A stretch of 64,000 nucleotides of DNA from an uncultured Fibrobacterota bacterium (GTDB taxonomy: Bacteria; Fibrobacterota; Chitinivibrionia; Chitinivibrionales; JANQEN01). Made by a program: the position numbers and the translations under genes. Shown one piece after another: positions 1-64,000 of the stretch (its first letter is position 1; each line of letters starts with the position of its first letter). The stretch covers positions 1,300 to 65,299 of the forward strand of contig CAZIYW010000011.1 in the NCBI GenBank assembly GCA_964543525.1, written 5' to 3'. The notes beneath the pieces are model-generated. The model was not told the origin of the DNA, ran no database searches, and saw only the letters and a list, made by a program, of their open reading frames with translations.

Positions 1-851
1 AATAGCACAGGATTTTGAAACAACAGCGCATCCAGCTCTTTGTTACCATATCTGACATCACCGATAACCGGACAGCCGATATGCGCCATATGAACGCGTA
101 TCTGATGGGTTCTGCCGGTATACAATTCTATATTAATCTGGGAAACCTTCTTTTGTGTCTTTAATACCCGATACCTGCTGAGAGAGTGCTGTCCCCCGTT
201 ACCAACTCTGACCTTCATACCTCGATTCCTCTCATGGGTTCTTACCAGGGAGAGGTCAATGGTTCCCTTTTTGTCAGGTGGATAACCGTGACAGAGCGCG
301 ATATACCTCTTTTCAAAATCATGCCTCCACAGATAATGATGCAGTTTTCGAAGGGCCTGCTTATTCTTTGCAATCACTATTACCCCTGAAGTGTCTCGAT
401 CCAGTCGATGCACCAGTACCGGCTCACCACAGGCTCCCTTCTTTGCCTTCTGCCGTATATAACTCATCGCACAATCGATCAGGGTTTCATGATTCACATG
501 CCCGGTGCCGCTGTGAACAACTATTCCCGCAGGCTTATTACAAACAAGCAATGCTTCATCTTCATATATCACATTAAAATTATCACAGAAAAAATCTGTG
601 TGGACTAATGAGGCTACCTTTTCAGTTTCATGTTTTTTATCAGGAAGTAAATCATCTTCCCGTACCTTTATCACAATAGTATCACCTGTTTTTACCCGGT
701 GATTCTGTTTGAAACGCCTCCCGTTCAGCCTTATAATTCCCTTGCGTATAAACCGGTAAATGGAGGAAAGCGGGGTTTTAGGCAACGATTTCCTGAGAAT
801 CCGGTCAATGCGCACACCGTCTTCATCCGGGGAGATAGTTATTGTTTTCAT
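1..851 (-). CDS. RluA/RluC-family 23S rRNA pseudouridine synthase with N-terminal S4 domain (3' end runs off the window)
   Basis: Not in the ORF track. Manual minus-strand translation from ATG 851: MKTITISPDEDGVRIDRILRK (S4), NKPAGIVVH, HRLDRDTSG (catalytic Asp), TGRTHQIRVHMAHIGCPVIGD. ATGA overlap with the upstream VanZ stop. Confidence 0.93.
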   Translation of the reverse strand, partial: MKTITISPDEDGVRIDRILRKSLPKTPLSSIYRFIRKGIIRLNGRRFKQNHRVKTGDTIVIKVREDDLLPDKKHETEKVASLVHTDFFCDNFNVIYEDEALLVCNKPAGIVVHSGTGHVNHETLIDCAMSYIRQKAKKGACGEPVLVHRLDRDTSGVIVIAKNKQALRKLHHYLWRHDFEKRYIALCHGYPPDKKGTIDLSLVRTHERNRGMKVRVGNGGQHSLSRYRVLKTQKKVSQINIELYTGRTHQIRVHMAHIGCPVIGDVRYGNKELDALLFQNPVL

Positions 852-1237
852 GCAGCACGCTTCCGTCTGTAGAACCGGTATGCCGCGTAAAATCCCGTGA
901 TTACACCAATGGTGTCGGCGACAAAATCCTGCCAGGTGCAGAGCCGGTTGGGAATTGCCATCTGATGCAGCTCGTCAAGGCCTGCATAAGCAATACTGAT
1001 AATTATTCCCAGCTTGAGCGTTCCCGCCATGGAGACATTCCTGCCTAAATGCATATATCGGAACAATAAAAAGGAGAAAATAAAATACTCCACCCAGTGG
1101 GCAAATTTATCAAAATTCCACAGGCCGACTTCAGGCAATTTTTTGCCGGGTGTGGAGCTGACTGCGATCATGAGTGCAGTCCACAGAAGGAACGGGAGGG
1201 TGAGCGTGAGGAATTTATTCTTAAACTGTACTCTCAT
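848..1237 (-). CDS. VanZ-like membrane protein
   Basis: DKFAHWVEY and DELHQ..IPNR...D..ADTIG motifs, with several TM helices. Confidence 0.85.
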   Translation of the reverse strand: MRVQFKNKFLTLTLPFLLWTALMIAVSSTPGKKLPEVGLWNFDKFAHWVEYFIFSFLLFRYMHLGRNVSMAGTLKLGIIISIAYAGLDELHQMAIPNRLCTWQDFVADTIGVITGFYAAYRFYRRKRAA

Positions 1238-1332
1238 GATACTGTGTCTTATCCTTTACAAAAACAACCATTTTTCATTAACCGTATGCAATGTATGTTG
1301 ACTCGTGATATCACGATCATGTAATCCTTTAT

Positions 1333-1941
1333 TTAGTCGCTTGCGAATCTTCTTAAAGCATCTATAGCTCTTGAAAGGCTGTATGAACGTCTGCACGCCC
1401 TTGAAATACTCCACTGTTCATTCACAAAAGTCGTCAATACCGCATTATAATCAGGGCCAATCTTGGCTGTTGAATTCTGAGAAGGAAGAATACTCTCTCT
1501 TATTTTCCTTTTACATGAACGTTTTACTAGTGAAAAAAGGTGTTTCTTTGGGTCCGGAAGTTGTTCCGGAGATCGGTGAACAATATGATTACTAATACCA
1601 ATTAATTTACTTATTCCTACATGATCCGCCAACAGCCAGGCTTCAATTTCGGGAACCGGTATTCTGAGAATAAGATTCTCACTGATTCCTGACGGTAACA
1701 ATTTATTTCGGAGGATTGGTGCACACTCAGTTGTATCAAGGTCGATTAAAATAAGGTATGGATGGTAACGAGCTGCTTCATTAAATTTTGTTATATGTGA
1801 ACGTATATATCCGGAACCCCGTCCATGATATTTTCGATGAACGACATATCGATTAGAAGCTGATTTCAGTAATTTTTCAGCAATAGAAGCACTTAAAATA
1901 TCTTCAAAAACTATGTTAATATGAATATCTGAGCCAGGCAT
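1333..1941 (-). CDS. DUF4276-like (TOPRIM-fold) protein
   Basis: VFED near the N-terminus, LIDLD (DxD), EIEAWLLAD motif; 11 bp downstream of an ABC-type ATPase. Confidence 0.7.
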   Translation of the reverse strand: MPGSDIHINIVFEDILSASIAEKLLKSASNRYVVHRKYHGRGSGYIRSHITKFNEAARYHPYLILIDLDTTECAPILRNKLLPSGISENLILRIPVPEIEAWLLADHVGISKLIGISNHIVHRSPEQLPDPKKHLFSLVKRSCKRKIRESILPSQNSTAKIGPDYNAVLTTFVNEQWSISRACRRSYSLSRAIDALRRFASD

Positions 1942-1952
1942 TAAGTATCTCT

Positions 1953-3104
1953 TTAAATATCCAACGAGAGCTGATGCACTTCATGAGGAGTTGTAAGAGG
2001 TAAAGCAGCTTCAGCAACACTCATTCCAGCTTCCAAAAGAGACTGTATTTCTTTATACTTCACTGCTAGTTCCGCCTGCGAACCCTCTCTGTCTGTAGTT
2101 AAAACTATTGTTTCCTCCCCTGATATTCCTTTATCGGAGAGCAGATCATAGCTATGGGTACTTATGAAAACCTGCCTTTTCGACTTAGCCATTACTCTAT
2201 GCATAATAGATGGTATCTGCTTTACAACATCTGCGTTAAGAGATAATTCAGGTTCCTCTAAGAGAAGGAGCGTGTTACTTTCCATTAATGACCATAAAAG
2301 CCCGATAAGCCGTAATGTTCCGTCTGAAAACTGATCCTCCTGTTGTTTTCCGGCTTTAGGACGCCAATGTTCATACAGCACCTCTAAATGCGGCATACCT
2401 ACATCATCCTTGGTAAATTTGAGTCGGGTTAATTGTGGAACGGCGCATTTTACCGCTCTCTCAATTCTTTTTAACCGTGATTCCCGTGTTTTATCCTTTG
2501 TTTTAGCCAGTCTTTCAAGGAAACTTCGTCCATACGGGTCCCCAGGTATACCGGGTCCTGAAAAAGCCCACGGATTTCTCAGTAATTGTGGAATTAAATG
2601 TAAATATAACGTCGAGCTCAAAAATGACGTAATTTCCCGGAACTCTTTATTAGCGGTCGTCTGCTCCAAATATGTTTCGGTAAGACGTTCAGAATCGATT
2701 TTATCATTTTTATCAGGTCTCTCCAATACCAATGAGTTATTCTTCCAAACACTTTCAGAATGTACTAAAGGACGACGGTGACCACGAGTCTCCTGAGTAA
2801 TCTCTAAAGAATATTTCCATTTCTCTTCGTTACCGTTTCCCCCGGATATAACCACTTCTATCTTAATTATAGGATCAGATTTTGCAGATAAGCAACGAAT
2901 CTTCGACACCCCTCCTCTATCTTTGACAGCAGCCTGCAGTCCACCTCCCTGCCCCTTTGCTATATCTCTCAGAAAACGAAATACATCAAGAAGATTTGAC
3001 TTGCCGGAAGCATTGGGGCCAATCACAAACATCCTTCTCCTCATGTCAACATCAACATGACGGAAATTACGCCAATTTCCGAGCGTAAGGTGACTTACCT
3101 GCAT
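1953..3104 (-). CDS. ABC/AAA_21-type ATPase
   Basis: Walker A GPNASGKS, signature FSDGT, Walker B LLLLEEPE, H-loop STHS. Start moved to ATG 3104 (MQVSHL), which follows a GGAG SD. Confidence 0.88.
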   Translation of the reverse strand: MQVSHLTLGNWRNFRHVDVDMRRRMFVIGPNASGKSNLLDVFRFLRDIAKGQGGGLQAAVKDRGGVSKIRCLSAKSDPIIKIEVVISGGNGNEEKWKYSLEITQETRGHRRPLVHSESVWKNNSLVLERPDKNDKIDSERLTETYLEQTTANKEFREITSFLSSTLYLHLIPQLLRNPWAFSGPGIPGDPYGRSFLERLAKTKDKTRESRLKRIERAVKCAVPQLTRLKFTKDDVGMPHLEVLYEHWRPKAGKQQEDQFSDGTLRLIGLLWSLMESNTLLLLEEPELSLNADVVKQIPSIMHRVMAKSKRQVFISTHSYDLLSDKGISGEETIVLTTDREGSQAELAVKYKEIQSLLEAGMSVAEAALPLTTPHEVHQLSLDI

Positions 3105-3196
3105 TTTTACTCTCCATTTATTAATCAAAGCATTTCCCTCGACAAGACTAAATCATGTCAGGGGTGTTACGTAATAAAAATATACCAATACGGGTA

Positions 3197-5644
3197 TTAA
3201 TTTCCAAAGGAAAAAACACCCCGCCCGACATTAATCTCTCTGACCTCAGGCACATTTTTCTTCCCACCTGAGCCATGCTGGTCGAGATAATATACCTGAA
3301 GGATATCGCCGGGGCGCACGGAAAGGCGATCTTTTTCCCGGGGTTTAAGGGCAAATACCGTACCGACTTCCGCAACGAAAACACCGGTGTTATTGCCGGT
3401 TTCAATGCAGGTTACGGGCAATTTATCGCTTGTCAGCCGTGAAGCGATTTTTATCCAGATTTTATCGCGGGTATTACTTTTCAGATTCATGTCATGGTCG
3501 GTAATGGTTACCGTAACATTCTGTCCGGGAAGGATAAAATCAGCGGGCGATAGTGTCACTATTGCATCGCTGCCCATCAGCAGGAGATCGCCCCAGAGGT
3601 CAGGAGAAACCGAGATATTTCTACCCATGTTTGTCACCCAGCGGATAAGCACGCCTTCACCATTGTTTATTGAATAATTGAATCCGATACTTTTTCCCGG
3701 CAGCGGATACCACTTCTCACACAGGACTGCAGGTACAAATACTTCACAGGTGTATTGATTTCCCTTTCGTATTGACCCGAACTGTATAAGGCCTTTTTTC
3801 AGAGGTTTTGGGATAAAAGCATGGGGTGACGAGAACACCGATTGTCCGGTACTCCCCTGAACACCGTATGCACGGGGCCATACCCAGAACTGAAAGCTGC
3901 GCCCGTTTATCCGGTGCGAATCTTTATGGTTAAGTGGATCGATAAAAATTTCCAGCGCGTCAGTGTCCCAGAATGTGGCAACGTTATGGGGGTTATCACG
4001 GTTATCATATATCTGATACGCGAAATAGATTCCCCGATTATCCCATTGTACCATGAGGCAGTTGCAGTTCTGCATTTCCGGCGGTAGTTTTTTCAATCCC
4101 TGCCCACTGCCGTATATCGCATAAAGCCTGCAGTGCCGCCATTCATTCAGATTGCCGTCGATAACTATCGGCGTCGTCCTGCGAACAGCCCCACCCCAGG
4201 CATTGGAATAGCTTCTCGTTTTGATAAGCGGTGTATAGGTCTGCAGCGTATCGCTCTTTTTTATGTTCTTGGTGAGAAAAACCTGTCTTGGAGAGGTATA
4301 GTCTTCCTTTTCTGCTTTCCCCATCGCACCCTTACCAATGCCAAGGGTTGTTGTGCCGGCAAGGTACCGTTCACGAATCTTTTTAGCAGCTTCTGCATAC
4401 TTGGCGAGGTTCGGCATGAGCAAATTCGGAGAAGCAGCCAGCTTACTGACAAGGTCAAGATAGTCCCGGGCCCATTGACTATAGTAATAGGGATTTTGCT
4501 TCAGGTCAAGTTCCGACGGCCCATCCCTGAACCATGCTGCAATATCCTCACCAAGTCCCTGCTGGAGTGTCTGGAGGAATTCTTCAATCTGACCCATTCC
4601 GCCTTGAATTTTTTCTCTCTGCTCCAATGCCTCCGCAATTGCTTTTGTAAAATCGATTTCAGTCAGTGCAGAAAAGGGGACATCACTACCGAGCATTGAG
4701 CGAGCCATCTCCAGAGCTTCTTTACCAAGCTCCCCGGCAAGCTTTTTCTTGTCGATAAAGAGTGTCCCAAAGAGAGTAAAACCGGAGCCGCCTATTTGGG
4801 GAATTGTCTCCCTGAAACAATCCTGTATATTGACATCAGGTATTTCATCGTTACCCGGAAAGGTACCGCCTTTTCCCGAACTGGGATACTCACAATTCTT
4901 TTTTCCACCTCTGCCGGGTAATAAACCGCACCGTGCCAGACACTGTTTCAGAGCTTCGCGCATCATTTCGCGCATACGATCCATAGCCTCTTCCTGCAGA
5001 GAAAAGAGCATCGACTCTTTCCAGAGCTTCATGAGTTCCGGATTGGTAACCATGCGGGAGAAGAGCCCCTCATTTCCCATCAGATCCTTCAGGCCCTTAC
5101 CATATATTTTCTCAAGCCGCTCAGCAAGACCGTCAATCAGTTTTTCCCAGTCATTTTCATCGTAAAACTTCTGCAGTGCGCTGTCATTGAGGTGTTTAAG
5201 AATCTGCTCCACGGCAGCCCTGCGAAGGAACTCACTCTGTGCAAAGAGAGAATCGCTGTCCGGCTGCCGGAGATAATTTTCGAGAAACTCTTGAAGTTCC
5301 TTTGATCGTGCAAACCGTTCCTCATACCATTCTTTGTTATATTCCGCGGGCTCTGTCTCTGTATATGCACCCCATTGCTTGATAGACAGGCTATCTGTCT
5401 GCCAGAGGCTTTCTATAACGGCGCTGTCCATGTATGGTGAAAGCAGGGATTCAAACATTTTGTAATCGACGGTCTCTTCATCGGCAAACTCACTGTCATC
5501 GATCGAATCGGCCGGCATTTCACGAGAGATATCCTCCTCATCCGGTGTCTGAATCACCCTGATGAATGCGGAAAATACCAGGGCATGCACAAGAAGGGAT
5601 ACTGACAGAAAGGTATTGAAATTACCGTTCATAACGACACTCAC
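3197..5644 (-). CDS. TonB-position protein: N-terminal TM anchor (S-x3-H), acidic and helical linker, CBM9/DOMON-like domain, C-terminal Ig-like domain
   Basis: TM FLSVSLLVHALVFSAF; IDGNLNEW..WDNRGIYF..DALEIFIDP..YTCEVFVP..GFNYSINN (CBM9-like); TITDHDMN..ETGNNTGVF. GTG start overlaps the exbD stop by 4 nt. Confidence 0.6.
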   Translation of the reverse strand: MSVVMNGNFNTFLSVSLLVHALVFSAFIRVIQTPDEEDISREMPADSIDDSEFADEETVDYKMFESLLSPYMDSAVIESLWQTDSLSIKQWGAYTETEPAEYNKEWYEERFARSKELQEFLENYLRQPDSDSLFAQSEFLRRAAVEQILKHLNDSALQKFYDENDWEKLIDGLAERLEKIYGKGLKDLMGNEGLFSRMVTNPELMKLWKESMLFSLQEEAMDRMREMMREALKQCLARCGLLPGRGGKKNCEYPSSGKGGTFPGNDEIPDVNIQDCFRETIPQIGGSGFTLFGTLFIDKKKLAGELGKEALEMARSMLGSDVPFSALTEIDFTKAIAEALEQREKIQGGMGQIEEFLQTLQQGLGEDIAAWFRDGPSELDLKQNPYYYSQWARDYLDLVSKLAASPNLLMPNLAKYAEAAKKIRERYLAGTTTLGIGKGAMGKAEKEDYTSPRQVFLTKNIKKSDTLQTYTPLIKTRSYSNAWGGAVRRTTPIVIDGNLNEWRHCRLYAIYGSGQGLKKLPPEMQNCNCLMVQWDNRGIYFAYQIYDNRDNPHNVATFWDTDALEIFIDPLNHKDSHRINGRSFQFWVWPRAYGVQGSTGQSVFSSPHAFIPKPLKKGLIQFGSIRKGNQYTCEVFVPAVLCEKWYPLPGKSIGFNYSINNGEGVLIRWVTNMGRNISVSPDLWGDLLLMGSDAIVTLSPADFILPGQNVTVTITDHDMNLKSNTRDKIWIKIASRLTSDKLPVTCIETGNNTGVFVAEVGTVFALKPREKDRLSVRPGDILQVYYLDQHGSGGKKNVPEVREINVGRGVFSFGN

Positions 5645-6048
5645 TTGACTTCATGGGCAAAGCGCTCTATGCCGAGCGCCTGCAGCACGTCATAGATATA
5701 AACGATACTGTGATACGGCGCCTTTTTATGAGCGCTGATGACCACCACAGAATCCCCGGTCGTTTCTATCCGAATCTTTAGGACGTCGGCGAGCGCATCC
5801 TTTGCACAGGGCTTATCACCGAGGATGTAGCCGCCGTTTTCCTTTACTGTGAGAACTGTCGTGCTTTCACGGGATATTTTTCTACTCTGCTCTGCCAGTG
5901 GCAGGTCCGAGACTATTGTTTTATGCGTATCATCCCGATCAAACGTGGTTGTCAGCATAAAAAAGACCAGCAGCAGAAACATCACGTCAATAAGTGGGGT
6001 AAGTTCAGGAAAAAAATCATTCTCTTTTATCGGATTCTTTATTTGCAT
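5641..6048 (-). CDS. exbD: ExbD/TolR biopolymer transport protein
   Basis: LTPLIDVMFLLLVFFM signature followed by a periplasmic domain. Confidence 0.9.
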   Translation of the reverse strand: MQIKNPIKENDFFPELTPLIDVMFLLLVFFMLTTTFDRDDTHKTIVSDLPLAEQSRKISRESTTVLTVKENGGYILGDKPCAKDALADVLKIRIETTGDSVVVISAHKKAPYHSIVYIYDVLQALGIERFAHEVK

Positions 6049-6132
6049 AATGGTATTTAATCGTCCTTCCTCCTCATCCTCTTCTCTTTTCTTTTAAGAA
6101 CCAGAAGGAAAACAGTTTATACAATATAATGC

Positions 6133-6762
6133 CTACTTATTCCCATACCAATTGACAATATCAAACAACAAAGCCCGTATCTTCTTGAACTGACGCTGTG
6201 CCCATGCACGCAGGCAATAATCCGCAAAAAGCGTCGGTAATGCGATTCCCAGGCCGCTAATAGTTGTTATAAGCGCCACCGATATCCCGCCGGCAACACT
6301 CTGCTGGCTCAGACCAACCTCTGATATCCGGCTAAACGCGATCGCCAGCCCGACTACGGTTCCCAGAAGACCGAGCAGCGGGGCAATATGGCCGATAGCC
6401 CGCAGCATCCACAAATTATCGTTCAATTTCTCCATATGACTTTCCGCACTTTCAGATATTGCCTGATCCAGCGCCATCGTCCCCTTACCCGACTGGTACG
6501 CAGTAAAGGCATCGCGAATAATAACCGCCGCGAGCGAGCGGTCATCCTTTACCCGGGAAAGTATTTCACTGTTTTTCATTTCAAGAGCTGCCGTACGGAT
6601 TTTACTGATACACTCGACCGACAGACCGGTCCGTTTACCCAGAACGAATATCCGCTCCAGAATAACCGCCAGAGAAAGTATGGAAAGGAGCAGCAGGGGA
6701 ATCATGAATACCAGACCGCCTTCGCGGAATAACTGAACGAGTGAGTTTGTTATCATATACAC
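6133..6762 (-). CDS. exbB: MotA/TolQ/ExbB proton channel protein
   Basis: APLLGLLGTVVG and GGISVALITTISGL motifs, 3 TMs. Confidence 0.9.
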   Translation of the reverse strand: MYMITNSLVQLFREGGLVFMIPLLLLSILSLAVILERIFVLGKRTGLSVECISKIRTAALEMKNSEILSRVKDDRSLAAVIIRDAFTAYQSGKGTMALDQAISESAESHMEKLNDNLWMLRAIGHIAPLLGLLGTVVGLAIAFSRISEVGLSQQSVAGGISVALITTISGLGIALPTLFADYCLRAWAQRQFKKIRALLFDIVNWYGNK

Positions 6763-6919
6763 AATCCTGTTGTTTTGCGTGAATACCTGTTTAAAAGATT
6801 AGACACGAGCTGTAAAAAAAAGTTCCATTGTAAAATATAACATTTTCTTGCCGGGCACAGGTTTGCCCCGGAATAATGGAATTTCAATGTTGTCGGTTCG
6901 AATGTTGCTTTTATAAATG

Positions 6920-7140
6920 TTAAGATCGAAAGAAAATACCACCATCAATGGATGGGGCAACGTTTTTTTTTCCTTTTTCGAAAGAGTATGAGCCATACAA
7001 TCCAAGCATCATATTGAATCCGAAACGGAACACATAGAATTCTATACCGGCTCCCACTTTCCGGCTAATATGTTATCAGTGCAACCGATATACCGTACTT
7101 CAGATTTAAAATTGACGCAACCATTTTTTTTAATACTGCC
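6920..7140 (-). pseudogene. Possible remnant of an outer-membrane beta-barrel gene (3' end only)
   Basis: Minus strand reads KVGAGIEFYVFRFGFNMMLGLYGSYSF..PSIDGGIFFRS* with alternating hydrophobic pattern; no start codon, and a frameshift upstream. Confidence 0.35.
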
Positions 7141-7203
7141 CGCACTACTTTTACACCCACACCTGTGTACGCTTTATCGTCAATATAAAATTAAAAAAAT
7201 ATT

Positions 7204-8406
7204 TCATCTGCAATGAACAACGATTTGTTCTCTATGACTTCCTTTTGTAAAAAACAGATACTCCTCTCCCCCGTCACCAAGCTTCAACATCTCTTTAATC
7301 TCCTCCGGGGCTAATGGAAAATCACGGCGGGCAATGTTTGCTTTTATAATGTTTTTCTCTTTGAGGTACTGTTTGACTTTTTTCCGCTGCCAGGGAATAA
7401 CGGTGACTACTTCAAAAATTCTTCCGGGGAAATCAATAACGCATCGTTCGGAGGTCATATAATCTATGGTATTGTTAACAAAGGGAATGCAGAACTCTTC
7501 GGCAACTCTTTCACTGCATCGAGATTTTATTATAGCTGGATCCGGGTCGTAAAAATAGCGGCCAATGGTGTTCGAGCAGATTCGCGATAATTTTTCATCA
7601 CCCTTTCGTTCAACTTCCACTTCAACGGCGCCGTCCGCTGCAAGCATAACCACTTTTACCAACGGTGACCGGGACGATGCTTTCCGGTTCAGCAGAAAAA
7701 GTATCTCCCTGCATTCACCTTCGACGGATACGACTACGGTTGTGTACAATCCGGGAAGCTGCATTTCCGCTTCGGACATTTCAAAAGCGGGTGAGGCCTT
7801 TATACAAATATTGGGTGCTTTTTTATAAAACAGTTCGATATACCCGGTAATATCCGGCTCACACCTGGAAAAACCGACGTAACGCCCCCGGGTATCACGC
7901 CGCGAAGGGTCACTATAGATCCAATCAAACGAGTTGTCCGGGTATTGAGATAAAATGGTAATACAATCTCCGGTATGTACGGTTATATTGGTTTTTTTCA
8001 GAGTCTTTATATTTTCCGAGAACAGACCGGCAAGTATGGGATTTTTTTCACAATACACAACCTTATCGAATAGTGTCGAGAGAAAGAAGGTGTCAATACC
8101 GAGCCCTCCGGTGCAGTCAAAGAGCCGCTGCCCCTGCATAAGCGTGGTTTTATAACGGGCTGTGGCTTCTGAAGAGGACTGTTCAAGCGCCACCCGTTCG
8201 TAAAGGATCTCCTTTTTTGAAAGTAAAGGTAATTTTTTCACGGCCTTTTTATAGCAGGCAATCTGTTCAGCAACAGCACGGACAGGCAGGTTTGATTTTT
8301 CGGAATAGTGCAGCGCAAATTCCGACGGGTCATCATCGATATGCGCTTTTAGGAGGGCTCTGGTCCGGTTGTCATTTATAAATTTATGCAACTCTTCTTT
8401 ATTCAT
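7204..8406 (-). CDS. Class I SAM-dependent methyltransferase with C-terminal THUMP-like domain
   Basis: EQSSSE, DCTGGLGID (SAM binding), DPSRR, IKASP; C-terminal ANIARRDFP. Confidence 0.8.
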   Translation of the reverse strand: MNKEELHKFINDNRTRALLKAHIDDDPSEFALHYSEKSNLPVRAVAEQIACYKKAVKKLPLLSKKEILYERVALEQSSSEATARYKTTLMQGQRLFDCTGGLGIDTFFLSTLFDKVVYCEKNPILAGLFSENIKTLKKTNITVHTGDCITILSQYPDNSFDWIYSDPSRRDTRGRYVGFSRCEPDITGYIELFYKKAPNICIKASPAFEMSEAEMQLPGLYTTVVVSVEGECREILFLLNRKASSRSPLVKVVMLAADGAVEVEVERKGDEKLSRICSNTIGRYFYDPDPAIIKSRCSERVAEEFCIPFVNNTIDYMTSERCVIDFPGRIFEVVTVIPWQRKKVKQYLKEKNIIKANIARRDFPLAPEEIKEMLKLGDGGEEYLFFTKGSHREQIVVHCR

Positions 8407-8756
8407 ATAATTCGTCTGATATGAGAAATAATCCAGGAATATATGGCATGCCGATATATCTGTTTCTTCGTATGCTTAAAAAATATTATCAGGCATATCA
8501 TTTATTAAGAAAACATTTCATTTTGCCACATCGGTTCTTTACCGTCATTATTTTCTGCTCCGCCGCAAGAGAGCGGCTGCGACTTAAGCGCATAACATAA
8601 ATATTTTATATACATAAATACCTTTAAGCACGATTAGGCGCTATTGTGCCATTTAATACAATTAAAATCAATTGATTACAAAATGATTACTCATTTAAAA
8701 ATAATTATATTTACTAATTTTGCTTAAATTTTATAAGCATTTTTTTAAAAAAAGTG

Positions 8757-8785
8757 TTGCGCGAATCAAAAAAATGTGTTATACT
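8757..8785 (+). promoter_or_regulatory. Sigma70-type promoter for the 8867 lipoprotein
   Basis: TTGCGC-17 nt-TATACT with extended TG and an AT-rich UP region. Confidence 0.55.
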
Positions 8786-8866
8786 ACATAACAGGAATCA
8801 GGAAGAAAGTATGGAATGGGCAAATATATCAATTAAACATTTTTCTTCAATCTTACAGGAGGCCTT

Positions 8867-9619
8867 ATGAAATCCTCAATCTTCATGTGCCTGGCAGCTT
8901 TGCCGCTTATCGCTCTTACCGGCTGTAATTTCAGCCCGCTGCAGACGGAAAACGACGATCCACAGATCACGGTGGAGGACGGCAATGCCGGTAGTGCATC
9001 CCTGGAATTGCAGGACATGGGCGATGCGGCCATGGAACTCTGGAATGGTACCCGTGAAAGCATGCAGGATACAATCAATATCGATATCACTATTATTCCC
9101 TGGAAATATAACGCAACGGTTGAAGGCTGGGTTCGTGAAGCCAAAGGGACCCTCGACGGCGGAGAAGTCACCCGGTACGACACCCTCTGGTTCTATGACG
9201 CCTCCGGCGCCGCCCAGATGATTCCGTCAATGGCAACCACTGCAAGCTACCGCCATGTCCGTTCGGTAAACGGTACCTATAACAACACATTCACCTATCG
9301 CTACGAGATGAATGTCGTTCTCGAAAAAGGCGCAACCGATACGGTGTTTGTGTTCAACGGTACTATTAACGGCGAATTCAACGGCGAATCGGTGGATAAC
9401 ACAGTCATATCAAATGTAAAGCGGAAGCTCATTCACCTGCCGTTCAGATGGCTTGCTTTTCCGCATGAAGGCACCATTGCAATAGACCGCCCGTTTAAAA
9501 CCGTGTACATAGAATTCGGCGGTGCGCAGACAGCCAAGGTGACCGTCACCCGTAAATCCGACGGGAAAACATGGGTCTATACCATAAACATAGTCACCGG
9601 CAGAGCGGTAATTGGCTAA
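8867..9619 (+). CDS. Hypothetical beta-rich lipoprotein
   Basis: Lipobox IALTGC; AGGAGG SD. Confidence 0.75.
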   Translation: MKSSIFMCLAALPLIALTGCNFSPLQTENDDPQITVEDGNAGSASLELQDMGDAAMELWNGTRESMQDTINIDITIIPWKYNATVEGWVREAKGTLDGGEVTRYDTLWFYDASGAAQMIPSMATTASYRHVRSVNGTYNNTFTYRYEMNVVLEKGATDTVFVFNGTINGEFNGESVDNTVISNVKRKLIHLPFRWLAFPHEGTIAIDRPFKTVYIEFGGAQTAKVTVTRKSDGKTWVYTINIVTGRAVIG

Positions 9620-9639
9620 TAGGTTGATACAGTATACAA

Positions 9640-9683
9640 GAGAGAATCGATAGAATTGCCCCTTCCCTTCTATCGGTTCTCTC
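9640..9683. terminator. Stem-loop, likely terminator
   Basis: GAGAGAATCGATAGAA-12 nt-TTCTATCGGTTCTCTC (16-bp stem with one G-U), 20 nt after the stop codon. Confidence 0.6.
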
Positions 9684-9902
9684 ATTATCAGGATTAAAAG
9701 GTAAGGCTGTTATGTACAATACACGGCAAGCGTTTATCCGGAAGACAGGAGCAATATCACCGGGATACCTGTTTCCGGCTGCCGATGATACATAAAAGTT
9801 GTATAAAAGAACAAGGTATTTGAAAATGACGGAAATGTATTTTATGCGTAGGATTGTTATATACACGAATGAAGCTGCATCTTTCTCTGTGGAGTTCCGG
9901 AC

Positions 9903-10724
9903 ATGATATCGATATTCGACTATCAGAATTATCGTTTGTTCCTGATAGACTTTCTTAATGACAAAAAGCAGCATGAAAAGGGCTTTTCCCAGCGGGACAT
10001 CCTGAAAAAGATGGGGATAAGCTCCAGTGGTTTTCTTGCCAATGTCCTCTCGGGAAGGAATAACCTCACCACCACTCAGATAGCGCTGTTAGCCAGGGTA
10101 CTGAAATTCAAAAAAAGTGAAACCGCCTATTTTGAAGCTTTGGTTCTTTTCACTCAAGCAAAGACCCTTGATGAAAAAAATCTGTATTACTCCCGGATGG
10201 TAAAGCTGCATAAATCGAAATTTAAAAGTCTGAAGTCAAACCAGCTCAGTCTTTTTGCCAAATGGTACTATGCCGTCATTCGTGAGCTTATCTATTTCTA
10301 TACGTTCAAAGATGACTACAAAGAGCTGGCAAAAATGGTTGAACCGCCGATTTCACCAAAAGAAGCAAAGGAAGCTATTCACGAGCTGGAAAAAATCGGC
10401 CTCATTTACAGAGGGAAAGACGGCGTCTACCGCCAGAAAAGCGGAATTGTCACAACGGGCGACGAAGTGCGCTCCTTTCATGTCGCCAATTTCATCATGG
10501 AAACACTCAGACACGCCGAACGGGCTATGGATACGGTCCCACCGCAGGAGCGGGATATGTCCGTACTGACACTGAAATTATCGGAAGCGACTATGAAACA
10601 AATGAAAACAGAGATTCAGATGTTCAGAAAAAAACTGCTGCGCATGGCTGAATCGGATACAAATCAGAACCGGGTCTTCCAATGCAATATCAACTTCTTT
10701 CCTGCGACCAAGAGGGAGGAATAA
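9903..10724 (+). CDS. TIGR02147/DUF4423-family protein (N-terminal HTH)
   Basis: SIFDYQNYRLFL start, FSQR...SSGFL..VLSGRNNL, WYYAVIRELI, C-terminal VFQCNINFFP. Confidence 0.85.
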   Translation: MISIFDYQNYRLFLIDFLNDKKQHEKGFSQRDILKKMGISSSGFLANVLSGRNNLTTTQIALLARVLKFKKSETAYFEALVLFTQAKTLDEKNLYYSRMVKLHKSKFKSLKSNQLSLFAKWYYAVIRELIYFYTFKDDYKELAKMVEPPISPKEAKEAIHELEKIGLIYRGKDGVYRQKSGIVTTGDEVRSFHVANFIMETLRHAERAMDTVPPQERDMSVLTLKLSEATMKQMKTEIQMFRKKLLRMAESDTNQNRVFQCNINFFPATKREE

Positions 10725-10725
10725 T

Positions 10726-12051
10726 ATGGCCATGGCATTGCATTCAATAAAAAAGAAACGTTCAAACAGCTTGTGGTGTCTCCCCCTTATACTGCCTGGT
10801 ATACTGGCACTATTTACCGGCTGCTCTCTGCCGGTTGCCGACAGTGAAGCGGGAAATCCAACGGTAATATCCGCCAATACACTGATACAATTACCATCGG
10901 CACTTACCAAAGATTCGCCTCCTGTCACAGGATCCTCCCCCCGACAGAGCAACAACGATCTTGCCGTTATTATCTATGAATCGGTACGGTATCAAAATTA
11001 CTTCGTCAATGAACTGGTGAACGGAAGCGATCAGAGCATTAAAACGTTTCTGGAAGAAGATATCCGGCGGCTGCCCTGGCCCTATATCAAGGAGCACGGA
11101 GTATTACTCTACGACTCCGCCTCATTTCATTTTGAGGCCACATTCGACAAAACGCTGGAATTGTCCCATCAGGTAACTATCAAATTCAATGATCCCGTTT
11201 TCGGGTATATGATAAAAACAGCGTTTAGCGGCAACGCGGAAAATCCCAAAGGGTGGATCTATTATTTCACCGACTATACCGGTGATTTCAGAACCGATTC
11301 ACTCGAAATGCTGGTCTTATTTGAAAAAACCGATACCTCGAGGCAACTTGATATTGAAATCGATCAGAAATTACTGATCCCGTCAGAAGATCTCGCTCAG
11401 TCCTTCAGCTATTCGTGGTACCAGAACGACGGCGTTATACACCTCTCAGGTATAAGTTACCATCCGTATCTCGACAGTATTCTCAAGGACACCGTCGGCT
11501 ACTGTTACACATACAGGGCAGTAGCGGACAGCAGCAAGAATCTTGCGATAGTCAACCTCGGTCTGCCCCCGGCATCGTACCCGGATACCGCCTTTCTCTT
11601 TACGACCTACGGCATTGCGAACGCTTACGGTAATTATTTTATTAACTACAGTATCCCCATGCTCGACGATACCGGTAAAATGCTCCTCGCCACCTCGGTA
11701 AAAGACACGCTTACCCTGCTGCAGATTCTGGTAAAAATTGCTGTTGATCCCACTTTTACCCTCCATGACCCTTCGGAAGCCGACAGCCTGACCATTGCCG
11801 ATCTCATTCTCTACCTTGAAATCAACAAGGGTATCTTGGAACAAATTGATGAAGCGAATAAAAAGCAGTATATCGGACTGCTCTGGATCCTGAAACTAAC
11901 CCAACCGGTTTATTTTAATGCAAACGGGTATGCCGGAAACGGAGAAACCGTTCCATCGGGATTTACAGACCTTGCTGCAATACCCTGTAACCGGCCAAAA
12001 TTCATCCCCACGGCGATAAAAGATCTCCAGATTGTGATACCCCAACAATAA
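10726..12051 (+). CDS. Hypothetical lipoprotein
   Basis: Lipobox LFTGC followed by SEAGNP; 1 nt after the TIGR02147 gene. Confidence 0.7.
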   Translation: MAMALHSIKKKRSNSLWCLPLILPGILALFTGCSLPVADSEAGNPTVISANTLIQLPSALTKDSPPVTGSSPRQSNNDLAVIIYESVRYQNYFVNELVNGSDQSIKTFLEEDIRRLPWPYIKEHGVLLYDSASFHFEATFDKTLELSHQVTIKFNDPVFGYMIKTAFSGNAENPKGWIYYFTDYTGDFRTDSLEMLVLFEKTDTSRQLDIEIDQKLLIPSEDLAQSFSYSWYQNDGVIHLSGISYHPYLDSILKDTVGYCYTYRAVADSSKNLAIVNLGLPPASYPDTAFLFTTYGIANAYGNYFINYSIPMLDDTGKMLLATSVKDTLTLLQILVKIAVDPTFTLHDPSEADSLTIADLILYLEINKGILEQIDEANKKQYIGLLWILKLTQPVYFNANGYAGNGETVPSGFTDLAAIPCNRPKFIPTAIKDLQIVIPQQ

Positions 12052-12090
12052 TACCGATGAACCAATCGTATAATTGTCAGGTGGTTTACG

Positions 12091-12128
12091 GTCGAAATGA
12101 CAAAAAAAGGACTTTGCGGACGGACATC
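12091..12128. repeat. Right half of a MITE/REP-like element
   Basis: GTCGAAATGACA-A6-GGACTTTGCGGACGGACATC matches the inner arm at 13841 and the terminal arm at 46428-46443. Confidence 0.55.
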
Positions 12129-12341
12129 CGTTAGTCTGAATAACATACGAGAACTAATAGACATTTCAGTCGCACTGAATATATATTGATTTTCATACCG
12201 TTTAACCACATATCATCTAACTGGGTATCTGAAAATATCTATATCCCACAAATCATCAAAGGATGCTTCTCAGCAAGTAATGTCTATATTTCACAAATAC
12301 CGAAAGACACAATTCCATTCAATGAAAGGTTCTGATCCTCA

Positions 12342-13658
12342 ATGAAAATTCGTCTGATTTACCCGAAATTCAAGAAATTTCTCGAGGATCATCCCGGATT
12401 ACAGCAGAAGTTAAAAGAGTATCTGGTTGGTGATTATACGATGCCGCCCTCACTTGCACTCCCCATTCTTGCCGCCATTACCCCTGCCGATATTGAAGTG
12501 AACCTGACAGACGACAATGTGGGCCAGTCGATTGATTATGATGAACGGGTTGACCTGGTGGCAATCAGCTGTTTTACCCCGCAGGCACAACGGGCGTATG
12601 CAATTGCTGACGAATACCGGAAACGGGGAACCCGGGTCGTACTGGGGGGAATACACCCTACATTCAAACCCGATGAAGCACTGCTTCATGCAGATGCGGT
12701 GTGTATCGGTGAAGGTGAGCCACTCTGGCCGCATATTCTTGAGGATGCAAAAGACAATCGGCTGAAAAAAGTTTACAAAACAGAAAAAGAGTATAATCTG
12801 TCGGCATTTCCCATTCCCAAACGTGAAATTTTTCCCGACGAGATATACAAATGGGATGCCCACCTTGTGCTGACCATGCGTGGCTGTCCGGCACGATGCT
12901 CCGGCTGCCCTATCCCGGAAAAAGAGGGACACCGGTTCCGATTCAGACCTGTTGACAACATTATCGATGACATCACCCATATGCCCTATCGTGAATTCTA
13001 CTTTACAGACGACACGGTCATGCTGCCGGGAAAACGGAATCAAAAATTCCTGCTGAATATTATGAAGCGGACGGGCGAACTTAATGCAAAGATTTTCCTT
13101 GCCTCAACGATGATGATGGTGCATGATTATAATTTCTATGCCGCTCTGAAAAAAGGCGGCGCCTCTTCCATGTATACCGTCTTCGGTTTCGACAGAGTAT
13201 CCAAAAAACTTTTCAGTGACGAATGCACCCGGGAAGAATGGCAGAAAAGTGTGGATCTGGTCCGCATGATTGAAGATAACGGTATCCACTTTTTCGCGTC
13301 ATACGGTATTGGTTTCGATGATCAGAACCGTAAGGTAGTTGACAGAATCCTGAAATTCTCAGAAGAAGCGAAAATAGACCTGGCAGAGTTTTTTATCAAC
13401 ACGCCTTTTCCAGGGACCCCTTTCGGGTTGAAAGCGGAAAAAGAGAAACGGATACTGCATCGAAACTATGATTTGTGGAATCATGCTAATGTTGTATTTA
13501 AACCGATACAGTGGACCATTGACGAACTCATGGATGATTTCTATTCCCTCTGGAACACCTTCTTCGACACAATAAAACCTGAAGATACCATTCGAACATT
13601 CAGTGTTAATAACGATGTGGAAGCGGCACCCTGTCAACAAATAGCAACGTCCCTATAA
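12342..13658 (+). CDS. B12-binding-domain radical SAM protein
   Basis: N-terminal cobalamin-binding-like domain (VVLGGIHPT..PDEA..AD.VCIGEGE); CxxxCxxC motif RGCPARCSGC. Confidence 0.88.
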   Translation: MKIRLIYPKFKKFLEDHPGLQQKLKEYLVGDYTMPPSLALPILAAITPADIEVNLTDDNVGQSIDYDERVDLVAISCFTPQAQRAYAIADEYRKRGTRVVLGGIHPTFKPDEALLHADAVCIGEGEPLWPHILEDAKDNRLKKVYKTEKEYNLSAFPIPKREIFPDEIYKWDAHLVLTMRGCPARCSGCPIPEKEGHRFRFRPVDNIIDDITHMPYREFYFTDDTVMLPGKRNQKFLLNIMKRTGELNAKIFLASTMMMVHDYNFYAALKKGGASSMYTVFGFDRVSKKLFSDECTREEWQKSVDLVRMIEDNGIHFFASYGIGFDDQNRKVVDRILKFSEEAKIDLAEFFINTPFPGTPFGLKAEKEKRILHRNYDLWNHANVVFKPIQWTIDELMDDFYSLWNTFFDTIKPEDTIRTFSVNNDVEAAPCQQIATSL

Positions 13659-13740
13659 ACACGCCACCGTTTCCTGCTTGGATTTTTAAGCGGAAATATT
13701 AAAAAGTATAACCAGAGAGCGCTTTCTTATTTTATAATTA

Positions 13741-13860
13741 GGTGTTGTCCGAAAAGTCCCTGATGTGTCATTTCGCCCCCACCTTACCGGGGAGAACTCT
13801 TTCTTGTAACGCGTGTTGGACTTCTCCTCACGCCATTTGTCGAAATGACATCACCGGTTT
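13741..13860. repeat. MITE/REP-like palindromic element
   Basis: Terminal arm GTTGTCCGAAAAGTCC; perfect 10-bp IR TGTCATTTCG (13766-13775)/CGAAATGACA (13841-13850); inner GGAGAA/TTCTCC. Confidence 0.65.
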
Positions 13861-13888
13861 TCATGCAGTACATTCATGCAGGCTGAAT

Positions 13889-16234
13889 ATGAAACAAAGC
13901 AGCGTTGAAAAATACTTTCTGAAAAGTGCATCCCTTCCCTTTTTAGACAAACAGTTTGAAAGAATCCCCGTCCTGACGGTAAATAACTATATCACCCTCG
14001 CACAACTAACCGCCTTGCGGTTTATCGAGTGGGTGTATGAAAATCCGGAGGGAGTGGTATCGTTACCGGCAGGGAATTCGCCCCGGCATTTCATAAAGTG
14101 GCTCTATTATTATCTGGAGAACTGGGATACGGAGCGGAAAAAGAACGGCATTCTTCCCGCTGCGGGTATCACGGCAAAACAGCCGCCTTCGTTCAAAGGA
14201 CTCCACTTCGTCCAGATGGATGAATTTTTCCCCATTGCTCCTGACCACGAACGCTCCTTTCATAATTTTGTAAAAAAATGGTATATTGAAGGCCTCGGGT
14301 TCGATATACAAAAAGCAATTCTTTTCAATACCTCAACCGCGACGCTCTTCACTGACGGCGGTACCCGCCAATCGTTACGGGTTGACGATATATTCCCCGA
14401 CGGTACCATTGATTTAAGTCTGCGGAAAAAACTGCCCGCTGATGAACGGGGACGACTGCAAAAAAAAATAATCCGACACTTTGATCAGGTCTGTGAGGAT
14501 TTTGAAGCAAGTATACGTGCATTAGGCGGCATTGGATTCTTCCTGAGTGGTATCGGTCCCGACGGCCATATTGCACATAACACCTTCGGATCAAGCCATC
14601 ATTCCTCGACGCGGTTAACCACGATGAACTACCAGACAATGGCTGTGGCTGCCCGCGATCTCGGCGGCATTGAAGAGGTGCGTAAAAAGGCAGTCGTCAC
14701 TATCGGGCTGGAAACCATCACGTTTAATCCCGCCTGTGTGGCAATTATATTTGCGGCCGGGGAAGAGAATGCCGAAATTATCGCCCGGGCGGTTGAAAGT
14801 ACACCAGAGATAACCTCACCGGCAAGCGCCCTGCAGAAACTTAAAAACTCACGCTTTTATCTGACCGAAGGCGCCGCCTCTAAATTGACGGAACGTAGAT
14901 TTAAGAAACTGCTCAATGCAAAAACCGTAACCGGGACTGAAATAGACAGGCTCATTATTGACGGCGCGTTTATCTCGGAGACAAAGCTGACCGCTCTGAA
15001 AAGAACCGGATTGTCAAACGAACGTACAGAACCCCGGCACTGGCAAATAGCACGACAACTCAGCAAAAAATCATTACAGAAAGCCGCGGAATCAACGTAT
15101 AATGCAATCATCGAGAAAATCCGTCGGGGACTGGATATACCCAAACCGCAACGGTTTCTCCATACCGGCCCTCACCATGACGATATTGAACTTGCCTACT
15201 TCCCGCTCGTACACCATCTTGTCAGATCGCCAAAGAACCTCAATTATTTCTGCTACATGACCAGCGGGTTTACCTCCGTTACCAATACCTTTGTTACTGA
15301 AAAACTGGCCACCCTTATACGGGTGATAAAAAGTGGTAAACTGTATAATGCCGTTTCGAAGAATGAGCTCTTTACCATGGAGCGAAGAGAGATAGAGATA
15401 CACGGCTACCTGAATGCCATTGCACAGCAAAACACTTACAGCGCAGGTCTATATACCGCCATGCGGCTCTGCCGGCACTGTGCCGAGCTGTTGCAGACCG
15501 ATTCCGATTATACCATCCTGGCATACGCTGAAGAGCAGCTTGAGCTGTTGCAGCGGCATACTCCCGGCAGCACCATTCCGGAGACAATAACACAGATTAA
15601 ATCCTGGATCCGCCAATGGGAAGCGGAACTCGTCTGGGCACATTTCGGACTGGATATCCGTGATATTTACCATCTTCAGTTAAAATTCTACAGTGACGCC
15701 ATGTTTCCCAGGGAACTTCATTTTGAGCGTGATGTCAAGCCTATTGTCGACCTGCTTATGAAAATCAAACCGACAACCGTTACCCTTGCCGTTGATCCTG
15801 AAGGGAGCGGCCCCGACACCCACTATAAAACCCTTCTGGCACTGCGAAAAGCGCTGCAATCATACATCAATGAATATGATAAAGAGATTCCCCGAATCTG
15901 GGGATACCGCAATGTCTGGTCAAGCTTTCATCCCGCTGAAGCGACCATGATAGTGCCGGTATCGCTCAACTCATTTGCGGTGCTGCATAATATGTTCAAC
16001 ACCTGTTTCCTCAGTCAGAAATCGGCATCATTTCCCAGCAGTAAACTTGACGGAACGTTCAGCGAGCTCGCGCAAAAAATCTGGGTACAGCAATTCAATG
16101 ATTTGACACGACTACTCGGAAAAAGTGTATTCTATAACGATGACCATCCAATGATGCGCCGGGCCTACGGTGCCATATACTTCAAGGATATGAGCTACGA
16201 AGAGTTTATGGACGAGACCCGGGAGATGAAGTAA
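13889..16234 (+). CDS. nagB: Long glucosamine-6-phosphate deaminase (NagB domain fused to a PIG-L-type deacetylase domain)
   Basis: SLPAGNSP, QMDEF, GIGPDGHIA, then PHHDDIEL (PIG-L) and GPDTHY. Start moved to ATG 13889 because the upstream in-frame stretch is the repeat element. Confidence 0.82.
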   Translation: MKQSSVEKYFLKSASLPFLDKQFERIPVLTVNNYITLAQLTALRFIEWVYENPEGVVSLPAGNSPRHFIKWLYYYLENWDTERKKNGILPAAGITAKQPPSFKGLHFVQMDEFFPIAPDHERSFHNFVKKWYIEGLGFDIQKAILFNTSTATLFTDGGTRQSLRVDDIFPDGTIDLSLRKKLPADERGRLQKKIIRHFDQVCEDFEASIRALGGIGFFLSGIGPDGHIAHNTFGSSHHSSTRLTTMNYQTMAVAARDLGGIEEVRKKAVVTIGLETITFNPACVAIIFAAGEENAEIIARAVESTPEITSPASALQKLKNSRFYLTEGAASKLTERRFKKLLNAKTVTGTEIDRLIIDGAFISETKLTALKRTGLSNERTEPRHWQIARQLSKKSLQKAAESTYNAIIEKIRRGLDIPKPQRFLHTGPHHDDIELAYFPLVHHLVRSPKNLNYFCYMTSGFTSVTNTFVTEKLATLIRVIKSGKLYNAVSKNELFTMERREIEIHGYLNAIAQQNTYSAGLYTAMRLCRHCAELLQTDSDYTILAYAEEQLELLQRHTPGSTIPETITQIKSWIRQWEAELVWAHFGLDIRDIYHLQLKFYSDAMFPRELHFERDVKPIVDLLMKIKPTTVTLAVDPEGSGPDTHYKTLLALRKALQSYINEYDKEIPRIWGYRNVWSSFHPAEATMIVPVSLNSFAVLHNMFNTCFLSQKSASFPSSKLDGTFSELAQKIWVQQFNDLTRLLGKSVFYNDDHPMMRRAYGAIYFKDMSYEEFMDETREMK

Positions 16235-16239
16235 AAAGC

Positions 16240-16270
16240 TGGGTATTGGAGTGGTGGATTGATTGAGTAA
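16240..16270. repeat. Solo arm of an 8-nt-period TGGAGT repeat
   Basis: TGGGTAT-TGGAGTGG-TGGATTGA-TTGAGTAA immediately after the nagB stop; resembles 17728-17758. Confidence 0.45.
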
Positions 16271-16586
16271 TAAAGCTTACCTCGCTACTTCTTTTTCGCC
16301 GTTTGTCTCGATACAACCTCTTGAGATATCCGGTAAGCAGGTGGTATATACGTGTAGCTTACAACAGAATAAATTAAACAACAACTCAAATCAATATATT
16401 CACGACCTTTTCGTAGTACTATTAGAGGTAAGTCATTGATTTCCTGGTAAATAATTTCAAAATAATCAAAAAAAAAAGAAATATGCTGGCATTGAGTAAA
16501 GAAAATGGTTAATTTTAGAGTGAAGATGTATTGTGATTGTATGCTATTTCCTATATGTGCCAGTATTATAAGGGGGTGAGAAGAAC

Positions 16587-17546
16587 ATGGATGTTCGACC
16601 TCCAGCATTAAATTTATACCGATATAACTTTCAAGACCTTCTGCTTGAGAACGCAAAGGAGCGTGTTGCCCGAACAGGCACGCGGTCCGATCCACTTATC
16701 GCGCAGGTATTTGTATCACGTTCCCATACCAACGCTGCTCCCCGTGCTCCGCAGGGAGTCGGAGAATACAAACACGCTGCAACCAGAAAAACCAGGACGC
16801 ACGAAAAAAGCGAGGTGGCCAATACCGGTGATACGGTCCAGCAGGTTAATGAAAAGGACGATTCCTGGCTGCCTGAGTCTGCATTTCAATACAATGCGGG
16901 ACGAAGTTATTTCAAACCGCCACTGTCTGTTCGGCAAAGAATGGAAAGCGAAGTCCGTAAACGGAAAAAAGCCGGATTACCCTGCATGTATGCCGATAAG
17001 AATTTTCACTGCTCGGCCCTGTTTATCCGGTGCGGCGATCGGATTCAATACGCCAACCCGGAATCCATTGAGCAGCGCAATATGCCCCATACCTGCCTCT
17101 ACCGGCCGCGTAAAGCGGGCAAATATATCCTGATAGTCGATGACAACAAAGCGGTACGCGATTTCTGCAGCAACTCAATCGAGCTGTTCTTTAATTATAA
17201 CGGGAATAATATTTTTACTGCCGGTTCCGGGCACGAGGCTGTTGAGCAGTTAACCAGATTTAAACTCGAAGGCAAAGCATGCGGCCTGCTTATCTGTGAC
17301 ACTGATCTGCCCGGTATATCCGGTTTTGAAGTTGTCAATGAACTATATAACCGCAACTACAACACCGAAGTGCTTTTAACCAGAGAAGAGCACTCGACCC
17401 TGCAGGCACCGCCCAATTTCAAGGGTCTGCGGGAAATTATCCCCGAGAAAGCGGTAGTAGAAAAAATCATCTCCAAACCGTTTCACTCACAGACATTCAT
17501 TAATGCACTGAAAAGCATGGACATCAGCTACCTGTTTCAGGAGTAG
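16587..17546 (+). CDS. Orphan response regulator: C-terminal receiver domain with an unknown N-terminal region
   Basis: ILIVDDN..LLICDTDLPGISG..LLT..ISKPF; no recognisable output domain. Confidence 0.78.
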   Translation: MDVRPPALNLYRYNFQDLLLENAKERVARTGTRSDPLIAQVFVSRSHTNAAPRAPQGVGEYKHAATRKTRTHEKSEVANTGDTVQQVNEKDDSWLPESAFQYNAGRSYFKPPLSVRQRMESEVRKRKKAGLPCMYADKNFHCSALFIRCGDRIQYANPESIEQRNMPHTCLYRPRKAGKYILIVDDNKAVRDFCSNSIELFFNYNGNNIFTAGSGHEAVEQLTRFKLEGKACGLLICDTDLPGISGFEVVNELYNRNYNTEVLLTREEHSTLQAPPNFKGLREIIPEKAVVEKIISKPFHSQTFINALKSMDISYLFQE

Positions 17547-17643
17547 ACAAATCCATCATATTGATGTTATAATCTGAATAAGCATACAGTGATTGTGTTG
17601 CATTCCAATCAGCCATCCATATATTTTATAGGCCGAATTTTGC

Positions 17644-17718
17644 TGGGATGTGGCCCAGTGGTAAGGCGCCTGACTCTGGATCAGGATATCCGAGGTTCGA
17701 ATCCTCGCATCCCAGCCA
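17644..17718 (+). tRNA. tRNA-Gln (CTG)
   Basis: TGGGATG/CATCCCA acceptor, anticodon arm CCTGA-CTCTGGA-TCAGG, GGTTCGAATCC, encoded CCA. Confidence 0.96.
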
Positions 17719-17727
17719 ATTCAAAGT

Positions 17728-17818
17728 TGGAGTGATGGAGTGTTGGAGTGATGGGTGAAAGTTTAATTAAATGTATCCCAATACTCCACTATTCCAGTAC
17801 CTTATTACTCCATTATTC
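17728..17818. repeat. 8-nt-period inverted repeat element between two tRNAs
   Basis: TGGAGTGA TGGAGTGT TGGAGTGA TGGGTG ... CCCAATAC TCCACTAT TCCAGTAC CTTATTAC TCCATTAT. Confidence 0.7.
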
Positions 17819-17827
17819 TGATTTTCC

Positions 17828-17902
17828 GGCGCTATCGTCTAGTGGTTAGGATAGAGGATTCTCAGTCCTTTGACCGGGGTTCGACTCCCCGTAGCGCTAC
17901 CA
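17828..17902 (+). tRNA. tRNA-Glu (CTC)
   Basis: GGCGCTA/TAGCGCT acceptor, anticodon arm GAGGA-TTCTCAG-TCCTT, GGTTCGACTCC, encoded CCA. Confidence 0.95.
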
Positions 17903-17910
17903 GATATATC

Positions 17911-17938
17911 AAGGACTTTCCATTCCGGGAAAGTCCTT
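17911..17938. terminator. Hairpin between the tRNA operon and a convergent gene
   Basis: AAGGACTTT(T)CC-ATTCC-GGAAAGTCCTT. Confidence 0.55.
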
Positions 17939-17969
17939 CCTTATACCTTCAAATTCATAAAAAACCAAT

Positions 17970-18239
17970 CTATCGCTTATACTTCTCCAACTGATTCTCG
18001 GCAAATTTCTGTACGGTTTTCGGGGCAAAGGCGGCAAGCAGAAAGCCGAAGGTGATGTATATCCCGCCTGCCGGGGTAATACCTTCCCGCTCGAAAAGAA
18101 TGGTCAGTAACCCGAATATTATACTGGCAAGAAGAGCAACAAAGCTCATGAGGCGTATTGAAGAGTTATTTCCACGGTCGTCTTCGAAAAATCTCTTTTT
18201 TTTCACCGGCTGTTCGACTTGCTGATTTTCCAGTACCAT
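17970..18239 (-). CDS. Small two-TM membrane protein (holin-like)
   Basis: FFEDDRGNNSSIRLMS, two hydrophobic helices, charged tail KTVQKFAE. Confidence 0.6.
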   Translation of the reverse strand: MVLENQQVEQPVKKKRFFEDDRGNNSSIRLMSFVALLASIIFGLLTILFEREGITPAGGIYITFGFLLAAFAPKTVQKFAENQLEKYKR

Positions 18240-18406
18240 TTCATCCCCTTTGCTGGTGTTTGATTCATAAGATAGTATAGTACAATAAATGTAGTATTAT
18301 TAATAAAGATAATATATTCATGATTGCGGCTGCGTGGATAAATTAAAAATACGACGGGATTCAGGAGGCGTAACGGGATACACAGTAAAAATCGTTAACA
18401 GGAATT

Positions 18407-18447
18407 AATAAAAAAGCCTTCACAAGCAACCACACTCATGAAGGCTT
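18407..18447 (-). terminator. Intrinsic terminator on the minus strand
   Basis: AAGCCTTCA-16 nt-TGAAGGCTT followed by TTTTATTA on the minus strand. Confidence 0.6.
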
Positions 18448-18973
18448 CTGAGCTAGGGAAAGCCCAAACCTACTCACTTAAACTGTTACCCTTACAGCAG
18501 TGGTACACACCACAATCTCTCAATAAAACAGGTGTTGTATCTTTTATTACTCCCCTCTCCCAATGCGCCCTGCTGATATAGAACAATTCAGGGTGAAAAT
18601 ATAACCTGTTTCATTCACTAATATAGGCGAAAATCCTGTAGAATGCTTTAAAAAGGCTATCTTTCTGTAGACCAGTTTTTATATTTTTGTAGACCTTTTT
18701 TAAGGATATATAATAAAATTTTTCAGCCGGTTTGCGGTACTATTTATACCCGCAGGTAGGTGGTGAATACGGTGTAAACATTAAAAGAGGCTAAATATTG
18801 TATCGGGAAAGGTACTAATAATATATTTATGTATAAGAGATTTGTTTTTCCTGTCAAGAAGGATAGTAATACAATACTCGTTGCCCCGAAATTGTATAAC
18901 CGGAATTCCGGTACAGTACCCATCCTGAATGTTCGAGCGGATACCGGCAACTTTCAACCCTAAGGTTATTCCA

Positions 18974-20304
18974 ATGCGTAAAAAACTTTTCAGTATGCGT
19001 GCGCTCTCTGTCTGCAGTATCCTTTTCTTTCTGGTAACACCCGTTCTGTTTGCTCAGGCATTTCCCGATGAATCAAAACCCACCCTTGCAGTGCTGCCGT
19101 TACGAACCGGGGACAATGAGATCACACCGGAAACAACGGAACTTTCCAACTGGATTATTTTCAAATCCTTTACGCTGGGTATAAAGGGTATAATGGATTT
19201 CGCAGAAACGCAGAGTATCCTCGAATCGAATGGCGCAGGCGGTACCATGTCATGCAATACCGACAGTTGTGTATATCGCGCCGGGACACTCCTGGATGTT
19301 GAGAGAATAATCTGGGGTACATTGGAATCGGATACAAATCAGCATACCATTGCCCTTTACCTGGTTGATGTAATCAGTGAGGAGGCGCTCAGTAAGGTCA
19401 CGATACAGATAAAAGGTTCGGCAAGGGATATACAAAGTCACCTTACGCCGGCATTGCAGCGTCTCTATGCAAAAGCTGATGCCGAGGATATCGCAAGCGG
19501 TAATACTGCGGCGCCGTCGTCGGAGGATAACCCGCTTGACGAACCTGCCGCACCTTTCTCCAGGACGGTAACGCTTAAGCTCCTCAGCGAACCGTCCGGC
19601 GCAACGGTATTTATCAACGATGAAGAGGCAGGTACAACGCCGTTTCATACTGATTCACTGAAAGCGGGGTACCATAGAATAAAACTCAGGATGCACGGAT
19701 ATAATGAATTTGAAAAAACATTCACTTTTTCCAGGGGTGCGAAGAAAAAATATCTGATTAAGCTCTCTAAAAATTTTGGCAGCCTCGCGGTATTCAGTAA
19801 GCCGAAAGGAGCCTCAGTAATCCTGAACAGCGGCACCCTGGGCCAGACACCGTTTTTCTGTGACACCCCATTGCACCGGGGAACTATACCCTCCACTGTG
19901 TGCTGCCGAAATTTATCCCCCACACCAGACCGGTTACCGTAAACCGGGCCGCATCAGACACCATTTCCGTTGCGCTCACTTCTCAGGCATATCTTGATTC
20001 TCTGAAACAACTCAGGCATAAGCGGGGACAATGGGTACGCAGAATAGCATTTGGTTTCTGCGGGGCGGGATTCACCGCACTCGGGGTATACCGTAACAAT
20101 GAGATGCAGGATGCTGTTGACAGAAAGGATGCGGCCTACGAAAATTACAGCAAACCGGCCCAGTCGGAATCATATTATTTATACTGGTGGGACGAGGTAA
20201 AGAAGGCGCGTGCCGATGCCAAGACGCTGAGAAAAAAAAGGAATGCAGGATCTGTCGTGGGCGGTCTTTTTGGGATCGCATTCGGGATCTCAATTCCATT
20301 TTAA
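18974..20304 (+). pseudogene. Secreted PEGA-domain protein, frameshifted
   Basis: Signal peptide and PEGA repeats (SEPSGATVFIN..GTTP; SKPKGASVILN..GQTP). One base is missing near CCCC 19866-19869; the shifted frame continues IAPGNYTLHCVLPKFIPHT to the stop at 20304. Confidence 0.8.
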
Positions 20305-20336
20305 CAGTTTTTTACGAAAAGGAACAGCAGGTGAAT

Positions 20337-22767
20337 ATGAAAACCCTTTTCCAAACAATAGCGGTTATCGTTGTCTTGAGTATTGTATTCTCTCTCATCA
20401 ACTGTGTGAGCAATGATGACGATTATACGCAGTCAAATCCCTGGGATCCGAACGGCGACAACTTTATTTACAACCAGGGGCCGTAAAATCTTACCGTATC
20501 CGTCGGTAGTGGACTCTGGTATGATTATGATTTTACCAACAATATCGGCAGTATCAGAATAAGCTTCTCGGCAACCGACCCCAACGGAAGCAAGGATACG
20601 CTTACCTATACGGTAGCCGCAGGTCCCGCCGCCGGTTCCCTTACCACCATATATACCGGACTTGATACGGTAGTGATTCTTGACAGTGTCACCTTTTCAC
20701 AAGTGATTTATTATAACGTTACCGCCACGGATCTGTATGACAGCTCCATATCCTATGCAAGTTCGTTTACCTCACCGGCAGCCAAACCGCCGTCACCGCC
20801 AACCGGCCTGTATACGTCAAACGGGTATACCTATATAGAAGTCACCTGGGACAATGAGCCGACGGTGACGCGATACCGGCTGTACCGCTCAAACAATACC
20901 AACGATTTCTATACCCGGATTCTGGATACGGTACCGCAGACAACCGGTTTTTATATTGATTATAACGACAGTGTTCCCGATTATTATCTCCATTATTACG
21001 TGGCTACCGCATGTAATCAATACGGAGAAAGCCGCTCCGAACCTGTTGAGGGCCGGCGGTACTACACAGGACTTACAACGCCGTCAATCAGTTATGCTTC
21101 AAGCGGCAGCTATTATGACTCGATAAAGGTATACTGGTATCCGACCGCTTCATCGTACAATCCGGCATACTACCATTTGTATAGATGCGACTCCTCATCA
21201 ACGGGGAAATACCGCCATATCGCAACCGTGCAACACACCAACACCTCGACGATTAGTTACTATGACACGGTATACACGAACAGAACCTGCTACTACAAGC
21301 TTGCGGTATTTGATAAAAATGACCGGGGCAGCAGACTCAGCCGCTATGAATCCGGATATTTTAAAACCTTTTCAGGCCTCTATTCTGTCACTGCATCAAA
21401 CGGCACCTTTGATGCATACATTCTGATTGACTGGTCTTTGGTATCATTAGCGGTGGAATACAACATTTATCGCGCCACAACATCCTCCGGGCCATATTCG
21501 CTTATCGATTCGTCAACAAAGACCACCTATTACGATTCATCCATAGTAGACACCTCAACGACAAATCAGCATTATTACTATAAAGTCACTGCAGTGAGGC
21601 AGGATGGCCGTGAAAGCGCTTTCAGTTCATACGACTATGGGTATCTGCGGCCCTTTTCATATCCTGCAATAGTCAATGCATCACGGTACATGTACGGCTC
21701 GCATATAGCAGTCTCCTGGAGCAGAGTAGCGAAAGGTACCGGGTATAATGTCTACCGATCAACATCGACAAGTTCTTCAACCTTTGCTAAAATCGCCGCA
21801 GTAACGGATACCTTCTACTGTGATTCTGCGGTAAAGTCCGACTCAACCTACTATTACAAACTTTCAGCCCTCAAGGAGAGTACCGAATCCTCTTTATCTT
21901 CATACGAAAGCGGTAATCGTCGGCCGCCGTCATTCCCGTCGAATATCTTTGTCGGCAGTGAGCAATACATGACTCATATCCCGATAAGCTGGACTGCAAG
22001 TTCCGGTGCGGACTGGTACTGCATCTATCGACATACCCCTTCCACCGGAACCTTTACCAGGCTGGCCTCAACGACAGCCGTTTCCTACAATGATTCAACA
22101 CCACTGCCGAACATTGTCTACTATTATAAAATCGCTGCATACAGTATTGTGGGAGAAGGAACACCGAGCAGCCCGAAATCCGGGAAACTTCTCTGGGCAT
22201 TTCCCTCACCGCCCGACACGGTTGGTGCAACAAAAGGAACAAAGGTTGACACTATTACAATAACATGGTCATCGTGTCTGAACACAACGTACTATGCAGT
22301 GTTTCGTGATACGGAAACCGTTTTTACAAATCCGGAATTACGCTGTACAACGACCGTCACAACGTTCCATGACACGGTACATTCCGATACATCCTATGTA
22401 TACCGGATTAAATCAATCAACCAGGTTGGAGAAAGTGTATTAAGTACTGCCTATGATATCGGATATCGCAAACCGTCGGCAGCACCGCTCGCGCCGGAGG
22501 ATCTGGTGGCCGACTCACTCCCCACCCATATCCCATATCCATCTGTCCTGGTCACCACCCTCATCAGGCTCTCCGGCACAAGGCTATATTATTTACCGCG
22601 CTGATTTCCTGAATGGTACCTATGATTCTCTTGCTACTGCTCCAATGGTGGAATATAATGATATAGTACCGTTGACCTGGCCGATCTATTACTGGTACCG
22701 TGTTACCGCTTATAATGTCATGGGAGAAAGCCCCGTCTCCAACACCGTTAGAGGAACACGAAAATAA
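20337..22767 (+). pseudogene. Multi-FN3-domain lipoprotein with two lesions
   Basis: ATG 20337 with lipobox SLINC; in-frame TAA 20484-20486 with the frame open beyond it into ORF 20673; 7-bp duplication CCATATC (22526-22539) shifts the last FN3 repeat; repeated W..Y.IYR..YYY.V.A. Confidence 0.88.
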
Positions 22768-22998
22768 GGTAGATCAGTGCAGGCAATTATCCATTCTTTC
22801 CTGGTTATTTTTGCTCTGTCCGGTCATGCTTTTTCAATTAGTTCCCCATTGGCAGTTACCCGGATATGTCGGTATAATCTTCGATTTTAAATATTACCTG
22901 TGCACTTTTTACCGCTACAGCATTGACAATCTTGTCTTTGTTTTCGTATTTTTGATTGATTATCAATTACTATTATGGTATTAATTGTAGTGCTATTC

Positions 22999-23072
22999 GG
23001 GCGATTAGCTCAGATGGTTAGAGTACTTGCTTGACATGCAAGGGGTCACTGGTTCAATTCCAGTATCGCCCA
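22999..23072 (+). tRNA. tRNA-Val (GAC)
   Basis: GGGCGAT/ATCGCCC acceptor, anticodon arm CTTGC-TTGACAT-GCAAG, GGTTCAATTCC; CCA not encoded. Confidence 0.95.
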
Positions 23073-23227
23073 TTATCGGTTCTCATACGATATTTCTATC
23101 GAGCCCAACGGTTCTCCTCTTACCCCAGGGCACTCCGATTCAAGCGGAGCGGAAATGAAAAACAGAGGATTGATGTATAACAATGGGTTCACTGACAGAC
23201 GTACTTTAACAGAGAGTATAGAACGTT

Positions 23228-25135
23228 ATGAAGGTTTTACTGCCTGACGGCTCTGCCGTACCCCTTGAGGCGGGTGCGAATGCGATAGATTGTGCCAACG
23301 CTATAGGTCCCGGTCTTGCGAAGGCGGCTCTCGCGGCCCGTGTAAACGGGAATCTGGTCGATCTCAACACTCCTCTGAAGGAAAATGATACGGTGGAGAT
23401 TATCACCTTCAGCTCAGAGGAAGGTAAAGCCCTTTTCTGGCATTCATCTTCGCATATCATGGCTCAGGCGGTGCAGGAACTTTTCCCTTCCGCAAAGCTC
23501 GCCATAGGCCCGGCTATTGACTCGGGCTTCTACTACGATTTCGATGTGGAAAATCCGTTTACCCCGGAAGATCTTGAAAAGATAGAGAAAAAATGCAGGG
23601 ATATTGTTGCACAAAAGCTACCGTTTTCCCGCTCCGAATGCTCAAGAGAAGAAGCGATAGCCCTGTTCGATAAAAAAGGTGAAGTATACAAAGTCGAGCT
23701 TATTAAAGATCTGGAGGGTAGTCCGAGTATTTACCACACCGGCGAATGGCTCGACCTGTGCCGTGGCCCCCATATTCCCCATACCGGCCATGTCAAGGCG
23801 CTCAAACTGCTTAGTGTTGCGGGTGCGTATTGGAAGGGGAATGCAAAGAATAAAATGCTGCAGCGAATCTACGGCATTTCATTTCCCAAAAAGTCACAGC
23901 TTGATGAGTATTTACAACTGCTTGAAGAGGCGCAGAAACGGGATCACCGCAAACTGGGTAAAGAACTGGATCTCTTCTCCTTTCATCAGGAAGGTGCGGG
24001 ATTCCCGTTCTGGCATCCCAAGGGAATGGTTCTCTATAATATTGTTGCCGATTACAGCAGGCAGGAGCATCTTGCCGCAGGGTATACGGAAGTAAAAACA
24101 CCGATTGTGTTAAACGAAGAGTTATGGCATCGCAGCGGCCACTGGGACAAGTACAAGGAAAACATGTATTTCACTGAAATTGATGATGCTATGCATGCGA
24201 TAAAACCGATGAACTGTCCCGGCGGGTTGCTTATTTATAAAAACAACAGCCATTCATACCGGGAACTTCCTATAAAAAACTTTGAATTCGGTCTGGTACA
24301 TCGCCATGAAAAAGCCGGGGTACTTCACGGGTTGTTCAGAGTACGCCAGTTTACGCAGGATGACGCTCATATATTCTGTACCCCCGATCAGATCGAGCAG
24401 CAGATATCGGAAGTTATCGATTTTATTTTTAATATGTACACGACCTTTGGTTTCAAGGATTTTCATATCGAGCTTTCGACACGGCCGGAAGATTTTATCG
24501 GTGATGTTGCCGTGTGGAATATTTCGGAGAAAGCACTTGAGAATGTGCTGAAAGCAAAAAAGATTGATTACAAACTCAATCCCGGCGACGGCGCGTTCTA
24601 CGGGCCGAAGATAGATTTTCATATCCTTGACTGTTTAAAGCGAAGCTGGCAGTGCGGTACTGTTCAGCTTGATTTCAGCATGCCGCAGCGATTCGGTCTG
24701 GAATATACCGACGCCGACGGAGAGAAGAAACAGCCGGTTATGATCCATCGCGCGCTTCTTGGTTCCATGGAGCGCTTTATCGGCATTCTTCTTGAACACT
24801 ACGGCGGATTTTTACCGCTGTGGCTTTCACCGGTGCAGGTTATGGTTATGCCGATTTCCGAAAAATTCAGCAGGTATGCGGATTCTGTTGTACAGGCGCT
24901 ACAGTCCGCAGGAATCAGGGTTGAGCAGGATTGCCGCAATGAAAAAATCGGATATAAAATACGACAGGCAGAGATAAATAAAATTCCCTATATGATAATT
25001 GTGGGAGAAAAGGAGGAGCAGTCCCGGACCGTATCGATGCGGAAACATACCAGGGGCGATCAGGGCTCTCTCACCCTGCAGGACTGCATTGGCCTTTTAC
25101 AAAAAGAGATAGCTGAAAAGTCTCTTTTAGAATAA
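23228..25135 (+). CDS. thrS: Threonine--tRNA ligase
   Basis: TGS domain, HSSSH, DLCRGPH, RDHRKLG, KPMNCP, RQFTQDDAH, YGPKID, HRALLGSMER. Confidence 0.98.
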   Translation: MKVLLPDGSAVPLEAGANAIDCANAIGPGLAKAALAARVNGNLVDLNTPLKENDTVEIITFSSEEGKALFWHSSSHIMAQAVQELFPSAKLAIGPAIDSGFYYDFDVENPFTPEDLEKIEKKCRDIVAQKLPFSRSECSREEAIALFDKKGEVYKVELIKDLEGSPSIYHTGEWLDLCRGPHIPHTGHVKALKLLSVAGAYWKGNAKNKMLQRIYGISFPKKSQLDEYLQLLEEAQKRDHRKLGKELDLFSFHQEGAGFPFWHPKGMVLYNIVADYSRQEHLAAGYTEVKTPIVLNEELWHRSGHWDKYKENMYFTEIDDAMHAIKPMNCPGGLLIYKNNSHSYRELPIKNFEFGLVHRHEKAGVLHGLFRVRQFTQDDAHIFCTPDQIEQQISEVIDFIFNMYTTFGFKDFHIELSTRPEDFIGDVAVWNISEKALENVLKAKKIDYKLNPGDGAFYGPKIDFHILDCLKRSWQCGTVQLDFSMPQRFGLEYTDADGEKKQPVMIHRALLGSMERFIGILLEHYGGFLPLWLSPVQVMVMPISEKFSRYADSVVQALQSAGIRVEQDCRNEKIGYKIRQAEINKIPYMIIVGEKEEQSRTVSMRKHTRGDQGSLTLQDCIGLLQKEIAEKSLLE

Positions 25136-25156
25136 CACTTTTCCAAGGAGGTATTT

Positions 25157-25759
25157 ATTAACAGATCACGCTCTTTCAAGCAGGAAGACACTACTCGTAT
25201 CAATGAAAGAATTCAGGGGCCTCGTGTTCGAGTAGTAGACACGGACGGTAAAGCTTTAGGGATACTTCCGACCCATGAAGCGATAACCAGAGCGATTGAG
25301 GCCGGGTATGACCTGGTTGAAGTCGCACCGAAAGCTGAACCGCCGGTATGCCGGATTATGGACTATGGCAAATATAAGTATGAAAAAGCCAAGAAGGAAA
25401 AGGAAGCCCGCAAGAAACAGCATGTCATGCATTTGAAGGAGATTAAGTTTCACCCCAAAACCGAAGTCCATGATTATAATTTCAAAGTTGAACATGCCCG
25501 TAAATTCCTTCTGAAAGGTGACCGGGTGAAAATAACCGTGGTCTTTCGTGGAAGAGAAATTGTGTATAAAGACTTCGGTGTCCAGTTACTGGATCGCATT
25601 GATGCAGATCTTACCGATGTGGCTCAGCGTGAGCTGCAATACAAAATGGAAGGCAGGAATATGATTTCCACCTACGTTCCCGACAAAATAAAAATACAGG
25701 CGTATAAACGCAAGATAGAAAAAGAAAAGAAGGAATCGAAATCAAAAGAAAGCGAATAA
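25157..25759 (+). CDS. infC: Translation initiation factor IF-3 (ATT start)
   Basis: SD AAGGAGG 25145-25151 then ATT 25157; reads INRSRS..RINERI..VRVV..DLVEVAP..PPVCRIMDYGKYKYE, in frame with ORF 25358. Confidence 0.95.
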   Translation: MNRSRSFKQEDTTRINERIQGPRVRVVDTDGKALGILPTHEAITRAIEAGYDLVEVAPKAEPPVCRIMDYGKYKYEKAKKEKEARKKQHVMHLKEIKFHPKTEVHDYNFKVEHARKFLLKGDRVKITVVFRGREIVYKDFGVQLLDRIDADLTDVAQRELQYKMEGRNMISTYVPDKIKIQAYKRKIEKEKKESKSKESE

Positions 25760-25811
25760 GGATATTATCAATCGCAGTGTAATTATACACTTCACATAGA
25801 GGAGATATACT

Positions 25812-26006
25812 ATGCCTAAAGTTAAAACCCGCAGTGCCGTTAAAAAACGTTTTAAGACAACTGCAAAAGGTCATCTTAAACGGAAAAAGGCGTATACCAG
25901 CCATATCCTGACAAAAAAAACAACAAAGCGGAAACGAAATCTGCGCCGAAGTTCGCTCGTTGATAAGACACAGGAGAGAAAAGTCAAGGAAATGTTATCA
26001 CAGTAA
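25812..26006 (+). CDS. rpmI: 50S ribosomal protein L35
   Basis: [19 protein letters not shown]. Confidence 0.97.
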
Positions 26007-26132
26007 AATTGAACACAAGAACATTTTAGATAGGATCAAGGTGATTCTGGATGATGACACTACCTTAAACGCTCTTTACAAATCTAAAATCAAGAATCTG
26101 ATATCTAAAATGCTTATAGAAGGAGTTCTATT

Positions 26133-26480
26133 ATGCCAAGAGTAAAAAACAGGGTAGCATCCCGAAAAAGAAGGAAAAAAATAACCAAAGCGAATGCCGG
26201 TTATTTTGGTAAACGCAAAAACTGTCTGCGAACGGCGAAAGACGCTTTCTGGAAAAGCGGTGTGTATGCCTACAACGACAGGCGCAGGAAAAAGCGTGAT
26301 TTCCGGGCGTTATGGATAACCCGGATAAACGCCGGCGCCCGCCTTAACGGTACGACCTACGCGCAACTTATTAACGGTATGAAAAAGAAAGACATTGCAC
26401 TGAACCGTAAGACACTTGCGCATCTTGCGGTCCATGAGCCGGCAGTATTCAGCAAAATTGTTGAAACAGTAAAAGCATAA
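26133..26480 (+). CDS. rplT: 50S ribosomal protein L20
   Basis: MPRVKN..YAYNDRRRKKRDFRALWITRINAGAR..LNRK.LA. Confidence 0.98.
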   Translation: MPRVKNRVASRKRRKKITKANAGYFGKRKNCLRTAKDAFWKSGVYAYNDRRRKKRDFRALWITRINAGARLNGTTYAQLINGMKKKDIALNRKTLAHLAVHEPAVFSKIVETVKA

Positions 26481-26490
26481 CGGCAAGCTT

Positions 26491-27522
26491 ATGACACTAA
26501 AAGAAAAATACCGGACCCCTGAAGCTCTCGAAGAACTGGAAAAAGTAGTAACTGCCGAATTTTCGGCGATACAGGATGCGGCAACGGCGGAGAGCTTCCG
26601 GATTAAATACCTCGGCAAAAAAGGCCTTTTCCGCTCACTGCTTAAGGGACTGCGGGAGATGCCGGAGGATAAACGCAAAGTATTCGGCGGCAAACTGAAC
26701 ACCCTTCGTAACACTATCGAAGAGCAGTTTAATCAGGCCCCCTGGGAGGAATCAAGCGTCCCTGCCGAGGACGCGGGTTTTGACCCGACCCTGCCGGCGT
26801 GGCCGTTTCCTCAGGGAAGTATTCATCCGCTTATCCTCATACGCAATGAGATTTGTGATATCTTTGTCAGTATGGGATTTGAGATAGCCTACGGGCCTGA
26901 TGTCGAGACTGACTATTATAATTTCGGCGCGTTGAATTTTCCGCCGCATCATCCCGCGCGGGATATGCAGGATACTTTCTTTGTCTCGGGCGACATTCTT
27001 CTGCGCACCCATACCTCACCGGTGCAGATACGGGTTATGGAGCATCAGCAGCCGCCGGTTCGTTGCATCATGCCGGGAATGGTATACCGCAATGAGGAGA
27101 TAAGTGCCCGCAGTTATTGCCAGTTCGGACAGATCGAAGGACTGTATGTCGATAAGCATGTCAGCCTCGCCGATCTTAAGGGCACGCTACTCGCTTTTTC
27201 AAAGCAGTTCTTCGGTGATGAAACTGATATAAAAATCAGAGGGAGCTTCTTTCCGTTTACCGAGCCGAGTATTGAAATTGACGTGCTTTGTTTTATCTGT
27301 AAAGGTACGGGCTGCAGCGTATGCAAGCAGACCGGCTGGCTCGAGATACTGGGTGCAGGCATGGTGCACCCCAATGTACTGCACAATGCCGGTATCGACA
27401 ATGAAAAATTTACCGGTTTCGCATTTGGTATGGGTATCGAACGTATTGCCATGCTTAAATACGGTATAAACGACATCCGCCTCTTTTATGAGAATGATGT
27501 CCGTTTACTGAAACAATTTTAA
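26491..27522 (+). CDS. pheS: Phenylalanine--tRNA ligase alpha subunit
   Basis: HPARDMQDTF, LRTHTSPVQ, FPFTEPS, GFAFGMGIER. Confidence 0.98.
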   Translation: MTLKEKYRTPEALEELEKVVTAEFSAIQDAATAESFRIKYLGKKGLFRSLLKGLREMPEDKRKVFGGKLNTLRNTIEEQFNQAPWEESSVPAEDAGFDPTLPAWPFPQGSIHPLILIRNEICDIFVSMGFEIAYGPDVETDYYNFGALNFPPHHPARDMQDTFFVSGDILLRTHTSPVQIRVMEHQQPPVRCIMPGMVYRNEEISARSYCQFGQIEGLYVDKHVSLADLKGTLLAFSKQFFGDETDIKIRGSFFPFTEPSIEIDVLCFICKGTGCSVCKQTGWLEILGAGMVHPNVLHNAGIDNEKFTGFAFGMGIERIAMLKYGINDIRLFYENDVRLLKQF

Positions 27523-27547
27523 TCATAACCGGATAAGAAAAAGTACT

Positions 27548-29941
27548 ATGAAAGTTACCTATAGCTGGCTTAAAGAACTTGTTGATTTCGACGCGACACC
27601 TGAGGAGGTTGCGGCGCGTCTTACTGCTGCCGGACTTGAAGTCGCTTCTATTGAGACACAGGCTGTTCCGCCGGGAGTAATCGTTGCAGAAGTACTCGAC
27701 ATCGAAAAACACCCGAATGCGGATCACCTTACAGTCTGCACCGTTTCAACCGGTTCCGGCGAGCCGCTTAAAATAGTGTGCGGAGCGCCCAATGTAACGG
27801 CAGGGATGAAATCACCGCTGGCGCCGATCGGTACGGCGCTCACCCCGGAATTCACCGTGAGCAAGGTAAAACTCCGCGGTGTTGAATCATCGGGTATGCT
27901 ATGCTCTGAACGGGAACTGGGCATTTCCGATGACCATGATGGTATCATGGATTTGCCGAAGCAGTATCAGGTTGGTTCTCCACTGCAAGAATATATACCT
28001 TATGAAACGGTAATCGAGGTCGAACTTACCGCGAACCGCGGCGACTGTCTCAGTGTCCTGGGTATTGCCCGTGAAGTGGCTGCGTGCTACCACACGTCGG
28101 TAAAGCCCTTTGCACGCAGGCCATGTGAATCGGGTGAACCCGCAGAGAAAGCAATTTCAGTGGTTATCGAGGATGATGTAGGCTGTCCGAGGTATACAGG
28201 CAGGCTGGTACGAGGCGTTACCATAAAGGAATCACCGCAATGGTTGAAACAGCGGCTCAGAGTGCTGGGTATAAGGCCAATCAGTAATGTTGTTGATATT
28301 ACCAATTATATTCTGCTTCTTTTCGGCCAGCCGATGCATGCCTTTGATTACGCTACCATTGCCGGGAAGAAGATTATTGTCAAACGGGCTGAGGATGGGC
28401 AGACCTTTACTACTCTTGACGATATAGAGCGTACCCTGACGGCCGAAGATCTCCTTATCTGCGACGGAGAGCAGCCTACGGCACTTGCCGGTGTTATGGG
28501 CGGTGCCGGCTCAGGTATCTCTGAAGACACTACGGATGTATTCCTTGAATGCGCCTATTTCGATCCGGTCGGTGTGCGCAAAACATCCAAACGACTCGAT
28601 CTGTCAACCGACGCCTCCTACCGCTTCGAACGGGGAGTCGATCCGGAAACCGGATTGCTGGATGCCGTAGACACGGCCGCCGATTTAATTGTTGCACTGG
28701 CCGGTGGTAATGTCGCACCGGGTATCATTGATGTATATCCTCGCCCTATTCCCAGAGCACGGATACAACTTCGGCCGGCACAGGTTTCCCGGGTGCTCGG
28801 GATTACTATTGATACAGAAACAATAAAATCCTTACTTGCATCTCTTAACATTCTGTGTATCAATGATTCCTCAGAAACTCTTGATTTCGAAGTGCCGCAG
28901 TATCGTCACGATATCACCTTAGAAATCGATCTCATCGAAGAAATCGGTCGCTTATACGGATACGATACCATTCCGGCAAAAACCGACGCTGCCGTGCCGC
29001 TGATTAAAAAACCGAATCACGTAGAAGGGGCACTGTTGACTATTCGCAAGACCCTATCGGCAATCGGGTTGAGAGAAACGGTCACAAACAGTATGACCTC
29101 CGAGAAAAAATGCAGTCTTCTCACCCCGGACTGCGAGCCGGTGGAGCTTCTTAACCCGCTTAATCCCGACATGAAATGTATGCGCACAACATTGCTTGGA
29201 AGTCTCCTCGATGTCACCGCCTATAATCTGAACAGGAAAAACTGCAACAATAAATTTTTTGAAATCGGCAGGATTTATCATAGTCAGGGGAAGAACAGGC
29301 AACCCATCGAGCCTGATATTCTGGCAATTCTTCTTGAAGGCGACTTTCTGCCGCCTGCATGGAATACTCAGAAACAGTCATTGAATTTCTCTATGCTTAA
29401 AGGTGTTCTTGAAACCCTGCGTAACGCATTACAACTGGCACCTTTTAACTATGCACCGGTGCGGGAAAACGGACAAACCTACTATACCGGTGAATCGGTG
29501 AACATTACCGGTGCGGGGGTATCCGGCACCGGTGGGAAAATCGCCGCGGCAGTATTAAAAGAATTCGACATTAAGACACCGGTATTCTATGCGGAGCTTG
29601 TTATAACGGACCTGTTATCCGGGGGAATAGAAAGGGTATTGTATAAACCGTTACCCCGCTACCCGGCCGTTGAACGAGATTTCTGCTTTGTCATGGATGA
29701 AGAGCTGTTATCATCGGTCATAGGTGATGAAATCAAACACCTTTCAGAATTGGTTGAAACGGTAGTTCCGTTTGACGTTTATCGGGGAGAAAAGCTGCCT
29801 GCCGGGAAGAAAAGCATCACCTTTTCAGTACACATGCGTGCAGAGGACCGGACGCTTACCGATAAGGAGGCTGAAAAGGTCTGCAGGCAAATAATAGCAA
29901 CAATGAAATCAAAATTTAATGCAGAATTACGGGTACAGTAA
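27548..29941 (+). CDS. pheT: Phenylalanine--tRNA ligase beta subunit
   Basis: HPNAD, IVCGAPN, GMLCS..ELG, NRGDCLS, QPMHAFD, RFERG, RDFCF. Confidence 0.98.
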   Translation: MKVTYSWLKELVDFDATPEEVAARLTAAGLEVASIETQAVPPGVIVAEVLDIEKHPNADHLTVCTVSTGSGEPLKIVCGAPNVTAGMKSPLAPIGTALTPEFTVSKVKLRGVESSGMLCSERELGISDDHDGIMDLPKQYQVGSPLQEYIPYETVIEVELTANRGDCLSVLGIAREVAACYHTSVKPFARRPCESGEPAEKAISVVIEDDVGCPRYTGRLVRGVTIKESPQWLKQRLRVLGIRPISNVVDITNYILLLFGQPMHAFDYATIAGKKIIVKRAEDGQTFTTLDDIERTLTAEDLLICDGEQPTALAGVMGGAGSGISEDTTDVFLECAYFDPVGVRKTSKRLDLSTDASYRFERGVDPETGLLDAVDTAADLIVALAGGNVAPGIIDVYPRPIPRARIQLRPAQVSRVLGITIDTETIKSLLASLNILCINDSSETLDFEVPQYRHDITLEIDLIEEIGRLYGYDTIPAKTDAAVPLIKKPNHVEGALLTIRKTLSAIGLRETVTNSMTSEKKCSLLTPDCEPVELLNPLNPDMKCMRTTLLGSLLDVTAYNLNRKNCNNKFFEIGRIYHSQGKNRQPIEPDILAILLEGDFLPPAWNTQKQSLNFSMLKGVLETLRNALQLAPFNYAPVRENGQTYYTGESVNITGAGVSGTGGKIAAAVLKEFDIKTPVFYAELVITDLLSGGIERVLYKPLPRYPAVERDFCFVMDEELLSSVIGDEIKHLSELVETVVPFDVYRGEKLPAGKKSITFSVHMRAEDRTLTDKEAEKVCRQIIATMKSKFNAELRVQ

Positions 29942-30139
29942 CGCGGTAATAAGAAACAGCGGGAAATCGTAATAATATACTTAATTATGATATACACGTA
30001 GAAAGTGATTGGGTTATAAGAAAAGTTGCCATGCAACCGGTTAATGTGCTCCCGGTCACTCAAAAAATGTGGTAATTCATTCCCCTAAGTATCTCTTTTA
30101 TTACCCCGACAGCATGAGGGAAAGGTTTTTTAAAATAGA

Positions 30140-30168
30140 TTGACACTTATTTTCATTAATAATATCAT
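30140..30168 (+). promoter_or_regulatory. Sigma70 promoter upstream of zapB
   Basis: TTGACA-17 nt-TATCAT. Confidence 0.65.
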
Positions 30169-30318
30169 AAATAAAAAAGACCATTGTAATTTGCCGAATC
30201 ATGGGTTATTTTTAAGGAGGGATGTGACTAAAGTCCATAACAGGTTGGAATTATTAATAATAAATTTTTTATCTAAAGAAAATCTTTAAGAGAACTATTT
30301 CAGGTAAGGAGAATTTAC

Positions 30319-30561
30319 GTGCCGCTTGATTGTATTGATGAACTTGAAAAGAAAATAGATGCATTACTCAGTTCACTAAAACAAGCAAGAAGTGAGAACA
30401 AGGATATAATGGGCAGAATTCAGGCACTTGAGAAAGAAAACGGCGAGCTGAAGGATGAGCTGGAAGCAGTCAAAAATGATTCTTCAGAGAGCCGGAACCA
30501 ACTGAAATCTGCCGCTGAAAAAATAAAAAGTTTAATATCCAGGCTCGAAGCTATAGAATAA
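30319..30561 (+). CDS. zapB: ZapB-like coiled-coil cell division protein
   Basis: 80-aa coiled coil (ELEKKID.LL..L..EN..L) directly upstream of zapA. Confidence 0.65.
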   Translation: MPLDCIDELEKKIDALLSSLKQARSENKDIMGRIQALEKENGELKDELEAVKNDSSESRNQLKSAAEKIKSLISRLEAIE

Positions 30562-30598
30562 CTCTTTCAGATGGCAGGGGTGTCATCGTGGGGGCCTC

Positions 30599-30901
30599 AT
30601 GGGTTCGACAAACGAAAGTGTGCGTGTCAATATATGCGGCGACGAATATTCCATTAAAACTGATATTGATATAGAAACGACCAAAAAAATCGCTGAATAT
30701 GTTAATCAGAAGATGATGGAATTAAAAAGGAATAGTCCTATACGTGATAATTTAAAAATTGCAGTTCTCTCTGCGTTAAATATTGCGGGAGAATTGCATG
30801 AATACAGGGAGAGATGTGAAAAAGCACAAAAGAAACTTTCTGATTTTGAACATAAAGCAACAACACTTTTTCAAAAAATAGAAAGCGGTATTAGCGAATA
30901 A
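30599..30901 (+). CDS. zapA: Cell division protein ZapA
   Basis: V.ICGDEYSI..IAEYVNQKM..AVLSALNIAGEL. Confidence 0.9.
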   Translation: MGSTNESVRVNICGDEYSIKTDIDIETTKKIAEYVNQKMMELKRNSPIRDNLKIAVLSALNIAGELHEYRERCEKAQKKLSDFEHKATTLFQKIESGISE

Positions 30902-30903
30902 TA

Positions 30904-31022
30904 TATCCCTGCGTATTCGACCTCTCTTTTCTCCTGCGCACACAATAAGCCCCCAAAGCGGTTTCTGCCGTTATTATTATCGAGCCGGATTTCCAGATTT
31001 TGTGCGAAAAGCACGCATGTAT
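30904..31022 (+). ncRNA. ssrS: Candidate 6S RNA (short); boundaries approximate
   Basis: zapA-[gap]-rny synteny; starts TCCCTGCGTATTCG; outer TGCGT/ACGCA and inner CGCACA/TGTGCG stems flank a pyrimidine-rich bubble; shorter than typical. Confidence 0.45.
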
Positions 31023-31091
31023 GGTACTATCTACCGTTCAAAACGGTATACCATTATGTGATTATTATAGTTTTTCTTGTGGGAGGTTTGT

Positions 31092-32669
31092 ATGAATGGA
31101 CAGTTAGTATACGTTGTGATTGGTCTTGTCATTGCTCTGGGTGCATTTCTGGTCGGTTATTTCTGGCGATCGATTGTTGATAGAAAATATTCCGAAAAGC
31201 GGGAGTTAAATGCGCAGAAAGAGGCTGAAATTATACTTGACAAAGCAAAAAAAGAGGCCGAGCTTTCCAAAAAAACGGCTATCCTTGAAGCGAAGGATGA
31301 ATGGTTTAAGGCAAAATCAAAATTTGAGGAAGAGGTCGCTCAGAAAAAAGAGGTGCTTCGTGCTGAGCAGCAACGTATTAAAGAACAGAATATTGAATTA
31401 AAACACAGGAGCGATACCATATCAAAACGTGAGAGTGAGTTTACTGCACGCGAAAATTTTCTTAACAGCAAAGAAAAAACGCTCCGTACGAAAGATTCTG
31501 AACTCAGCCGGCTCCTGGCGCAGCAAAACGAGAAGCTTGAGAGAATAGCACATTTAACGGAGGAAGAAGCAAAGAAAATATTACTCGAAAACCTTGAAAA
31601 TCAAGTGCGGTATGAATGTGCGCAGTTAATTAAAGACAAAAAAGACGAAGCACGGGCTGAGGCTGAGAAGGAAGCGAAGGAAATTGTTCTGCGGGCTATT
31701 CAGCGATGTGCGGCTGATACCACAATAGAATCCACCGTTTCGGTGGTGCATCTTCCGAATGACGAGATGAAGGGTCGTATTATCGGGCGCGAGGGAAGAA
31801 ATATTCGTGCTTTCGAAGAGGCAACCGGTATTGATGTTATTGTCGACGACACACCGGAGGCGGTTATTCTCTCGAGTTTTGACCCGATACGACGGGAAGT
31901 CGCTCGTCTTGCGCTGGAAAAACTCATCTCGGACGGCAGAATTCATCCCGGCCGCATTGAGGAACTTATCGCGAAAAGTGAGGAGGAGCTTAACAGGAAA
32001 ATCAAGGATGCCGCGGAAGAGGTTCTCTATGACCTCGATGTACATGGCTTGAAACCAAAGCTGGTGGAGATGCTCGGGCGACTGAAATTTCGCACCTCTT
32101 ACGGTCAGAATGTACTGCAGCACAGCAAAGAAGTGGCTATCCTTTCAGGAATAATCGCGTCGGAACTCGGATTTGATTCAAAAATTGCCATACGGGCGGG
32201 ATTGCTCCACGACATCGGAAAGGCGATTGACCGTGAGACTGAAGGTACCCATTCTGAGTTGGGCAAAGAGCTGGCCGAAAAATACGGTGAGAACCAGATT
32301 ATCTGCAACTCTATTGCCGCGCACCATGAGGATGTAACAGCGCTTTCTATTTATCCCGTTCTCGTACAGGCGGCCGATACCATTTCAAGCACCAGGCCCG
32401 GGGTAAGACGGGAAACGTTGACAAATTATGTTAATCGTCTGTCCAATCTTGAAGAGATCGCCGACTCCTTTAAAGGGGTCAACAAATCTTACGTCATACA
32501 GGCGGGCAGGGAGATCAGGGTTATAGTTGAACCGGAAAGCGTCTCTGATGCCGAATCTGAGGAACTGGCAAGACAGATATCCCAGAAAATCCAGGATGAA
32601 ATGGAATACCCGGGGCAGATAAAGGTAACCACGATTCGCGAAATCAGATATACTGAATACGCAAAGTAA
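31092..32669 (+). CDS. rny: Ribonuclease Y
   Basis: N-terminal TM, coiled coil, KH domain (KGRIIGREGRNIR), HD domain (LLHDIGKA); ATG 31092 after GGAGG. Confidence 0.98.
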   Translation: MNGQLVYVVIGLVIALGAFLVGYFWRSIVDRKYSEKRELNAQKEAEIILDKAKKEAELSKKTAILEAKDEWFKAKSKFEEEVAQKKEVLRAEQQRIKEQNIELKHRSDTISKRESEFTARENFLNSKEKTLRTKDSELSRLLAQQNEKLERIAHLTEEEAKKILLENLENQVRYECAQLIKDKKDEARAEAEKEAKEIVLRAIQRCAADTTIESTVSVVHLPNDEMKGRIIGREGRNIRAFEEATGIDVIVDDTPEAVILSSFDPIRREVARLALEKLISDGRIHPGRIEELIAKSEEELNRKIKDAAEEVLYDLDVHGLKPKLVEMLGRLKFRTSYGQNVLQHSKEVAILSGIIASELGFDSKIAIRAGLLHDIGKAIDRETEGTHSELGKELAEKYGENQIICNSIAAHHEDVTALSIYPVLVQAADTISSTRPGVRRETLTNYVNRLSNLEEIADSFKGVNKSYVIQAGREIRVIVEPESVSDAESEELARQISQKIQDEMEYPGQIKVTTIREIRYTEYAK

Positions 32670-32671
32670 AT

Positions 32672-32707
32672 AACAGGAACTCCTGCCTTTTTAAGAGTTC
32701 TGTTTTT
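32672..32707 (+). terminator. Intrinsic terminator after rny
   Basis: AACAG(G)AACTC...GAGTTCTGTT followed by a T-run. Confidence 0.55.
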
Positions 32708-32780
32708 ATAGGTGCCCATTCTGTTTTCCACTGTTTTTTGCTGTGGGTGAAGCTATGGGTAATTTCAGTTGAAAATAGCT

Positions 32781-33575
32781 ATGCGAATACTTTTCATCGG
32801 TGACATTTTTGGCAGTACGGGGCGAAGAATTCTTGCTGAAAACCTCAGGGAAATTCTGGAAGAGCATGGGGTTGATGTCTGCATCGCAAATGGTGAAAAT
32901 GCAGCAGGCGGAAGAGGAATAACGGTAAATATAGTTAAAAAACTCCATAAATACGGGGTGCATATTATTACCGGTGGAAACCACTCAATGGTCCACAGTG
33001 AAGTGTACGATGACACGTCACATGTAAAGCATCTGCTCCGTCCGCTCAATTTACCGAACGGTTCAAAAGGTATTGGAAAGCTCCTCTATGAACTGCCGGA
33101 AAACAAATATCTGGGTATCATCAATCTGATGGGGCGTACCTTCTGTGACGAATCGATTCCCTGCCCTTTTAAAACGGGTATGGACGCTGTCAAGGAGATG
33201 AGAAAAGTAACGCCGTTTATACTTATCGATTTCCATGCGGAAGCAACAAGTGAAAAGATATGTCTGGCCCACTATTTCGATGGTATGGCGAGCGCTGTTC
33301 TGGGCACCCATACTCACGTGCAGACCGCTGATGAACGGATTCTACCTAAAGGCACCGGATTTATATCTGATGTCGGTATGACCGGACCGGAAGAATCAGC
33401 TATCGGTATGAAACTGAAACCGATTTTACAGCGTTATTTATATCAGTCCCGCATACGGTTCGAGCCGGCGTCAAAGGGACCCATGTTCAATGCAGTAATG
33501 CTGGATATCGATAATGAAACCGGTAAATCATTACATATTTCCCGTATTTTCAAACGGATTTCCTTTACATCATGA
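32781..33575 (+). CDS. ymdB: YmdB/TIGR00282 metallophosphoesterase
   Basis: RILFIGD, NGENAAGG, TGGNH, DFHAEATSEK, GTHTHVQTAD, DVGMTGP. Confidence 0.93.
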   Translation: MRILFIGDIFGSTGRRILAENLREILEEHGVDVCIANGENAAGGRGITVNIVKKLHKYGVHIITGGNHSMVHSEVYDDTSHVKHLLRPLNLPNGSKGIGKLLYELPENKYLGIINLMGRTFCDESIPCPFKTGMDAVKEMRKVTPFILIDFHAEATSEKICLAHYFDGMASAVLGTHTHVQTADERILPKGTGFISDVGMTGPEESAIGMKLKPILQRYLYQSRIRFEPASKGPMFNAVMLDIDNETGKSLHISRIFKRISFTS

Positions 33576-34801
33576 CTGAGTTTTATACCTTTCTCACCCC
33601 GCAGGAAAGTGAACGGCCATACACGGTCAGTGAAATCAATGACGGTATAGCCACGATTATTGAATCGGAGAATACGCTCGTATGGGTTGAGGCAGAGATA
33701 TCAAATTTCAAGCGCGCTTCCAGCGGTCACTTCTATATGCGGTTGAAGGATGAAGAGAGTCAGATTCCTGCAGTCATGTGGCGTTCTACCGCCCGGAAAC
33801 ATGATTTCGAGCCTGAAGACGGCCTGGCCGTTACAGTTATCGCTTCCATTCGGGTGTATCGAAAAGGTGGCTATTACCAGCTTGATATACACCGGATGCA
33901 GCCCTCGGGTATAGGCGCATTGTATGCTGCTTTTGAGAAACTGCGGACCAGGCTTGAAGCTGAGGGCCTTTTTGATCTCGCTCATAAAAAACCGCTGCCG
34001 GAAACGGTCAAAACACTTGGGGTTGTTACCGCCAAAACCGGCGCGGCAATCCGCGATATTATCCGGGTCGTTTCAAAACGCTCCCCGCAGACTGATATCC
34101 TCCTGCGGAGTGTGCCGGTCCAGGGTGATGAGGCTCCTGCTGCAATCATTACCGCTATAGAGGAGCTAAACGACTATGGTACTGTTGATTGTATTATCGT
34201 GGGGAGAGGCGGCGGTTCTGTGGAGGACCTCTGGGCTTTTAACAACGAAGGCGTGGTTCGGGCAATCTTTGCTTCACACATTCCGATAATCTCCGCGGTG
34301 GGTCATGAAATCGATTTTACCCTGTCCGATTTTGCTGCAGATGTCCGTGCGCCGACTCCGTCGGCAGCGGCAGAAATTGCCGTTGCCGATGATCGGGAAA
34401 AAAGACGCCATTTTGATGCGATCGCAAAACGGTTCTCATCCGCTCTTCAACACTACTTTGCGACTATTAACAACCGGTATACTGCCGTTGTTCGAAATCC
34501 CGTATTTAAAAGAGCGATCCATGCTTTAACCGACGCACATCAGTACTGTGATATGCTTCGCGAACGACAGATGCATGCTATAGCATATATAATAAAAAAC
34601 GCGAAAACGCGTCTGGCGAAAAACGCCGCCAGCCTGCAGGCACTGAGCCCTCTGGGCGTGCTGTCACGCGGATACTGTGCCGTAACCACTGAAGATGGTA
34701 TGCGGGTGAGCAGTGCGGCACAATTGCATGTAGGTGATCATATCTATATGCGATTTCATAAGGGAAACGCCTCGGCCGATGTTACAGAAGTAAAAGAGTA
34801 A
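33572..34801 (+). CDS. xseA: Exodeoxyribonuclease VII large subunit
   Basis: SGHFY..LKD, GRGGGSVEDLWAFN, SAVGHEIDFT..D.RAPTPSAAAE. Confidence 0.97.
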   Translation: MTEFYTFLTPQESERPYTVSEINDGIATIIESENTLVWVEAEISNFKRASSGHFYMRLKDEESQIPAVMWRSTARKHDFEPEDGLAVTVIASIRVYRKGGYYQLDIHRMQPSGIGALYAAFEKLRTRLEAEGLFDLAHKKPLPETVKTLGVVTAKTGAAIRDIIRVVSKRSPQTDILLRSVPVQGDEAPAAIITAIEELNDYGTVDCIIVGRGGGSVEDLWAFNNEGVVRAIFASHIPIISAVGHEIDFTLSDFAADVRAPTPSAAAEIAVADDREKRRHFDAIAKRFSSALQHYFATINNRYTAVVRNPVFKRAIHALTDAHQYCDMLRERQMHAIAYIIKNAKTRLAKNAASLQALSPLGVLSRGYCAVTTEDGMRVSSAAQLHVGDHIYMRFHKGNASADVTEVKE

Positions 34802-34931
34802 TGGAATCATGAAATATTACTTTAACGTTCTCTGTGAATGTTTCTTAGGATCAGGCTGGCGGAAAAGTATATTTTATTTTTAATCACCCACGGGGAGGAA
34901 TTACTATTACTAAAAAAGATCCGTTACTACT

Positions 34932-35198
34932 ATGGTACAGAAACAGGAAACATTTGAATCCGCGATAAAAAAACTGGAAACGATTATTGAGAGCCTTGAA
35001 GATGAAGATCTCACCCTTGATAAGGCTTTGCAGAATTTTGAAAAAGGCGTAACGCTGATGCGTATCTGCGAGAACCACCTTCGGAATGCTGAAGGCAGGC
35101 TGAAAGAGCTTTTAAAAGGTGAAAACGGCGAATTTGTCGAAAAAATTCTCGGGGTAACACTGGATTCGGTAATTGGCGGAGAAGAGTTTGATGAGTGA
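34932..35198 (+). CDS. xseB: Exodeoxyribonuclease VII small subunit
   Basis: FESAIKKLETII..LE...L.LD..L..FEKG. Confidence 0.95.
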   Translation: MVQKQETFESAIKKLETIIESLEDEDLTLDKALQNFEKGVTLMRICENHLRNAEGRLKELLKGENGEFVEKILGVTLDSVIGGEEFDE

Positions 35199-36063
35199 TA
35201 TTAAAGAGTATCTGCACAGGGTATCGGCTTTAATTAATGAGACACTGGAAGAAATCCTTCCGGCTGAAACGGTGTATCCTGAATCGATACACCGGCTTAT
35301 GCGGTACTCAACGTTTGCCGGCGGTAAACGAATACGGCCTTGTCTCCTTTTAGCGGCGAATGAAGCCTGTGGCGAGCCTTTCGGCAACAGAGATTCTGCG
35401 CTGGCAGGTGCGGCAATTGAAATGCTTCACACCTTTTCGCTCATACATGATGATCTGCCGTGCATGGACGATGACGATTTCCGTCGCGGCAAGCCGACCG
35501 CACACAAGGCATTCACTGAAGCACTTGCAGTACTCGGTGGAGACGCCCTCTGCATTTTTGCATTTGAAATACTCTCCCGAATCGGTCGTATTGATATTAT
35601 TGCGGAGATATCTCAGGCACTCGGCACCGCAGGTATGATTGGCGGCCAGGTGGTTGACATTGCATCTGAAGGGAAAGCGGTTGACCGGGCCACGGTGGAA
35701 TATATTCACAACAACAAAACAGCTGCGTTCATTCGCGCATCGGTACGAACCGGTGCGCTTCTTGCAAACGCATCGGCGGAAGCGCTCGGCAAACTGACTG
35801 CTTACGGCAACCATATCGGCCTTGCGTTTCAGGTTATCGATGATATTCTTGACGAAGAGAGTACCACCGAAACCCTGGGTAAGGACGTCGGCAGTGATCG
35901 GGAGAAAGGGAAAGCGACCTTTCCGGCCGTATGCGGTATGGAAGAATCGAAGCGGTATGCCAAGGAACTGATAGAACGTTCCCATGCCGATATCGATTTT
36001 CTTGGTGAAAAAGGTACCACACTGTATCAACTTGCAGACTATATCCGTCTTCGCGTCTCATAA
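35191..36063 (+). CDS. ispA: Polyprenyl (farnesyl) diphosphate synthase
   Basis: GGKRIRP, HDDLPCMDDDDFRRG, FQVIDDILD; ATG 35191 overlaps the xseB end. Confidence 0.92.
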   Translation: MSDIKEYLHRVSALINETLEEILPAETVYPESIHRLMRYSTFAGGKRIRPCLLLAANEACGEPFGNRDSALAGAAIEMLHTFSLIHDDLPCMDDDDFRRGKPTAHKAFTEALAVLGGDALCIFAFEILSRIGRIDIIAEISQALGTAGMIGGQVVDIASEGKAVDRATVEYIHNNKTAAFIRASVRTGALLANASAEALGKLTAYGNHIGLAFQVIDDILDEESTTETLGKDVGSDREKGKATFPAVCGMEESKRYAKELIERSHADIDFLGEKGTTLYQLADYIRLRVS

Positions 36064-36116
36064 CCGGATAAATAAAATTCTCCCCAGATGTCCTCCCCTT
36101 TTTTAGATTATGTAGT

Positions 36117-36866
36117 ATGAATACACGGCAATGGAATCTCGCAGCGCTCCTGCTCTGGCTTCTTTCATGCGTATCAACGCCGCCGCAAAAGAGAGCCTAT
36201 GCATACCACGAAACGAAGCACTTTACCATCTATTATTACGAAGATGAGTTTTCACTCCAGGAAGTGCGCCGTATCGGGGAAAAGAAGGAACGGTTTCTTG
36301 CGTTTATAAATAATGAACTCGCTCTTGACTACGACGGAGTGGTTTCCGCCTATCTCTATCTCACCGGCGATGAATACGCTTATGCCAATACCGAAGAGGA
36401 GACTTATGAATCACGAAGCTATGTAATGACCGATCCGGGGCATGAAATCGTTCATATTGTCACATTTGAAGAACTGGGATATTCGCAAAGCGCTTTTCTT
36501 AAGGAGGGCATTGCGGTATCATATGAACTGGATTTCGAGAATTACAATGCGATTGAAAATTATGTGCGGTATCGAAGACACATCGACTCAACCGACGCGG
36601 CACATGGCGAATGGTATGATACACAGCAAACGATCTCCCGGCAGCTCGGTGAAGATGATTTTGATTACTCCTATTTCAGCTACCAGCGCGCCGGAGCGTT
36701 TGTTAAATATCTTACGATTACCTACGGTATTGACAAAGTAAACACATTTTACAGCAGCAGCATCGATAATCCCCGTTCCCTTCGACGGGTCGATTTTAAA
36801 AAAATCTTCGGCGCATCCATCGAAGAGGTTGAAAAACAGTTTATTACCACCTGTTTTCCACCATAG
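36117..36866 (+). CDS. Lipoprotein with gluzincin/peptidase MA-like motif
   Basis: Lipobox LLSC; HEIVH followed by EGIAV; Y..AGAFVKYL. Confidence 0.6.
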   Translation: MNTRQWNLAALLLWLLSCVSTPPQKRAYAYHETKHFTIYYYEDEFSLQEVRRIGEKKERFLAFINNELALDYDGVVSAYLYLTGDEYAYANTEEETYESRSYVMTDPGHEIVHIVTFEELGYSQSAFLKEGIAVSYELDFENYNAIENYVRYRRHIDSTDAAHGEWYDTQQTISRQLGEDDFDYSYFSYQRAGAFVKYLTITYGIDKVNTFYSSSIDNPRSLRRVDFKKIFGASIEEVEKQFITTCFPP

Positions 36867-36935
36867 ACCGGGATTAGTCACAAAATTCAAAGAGCGTTAT
36901 TGATTAATAGAGAATTCTGATAAGGAGTTTCGAAC

Positions 36936-38894
36936 ATGAAAACCATACCTTTTCTTTTTCTGGCAGGTATTATTCTGATAACAATACAGTGCAGCGACAA
37001 TCCGCAACTGGTATTTCCTGAAGATGAGCAGATTGCCCGGATAACCGGCTATATCTCACCAAAGGGTGTTACGGCGACGGTATATATCCTCGATGCAATA
37101 ATAATCGATTCAGCGGTTACCGACTCGGCAACGGGTTATTTTCAATTTGTCAATGTACCTTATGGGAGTTATCTGCTTAAAGTTGTGGCGCAGGGGTACG
37201 GCATTATAACGGAACCCCTTTATGTTAATGCATCCTATGTCAACATGCATACCCTTCGTCTGAAAGATTACCCGTCCCAGATTCATTCTATTACGCCTGA
37301 GAATAACAGTATTGTAAAGGCGGGAAATGTGTCATTTTTCACCGATACGACAGCGGTGATACGGATAACCTTTAAAGAGCGTATGGACACGGTAAGTGTG
37401 AAAGACGCCTTTTCCGTTACACCGGCCATCAGTTGGCGCATTGCAAAAACCGAGTTCTCCGAGCCATACCATTCAATGTATATTGCCATGCCGATAATCG
37501 ATTTCTTCACCTATCCGGAAATAACCATTACGCTTGAACAGAGCGCCAAAACAGTCTACGGGGAGCACCTGGATTTTGACCTTGCTCTGAAATACTACCC
37601 GGATACGGCAAGTCTTTCAGAGGTAATTACTTACACCTATATTATTTCGACCGTTCCCTATAACAGCCAAACCGACGTCAATGCCGCAACAGATATCAAA
37701 ATCCGTTTCCGTACACCAATGAACCGGGTAAGTGTAGAACAGGCATTCAGTCTGTCTCCGACTGCGACCCCAAATTTTTTCTGGAGTATTTACACCAATT
37801 ATGAGGAACTGACAGTCAAATTCGCCATACCTCTCCGGAATAATACTGTATACACGGTTACGCTGGATACCGGGATGACGACCTTTGATTCAACCGTTAT
37901 ACCGGGCTCGCTTTCATTCTCGTTTACCACTCGATCCATGCAGTTTATAGACTATTCACCTCTTGACGGAGAACCTTCCTTTCCGGCAACTGATCCGTTC
38001 CGTTATACGCTCAATTTCCTCGTTGACCCGGCAGATTTTCTCAACGCATTTTCGATAGCGCCGCCTGTTGATTCTCTCTCGCTTTCGATCACCCTGTCAC
38101 CCACTTCGGGCTATTATGATGTAACGGTGTATCATTCCCTGTTAAAATTGGATACAACATATACAGTTACTATTGATTCAACATTGAAAGCTATCGGCGG
38201 GGCCGCCCTGGGAACAATTTTTACACAAACATTTACGACTGAGTCGATTTTAAGTGATACGACTTCGCAGATTGACTCCTCTCTTATAAGTTCGGTGGTA
38301 CCTTCAGATACCACGCACCTGATTAACTGCAGCGGTGAACCCCGAATCTATTTCAGGTATTCAATGGATAAACAATCCGTTGAGCAGAGAATATCTCTTA
38401 CACCGGCTACCCTGTTTACAGTTTCCTGGCAGGATTATCTTCAGTCCGAGGACAGAATTGTCAACATCAATCCATCACAGCGGCTCAAGGCTAATACACT
38501 GTATACCGTGGTTATTGATTCGGGGTATCAGACAAAAGCGGAAACTGTCGGTAACCGATATACCTTTTCCTTTAAGACAGAACCGATAACCCTCATGGAA
38601 TATGAACCTCTTAACGGTCAGGTTAACGTGCCGGCCTCGAACCCAATCAGACTGAAATTTAATACGGCGCTGGACACATCGTCACTGCTGACGAATATAG
38701 TAATTGTACCGTCGCTGGATTCAACGGGTATCTCGTATACGGGTGTAATGGATGATAATGCCTGGTACTACATCAGTCACAAAGCATTCCTGCCTGATAC
38801 CACCTATACAGTCACCCTGCAGGAAAGTATAACCGATCTCTTTGGAGTCCTTCTGGGAAGATCCTATACTATTTCATTCACTACCGGTAATTAG
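36936..38894 (+). CDS. Lipoprotein with carboxypeptidase-regulatory-like domain and about 5 Ig-like (Big_5-like) repeats
   Basis: Lipobox TIQC; repeats of P..G..V....I.I.F...M...SV..AF...P....YTVT....YSFSFTT. Confidence 0.75.
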   Translation: MKTIPFLFLAGIILITIQCSDNPQLVFPEDEQIARITGYISPKGVTATVYILDAIIIDSAVTDSATGYFQFVNVPYGSYLLKVVAQGYGIITEPLYVNASYVNMHTLRLKDYPSQIHSITPENNSIVKAGNVSFFTDTTAVIRITFKERMDTVSVKDAFSVTPAISWRIAKTEFSEPYHSMYIAMPIIDFFTYPEITITLEQSAKTVYGEHLDFDLALKYYPDTASLSEVITYTYIISTVPYNSQTDVNAATDIKIRFRTPMNRVSVEQAFSLSPTATPNFFWSIYTNYEELTVKFAIPLRNNTVYTVTLDTGMTTFDSTVIPGSLSFSFTTRSMQFIDYSPLDGEPSFPATDPFRYTLNFLVDPADFLNAFSIAPPVDSLSLSITLSPTSGYYDVTVYHSLLKLDTTYTVTIDSTLKAIGGAALGTIFTQTFTTESILSDTTSQIDSSLISSVVPSDTTHLINCSGEPRIYFRYSMDKQSVEQRISLTPATLFTVSWQDYLQSEDRIVNINPSQRLKANTLYTVVIDSGYQTKAETVGNRYTFSFKTEPITLMEYEPLNGQVNVPASNPIRLKFNTALDTSSLLTNIVIVPSLDSTGISYTGVMDDNAWYYISHKAFLPDTTYTVTLQESITDLFGVLLGRSYTISFTTGN

Positions 38895-38900
38895 GCCTGT

Positions 38901-40313
38901 ATGAAAACCTGTGCCCTGTTTCCGCTGCTGCTGTTTCTGATGTTCCTGTGGTCAAACACGTTCGCCCGCGTACACGGGCTGTACGAAATGCCGACGGGCA
39001 TGCAGATTCCTCCGCAGTACGAAGCGGCAAAAAACCTTACTGCACTGTATACAAATGATTTACAATGGAGTATCCTCAGCAGAAATGACATGTACCTTAC
39101 TCATTCTGCAACTGCAATCCCTTTTTTCAATACGTATCTGTCCTACTATGGCCGGAATAGATTTGGGACGCACAACGGTCCTGATTTTCAACTCCAGAAG
39201 CTCCTGTTCACCAAGGTTTTTAACCAGGCAGGTATCTCTGCCGGCGTCGGGTATGATTTCAATCGTGTTCGTGACAGCCATTATACTTATTATTACGGCA
39301 TTATCACGCACGACGACTTCGGAAATCCGATTAAAGAGGAACTTCACGGACGTCTTACGCTCAATGCCTATGATGAAAACAGGTACTACACGAATTTGAA
39401 TACACTCCTTTCCCTCGGAAAAAACCGGAAATTGCTCTTTGCGACCGATCTCCTTCTCGCAACACAAAAGGGTTTTAAATATTTTGAGCAGTTTGATGAA
39501 AGCAGCAAGAGCTCGAAATACAACACAAGTCGTATCAGCTATTATGATCTGCACGATCAGGCATATTCGTATGACTATTATCTGGGTGTCATTTACTGGC
39601 GCCATCTGAGATCACGCAGGAACCGTAAATTCTCACTGGCATATAACCTGTCATGGAACCACAGCCATCAGCATTCAGAGCCGGACTATCTTGCTGGCAT
39701 CAGGCCGTACTTTGAGGGAGTCTCTCCCGATCTGGGTACGACTATTCAATACACCGGTGTGGATAATTACCAGAATACAATCATGCTCGAGTTATCCGTT
39801 GCGGATCTGTTTCCCGATATGGTCACCGGGCAGCGGCCGTTGTTATGGGGTCTGCTGCACTTTCAATTTGCCCTTGACAAATTGAGCATTGCCCTTGCCG
39901 GTGAGTACAATGTTACCGATGAAACCCACATAAACCGCTGGCAACGACCGCAGGGGATTTTCTGGGGGAAGACGAAGCATACCTGTACCGATTCTCCGGT
40001 ATCGCTGGTTCTTGATCATGCATTCAGATTTTTCCTGTTTAAACACCTCTATGCAAAGGTGGAATATTACTCCACAAAGAGCGTCACCTATGGTCAGGAC
40101 TTTATTGCTGCGGAACTTGATCAGCGAATCGCCACTTCATTCGGCGCACAATTTGTAATCAATAACCTGTTCCTGCTCGAAATCAAACACGGCTTTTATC
40201 ATGTCAATTTTGGTCTGTCACTGTATTCCGACCGCACTGATTACACCAACCGATGGCATTGGGGTAAAAGAAACGATCCTGGAATTCTTCTCAGGATTGC
40301 CATGCTGCAATAA
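38901..40313 (+). CDS. Hypothetical secreted protein, probable outer-membrane beta-barrel
   Basis: Signal peptide; aromatic-rich alternating strands; co-oriented 6 nt after the Ig-repeat lipoprotein. Confidence 0.55.
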   Translation: MKTCALFPLLLFLMFLWSNTFARVHGLYEMPTGMQIPPQYEAAKNLTALYTNDLQWSILSRNDMYLTHSATAIPFFNTYLSYYGRNRFGTHNGPDFQLQKLLFTKVFNQAGISAGVGYDFNRVRDSHYTYYYGIITHDDFGNPIKEELHGRLTLNAYDENRYYTNLNTLLSLGKNRKLLFATDLLLATQKGFKYFEQFDESSKSSKYNTSRISYYDLHDQAYSYDYYLGVIYWRHLRSRRNRKFSLAYNLSWNHSHQHSEPDYLAGIRPYFEGVSPDLGTTIQYTGVDNYQNTIMLELSVADLFPDMVTGQRPLLWGLLHFQFALDKLSIALAGEYNVTDETHINRWQRPQGIFWGKTKHTCTDSPVSLVLDHAFRFFLFKHLYAKVEYYSTKSVTYGQDFIAAELDQRIATSFGAQFVINNLFLLEIKHGFYHVNFGLSLYSDRTDYTNRWHWGKRNDPGILLRIAMLQ

Positions 40314-40379
40314 TCGTGAATATGATTATTCTTACTGCTTATCAGCATCAACCGACGTTCGTGGGCGGACACGTATCAA

Positions 40380-40600
40380 CGATCCTGCAACGGCGTAAGG
40401 CGCTCCTTTACCATTTATCATACGGGAATCGTGCGTGACAGATTTTAAAGGAGTCGGATCCGGTAACGTTACGCAGCAGTTTAAGCGATCGGTAAACACC
40501 CGGTTCCTTATTCCTGATTTTATACACAGCGACCACACCGACTTCACCGATTTCCGACTGTCAAAATAACAATTCAGTGTCTTTGGCACGAAGTAATAAT
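40380..40600 (-). pseudogene. Degraded N-lobe fragment of a Ser/Thr protein kinase
   Basis: With frameshifts: PKTLNCY../[28 protein letters not shown] (Gly-loop and VAIK-like) ../GAPY. Confidence 0.5.
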
Positions 40601-40816
40601 TACCGGCGCAGCGGACATTTGAACGTCCGGAACCGAAAACTATCTGTAATGCAACAACTTAATGGTCACATACCCCGCGAAGCATTATTTTTATGCAGGA
40701 TATACCAAACACCTCCGGCCGGGGAAAAGGCATCCGCCGACATCTCGGGAGAGAGTATTTCGAAGGTGTTGGGTAGGATTAAAAATAGTACAAGCAACTC
40801 AAAAGGATTGTGTCAA

Positions 40817-41857
40817 ATGAAAAAAATGAAAGCGCTGGTAAAGAAAAACCCTTCTCCAGGTCTGGACCTTGATGAGGTTGCGATTCCTGAGCTGGGTATT
40901 AATGATGTCCTTATACGAATTGTTAAAACCTCGATCTGCGGTACCGATGTACATATTTATGAATGGAATGAATGGGCGCAGCGAACAATTAAAACGCCCA
41001 TGGTCATCGGTCATGAATTTGTCGGTATTGTTGAAGATATCGGTTCAAACGTGCATGACTTTAAAAAGGGCGATCTGGTCAGCGGCGAAGGGCATATAAC
41101 CTGCGGTCATTGCCGCAATTGCCTGGCCGGACGGCGGCATCTCTGCCCCAACACCAGCGGTGTGGGAGTCAACAGGACAGGTGCTTTCGCGGAATACCTG
41201 GCTATACCCATGACCAACGTATGGTACTGCGATAAAAAAATACCGCTGGATGTCCTCTCCTGCTTCGATCCGCTCGGTAATGCCACCCATACGGCACTCT
41301 CCTTTGACGTTCTTGGCGAGGACGTGCTTATTACCGGCGCCGGCCCTATCGGTCTTATGGCTATTGCCATTGCAAAACATGCCGGCGCCAGATATGTGGT
41401 TGTCACCGATGTCAATCCCTATCGAATGAAACTGGCGGAAAAAATGGGCGCCACACTTGTACTCGACGCACGAAAAGACAGTCTTGTTGACGCCATGCAA
41501 AAACTGGGTATGAAAGAGGGCTTTGACGTCGGCATGGAGATGTCGGGCAACTGCAATGCCTTTATGGATATGCTGAAGGTAATGTGCCACGGCGGAAAAA
41601 TCGCCATGCTCGGTATTATGGCGGAACAGGCCGCCATCGACTGGGACTATGTCGTCTTCAACGGCCTGACTATCAAGGGTATTTACGGACGGGAGATGTT
41701 TGAAACCTGGTACAAGATGAGCATGATGATTACCAGCGGCCTCGATATCACGCCGGTTATAACCCACCGGTTTGATTACAGGGATTTTAAAGAGGGCTTT
41801 GAGATAATGACCACCGGAAACTCCGGAAAGATCGTGCTTGATTGGGAGAATATATAG
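40817..41857 (+). CDS. tdh: L-threonine 3-dehydrogenase
   Basis: [34 protein letters not shown]; start moved to ATG 40817 after AAAGGA. Confidence 0.96.
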
Positions 41858-41915
41858 CGGAAAATTTCTCTCTCCCATGTGTACCTCTGCATTTCTGTCG
41901 TGACCGGGACACCTC

Positions 41916-42030
41916 TTACCACTCTATTGTCAAAGAGAATGTCTCAGCAGAAACCTCTTCTCCCGAATCTTCTTTTGACTTCAGGTAAATGATCACAGGA
42001 ATTGCTGCCGCTGCGGCAACACCGATGAAG
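41916..42030 (-). pseudogene. 3'-end fragment of an unknown membrane/secreted protein gene
   Basis: [36 protein letters not shown]: hydrophobic helix plus acidic tail ending in W. Confidence 0.4.
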
Positions 42031-42038
42031 CAGGGCGC

Positions 42039-42425
42039 ATGCAATGGATAGCCCGTGCCGCTGAATGGGGTTTGCCCGGCGGGTTCTGCTCCTATGAAGG
42101 CGGGCCTGACCACGGCGGCGGCAGCGCCGATAACATAGCCAACAGAATCACCGCTGAACGATCCGAACGTATGGCCCTTGAATGGACCTATAACCTCGAT
42201 GATGCTTTTTTCAAACTGGGCGGCAATATCGCAGCCCAGTTCACGCTGACCAGTTCGTACTGCAGGTACGGCTGCTGGGGATTGACCGATGATGTCAAAT
42301 TTCCCGACCGTAATTACAAATATGCGGCCGCAAAAAAACTGGCGGATTCATTGACGGCAATACAAACACCCGATAATACAATCGGCAAAAAAAACGTTCA
42401 TTCTATTCTCTATCCTTACAGATAA
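42039..42425 (+). pseudogene. Internal/C-terminal fragment of a secreted glycoside-hydrolase-like protein
   Basis: SYEGGPD..M...YN..F..GG..AAQFT...[12 protein letters not shown]; lacks an N-terminus and is cut at a junction with the kinase fragment. Confidence 0.45.
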
Positions 42426-43400
42426 GGATATGCACTTGTTCCTCGTCCAGAGCCTTTTCACCGTTATCACGCCTTTTTGCCTCCAGAAATGCATTCCTCG
42501 CATCATCATATTCACCGCTCTTGAGTGAAACCCGTCCCAGGAGAACATATCCGCGCGCCAGATCCGGCAGCAGTTCGGTAATTTTCTTTGAGGCCATTGC
42601 CGCAAGCTCTATATTCTCCCGATCCGGTAGTACTGCGCACCGATTTAACAGTTCCTCGCGATCCCAGGATATCCCGCGGCAGTTCAGTTTTCGTGATGCG
42701 TCAAGCGACTGCGCAAGAGTGCCCTCGCTAATACGTTTGCGCAGTATCGATACATCTGCCCGGGTAATAATAAAAAACAACATCGAAACCAGCACTCCGA
42801 TCATAAAGACAATAATGCCGGATGCGACCAGCAACACTCGCGGTGAAAAAGCATGCAGGAATCCGCTAAACTTCTTTATGACAGGTATATCCCCTTTCAT
42901 CATGCGGGAAATAAAATGAGGCCTCTTATCCTGTGCAACCGGTGCAGGACCGGCCTGCGTTTTTATCTGTGCGAAGGGATACCACCGGTTAAATAATCTC
43001 TTCAATAAAGAAAGAAATATTTCGAAACAATCCTGTGCCAGTTCACTCATAAACCGGCTGAACTTGCGCAGCCATAAAAATCTCTTCTGCAGCATCCGTC
43101 TGGTATGTCCGTTGAGCGTGCCGTTCTTGAATACCTTGGCGATTCGACCGGCAATACCACCCAATACCTGCCTTGAGCCGTAGGGATGATATGAAGCAAG
43201 TGACGGATCTGAGCTAAGAAACTCTATGAACTCCTGCGGCGTCTGTATCCGTTTGCTTCTGTCCGGACTCAGGCATTTGCCAATCACTGTGTCAACGGCA
43301 TCAGGTATCGCGCCGCATACTTCGGACAACGGTATATGTTTTCCCCAATGGGTAAGGTTACGCTGCCTGTTTCAATAACAGTAACGACGAATAAATTAAC
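42403..43400 (-). pseudogene. 5'-truncated membrane Ser/Thr kinase (C-lobe end, TM, TPR)
   Basis: IPLSEVCGAIPDAVDTVIGKCLSPDRSKRIQTPQEF (subdomain XI); TM VLLVASGII..; TPR LARGYVLLGRV..GEYDDARNAF; in-frame stop just upstream. Confidence 0.7.
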
Positions 43401-43675
43401 CATGATGAAACGCTGAAAACGCAGCTATCGTCATACCCTCACTAATAACTATATCAGCATGGAATCGGATACGCAAGGTTTTTTTGACAGAATAGAATGC
43501 AGGCAATGGAGAAAATTTACCGGAAAAATTGTATATCCTCATTTTCTAAAATATTTTCCTATTCTATATTTCACCCATCGGGTTATAGAGAGAGGTGCCG
43601 TGATTACTGCATTCAGTAAATTTTTAACCGAAAGTAACTATACAGTTTTATACACCCCTTAAAAAGGATTTTATT

Positions 43676-44860
43676 ATGTTCACCACCATGAAAACCCATC
43701 TACAGGATCAGCTGAAAGAAATTGAAGAAAGCGGCCTGTATAAGAAAGAACGAATTATCACCGGTCCGCAGCAGGCTACCATCACTATTCAGGACGGTAA
43801 AAAGGTTCTGAATATGTGTGCGAACAATTACCTCGGTCTTGCGAACCATCCCGAGGTAATTTCCGCTGCTGAAAAGAGCTATGAAAAGTGGGGGTACGGT
43901 CTTTCCTCTGTACGCTTTATCTGCGGTACGCAGCAGCAGCATCGGGAACTTGAGACGCGGATCGCTGAATTTCTCGGTACCGAGGACACTATTCTGTATA
44001 CCTCCTGTTTCGATGCCAATACCGGCCTGTTCGAAACAATACTCTCTTCCGAAGATGCCGTAATCAGTGATGAATTGAATCACGCAAGCATTATTGACGG
44101 CATCCGTCTGTGTAAGGCGCAACGGTTCCGGTTCAAGGCGTCCGATATGGCTGATCTCGAATCGAAGCTGCAGGAGGCCCAATCAGCACGGTTCCGTCTT
44201 ATCGCCACTGACGGTGTTTTCTCCATGGACGGCACTATCGCGAAGTTAAACGAGATATGTGATCTTGCCGAGAAATATAACGCCCTGGTCATGGTTGACG
44301 ATTCCCACGCGGTTGGCTTTATTGGTAAGAACGGTAAAGGAACCCATGAATACCACAACGTTATTGATCGGGTGGATATCATTACCGGAACCCTCGGCAA
44401 GGCGCTCGGCGGTGCCAGCGGCGGTTATACCAGCGGCAGGAAAGAGATTATCGATTTTCTGCGGCAGCGCTCCCGTCCGTACCTTTTTTCCAATACCCTG
44501 GCGCCCTCTATCGTGGCAACCTCACTGAAAGTAATTGAGCTTCTGTCAACCACCTCGGAGCTTCGTGAGCAGCTTATGGACAACACTGCCCGTTTCCGTA
44601 CCCGAATGACTGAAGAAGGGTTTAATATCATCCCCGGAGAGCATCCCATTGTGCCTGTCATGCTTGGTGATGCGAAACTGTCGCAGGAAGTTGCGGCGAA
44701 GATGCTTGAGTGTGGCGTCTATGTCATCGGGTTTTTCTATCCGGTGGTACCGAAGGGAAAAGCGCGGATACGTACCCAGATGTCCGCCGCCCATACCCGT
44801 GAAGATGTAGACTTTGCCGTTAACGCATTTGTGGAGGTTAAGAAGGAGCTGGGTTTTTAA
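43676..44860 (+). CDS. kbl: Glycine C-acetyltransferase (2-amino-3-ketobutyrate CoA ligase)
   Basis: [42 protein letters not shown] (PLP Lys), [11 protein letters not shown]. Confidence 0.97.
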
Positions 44861-45336
44861 ACACAGGGGAACTTATCCCGCAGCAGGTCCGCCAGTTTTT
44901 CGAGTTGTTCCCGGTCAACCGCATCAAATACTTCCGGTATATTTGAATCGATATCAAGCACCGCGCAGAGATTATCTTTTTTGTCAAGTACAGGAACAAC
45001 GATCTCCGATCGTGTTTCCGCGGAGCAGGCTATATGATATGGTGTCGCACGGACATCTGCAACAATCTGGGTTTTCTTCTCACGTGCGGCTCTCCCGCAT
45101 ACCCCTTTCTCAAAGGGTATGGTCAGACAACCGTGACTACCCTGATAGGGGCCTACCTTTAATACCGCAGGCATAGTATGGCGATAAAATCCGGTCCAGT
45201 GGAAAAAATCGAATGCGCGATGCAGTTCGCATACCACGGTGGCCATAACTGCAATTGCATCATCCTCGCCGTCAATAAGCGCAGTAATTGAACGGAGAAC
45301 CTCCGAATATCGTTTTTGCTTTTCTTCAGTGGTCAT
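44857..45336 (-). CDS. msrC: GAF-domain free methionine-(R)-sulfoxide reductase-like protein
   Basis: WTGFY, GPYQG..GC..I...[24 protein letters not shown]. Confidence 0.8.
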
Positions 45337-45382
45337 AGCACGGCAGGAAATGGTATTGGTATTGAAGGAAATAATATCGGCA

Positions 45383-46057
45383 TTAAATCAGCTTCTCTTC
45401 TACTTCTTCAATGCTGTTGCATTCCGGTAATACCTTGAGAACATTGGTGCTGTCAAGGAGCGATCGTATCTCCGATGCCATATTAATGAGATAGATACTT
45501 CCTCCCTTTGATTCAAGTTTCCTATGAAGATTGGTCAGTATTCCGATACCGATACTGGTAATAAGCTCTACCTGCTGGAAATCAAACACCACGTGGATAT
45601 GGCCGGCTTCCAGAATTTTATTTACATCGTCGCGTAGCGGCTGCACGGTATTTACATTAAATTCTCTCGGCAGTCTGATATATGAATAAAAGCCACGCTC
45701 TTCGACACTGAGTCCGCTGTCAAGAACAACATCAGCATCCTCAATAGAAGCGTAAATCTCAAACACCCGCTCCGCTTTAAATGTACCAAATGTTTTTGAC
45801 GCTGCCGGTGAGAGAGCTGCAAAGCAGACCTTCCCTCCTTTGGTAATCAAGTCTTTATGAAGGGTGGCAAGCAGGCCAATTGCACTACTGTCAACAAAGG
45901 TTGTTTTCTTTAAATCAAACAGAAGGACATTTTTCCCCATCTTTCTCACACATTCAATAGCCTTCTGTATCGATTTGACATTGGAAATATCAAATTTTCC
46001 CCCAATATGAAAAATGTGATACTGCGAACGCTCTTCTTCGGTGAGGGTATATGACAT
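45383..46057 (-). CDS. Tandem STAS-domain anti-sigma-factor antagonist
   Basis: Two STAS units: DLKKTTFVDSSAIG and DFQQVELITSIGIG. Confidence 0.85.
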   Translation of the reverse strand: MSYTLTEEERSQYHIFHIGGKFDISNVKSIQKAIECVRKMGKNVLLFDLKKTTFVDSSAIGLLATLHKDLITKGGKVCFAALSPAASKTFGTFKAERVFEIYASIEDADVVLDSGLSVEERGFYSYIRLPREFNVNTVQPLRDDVNKILEAGHIHVVFDFQQVELITSIGIGILTNLHRKLESKGGSIYLINMASEIRSLLDSTNVLKVLPECNSIEEVEEKLI

Positions 46058-46258
46058 GATAAAACACTACTCCTTTTAATGTACTAACTGAAATCTGTTT
46101 CTTCCGGGGCGACCCTATCTCCGGTAACACAAAATAAGGCTTTTTGCTCCAGGGAGAAAGATAATTAATTGAACCACACTTTTCATAATATTGCAATATT
46201 TTTTATTTAAAAAATTTTTTTAAAAAAATGGAACAATGTTCTATAAGTGTTGTCTAAC

Positions 46259-46443
46259 TAGTGTCCGTCCGAAAATCGGGCAAAACTGTCATTAACGCAT
46301 GCTTTCAGCGGGAATTTATTCTATAGAACAGACTGAAAGCCGGATTATTCGCTTCGCGCACCAAGTCTTCACTACCGATCACTGAACCCGGCCTATAAGC
46401 CTGCCGGAATGACGTCAGAAAAGCAGCTTTCGGACAGACACTA
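46259..46443. mobile_element. 185-bp MITE with 16-bp terminal inverted repeats, TA at both ends
   Basis: TAGTGTCCGTCCGAAA ... TTTCGGACAGACACTA (15/16 match); internal GCCTGCCGGAATGAC; no ORF. Confidence 0.75.
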
Positions 46444-46493
46444 AACAGCTGATAGTTACACAGCGCTCCTATTTCATTTTCCGGGAGGTTTTT

Positions 46494-46937
46494 ATGCGAC
46501 ATCTGCCTTTTTTAATCATTCTGCTTTATTTCGCCGGGTATGCACATTTTCCGCAGGATATGTATGTCATGCCGGTACAAAAAGATGTAAAAATCCATGG
46601 CAACAGATTCAGAAAATTGAATGAAGAGGCTCTATTTCAAGTGACACTGAACTGCCGCCTGAAAGTCCTCGTTATAAAAGAAAATTTATATAAAATCAAG
46701 GATAACCAGGGAAGGGTTGGCTGGGTTGAAAAACAATTCGTTGCACCAATCACAAAATCGTCAATAGATATTTATACACCGGCGGAAGTTTATGGTTACC
46801 ATGATATCCGTTCCTTTTTCAGTATATTCGGTATTCCCGATCAGGAAGAGGTCAGGATAAAACTTGATCGATCTTTTAAGGAGAATCTTAAAGAGCATGT
46901 TGACAGGGAGACGGTGGAGCGAATTGTGAAATATTAA
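46494..46937 (+). CDS. Secreted SH3b-like domain protein
   Basis: Hydrophobic N-terminus; LKVL....YKIKD.QG.VGWV. Confidence 0.6.
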   Translation: MRHLPFLIILLYFAGYAHFPQDMYVMPVQKDVKIHGNRFRKLNEEALFQVTLNCRLKVLVIKENLYKIKDNQGRVGWVEKQFVAPITKSSIDIYTPAEVYGYHDIRSFFSIFGIPDQEEVRIKLDRSFKENLKEHVDRETVERIVKY

Positions 46938-46943
46938 ATGAAA

Positions 46944-47744
46944 CTATGCATTTAAAAGCTGACTGCGACGTGAAAGCACATACTCCATAACCTTTTTTTT
47001 GGCGCGATCATCGAGAATATAGGCGGAAATAATACTCTTACCGTAATCCTCATGCTTCCCCATAGTCTCAAACGCTATTCGATAGGCATGATAAAGGGCT
47101 ATTAATTTTTTAGGAGAGTAATTGGTGTAATGCCTGAACATTCTCTGAAACTTTCTCGGCGTAGACCCCAGCATAATAGACCAGTCTTCAACGGTAAGCG
47201 GGTTTCGTGCAAATAACACATTTAAAGCTTTCAGCACCATTCCTTCGGGCATACGATTCGGCATAAGTTTTTTACGAATAGTGTGGAGTTGCAGTAAGGG
47301 AAAGAGTTTTATAAAGCTCTTTATCGGGCAGATAATAATGCACTTTTTTCTAACGTTATATATACCGGAATCATCCTGTATTCCATTTCTAATTGTAATG
47401 TAATCATTTGTTTCGGCAATCATATTATGAAGACGCATATAGTCGTCCGAAATGGAATCGGCAAGCATGATAATAGGCGCCCATAGCGGAAGGTGCTTTA
47501 TTGTTATAAAAAACTCTTCAGCAAAAGTACACCTGCTGTCAAATATCAAGCAATGCCATGTTGGAATCTGCCTGAAATACAGCCTCATTGCATCAGGAGA
47601 GCGTGCTTTTAGAAAATTAAACAACGGATATCGTCCAACCAGAGAATTTATTGTGCAGATGGTCCCCGATGAATCAGAACACAACATAACATGCAGAGTA
47701 TCACACAGGCACTCAACGAGAATTTTCTCAAGCCTGTTTTTCAT
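46944..47744 (-). CDS. Probable AraC-type regulator with a degenerate receiver-like N-terminus
   Basis: C-terminal LTVEDWS..LGSTPRKFQRMF..YT.YSPKK HTH; ATG 47744 chosen as start. Confidence 0.55.
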   Translation of the reverse strand: MKNRLEKILVECLCDTLHVMLCSDSSGTICTINSLVGRYPLFNFLKARSPDAMRLYFRQIPTWHCLIFDSRCTFAEEFFITIKHLPLWAPIIMLADSISDDYMRLHNMIAETNDYITIRNGIQDDSGIYNVRKKCIIICPIKSFIKLFPLLQLHTIRKKLMPNRMPEGMVLKALNVLFARNPLTVEDWSIMLGSTPRKFQRMFRHYTNYSPKKLIALYHAYRIAFETMGKHEDYGKSIISAYILDDRAKKKVMEYVLSRRSQLLNA

Positions 47745-47982
47745 CGGCAAATTCTCTCCATGATATGAATATGTTGTTTCAATATATACCAATGTAATTA
47801 ATTATGCTTTATAAAGTCAAAAGTTTTTTATCTATACAGAAATAAATAACTTATTAAGATACTTTTTTCTGAATACCCATATAAAATCTATATAAAAAAA
47901 ATACGGTTATAGGATTTTTCTTACCTGTAACCGTATCACAATGCTCTGGTTTAATGTCGGATATTATCCGTATATCTATAAA

Positions 47983-50900
47983 TTAAGCTGCCTTTAATCG
48001 GCGATCTTCACCAAGGGTCACCGATGCTACCGTGGAAATGCCTGATTCCTGCTGGGTAACACCGTACAATAAATCCGCCGCTTCCATGGTATGTTTATTG
48101 TGCGTAATAATGATAAACTGTGTTCTCTGTGCGAATTTTTTAAGTACCCGTATAAAGCGATCAATATTTGCATCATCCAGGGGAGCATCAAGCTCATCCA
48201 GAATACAGTAGGCCGAAGGTTTGACCAGATAGAGTGCGAACAGAAGAGAAATTGCAGTAAGTGCTCGCTCTCCGCCTGACAGCAGGGTAACCCCGCGCAT
48301 TTTTTTACCGGCAGGTCTGGCATTTATCTTTATTTCTGCATATAACGGATCAGCATCTTCTTCCAGTGATAGAGAAGCTTCACCGCCTTCAAACAACGTG
48401 GTAAACATCTCTCTGAAATTATTCTGTACCCGCTCAAATGTCTCAATGAACTGTATACGCGCCTCCCGATTGAGCTTTCTGATTGCCTTTTCAAGATCAT
48501 CCACCGCTTTCTGCAAATCGTCCCGCTGCATCACCATCTCTTTTAACTCGGTGCTTTCCTGTTCATACTCACCAATGGCACCCATATTGACTTCGCCGAC
48601 ACGACGAAGCCGCTCTTTCAGGACATGAATGTTCTCCGCAACTTCAGCGTCTTCCATGTCTATTTCAGGTATATCGTCAGGTGGTGATGCAAGGTCTATC
48701 TCATAGGCATTATATATCTTTTCCCGGATTGCGCGCTTCTGCTCGTCATCACGGGTCTGTTCAACCTCAAGCGTATGCCGCCGTTCGGCTATCGCCTCCA
48801 ACTCTTTCTGATACACCTTATTTTCACGACGCTGCTCTTCAATTGTATTCAGTAAAGCATTAAAATCTTCACGGACATTCTCGAGCACCTTCTGAAGTTC
48901 TTCCCGCCGGCTTGTCTGACGCTCTATACTCTCTTTCAATACGACAAGTTTTTCCTCAAGGTCTTTAATCTCACTCAGCGCGCTGTTCTTATCTTCTATT
49001 TTTTTCTGCCTGCTGTCACCCAGTTTCAGAATATCCTGTTTTAAATGCTCAACACTGTTTTTATCCTGCTCAACCCGGCTTGCAAGCCCCTGCTCTGAGA
49101 GCTGAATATTCTTGAGGTGCTCCGACAGCCGCGTCCGTTCCGCATCCATCTCTTCAAGACGATTCTTTACCTCCCCAATCTGCTCTTCAAGCTGCTGCCG
49201 CTTTACAACGATTTCCTCACACCCGACCTCATGCTCCTTAATCAACCATCTGAACTCATCAATGCTGTTTCTGTTCTTCTCCAGCCCAGGAACGATACTC
49301 TGAGCACGCTCCCTGAGATTCTCAATTTCAGCTTCATAATGCTTTATATTTGTTTCCTGCTCCTGCTGCCGCTGTCTGCCGGTATTCAGCTTTTCATCAA
49401 TCTCAATAAGTGCCCGTTTCGCTTCATCACGGGTAATAATACATATTTCCTTATCGTGAATAACGGTATTTAACTCATTCTGCAACCGATCATATTCTTC
49501 CTTTAACTGCTCAATTTCCTGTTTCCTTTGCAGAATACCAACCTGTTCCGTTTTTTTGGTACCGGCAACAACGGAGCCATTCGCATAACACACCGCACCA
49601 TCATGAGATACAATGGTTGTACCTGCTTCTACCTGCGGCTGCAGCTGCAGAGCAACAGAATCGTTATCACAGATAAGTACCCGGTTAAACAGATAATCGG
49701 CAAGAATGTTGCATTCCTCTTCGGTAGTAATCTGTACCCGCAGGGGCAGTGAGTTATTAACCACAAATGAAGGGGCATTATGTCTTACTGCCTGCAGCCG
49801 TTCCAGAGAAACCATCCTCGCTACACCAAGTTTTTCAGTATTCAGATATTCCATTGCAGCCGTTAAATCAGCGTCTGTCTTAAATACAACCGTCTGTATA
49901 ACCGAACCCAGCGCCCGCTCAACCACAGGGACCATCTCGGCATTTTCAACTTCAATAAGATCGGCCACAATACCCATAGTGCCGGGAAGATTTTTCTCGA
50001 GGAGCGATTTTACCCCATCGCCATATCCCTCAAAAGCAGCATCAAGCCCTTCAAGGAAACGCAATTTGGCCTTTCCCGAATCTATCCTCGACTCAATAGA
50101 CTTCTCTCTTTCAACGTATGCATGATAATGCTCATCCTCTTCTTCAATACGATTCCAGAGTTTTTCACGGGCTCTCATATGATTTTTAAAGGATTCATTA
50201 ACCTCGGCCAATTGCTGTCTGCAATTTTCAAGAACCATACGGGACTCTTCAAGATGATCCTCAAGTTTCTTTAACTCACTCTCATCACGCTCACACCGTT
50301 CAATACAGTTGCTTAAATTTGTTTTAACGGTGCTGAGCTCTCGCTGCTTCTCGCCGATCATACGCACACAATTGAGCTGCTGAACAGCCAGTTCGTCCCT
50401 GTACTGTCTCTGCTCCTGCATCCTGGCGTCAAAAGCGCTCAGCGCATCACGGGCCTCAGTAACCTTACCGGCCATCTCCTCCAACTGCGTCTCACGGCTG
50501 ATAATACTCTTCTCGATATTTGACAGGATATCCTTTTTCTCATTGTTCTGTGAATCAAATGACTCAAGCTCATTTTCAAAACGGGTTACATTCTGCTTGA
50601 GAATGGAAACACTCTGTTGAGAAACCGATACCTCCCGCTCCAGTGCATTGATCCGCTCCGAAGCATCCGAGACATTTCTACCGGCAATCTGAACCTCATT
50701 CTCCTTCTCGACCTTGGAAAGCTCCATCTTTTCAATTCTTGTTTCACCCGCGGCGACTTTAGCTTTCAGTGTCGCAATTTCGCTGTCCATTTCGGCGAGC
50801 ATCCGCCGGATCTCCTTTAACTTCTCTTCCAGCATGGTATAGCGTCGATTTTCAAAACCGACCTCCAATGCCTGCAAGTCGTCGTGGTACTGTTTATAAC

Positions 50901-51540
50901 GCTTCGCCTTTTCAACCTGGCGTCCCAGCATCCGTACATAACGCTCCTTTTCCTGTACCCGGTCATTTATCCGGAGAAGATCCTGCCGTGTACGATCAAG
51001 CTTGCGCTGACTCTCTTTTATTCGCTGTTTATACTTCCCGATTCCGGCAGCTTCTTCAAAAAGAATACGCCGCTCCTCCGCTTTGTCGCTCAGAATCCGG
51101 TTTATCATGCTGTTTTCTATAGTGGTATAGGCATTACTTCCGACACCGGTATCGAGAAACAGGTTATGAATATCCCTCAGCCGGCAGGCTGTTCTGTTTA
51201 TAAGGTAGTCACTGTCACCGCTTCTGAAAATACGGCGGGTGATAGCGACTTCATTATATTCCACCGGAAGAATACCTCTGGTATTCGAAATTGTGAGAGT
51301 GACTTCAGCCATATTCAACGGCTGTCGTTTTTCAGACCCGGAGAAAATCACATCCTGCATATGGGCACTGCGCAGTACCGAGGTCTTCTGCTCACCGAAC
51401 ACCCATCTGATAGCATCAACCACATTGGTTTTTCCACACCCGTTGGGCCCGACAACTGCAGTCATACCTTCACTGAAACAAAGCTCCGTTTTATCGGCAA
51501 ATGACTTGAATCCAAATATTGAAAGCTTCCGTAAAATCAT
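47983..51540 (-). CDS. smc: Chromosome segregation protein SMC
   Basis: GFKSF, GPNGCGKTN, long coiled coils with hinge, LSGGE, ILDELDAPLD, ITHN. Confidence 0.98.
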   Translation of the reverse strand: MILRKLSIFGFKSFADKTELCFSEGMTAVVGPNGCGKTNVVDAIRWVFGEQKTSVLRSAHMQDVIFSGSEKRQPLNMAEVTLTISNTRGILPVEYNEVAITRRIFRSGDSDYLINRTACRLRDIHNLFLDTGVGSNAYTTIENSMINRILSDKAEERRILFEEAAGIGKYKQRIKESQRKLDRTRQDLLRINDRVQEKERYVRMLGRQVEKAKRYKQYHDDLQALEVGFENRRYTMLEEKLKEIRRMLAEMDSEIATLKAKVAAGETRIEKMELSKVEKENEVQIAGRNVSDASERINALEREVSVSQQSVSILKQNVTRFENELESFDSQNNEKKDILSNIEKSIISRETQLEEMAGKVTEARDALSAFDARMQEQRQYRDELAVQQLNCVRMIGEKQRELSTVKTNLSNCIERCERDESELKKLEDHLEESRMVLENCRQQLAEVNESFKNHMRAREKLWNRIEEEDEHYHAYVEREKSIESRIDSGKAKLRFLEGLDAAFEGYGDGVKSLLEKNLPGTMGIVADLIEVENAEMVPVVERALGSVIQTVVFKTDADLTAAMEYLNTEKLGVARMVSLERLQAVRHNAPSFVVNNSLPLRVQITTEEECNILADYLFNRVLICDNDSVALQLQPQVEAGTTIVSHDGAVCYANGSVVAGTKKTEQVGILQRKQEIEQLKEEYDRLQNELNTVIHDKEICIITRDEAKRALIEIDEKLNTGRQRQQEQETNIKHYEAEIENLRERAQSIVPGLEKNRNSIDEFRWLIKEHEVGCEEIVVKRQQLEEQIGEVKNRLEEMDAERTRLSEHLKNIQLSEQGLASRVEQDKNSVEHLKQDILKLGDSRQKKIEDKNSALSEIKDLEEKLVVLKESIERQTSRREELQKVLENVREDFNALLNTIEEQRRENKVYQKELEAIAERRHTLEVEQTRDDEQKRAIREKIYNAYEIDLASPPDDIPEIDMEDAEVAENIHVLKERLRRVGEVNMGAIGEYEQESTELKEMVMQRDDLQKAVDDLEKAIRKLNREARIQFIETFERVQNNFREMFTTLFEGGEASLSLEEDADPLYAEIKINARPAGKKMRGVTLLSGGERALTAISLLFALYLVKPSAYCILDELDAPLDDANIDRFIRVLKKFAQRTQFIIITHNKHTMEAADLLYGVTQQESGISTVASVTLGEDRRLKAA

Positions 51541-51665
51541 AGATTTATAGTATCCATAGGAAATTAGTAAAAAATACCACCTATTGGCGTAATTATGCCT
51601 TCAAGATACTACATATTGCGGTAAGTGTCAAGAAAAAGCATGGCCTTAAAATTCTTTTTTTTTCC

Positions 51666-51694
51666 TTGACATACCATGCATAGTAATGCATAAT
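51666..51694 (+). promoter_or_regulatory. Sigma70-like promoter divergent from smc
   Basis: TTGACA-17 nt-CATAAT with extended TG. Confidence 0.5.
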
Positions 51695-52168
51695 ACCACA
51701 TCTTGTATACCCTACTTAGCAGGAATAGGGCAAAAAACGCAAAAGATTATTGTCTGCACATGAGAGATAGAACTCGGGGAGGCAGTGGTTAATGAACGAA
51801 TAGTAATTTTTGGGGGCCATTTGCCTATAAAATTCTCTTAAAGACAAAATGCTACTGCAAATAACGCTCGCTCTTTTCATAAATCTTTGACAGTTCTCCT
51901 GAGGTACCAGCAATGATTTGATTAATCGAGCTACAGTATTATCGACAAATACTCAATTTCTTTCTTGCATTATCAAAAAAGAAAAAAGATTGAAGTGCTT
52001 AAAAATTAAGAGTTCCTGCAAATGTCACCCTGTAACCGACGTATTATGTATATTCTCGATGAATACATTGAATACATTATTGCTCCACTGAAAGTGAAAA
52101 ACAACATTGTTGTTATAAGCAATAAATAAGCTACACGAACTTACTCTTGGTAAGGACCGGAGGCATCT

Positions 52169-53086
52169 ATGAAAACAGTCAGATTCCTGTTATCCGTTTG
52201 TCTATTCGGTACACTACTGTTACATGCCCGGGAATGGTCTTTTGCGGTTATTTCCGACTCGCGGGACGATCGTGCCACCTATAACAATGCGCTTCGGGAA
52301 ATACGGGACATGCGGGTGAATCCCGACAGTACATTTACACCGGCGGAATTTATCATTCTGGGAGGAGATTTCGATCCGGTAAAGGAAACCTACAAGGATT
52401 ATAAAGAGGTTTTTGCCGAAACCGGCTCAATGAAAGCTTTCTTTCCGGTAAAGGGTAACCATGATGTCAAAAAAAGGGATGTTTCATTCATTACCGACCA
52501 TATACTTCCTGAACTGGACAGCATTACCGTTCAAAACGAGGACTGTGTTAATTATTACATAGACTGGAACAATGTCAGAATTATCGTTGTGGATCAGTAT
52601 TCTGATTTCGGGAGTGAGGGGTGCATCAACAGCGCAGGGAAAGAGTGGGTTGAAAAATGTATTCAGTCGGCGGGTCACAAGGATCATGTCTTTATCTGTT
52701 ACCATGAACCGGCATTCCCGAGAAAACAGCATACCGGCGATTCATTCAATGCCTGTCCGGATGACCGGGACGCGTTCTGGAATATGCTTTTAAAATACAG
52801 AAGCAAGGTAAAAGCGGTATTCAACGGTCATATCCATTATTATTATCGCATACGGGTAGCGGATCCCACCGCAAAAGAGGCGCAGGATCTGAGCGCCTGC
52901 CCTGATCATAAAGACGGTATCTATCAAATCAACAGCGGCGCCTGCGGCCAGGGAACACGCAATACTATTGTCAAGGTGCAGATTGACGGCGAGCGTATTT
53001 CCGTTTTCGTTCTTGACGCTGAAGAGGGCAAGAATAAACCGTTTTCGGTCATAGACAAATGGGATATTTCAGAAGCTCACGAATAG
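52169..53086 (+). CDS. Secreted calcineurin-like metallophosphoesterase
   Basis: Signal peptide; ISDSR, GGDF, KGNHD, YHEP, FNGHIH. Confidence 0.85.
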   Translation: MKTVRFLLSVCLFGTLLLHAREWSFAVISDSRDDRATYNNALREIRDMRVNPDSTFTPAEFIILGGDFDPVKETYKDYKEVFAETGSMKAFFPVKGNHDVKKRDVSFITDHILPELDSITVQNEDCVNYYIDWNNVRIIVVDQYSDFGSEGCINSAGKEWVEKCIQSAGHKDHVFICYHEPAFPRKQHTGDSFNACPDDRDAFWNMLLKYRSKVKAVFNGHIHYYYRIRVADPTAKEAQDLSACPDHKDGIYQINSGACGQGTRNTIVKVQIDGERISVFVLDAEEGKNKPFSVIDKWDISEAHE

Positions 53087-53799
53087 TCGTCTCAATGGTT
53101 TTCTCTCAATTAATAAAAAGGGAGAATAATAGTTGACAGGATGGTTACTCCCGGTGAACCTGTCTTTCTAAATAATTATGTCATTGGCGCCTGTCTGGTC
53201 AGCATTAAAAGCACTAACATTATTTGTACAACCTGAATTTTGCACTGATTATCTTATTGTAAATGTTCCTTTTCCATTTTCAGATTTTCATGCAAAATAT
53301 TTTTTGCACGATATTCTATCCTGCTTTTTTATAATATTTTGCTTTGGTATTTGACTTTCGTTTTTCTCGACGTCTCCTGCCAGGATATTCAGGAAAATCA
53401 ATTATTTCAGCAGACCGTGTGTCGTGAACCGAATATCTAATCTTTGTTTCCTCACTGCGGGTTACGATTTTCGCTGGGATATACAACATCTTAAGCCGGG
53501 AAATACGTATCGTTGCGTCCAAAATATCGCTATGATAGTTCTCCGCCGGCTTTTCTCCTTCAGTTTCTGCCTCATAGCGGTGTCCATCCACCAGCTTCAT
53601 CCATCGCCATAAGTTATATGCAAGCATGACAATCTGAAAAAACGCATGATTGCTTTGGAATTTTCTGAGGGAACAGCAGGAATACCTTCATGCTGTGCTT
53701 CTTTTATAGAATTATCTACATCAGCCCGTTTATCATAATTTGGTATAACATTGCGAGGCCGTGTCTTAAGGTTAGTAACGAATATTCGGTACACATAAT

Positions 53800-53816
53800 T
53801 AGTGCCTGTCCGAAAA
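53800..53816. repeat. Solo terminal repeat of the MITE family
   Basis: TAGTGCCTGTCCGAAAA, 15/17 identical to the left end at 46259; lies where the IS1380 transposase is cut. Confidence 0.6.
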
Positions 53817-53834
53817 CCGGTTAAATTTAATTAA

Positions 53835-54207
53835 AAGGCTCACAGGTTCGAACTGATTCTTGGAAAGGTTATGCTGCTGTGAAAAATAATGGATATACTC
53901 ATAAGAAAGTTAATATATCCCAAAGTGGTGATCCTGCGCATGTTAGTATGCCAGGTGTGCATAGGATCGCTTCACTTTTAAAACGTTGGTTGCTTGGTAC
54001 ACATCAAGGTTCAGTAAGTTCAAAGCACTTGGATTATTTTTTAGATGAATACACATTTAGATTTAATAGACGGAAATCAAAGTCACGGGGAATGTTATTT
54101 TATCGTTTGCTACAACAAGCAGTCAGAATTCAGGCTGTGACATACTGAGAACTTGCAGATGGCTAATTTTTTTTTAAAAAAACAGGGGTATTTAAGAGCA
54201 TACTCCC
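53835..54207 (+). mobile_element. IS1595-family transposase 3' fragment
   Basis: GSQVRTDSWKGY..PGVHRIASLLKRWLLGTHQG..HLDYFLDEYTFRFNRR; right boundary approximate. Confidence 0.8.
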
Positions 54208-54793
54208 TATAATTAAATTAAGAAACCTCTCTCATACTCACAACATACTCGCCTTTATTTAATACCCATGGAACTGCAAAACCTCTTATTTTCATGTATT
54301 AAAGAATTACACCTTATCTCTTAAATTTCAATAACTTTGTGTCTTGTCTTTGTGGCTATGAATAATTCGGGCTAATTAATTGGGACATTTTTTTGAGCGT
54401 TTTATTTGGAGACGGGTGTTAATAAAATACGGGATTATCCTTGATTGCGCTTATCGTGTCAGATGCTTTTAAGGATTCAATAGTATTTATAAATTTGTGT
54501 CTTGTATCTCTACTATTTATAACAAATTACGCTTTTTATAGAAAAAAACGACATTATTGTCGCAAAATATTTACATAATATATGTTATATTCTATAGTTG
54601 CTATGTTACCTGGGAAAATGGGAAGGGAGTCCGTAATATTTTCCTGCCTTTTACACTGTGTCGTGGGGAGAAATTTCATATTTCCGTTATTTGGGGGGAG
54701 TTTTTATTAAAACTCCTTTTTTGTCAGTATGACTGGTATGAAATCTGATTTGCGTTAAAAGTTGTCTCTTAAAGTATCTTCGAGGAGATAGGA

Positions 54794-56656
54794 ATGATCC
54801 GTTTCAGCTCTCTGGTTTTTTTTCTGTTTGTAATCTGTTCTCACGTGTCTGGTGTTGAGGTAACCACTTATAATTCCTCTATCAATCTTGCCGAGGCCAT
54901 GAAACAGACCCTGTGTCCAACAACACCCTCCGGTATAACCAATTTTACTGCGAATTATACTACCATCGCCGGTGAGAGTATGGCCGGTACCTATAAAAAA
55001 TTACCTCTTATAGATGGGGTGCAGTTGGAAGACGGGGTCGTATTGACCAGCGGGAAAGCAATTGATTGTGTCGGGCCCAATGATCACGGCAGTAAAACAA
55101 CAAGTTTCGGTTATCCGGCAGATAATGATCTGCAGAGTTTAGTGGGGACAATGGTCTTTGATCCATCGGTAATGGTACTGAACTTTGAATCTGATCAGAC
55201 GATAACAGGTATAACCTTTGATTTCATTTTCGGGTCGGAAGAGTGGAAAGAGTATGTGGGAAGTCAATTTAATGATATTTTTGTCTGTCTGCTGGATGGG
55301 AGAAATATCTGTCTTGATTCCGATACCAACCTGATTGGCATTAACAGTCCGGAATTCAAGGTCGATAATCTTGACGATCACCTTGACATGCAGTATGACG
55401 GCTTCACTGTTCCGTTACGAACTTCGACCACTCTCAGCCCCGGTCAGCACACCCTGAAATTTGCCGTAGCCGATGTTTCAGATGCGCTGCTTGATGCCGG
55501 TGTATTTCTCTCTAATTTTTCATTTACCTTTTCCGGTAAAGAGGGTACCTATCCCATTGACAGCCTGCATGATTCCATTCCGCGCCTTATTGCCCACCCG
55601 AGCCCGACTGAAGAAAGACGGCCGACCCTTTACTGGCATCCGCTACAGATGCCGCAGGCTGTTTACACGATCCAGATTGACACAACCGGCACGTTCCTCT
55701 CCCCGATAGTAAGCCTCCCGGTGGCTGATACGGTATATACACCGGCTGTGGATCTGCCGATCGATACCATTTACTGGCGGGTGAAGGAATCCGGCGGCCG
55801 CTGGTCACCGCACAGTGTCTTTGAGATTATTCCTGATATGAATTTAGTACCGAAGATTATTCCGTATGTTCCCAAGGTTACCCAGAACGTTACCCCGACT
55901 CTCAGCTGGCACAGTGTGTCCGGTGCAGCATTATATATTCTTTCGATAGATGATGACTATAATTTTTCGTCGCCGATTACCACCACTCCCCTTTCCGACA
56001 CGACCTATACACCGGTGATAGCACTGCCCTATGGCCCGATATACTGGCATGTAAAATCAGATCTTGTCGACTACTGGTCTGAGCCAGATAAGATTTGGAT
56101 TGTACCCGATACGATACCTTTTATTATCAGGTATAACGGCAACACTACCAGTAACGCGCGTCCTGAATTTAAATGGCACCCGGTTACCGGCGCGACATCA
56201 TACAAGATTCTGGTGTCTGATACCAACCTTTTCTTAAATCCGATTATACTTCCTGTAGCGGATACGGTTTGTGTTCTGCCTGCAGCCCTTGCAGCCGGGG
56301 TGTGGTATTGGCAGGTTAGCAGCAGCAGGAACCTTGCACTGTTTTGTCCTTATGACAGTCTGGTTATCGATCCTTCAGAAGTTGTACCGTCTGTTTCAGA
56401 AAGTAAAAAGGGAGTGCAAATCATACAGGGGGTAAATGGGTGCAGGATAATTTTTCACAGCGCATTGGGAAATGGAATATGGGTTCGGATTTTCTCGTTG
56501 CAGGGGAAGGTAATTGCAGAGTTGTCAATCCGCACGAATAGCTTCATGTGGGATTACACTGATAAGAACGGATTGTCCGTTCCCGCCGGGATGTATATCA
56601 TGCATATAATAAACGGGAAAGAGGAGCTGTTTCGGAAGGTACAGGTTATTCGGTAA
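54794..56656 (+). CDS. Secreted choice-of-anchor-L-like protein with 3 FN3-like stalk repeats and a T9SS-type C-terminal domain
   Basis: GVVLTSG..FDFIFGSEEWKEYVGSQFND..DGF..ADVSDALLDAGVF; 3x P.L.WH..Y...YW.V; tail IFSLQGKVI..WD..G.Y. Confidence 0.8.
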   Translation: MIRFSSLVFFLFVICSHVSGVEVTTYNSSINLAEAMKQTLCPTTPSGITNFTANYTTIAGESMAGTYKKLPLIDGVQLEDGVVLTSGKAIDCVGPNDHGSKTTSFGYPADNDLQSLVGTMVFDPSVMVLNFESDQTITGITFDFIFGSEEWKEYVGSQFNDIFVCLLDGRNICLDSDTNLIGINSPEFKVDNLDDHLDMQYDGFTVPLRTSTTLSPGQHTLKFAVADVSDALLDAGVFLSNFSFTFSGKEGTYPIDSLHDSIPRLIAHPSPTEERRPTLYWHPLQMPQAVYTIQIDTTGTFLSPIVSLPVADTVYTPAVDLPIDTIYWRVKESGGRWSPHSVFEIIPDMNLVPKIIPYVPKVTQNVTPTLSWHSVSGAALYILSIDDDYNFSSPITTTPLSDTTYTPVIALPYGPIYWHVKSDLVDYWSEPDKIWIVPDTIPFIIRYNGNTTSNARPEFKWHPVTGATSYKILVSDTNLFLNPIILPVADTVCVLPAALAAGVWYWQVSSSRNLALFCPYDSLVIDPSEVVPSVSESKKGVQIIQGVNGCRIIFHSALGNGIWVRIFSLQGKVIAELSIRTNSFMWDYTDKNGLSVPAGMYIMHIINGKEELFRKVQVIR

Positions 56657-56677
56657 GATTTACAGGCAGGTAGTCTT

Positions 56678-58621
56678 ATGAATTCATTACTACAAAAAAA
56701 TAGAATGGTAAGGATATTCATATCATTTTGCTGTGTATTGGTGATCTGCCAGGCACATGGTTTTACCGCACAAACCGGTAAAAGCGATCGCTCGCCAGGT
56801 TCAATTGTTTTCATCCTTGATGTTTCAATCTCAAATCATCAGACCGATAATAATGGAAAAAGGTTTGAGATCCTTAAAGGTATTGTAGACTCCCTTTACA
56901 GGATGGATTCTGAAATAATGATAGGGCTGGTTTTTTTTGCCGGTAATTTATGGTTTTATCCTCCTGATGACTCTCTTTTTGTAGATTTCCCCGACCATCC
57001 GGGAGGGTTTGTCCCCCTGTTACAAACCAGTGATGAGTATTCCGGGATTTATACACTTACCGATAATTTGGGGAATATAATCAGCCAGACACCCTATACG
57101 AAAAAAGGGATAGATGTTTTAAAAATGTATCTTGATACAACCAGAAGATCCTCGACTTGGGGTGTTGAGCCCAAATACCGCCCCTCTTCCTCGATTAGTG
57201 CAGGTTCGAGCATAACCGAGGCTTTTGATGCCGCAAAATACGCGCTCCTGAATTCTCCTCATGATAAAGACAGACAGTTTATCGTTTTTATAACTGATGG
57301 TGGAGGCACTACCAATAATGACTATGTTCTCGGGCTGAATACCCCTGCTACATTTACTGTCTATTACAATCCCCAGAGCCCGGATGATCTTGCCGACTTA
57401 CAGCTAATGACTACTAATATCAGTAGTAACGGCTTTTCTGCATCCAACCCGAAAAGCGATTTGTGGGATATGAGTGTTGGATTAGCTGCCCTGATGGATC
57501 AATTGCTAAAACTTGTTTTTAACAGTAACAAGATTCCGGCGTTAATCCCGGTTGCAAGCCCGACATTTAATAGAAGGCCGGCCATGCAGTGGCATAAACC
57601 GGCTGATGCTGTCACTGCATATACACTACAGGTTAGTACAACCAGTGATTTCTCATCACCAATAGTCAATGTGCCGGTAACTGATACATTATACACCGCT
57701 CCAATAGATTTACCACCGGGTATGATTTACTGGCGTGTCCGTGGTGACGATTCTCCCTGGTCCGGTGCGAGCTCATTTGAAATCCTCGATGACCGGGTGC
57801 CTCTTCTTATACACTATCAAAGTCCCACACTCAACCGTAAACCCACGCTCACCTGGTACAAACCATCATCACCACCCACAGCATTTTACAGCATTATGAT
57901 CGCGGATAATGCACAAATGACCACCCCGTTGGTAGATGCACAGGTTGCTGATACATTCTACACCTGTACCGATGCATTACCACTGGGAACAATATACTGG
58001 AAAGTGAAATCGGATCTGGTCGCTACCTGGTCGAAAATCGGCGCCTTTGATATTCAACCGGATTCTATACCGTTCCTTTTCAGATATAACGGGCAGGAGA
58101 TAACCACCCGGCGGCCTGATTTCAAATGGTACACGGTCATCGGAGCCGACTCGTATAAACTGATGATTGCCGATAATAACAGCTTTGCAAATGCAATAAT
58201 ACTGCCGCTGCCCGATACGGTGTATTCAATGCAGACGGATCTGGCATTTGGTAAGTGGTTCTGGAAAGTAAGCTCGAGTAAAAACCTTTCCCTGTTCAGC
58301 CAGGTGGATAGTCTGATTATCGATATTACACCGGTAAATACCCACAACAGTAAATCAGCAGAGATATATAAAATTTTCCAGTCAGTACGTTCAATTAGAA
58401 TAATTTTTAATAATATGATAGGGCAATATACGAAGGCCGCTATCTATTCATTGGATGGTAGATTAATTACTGAATTTACACCAGCGAACTCCGGAAAAAT
58501 CGAATTTGTATGGGACTACTCAAACAAATACGGTTCGAGAGTATCGAAAGGTGTTTATTTGGTTAGAATATTTCATGGTGACGTATGTGGGGTATACAGA
58601 GTACTTTTGTCAAGACAGTGA
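56678..58621 (+). CDS. Secreted VWA-domain protein with 3 stalk repeats and a T9SS-type C-terminal domain
   Basis: MIDAS DVSIS, IVFITDG; same three repeats as the upstream gene; tail IYSLDGRLI..WDY..GVYL. Confidence 0.82.
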   Translation: MNSLLQKNRMVRIFISFCCVLVICQAHGFTAQTGKSDRSPGSIVFILDVSISNHQTDNNGKRFEILKGIVDSLYRMDSEIMIGLVFFAGNLWFYPPDDSLFVDFPDHPGGFVPLLQTSDEYSGIYTLTDNLGNIISQTPYTKKGIDVLKMYLDTTRRSSTWGVEPKYRPSSSISAGSSITEAFDAAKYALLNSPHDKDRQFIVFITDGGGTTNNDYVLGLNTPATFTVYYNPQSPDDLADLQLMTTNISSNGFSASNPKSDLWDMSVGLAALMDQLLKLVFNSNKIPALIPVASPTFNRRPAMQWHKPADAVTAYTLQVSTTSDFSSPIVNVPVTDTLYTAPIDLPPGMIYWRVRGDDSPWSGASSFEILDDRVPLLIHYQSPTLNRKPTLTWYKPSSPPTAFYSIMIADNAQMTTPLVDAQVADTFYTCTDALPLGTIYWKVKSDLVATWSKIGAFDIQPDSIPFLFRYNGQEITTRRPDFKWYTVIGADSYKLMIADNNSFANAIILPLPDTVYSMQTDLAFGKWFWKVSSSKNLSLFSQVDSLIIDITPVNTHNSKSAEIYKIFQSVRSIRIIFNNMIGQYTKAAIYSLDGRLITEFTPANSGKIEFVWDYSNKYGSRVSKGVYLVRIFHGDVCGVYRVLLSRQ

Positions 58622-58658
58622 ATGTAGAATGTTAAGGTAAGTAAGATTGAAGAATTTT

Positions 58659-60047
58659 ATGAAAAGTAAAATTACAGTTATTAAAGTCTTTCTTTTTTTA
58701 ATCTCTGCTTTTGCCCTATCATGGGCTAAAACCTCAGCTTTAGATGATATACTATCGAAAGGCAGTCGAGTTTCCGTCATGTTTGTCTTTGACAACTCGA
58801 CCAGCATGTTTCTGTATCTGGCGAATAATCCTCATCCCAATCCGAACGATTCCGACGGTGTGCGGTATACTGTTGCGCGGGAGTTATTGGATTCTATTTA
58901 TGCACGATCGCCCTCGTCTGAGGTCGGTATTGCTGCTTATGCAACCCATCTCTATTTTGATCCGCAGGATGATCCGCTCTTTACAGCAATTGATTCTACC
59001 GGATACAATCTGCTGGGAGGATATATTCCCCTGCTGCAACTGGACAAGGCCACAACGGTTGGCAATAATACCGGGAAGACCGGGTATGACGTGTTAAAGC
59101 AGTATCTCACTTTAAAAGATTACACCTTTGTCTATCAGAACCATGAAAATATCTATAAAAATCCGGCATATGTACCCACCGGAACCCAGCTTAATCCGTT
59201 GACCGTAGAACCTTCAGGGACAAATGTGTGGGGAGGTTTTGCTGCGGTAAAGCAGGCAATGAAAAGCAGCATTAATGAAAGGGAGTACCAGTATGCTGTT
59301 TTCTTTTCCGATGGAGAGCAGGGACATGTGGGGGATGCCGGACCAGTCGGTTTTGACTGGGATGATCTGGCATCAGTAAATGCACCAACCACCTTTGCCG
59401 CCTATCTTGATACAACCGGGATTCTATTTCAAATAGAAAACTTTATTGAATTAATTAAAGAAAACGGATATTCTATCAATAATCCAAATTCCCTGCTTAT
59501 GGCCTTTCATCCGCTCCAAACCGTGCAGAAGGAACTCTATAAAAATAAAGTTATAAAACTACTGTTTAATGATATGCCGCAGGTCGCACTTATTCCCTGT
59601 CAAAGCCCGACCTATAACAGGCGTCCAACTCTTACCTGGCACACTGCAGGGGTTTCAACCTATACCATACAGATTGCACCGTCACCGGATATGTCACAGC
59701 TTATAGTCAGTGTTCCGGTAACGGATACGTTATATACTTCGCAGGTAGATTTACCTATAGACACGCTCTACTGGCGGGTGAAAGGTGACAACATGGCCTG
59801 GTCTGATATTGGCTCATTTGAAATTATTCCGCAGACCTCTATTAACACGATCAATACAGGGAATCATGCAAATTTAGTAAACAGGAAGACACAAATTGAG
59901 ATATATACTTTGGATGGTAGGTGTATCGGTAGTTATGATCAGTTGAAAACAGGATTAATTAACCGGAAGATTTCTTCCGGGATATATATAGTGAAAGTGA
60001 AAACCGGGGGAAAAATATCACTTTTTAAAAAGATGATTAATCGCTGA
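58659..60047 (+). CDS. Secreted VWA-domain protein with 1 stalk repeat and a T9SS-type C-terminal domain
   Basis: MIDAS DNSTS, VFFSDG; one repeat; tail IYTLDGR..GIYIVKV; ATG 58659. Confidence 0.82.
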   Translation: MKSKITVIKVFLFLISAFALSWAKTSALDDILSKGSRVSVMFVFDNSTSMFLYLANNPHPNPNDSDGVRYTVARELLDSIYARSPSSEVGIAAYATHLYFDPQDDPLFTAIDSTGYNLLGGYIPLLQLDKATTVGNNTGKTGYDVLKQYLTLKDYTFVYQNHENIYKNPAYVPTGTQLNPLTVEPSGTNVWGGFAAVKQAMKSSINEREYQYAVFFSDGEQGHVGDAGPVGFDWDDLASVNAPTTFAAYLDTTGILFQIENFIELIKENGYSINNPNSLLMAFHPLQTVQKELYKNKVIKLLFNDMPQVALIPCQSPTYNRRPTLTWHTAGVSTYTIQIAPSPDMSQLIVSVPVTDTLYTSQVDLPIDTLYWRVKGDNMAWSDIGSFEIIPQTSINTINTGNHANLVNRKTQIEIYTLDGRCIGSYDQLKTGLINRKISSGIYIVKVKTGGKISLFKKMINR

Positions 60048-60093
60048 TAGCGCTGCGCCAAAATTAAGTTGCGCAGGTTTATAATAAGAGAGC

Positions 60094-62151
60094 ATGTGTA
60101 TGAAAAAAGTTGTAGTATATTTCCTTTTTTTATTGTCTTACGTTTATGCTTCAGAAGAATTCATACATTATCACAATATGGATTTAATATATTCATTGGC
60201 AATTGATAGTGATACTGTCTGGACAGGCACCTCTGGCGGAATAATTAAAAGGAATTTACAGGGCGAGATTCTTGAAACATATCTCAAGGAAGACGGCTTT
60301 TATGGCGCCGGCACAACAGTTATTGCTGTTGATAAAAATGGCTATAAATGGTTTAATTCTTACACTGGTATACACAAGTTTGACGGCAGTACCTGGGAAA
60401 AATTTGACACATCGGATGGTTTACTGGGAAAGAGTTCAAGTGGAATTGCATCGGACTCGAAAGGCAATGTCTGGGTAGCAATCTGGGGAAAGGGTGTAAA
60501 CAGATTTGATGGAACGAAATGGGAAGCATTTACTGAAGATGATGGCTTAATCACAAATGAAATCTATTGTCTGACAATTGATACTTCAGATAATGTCTGG
60601 ATTGGAACAAATGATGGAATAAGTATGTTTGATGGCACAAACTGGACATCATATACTGTTGCCGACAGCTTACCTGATGACTGGATTAATGCAATTACTG
60701 TCGATGACAGTAATAATATCTGGGCAGGCACCGGTGATGGAGTATGCAAATTTAACGGGACAACATGGGAAACATTAAATTCAGTCGATATCAGTTGTAT
60801 CACCATTGATAAAAATGGTACTGTCTGGGCCGGGACTCATTATTATCTGCTTCGGTATGATGGAGACGAATGGGAAAGAATCACCACAGAAGACGGCCTT
60901 GCAGATAATTATATAACAGAACTGGCTGTTGATTATAATAATAATCTCTGGGTGGGAACTGTATATCGATTGTGTATGTTTGACGGTACTAACTGGCATA
61001 TTTTCCGAGACACGAATTCTCTGGTAGATATGACAGTTAATTCAGTTGCTGTGGATAAAAACAACAACAAGTGGTTCGGTACAAGAAGGGGATTAAGTTT
61101 GTTTGATGGAATTTCATGGAAAACATATGATTCCACGAATGGCCTACCCGGTAACGAGATTTATAAGCTGCATACAGACAATGAAGGTGACCTCTGGTGT
61201 ATTGTCCGGGATGCCGGTATCTGCAAGCACGACGGGACATCATGGACCACAATCGACTCCCTGGCAGGATTCCACACAAAAGAAATTACTTCAATGACAT
61301 CAGACAAGTACGGCAATATGTGGTTTGGTATAGCCGGTGTCGGGGTATTTAAATATGACGGTTCTACCTGTGAAATGTTTGATACATCCAGCGGGTTGCC
61401 GGATGGAAATGTCGGCAAAATTGCTGTCGATAACGATGGCAACCTGTGGGCCAATATGTACTATAATGGCGTGGCTGAATTCGATGGGGTAGCATGGACA
61501 ATGTATGATTCGTCAGACGGGCTTTACCCGGACCGGGTGTCTCATATAGCTGTTGATTCTTATGGTAATGTATGGGCCGGTTCCGTCTATTGGGGAGTAA
61601 GTAAATATGATGGAACCGCCTGGAAGTCATTAGTATCAGGATTGACAATCCGGGTTGAAGATATGGTTGCGGATAGAAAAGGAAATGTCTGGTTTTGTAT
61701 GGAAAAGGGGTGTATTCTTAAATACAGCAATAATGGTAAGAAAACGATTAAATTATCCGACGGTCCGTATAAACTTAATACTGTTGTATATTCCGCTGCC
61801 TATGATAACGATGATACCATGTGGTTTGGAACAGGTGATGGGGTTATTGTTCTCATTGATACAAGTACCAATAGTATAAACCAGTTGCCGATTACCGGTA
61901 TTTCTGAAAAGAGAGTATTTATTTCCGGCCAAAACCTGGTTATTAAACATAATCAGTTTAGCAACCCAAATACATCTATTTTTCTGTATACCCTGTCTGG
62001 AAGATGCGTTAAGAAGAAAGTCCTGTCCAATTGCCCTGCTGATAAAGACATCCTGATGAATATCAACGATCTGGCAAATAATATCTATATCTGTAAAGTT
62101 AAAAATGGGAAGGGAACGGTTTTTTCTGAGAAGTTTCTTGTTTGCCAATAA
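60094..62151 (+). CDS. Secreted beta-propeller repeat protein (two-component-regulator-propeller type, PorZ-like) with a T9SS-type C-terminal domain
   Basis: More than 10 repeats of DGL..N.I..IA.D...N.W.GT; no TM or kinase domain; tail LYTLSGR..NIYICKV. Confidence 0.8.
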   Translation: MCMKKVVVYFLFLLSYVYASEEFIHYHNMDLIYSLAIDSDTVWTGTSGGIIKRNLQGEILETYLKEDGFYGAGTTVIAVDKNGYKWFNSYTGIHKFDGSTWEKFDTSDGLLGKSSSGIASDSKGNVWVAIWGKGVNRFDGTKWEAFTEDDGLITNEIYCLTIDTSDNVWIGTNDGISMFDGTNWTSYTVADSLPDDWINAITVDDSNNIWAGTGDGVCKFNGTTWETLNSVDISCITIDKNGTVWAGTHYYLLRYDGDEWERITTEDGLADNYITELAVDYNNNLWVGTVYRLCMFDGTNWHIFRDTNSLVDMTVNSVAVDKNNNKWFGTRRGLSLFDGISWKTYDSTNGLPGNEIYKLHTDNEGDLWCIVRDAGICKHDGTSWTTIDSLAGFHTKEITSMTSDKYGNMWFGIAGVGVFKYDGSTCEMFDTSSGLPDGNVGKIAVDNDGNLWANMYYNGVAEFDGVAWTMYDSSDGLYPDRVSHIAVDSYGNVWAGSVYWGVSKYDGTAWKSLVSGLTIRVEDMVADRKGNVWFCMEKGCILKYSNNGKKTIKLSDGPYKLNTVVYSAAYDNDDTMWFGTGDGVIVLIDTSTNSINQLPITGISEKRVFISGQNLVIKHNQFSNPNTSIFLYTLSGRCVKKKVLSNCPADKDILMNINDLANNIYICKVKNGKGTVFSEKFLVCQ

Positions 62152-62507
62152 AAGAGATTTTTATCTTTTAACTAGTTTCTTCAATCTTCCGTGCTCCCTC
62201 CAGATCTCATGCAACTTAACTATGACGATACCGCTAATTGGGAGGTATCCCGATTTTACATCGTGAGCGAGCGTCCCAAAACTTAAATATTTTCTTATTT
62301 TTTAAATTATTGCTATAATAGAATTAACCAACAATTATTCGAAAAATGTTTTATCTTATACAGTATCGAGGTATATACAATAATAATTGTATAGCACTAA
62401 GGTGGGGACCTGTGAAAATCTGCGTAACGTGTTCCATTTCGGGCAATTACGGGATTTTTGCAGATTATTACTTTTTCATTACCGGTTTTTCAGGAAGGGT
62501 TGTTCTA

Positions 62508-63692
62508 ATGAAAGTAAAATCCCCCCTTATTGTATGTATTGTCTGTTTTCCGATGAAGTTACCTACCAACTCGCTGAAAAACGAGCTGAAATTCATGTTT
62601 CCAATTCCATAGCTGAATTTCCCGGATCACCTCTTTTCGGACTGCTCGGTGAGCCAAATTTACCTGTCGATAATATAACCCTGCTTCTTCCTCCGGATGC
62701 GGATCTGAGTACCGTTTCGGTTTCAATTAAACACAGCAGGTTCGTTGATATTCAGGGGAAATTTGACATAAATCCCAGATACCCGTTGAGAACTACTGAT
62801 GGCGATATTGAGACTGATGTGAGAAAACGGATTGTTAATGACTGTGATATTGAGATCTATTCATCAAACAGCTTTTTTCCGAAAAATTGTATCAGAAGTG
62901 TTCAGGTCGGTCAGCTTGAAATTATAAGCTGTTAAATATTATTGTGCAACGGTATAAGTTTAATCCGGTTCTTGGAAAGTTAAAGCATCTTGCATCAGGC
63001 GACCTCATCGTATCATTTAGCAAGGAAGTTAACCGTCCTGATTTCAGTTATGGGATACCTGCCACGTTTGCGGCAACCGTTGCAGATATCACTGATAATT
63101 ATCGTGAAGTTGCCGGTGCATATGCTGCTTTGAGAACAGTACAAAAATCTACCTATTTAATAATAACAACGTCATCGTTACAGAGCTCCCTGTCCTCACT
63201 ATCGAAATTTAAAAATATTAAAGCGAATCAGGGATTCAATGTAGAAACCATTACTGAGTCAACCTGGGGGGGGGGAGGGGGGTGGCGCCGGTGATGCTGC
63301 CATGAATAAAATCCGCGACTGGCTCCAGAATAATTATCAGTCTAAAAGTATAGAATATGTTTTTATTATCGGCGATCCCAATACGTCAAGCCAGACCCCA
63401 ATGGCACACGGACCGACCGCTTCAGATACCCGGCCGCTGGTCGATTATTGTTACGCTGATTTGAGTACCAGGGTGTGGAAGGCCGATGGCAGGACCTACG
63501 CTGAATATGGCGAAACCCGGAACAATCGATATTATTGATATGCGTGGTAAACGGATTGCCAGACTAAATATATCAGGTACCGGTTTTGTTAAATGGAACT
63601 ATACTTCCAAAAATGTTGCAAAGGGAATTTATTTCGCGAGATTTTATTATAAAGATGCTTTGTCTGCAGGATTAAAGTTTTACCTAAAATAA
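62508..63692 (+). pseudogene. Peptidase C25 (gingipain-like) gene, frameshifted and internally deleted, retaining a T9SS-type tail
   Basis: ATG 62508 signal MKVKSPLIVCIV; propeptide GEPNLP..LLLPP..YKFNP; YLIIT..K...GF, IRDWL..YVFIIGD, DYCYADL; frameshifts near 62550, 62917 and the G10-A-G6 tract 63266-63282; jumps to IIDMRGKRI..GIYF near 63515. Confidence 0.82.
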
Positions 63693-63861
63693 AAAGCATA
63701 AAGAGTTCAAATCCTTTTTTAAAATGAAAGATAAAACACCAGTGACAGAGATTAACCAATTGTTCGAAGCTTCAAAATCCAGATAAGCAGGTACCAACTG
63801 TTAAAAATCGCACCGTTATGTCATTTTAACGAAAATAGTGTTCGGTGAATGGGAATGAATA

Positions 63862-63938
63862 AACCAACGAGTAAAATGAGTGGAAAGGTACTCTTTTATA
63901 AATAAATACACTTTTTCACTCCATTTTTATAGTTATGT
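63862..63938 (-). mobile_element. Integron attC site (77 bp)
   Basis: Minus strand: R'' ACATAAC, 5 nt, L'' AAATGGAG (8 nt, extra G), central region, L' CTCATTT (7 nt), 5 nt, R' GTTGGTT; the upstream gene's TAA lies within R''. Confidence 0.7.
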
Positions 63939-64000
63939 ATTCAGATTTCCACCAAGTTCATCAATATCTGCAATATCTTTGGGGCGTCCGGACTCTCGTT
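63933..64000 (-). CDS. 3' end of a probable nucleotidyltransferase-like (toxin-antitoxin-type) protein; gene starts beyond the window
   Basis: Minus strand reads RESGRPKDIADIDELGGNLNT*, similar to the K..SGRPKD..D C-terminal motif of such proteins; only 22 codons visible. Confidence 0.5.
   Translation of the reverse strand, partial: RESGRPKDIADIDELGGNLNT

Follow-up and report, generated by a model that had tools for sequence, protein, structure and literature searches.

Genomic setting of the locus

The stretch of DNA analysed here, 64 kb long and referred to as the window, is chromosomal, as it encodes ThrRS, the PheRS beta chain, SMC and tRNA genes. The best named matches of ThrRS are found in Chitinispirillia and Chitinivibrionales, with 69-75% identity, and bear out the Fibrobacterota-like host that had been suggested from the bare sequence. 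The locus at the end of the window is present in hydrothermal-vent and sediment metagenomes. Specifically, the final 10 kb of the window are also contained in the metagenome contig L001 (12,590 bp; reverse complement, L004), which runs 2,585 nt past the window edge. Window coordinates are obtained from those of L001 by adding 53,995, an offset that is valid after a poly-G tract differing by one G between the two sequences.

This tract is located at window 63266-63282 (L001 ~9272-9287) and reads G10AG6 in the window and G9AG6 in the overlapping contig. The one-base difference splits or joins a peptidase-C25-like frame, which comprises 116 aa plus 78 aa in the window and 197 aa in L001. Public-run contigs also break at the G10AG6 tract, which could be slippage-prone or a sequencing problem. 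With either version of the tract, the peptidase-C25-like gene looks decayed. Upstream of it, four consecutive large plus-strand ORFs (620, 647, 466, and 685 aa) occupy window 54794-62151, and a Pfam match is on record only for the first of them (Choice_anch_L).

The ORF that leaves the window on the minus strand is complete on L001 and encodes a protein of 151 aa. This protein matches Pfam DUF6036 (1.4e-8) and DUF2204 (9.8e-8) and shows weak AbiEii matches, in line with the original prediction, which had recognised the gene end as that of a toxin-antitoxin (TA)-type nucleotidyltransferase. A 62-aa ORF overlaps the gene upstream and has a sub-threshold match to the 'addiction module component' family TIGR02574. 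Judging from the weak AbiEii and TIGR02574 matches, the DUF2204/DUF6036 pair may function as a toxin-antitoxin module.

Upstream of the gene pair come, in this order, a leader of ~75 nt, an unstructured segment of ~85 nt, the Y1 transposase gene of an IS200-like element, and IS3-like orfA/orfB. The Y1 transposase gene (Pfam Y1_Tnp, 7e-34) lies between GC-rich hairpins, e.g., CCACCACCAGAGGTGGTGG. The rve domain of the IS3-like orfB stops at profile position 48 of 102, and L001 ends soon after. At L001 ~10670-12217, i.e., 700-2200 nt past the window end, the Y1 gene sits where orfB is cut off. The absence of the remainder of the IS3-like element points to a rearrangement beside the gene pair. 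Just upstream of orfA, a perfect 13-bp inverted repeat (GCACCGAGGGAAC ... GTTCCCTCGGTGC, 25-nt loop) is found at L001 ~12245-12296. The five fetched contigs containing the gene share the same flanking sequence. Apart from the 12.6-kb contig, each measures less than 2 kb and breaks off within or close to the IS200-like element.

Geometry of the hairpin

The gene for the 151-aa protein ends in an imperfect attC-type hairpin of 77 nt, which extends on the minus strand from R'' ACATAAC to R' GTTGGTT (window 63938-63862). Its features and those of the adjoining genes are given below, together with the evidence for each; L109 and L110 are sequences with equivalent sites, and R2 is a covariance model described in the following section.

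63862..63938, minus strand: attC-type imperfect hairpin (sequence, pairs verified; R2 alignment; conserved in L110; compensatory changes in L109)
63932..63938, minus strand: R'' box ACATAAC with the stop codon TAA (63935-63933) inside (identical 7-mer in L109 and L110)
63917..63927, minus strand: L'' arm AAAAT[G]GAGTG with the extrahelical G 63922 on the AAC-bearing arm (pair check by indices)
63873..63882, minus strand: L' arm CACTCATTTT (pair check by indices)
63862..63868, minus strand: R' box GTTGGTT (L110 homology stops exactly at the GTT of R')
63933..64000, minus strand: last 22 codons and stop of the gene for the 151-aa DUF2204/DUF6036 nucleotidyltransferase (rest beyond the window)
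L001 9938-10532, beyond the window: remainder of the gene for the 151-aa protein and its 62-aa partner
L001 10587-10581, beyond the window: predicted 5' end of the cassette, GTTAAAT

Canonical attC sites are characterised by AAC/GTT boxes, unpaired central spacers of about 5-6 nt per arm, an extrahelical base located on the top-strand arm with AAC, another unpaired feature deeper in the stem, and a length of 57-141 nt; the first extrahelical base of the bottom strand is usually G (PMC5027507). Read on the minus strand, the window site has the sequence ACATAAC TATA AAAAT[G]GAGTG AA AAAG (23 nt) CTTT C CACTCATTTT ACTC GTTGGTT. All 17 listed pairs are of the Watson-Crick type; they make up the AAC/GTT box, a 10-bp L stem, and an inner stem of 4 bp. 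The bulged G 63922 is followed 5 bp further in by a 2x1 internal loop, and inward of the L stem this loop leads to the 4-bp stem and a terminal region of 23 nt. A repeat finder reports the outer arms as 13 nt with 77% complementarity.

The site possesses inverse core boxes with a pairable AAC/GTT, each box departing by one base from RYYYAAC/GTTRRRY, and an extrahelical L-box base on the top-strand AAC arm, which is G on this strand and C on the bottom strand. The spacers comprise 4 nt per arm (TATA and ACTC), or 5 nt when parsed as originally proposed, and the 77 nt lie within the canonical length range. The attC geometry of the original prediction is confirmed, including the strand, the length, and the single extra G, as well as the stop codon embedded in R'' and the one-base deviation of each R box. 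In the integrated state the pairing of R'' with R' is poor, being limited to AAC/GTT and one A-T pair. The distance from the bulged G to the C of AAC is 10 nt in the window, L109, and L116b, versus 9 nt in attC-aadA1.

Some 30-70 nt after the hairpin, on the minus strand at window 63835-63792, the sequence CACTATTTTCGTTAAAATG is followed by ACATAAC-GGTGC-GATTTTTAACA-GTTGGTA. These fragments resemble an L'/R' half and an internally deleted attC copy. They were rejected as attC remnants, as their local alignment was no better than that of shuffles (p = 0.35).

Chance expectation, folding and covariance models

A strict geometry scan (AAC, 5 nt, 7 bp plus one bulge, 5 nt, GTT) gave three matches in the window, versus 1.2 expected from dinucleotide shuffles. 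With at most one mismatch in each R box, the only match was the site described here, versus 0.115 expected, and 10.5% of the shuffled windows contained at least one such site. Considered by itself and within the window alone, the attC geometry is real and suggestive, but not compelling and not significant. The fold is weak, with -8.4 and -8.9 kcal/mol for the two strands (z ~ -1.8); a further computation on this AT-rich site yielded -7.5 kcal/mol (z -1.4).

[quoted passage not shown] It gave no match on the candidate; the best score in the region was -0.7 bits, in another register. The model R2 is a second iteration built from R1 matches, including the sites of L060, L116, and L109 and excluding those of the window and L110. 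With R2, the site at window 63938-63862 is aligned over its whole length and in the expected register, and the bulged G falls on the consensus extrahelical position, albeit with only 10.5 bits and an E-value of ~8 (7.7) per 86 kb. R2 reported no match on the near-identical L110 site, and none at E <=5 in 796 kb of other loci. The covariance-model hit by which the original prediction was to be judged was consequently obtained weakly with R2 and not at all with the class 1 model R1. In Rfam, searched with gathering and E-value thresholds, no model recognising attC was found, and a class 1 integron used as control returned only attI, as AAC_AAD_leader.

In 1.15 Mb of fetched DNA, a regular expression combining motif and stem detected no site other than that of the window and its counterparts in L109 and L110. 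The pairs of these lineage sites were checked by explicit indices; MAFFT alignments (A4, A6) were gapped inside the stems.

Unit boundaries and conserved structure

The 62-aa gene and the gene for the 151-aa nucleotidyltransferase form part of a 714-bp unit, which was found in three contexts including the window, with ~90% identity. The window locus (L004) shares 722 nt with L110 at 89.8% identity (blastn), and the L110 protein is 87% identical at the amino acid level. The 62-aa gene is preceded at a distance of 75 nt by GTTAAAT, a perfect GTTRRRY, and the match to L110 sets in 5 nt before this heptamer. At its other end the match stops with the final T of the predicted R' GTT, and the sequences outside these limits are unrelated in both directions. 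In L109, the protein has 90% amino acid identity and the DNA is 91% identical over 678 nt, with the match starting 3 nt before the same GTTAAAT. The blastn boundaries of L110 and L109 and the junction sequences hence show the same unit in different contexts, ending at G↓TT (the arrow marks the predicted crossover point). The unit, TTAAAT...ACTCG, measures 714 bp and is bounded as expected of an integrated cassette. The R' box of the window reads as the 'deviant' GTTGGTT because the bases after GTT belong to the neighbouring DNA.

Within the site, all eight differences between the window and L110 fall on unpaired positions, of which there are 39, and none on the 34 paired positions. In the upper L stem of L109, four of five pairs are changed by double substitution (G-C to C-G, G-C to C-G, T-A to C-G, and G-C to T-A); despite this replacement of the stem, the geometry is unchanged and position 17 is still the bulged G. 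The equivalent site of L109 scores 16 bits with R1.

Directly upstream of GTTAAAT in L004, L109, and L110, no attC hairpin with convincing structure was found. A 35-nt R1 match at L109 535-569 was considered as an upstream attC and discarded, as it is too short for a full site. A metagenome-wide search with the 22-mer from the 5' end of the cassette returned the known contig; the one other match, attributed to chance, falls within a gene of L114, an AT-rich genome that is unrelated. The public-run contigs covering window 62900-64000 are low-coverage fragments (depth 2-7) and contain neither alternative junctions nor an empty site.

Relatives of the gene pair

Hundreds of relatives of the 151-aa protein exist across many phyla. 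Almost without exception, they are ordinary two-gene modules on chromosomes in which a terminator or nothing follows the stop codon, and 79 of the 80 genome loci with homologues of the gene pair are not beside attC sites.

Two sequences place relatives of the pair among attC-like sites. L116 (JGI 3300022689) contains at 1-4159 a homologue with 74% amino acid identity, in a same-orientation run with RelB-like/ParE, VapB/PIN, and a Phd fragment. R1 matches in this sequence score 23.5, 16.9, and 16.5 bits, and the L box of the site at 1993-2079 is likewise AAAATG[G]...CATTTT. The run looks like a toxin-antitoxin-rich cassette array in which the modules are separated by attC-like sites. In L060 (Brocadiaceae MAG B4_bin.26), a cluster of 3-4 attC sites at 2216-5316, scoring 35, 28, and 20 bits with R1, contains a homologue of the gene pair with 47% identity and adjoins a Mur-ligase gene. 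No integrase was found in the 9.3 kb of L060, and the cluster is a CALIN in an anammox planctomycete.

Other kinds of repeat accompany further relatives. In L009 (Chitinivibrionales MAG PL23a_bin.29; also in L012), 114-nt direct repeats with 96% identity at 7616-7729 and 8610-8723 flank a gene pair of 82% identity. These repeats are not attC-like according to R1; related shorter motifs ending in ...ATGACA are located just upstream. In L111 (~1488-1531) and L112 (~505-549), which carry an 80%-identical relative, the stop codon is followed by a 47-nt AAC...GTT hairpin and then by a GAACC-rich tandem-like repeat (CTTTGAACCTTGAACCTCTGAACCCCTGAACC).

Proposed cassette and its mobility

The hairpin at window 63862-63938 is probably the attC site of a 714-bp integron-type cassette, which carries the two-gene TA-like module and, over all of the sequence available, is fixed and solitary in this genome. 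Direct observations are the hairpin geometry, the conservation of its structure, and the bounding of the unit by GTT in three contexts. What decides in favour of an attC site is comparative, namely the boundaries, the conservation of structure, and the relatives in arrays.

From what is established for attC sites, a course of events can be proposed. The cassette would span 63868 to ~64581 in window-equivalent coordinates, with most of it lying beyond the edge. Its bottom strand, which is the plus strand of the window, would fold in single-stranded form into the imperfect hairpin, in which AAC/GTT forms the R box and the extrahelical base of the L box lies on the arm facing the bottom-strand AAC. 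Cleavage by an integron integrase would take place between A and C of this AAC, corresponding to G↓TT on the top strand, and the unit would be excised or inserted. The crossover would then fall between G 63868 and T 63867. A circular cassette would carry the perfect R' GTTAAAT, with TTAAAT supplied by the 5' end. The predicted circular junction is ...CATTTTACTCG↓TTAAATAAACAC..., and the predicted empty site is (upstream flank)G↓TTGGTTTATTC. By the same analogy, the window site may be recognised by an integrase and may currently be competent for recombination.

Lone cassette or part of an array

No other attC-like site was found in the 64-kb window with R1, R2, or the motif scan. In the 2,585 nt of L001 past the window, neither a second attC nor a tyrosine recombinase was found, and the transposase fragments present there are of the Y1_Tnp and rve families only. 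Together, these 66.6 kb, 2.6 kb of them beyond the window, hold no additional attC or intI of the kind that the original prediction expected in the adjacent sequence. The array envisaged beyond 64 kb finds no support in this sequence: the extension consists of the rest of one cassette, the ~85-nt spacer, the IS200-like gene, and the truncated IS3-like orfAB.

A complete integron has an intI with attI beside the cassettes, and no tyrosine recombinase was found in the 2.6-kb extension. A CALIN comprises at least two attC sites within ~4 kb and no integrase, and the window and L001 together contain one site. Within the 66.6 kb, the locus fits a SALIN, with one CDS-associated attC and no other att site or intI nearby. 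The cassette lies between the 3' end of the decayed peptidase-C25-like gene and the IS200-like and IS3-like elements. It is best described as solitary and SALIN-like, having inserted at a genomic GTT site, or alternatively as the last cassette of an array that IS elements disrupted.

It is rather doubtful that the site belongs, as originally proposed, to the distal cassette of a still-existing integron or CALIN with its other cassettes and intI beyond the IS elements. The orientation of the cassette would indeed have an array continue past 64 kb, arrays are commonly hit by IS insertions, every assembly breaks at the IS, and L116 and L060 show the gene pair as array cargo. Nevertheless, nothing attC-like or integrase-like was found in the 2,585-nt extension, the 85 nt preceding the cassette GTTAAAT do not fold (z +0.65), and the truncation of the IS3-like orfB suggests a rearrangement or deletion.

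Other explanations of the hairpin

The hairpin could be only a 3' stem-loop of the TA operon, acting as a weak terminator or stabilising the mRNA, in which case AAC/GTT would be coincidental and the module would have moved otherwise. Hairpins after stop codons are common, such a geometry is expected by chance about 0.1 times per window, the class 1 model gives no match, and many homologues have ordinary terminators or lack an attC, e.g., L016-L018. This explanation is nonetheless unlikely. The terminator scan is empty at the site, where the stem is AT-rich and no T-run follows. Moreover, both homology boundaries coincide with GTT core sites and jointly rebuild a perfect GTTRRRY, the bulged G is retained on the AAC arm while the stem sequence is replaced, and relatives of the pair sit in attC arrays.

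The possibility that the hairpin is the terminus of a single-strand transposon of the IS200/IS605 type, or of a derivative (PATE), connected with the neighbouring Y1 transposase was rejected as highly improbable. The Y1 transposase gene is ~800 nt away, and such elements use subterminal imperfect hairpins. However, the hairpins of the IS200-like element itself are GC-rich and unrelated, the 714-bp unit has a hairpin at one end only, and no Y1 transposase gene was called in L109 and L110, which also carry the unit.

Significance of a probable AT-rich attC site

As the probable attC of an integron-type cassette, the window site provides a worked example from a Chitinivibrionia-like (Fibrobacterota) chromosome of hydrothermal sediment. 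A class-1-trained model misses this attC and comparative junction analysis recovers it, which calls for caution regarding the sensitivity of attC detection in AT-rich non-proteobacterial genomes. The DUF2204/DUF6036 nucleotidyltransferase pair is added to the TA-like cargos of cassettes, and no new kind of system is revealed.

More tentatively, and with a low probability, the sites of the window, L110, L109, and L116 might represent a lineage-specific attC subtype of the Fibrobacterota/FCB group, served by an uncharacterised integrase with altered recognition of the extrahelical base. Such a subtype would be AT-rich, with an AAAAT/ATTTT L-box base and, as its first extrahelical base, a bottom-strand C located one nucleotide further from AAC than in class 1, and models trained on class 1 would largely miss its sites. 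If this were true, current attC finders would under-count cassettes in Fibrobacterota/FCB phyla.

Comparison with known systems

The window site shares several features with class 1 attC sites such as attC-aadA1 (60 nt). In both, R'' ends in AAC overlapping or following a stop codon and R' starts with GTT, the spacers comprise 4-6 unpaired nucleotides, and the extrahelical base of an L box of ~10 bp lies on the top-strand arm with AAC. Another unpaired feature is found a few base pairs inward, the length falls within 57-141 nt, and the crossover is at G↓TT. The differences concern mainly composition and the details of the L box. The window site is AT-rich, with 27% GC versus 53-65%, and its L box reads AAAAT[G].../...ATTTT versus GTT[C]AAGC/GCTTAAC in class 1. 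Its extrahelical base is G on the top strand and C on the bottom strand, in contrast to the usual bottom-strand G, and lies at a distance of 10 nt from AAC, versus 9 nt. It is separated from the second unpaired feature by 5 bp, versus 6, and the site scores below 0 bits with the class-1-trained model.

SALIN, a single attC lacking an integrase, is the published category for lone cassettes (bioRxiv 10.1101/2022.09.11.507474). A SALIN is defined by an attC call of IntegronFinder, whereas the window site is known from home-made models and comparison, and given the IS elements next to it, it could alternatively derive from a truncated array. Within the 66.6 kb, the locus resembles a SALIN in being a chromosomal unit of one CDS plus a probable attC with no other att site or intI nearby, and the unit is bounded by GTT, as expected of an insertion between an attC and a genomic site.

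Compared with the TA cassettes of sedentary chromosomal integrons and CALINs, the window locus differs in having one attC only. It resembles them in its two-gene TA-like cargo, of which relatives occur in the L116 run and the L060 cluster.
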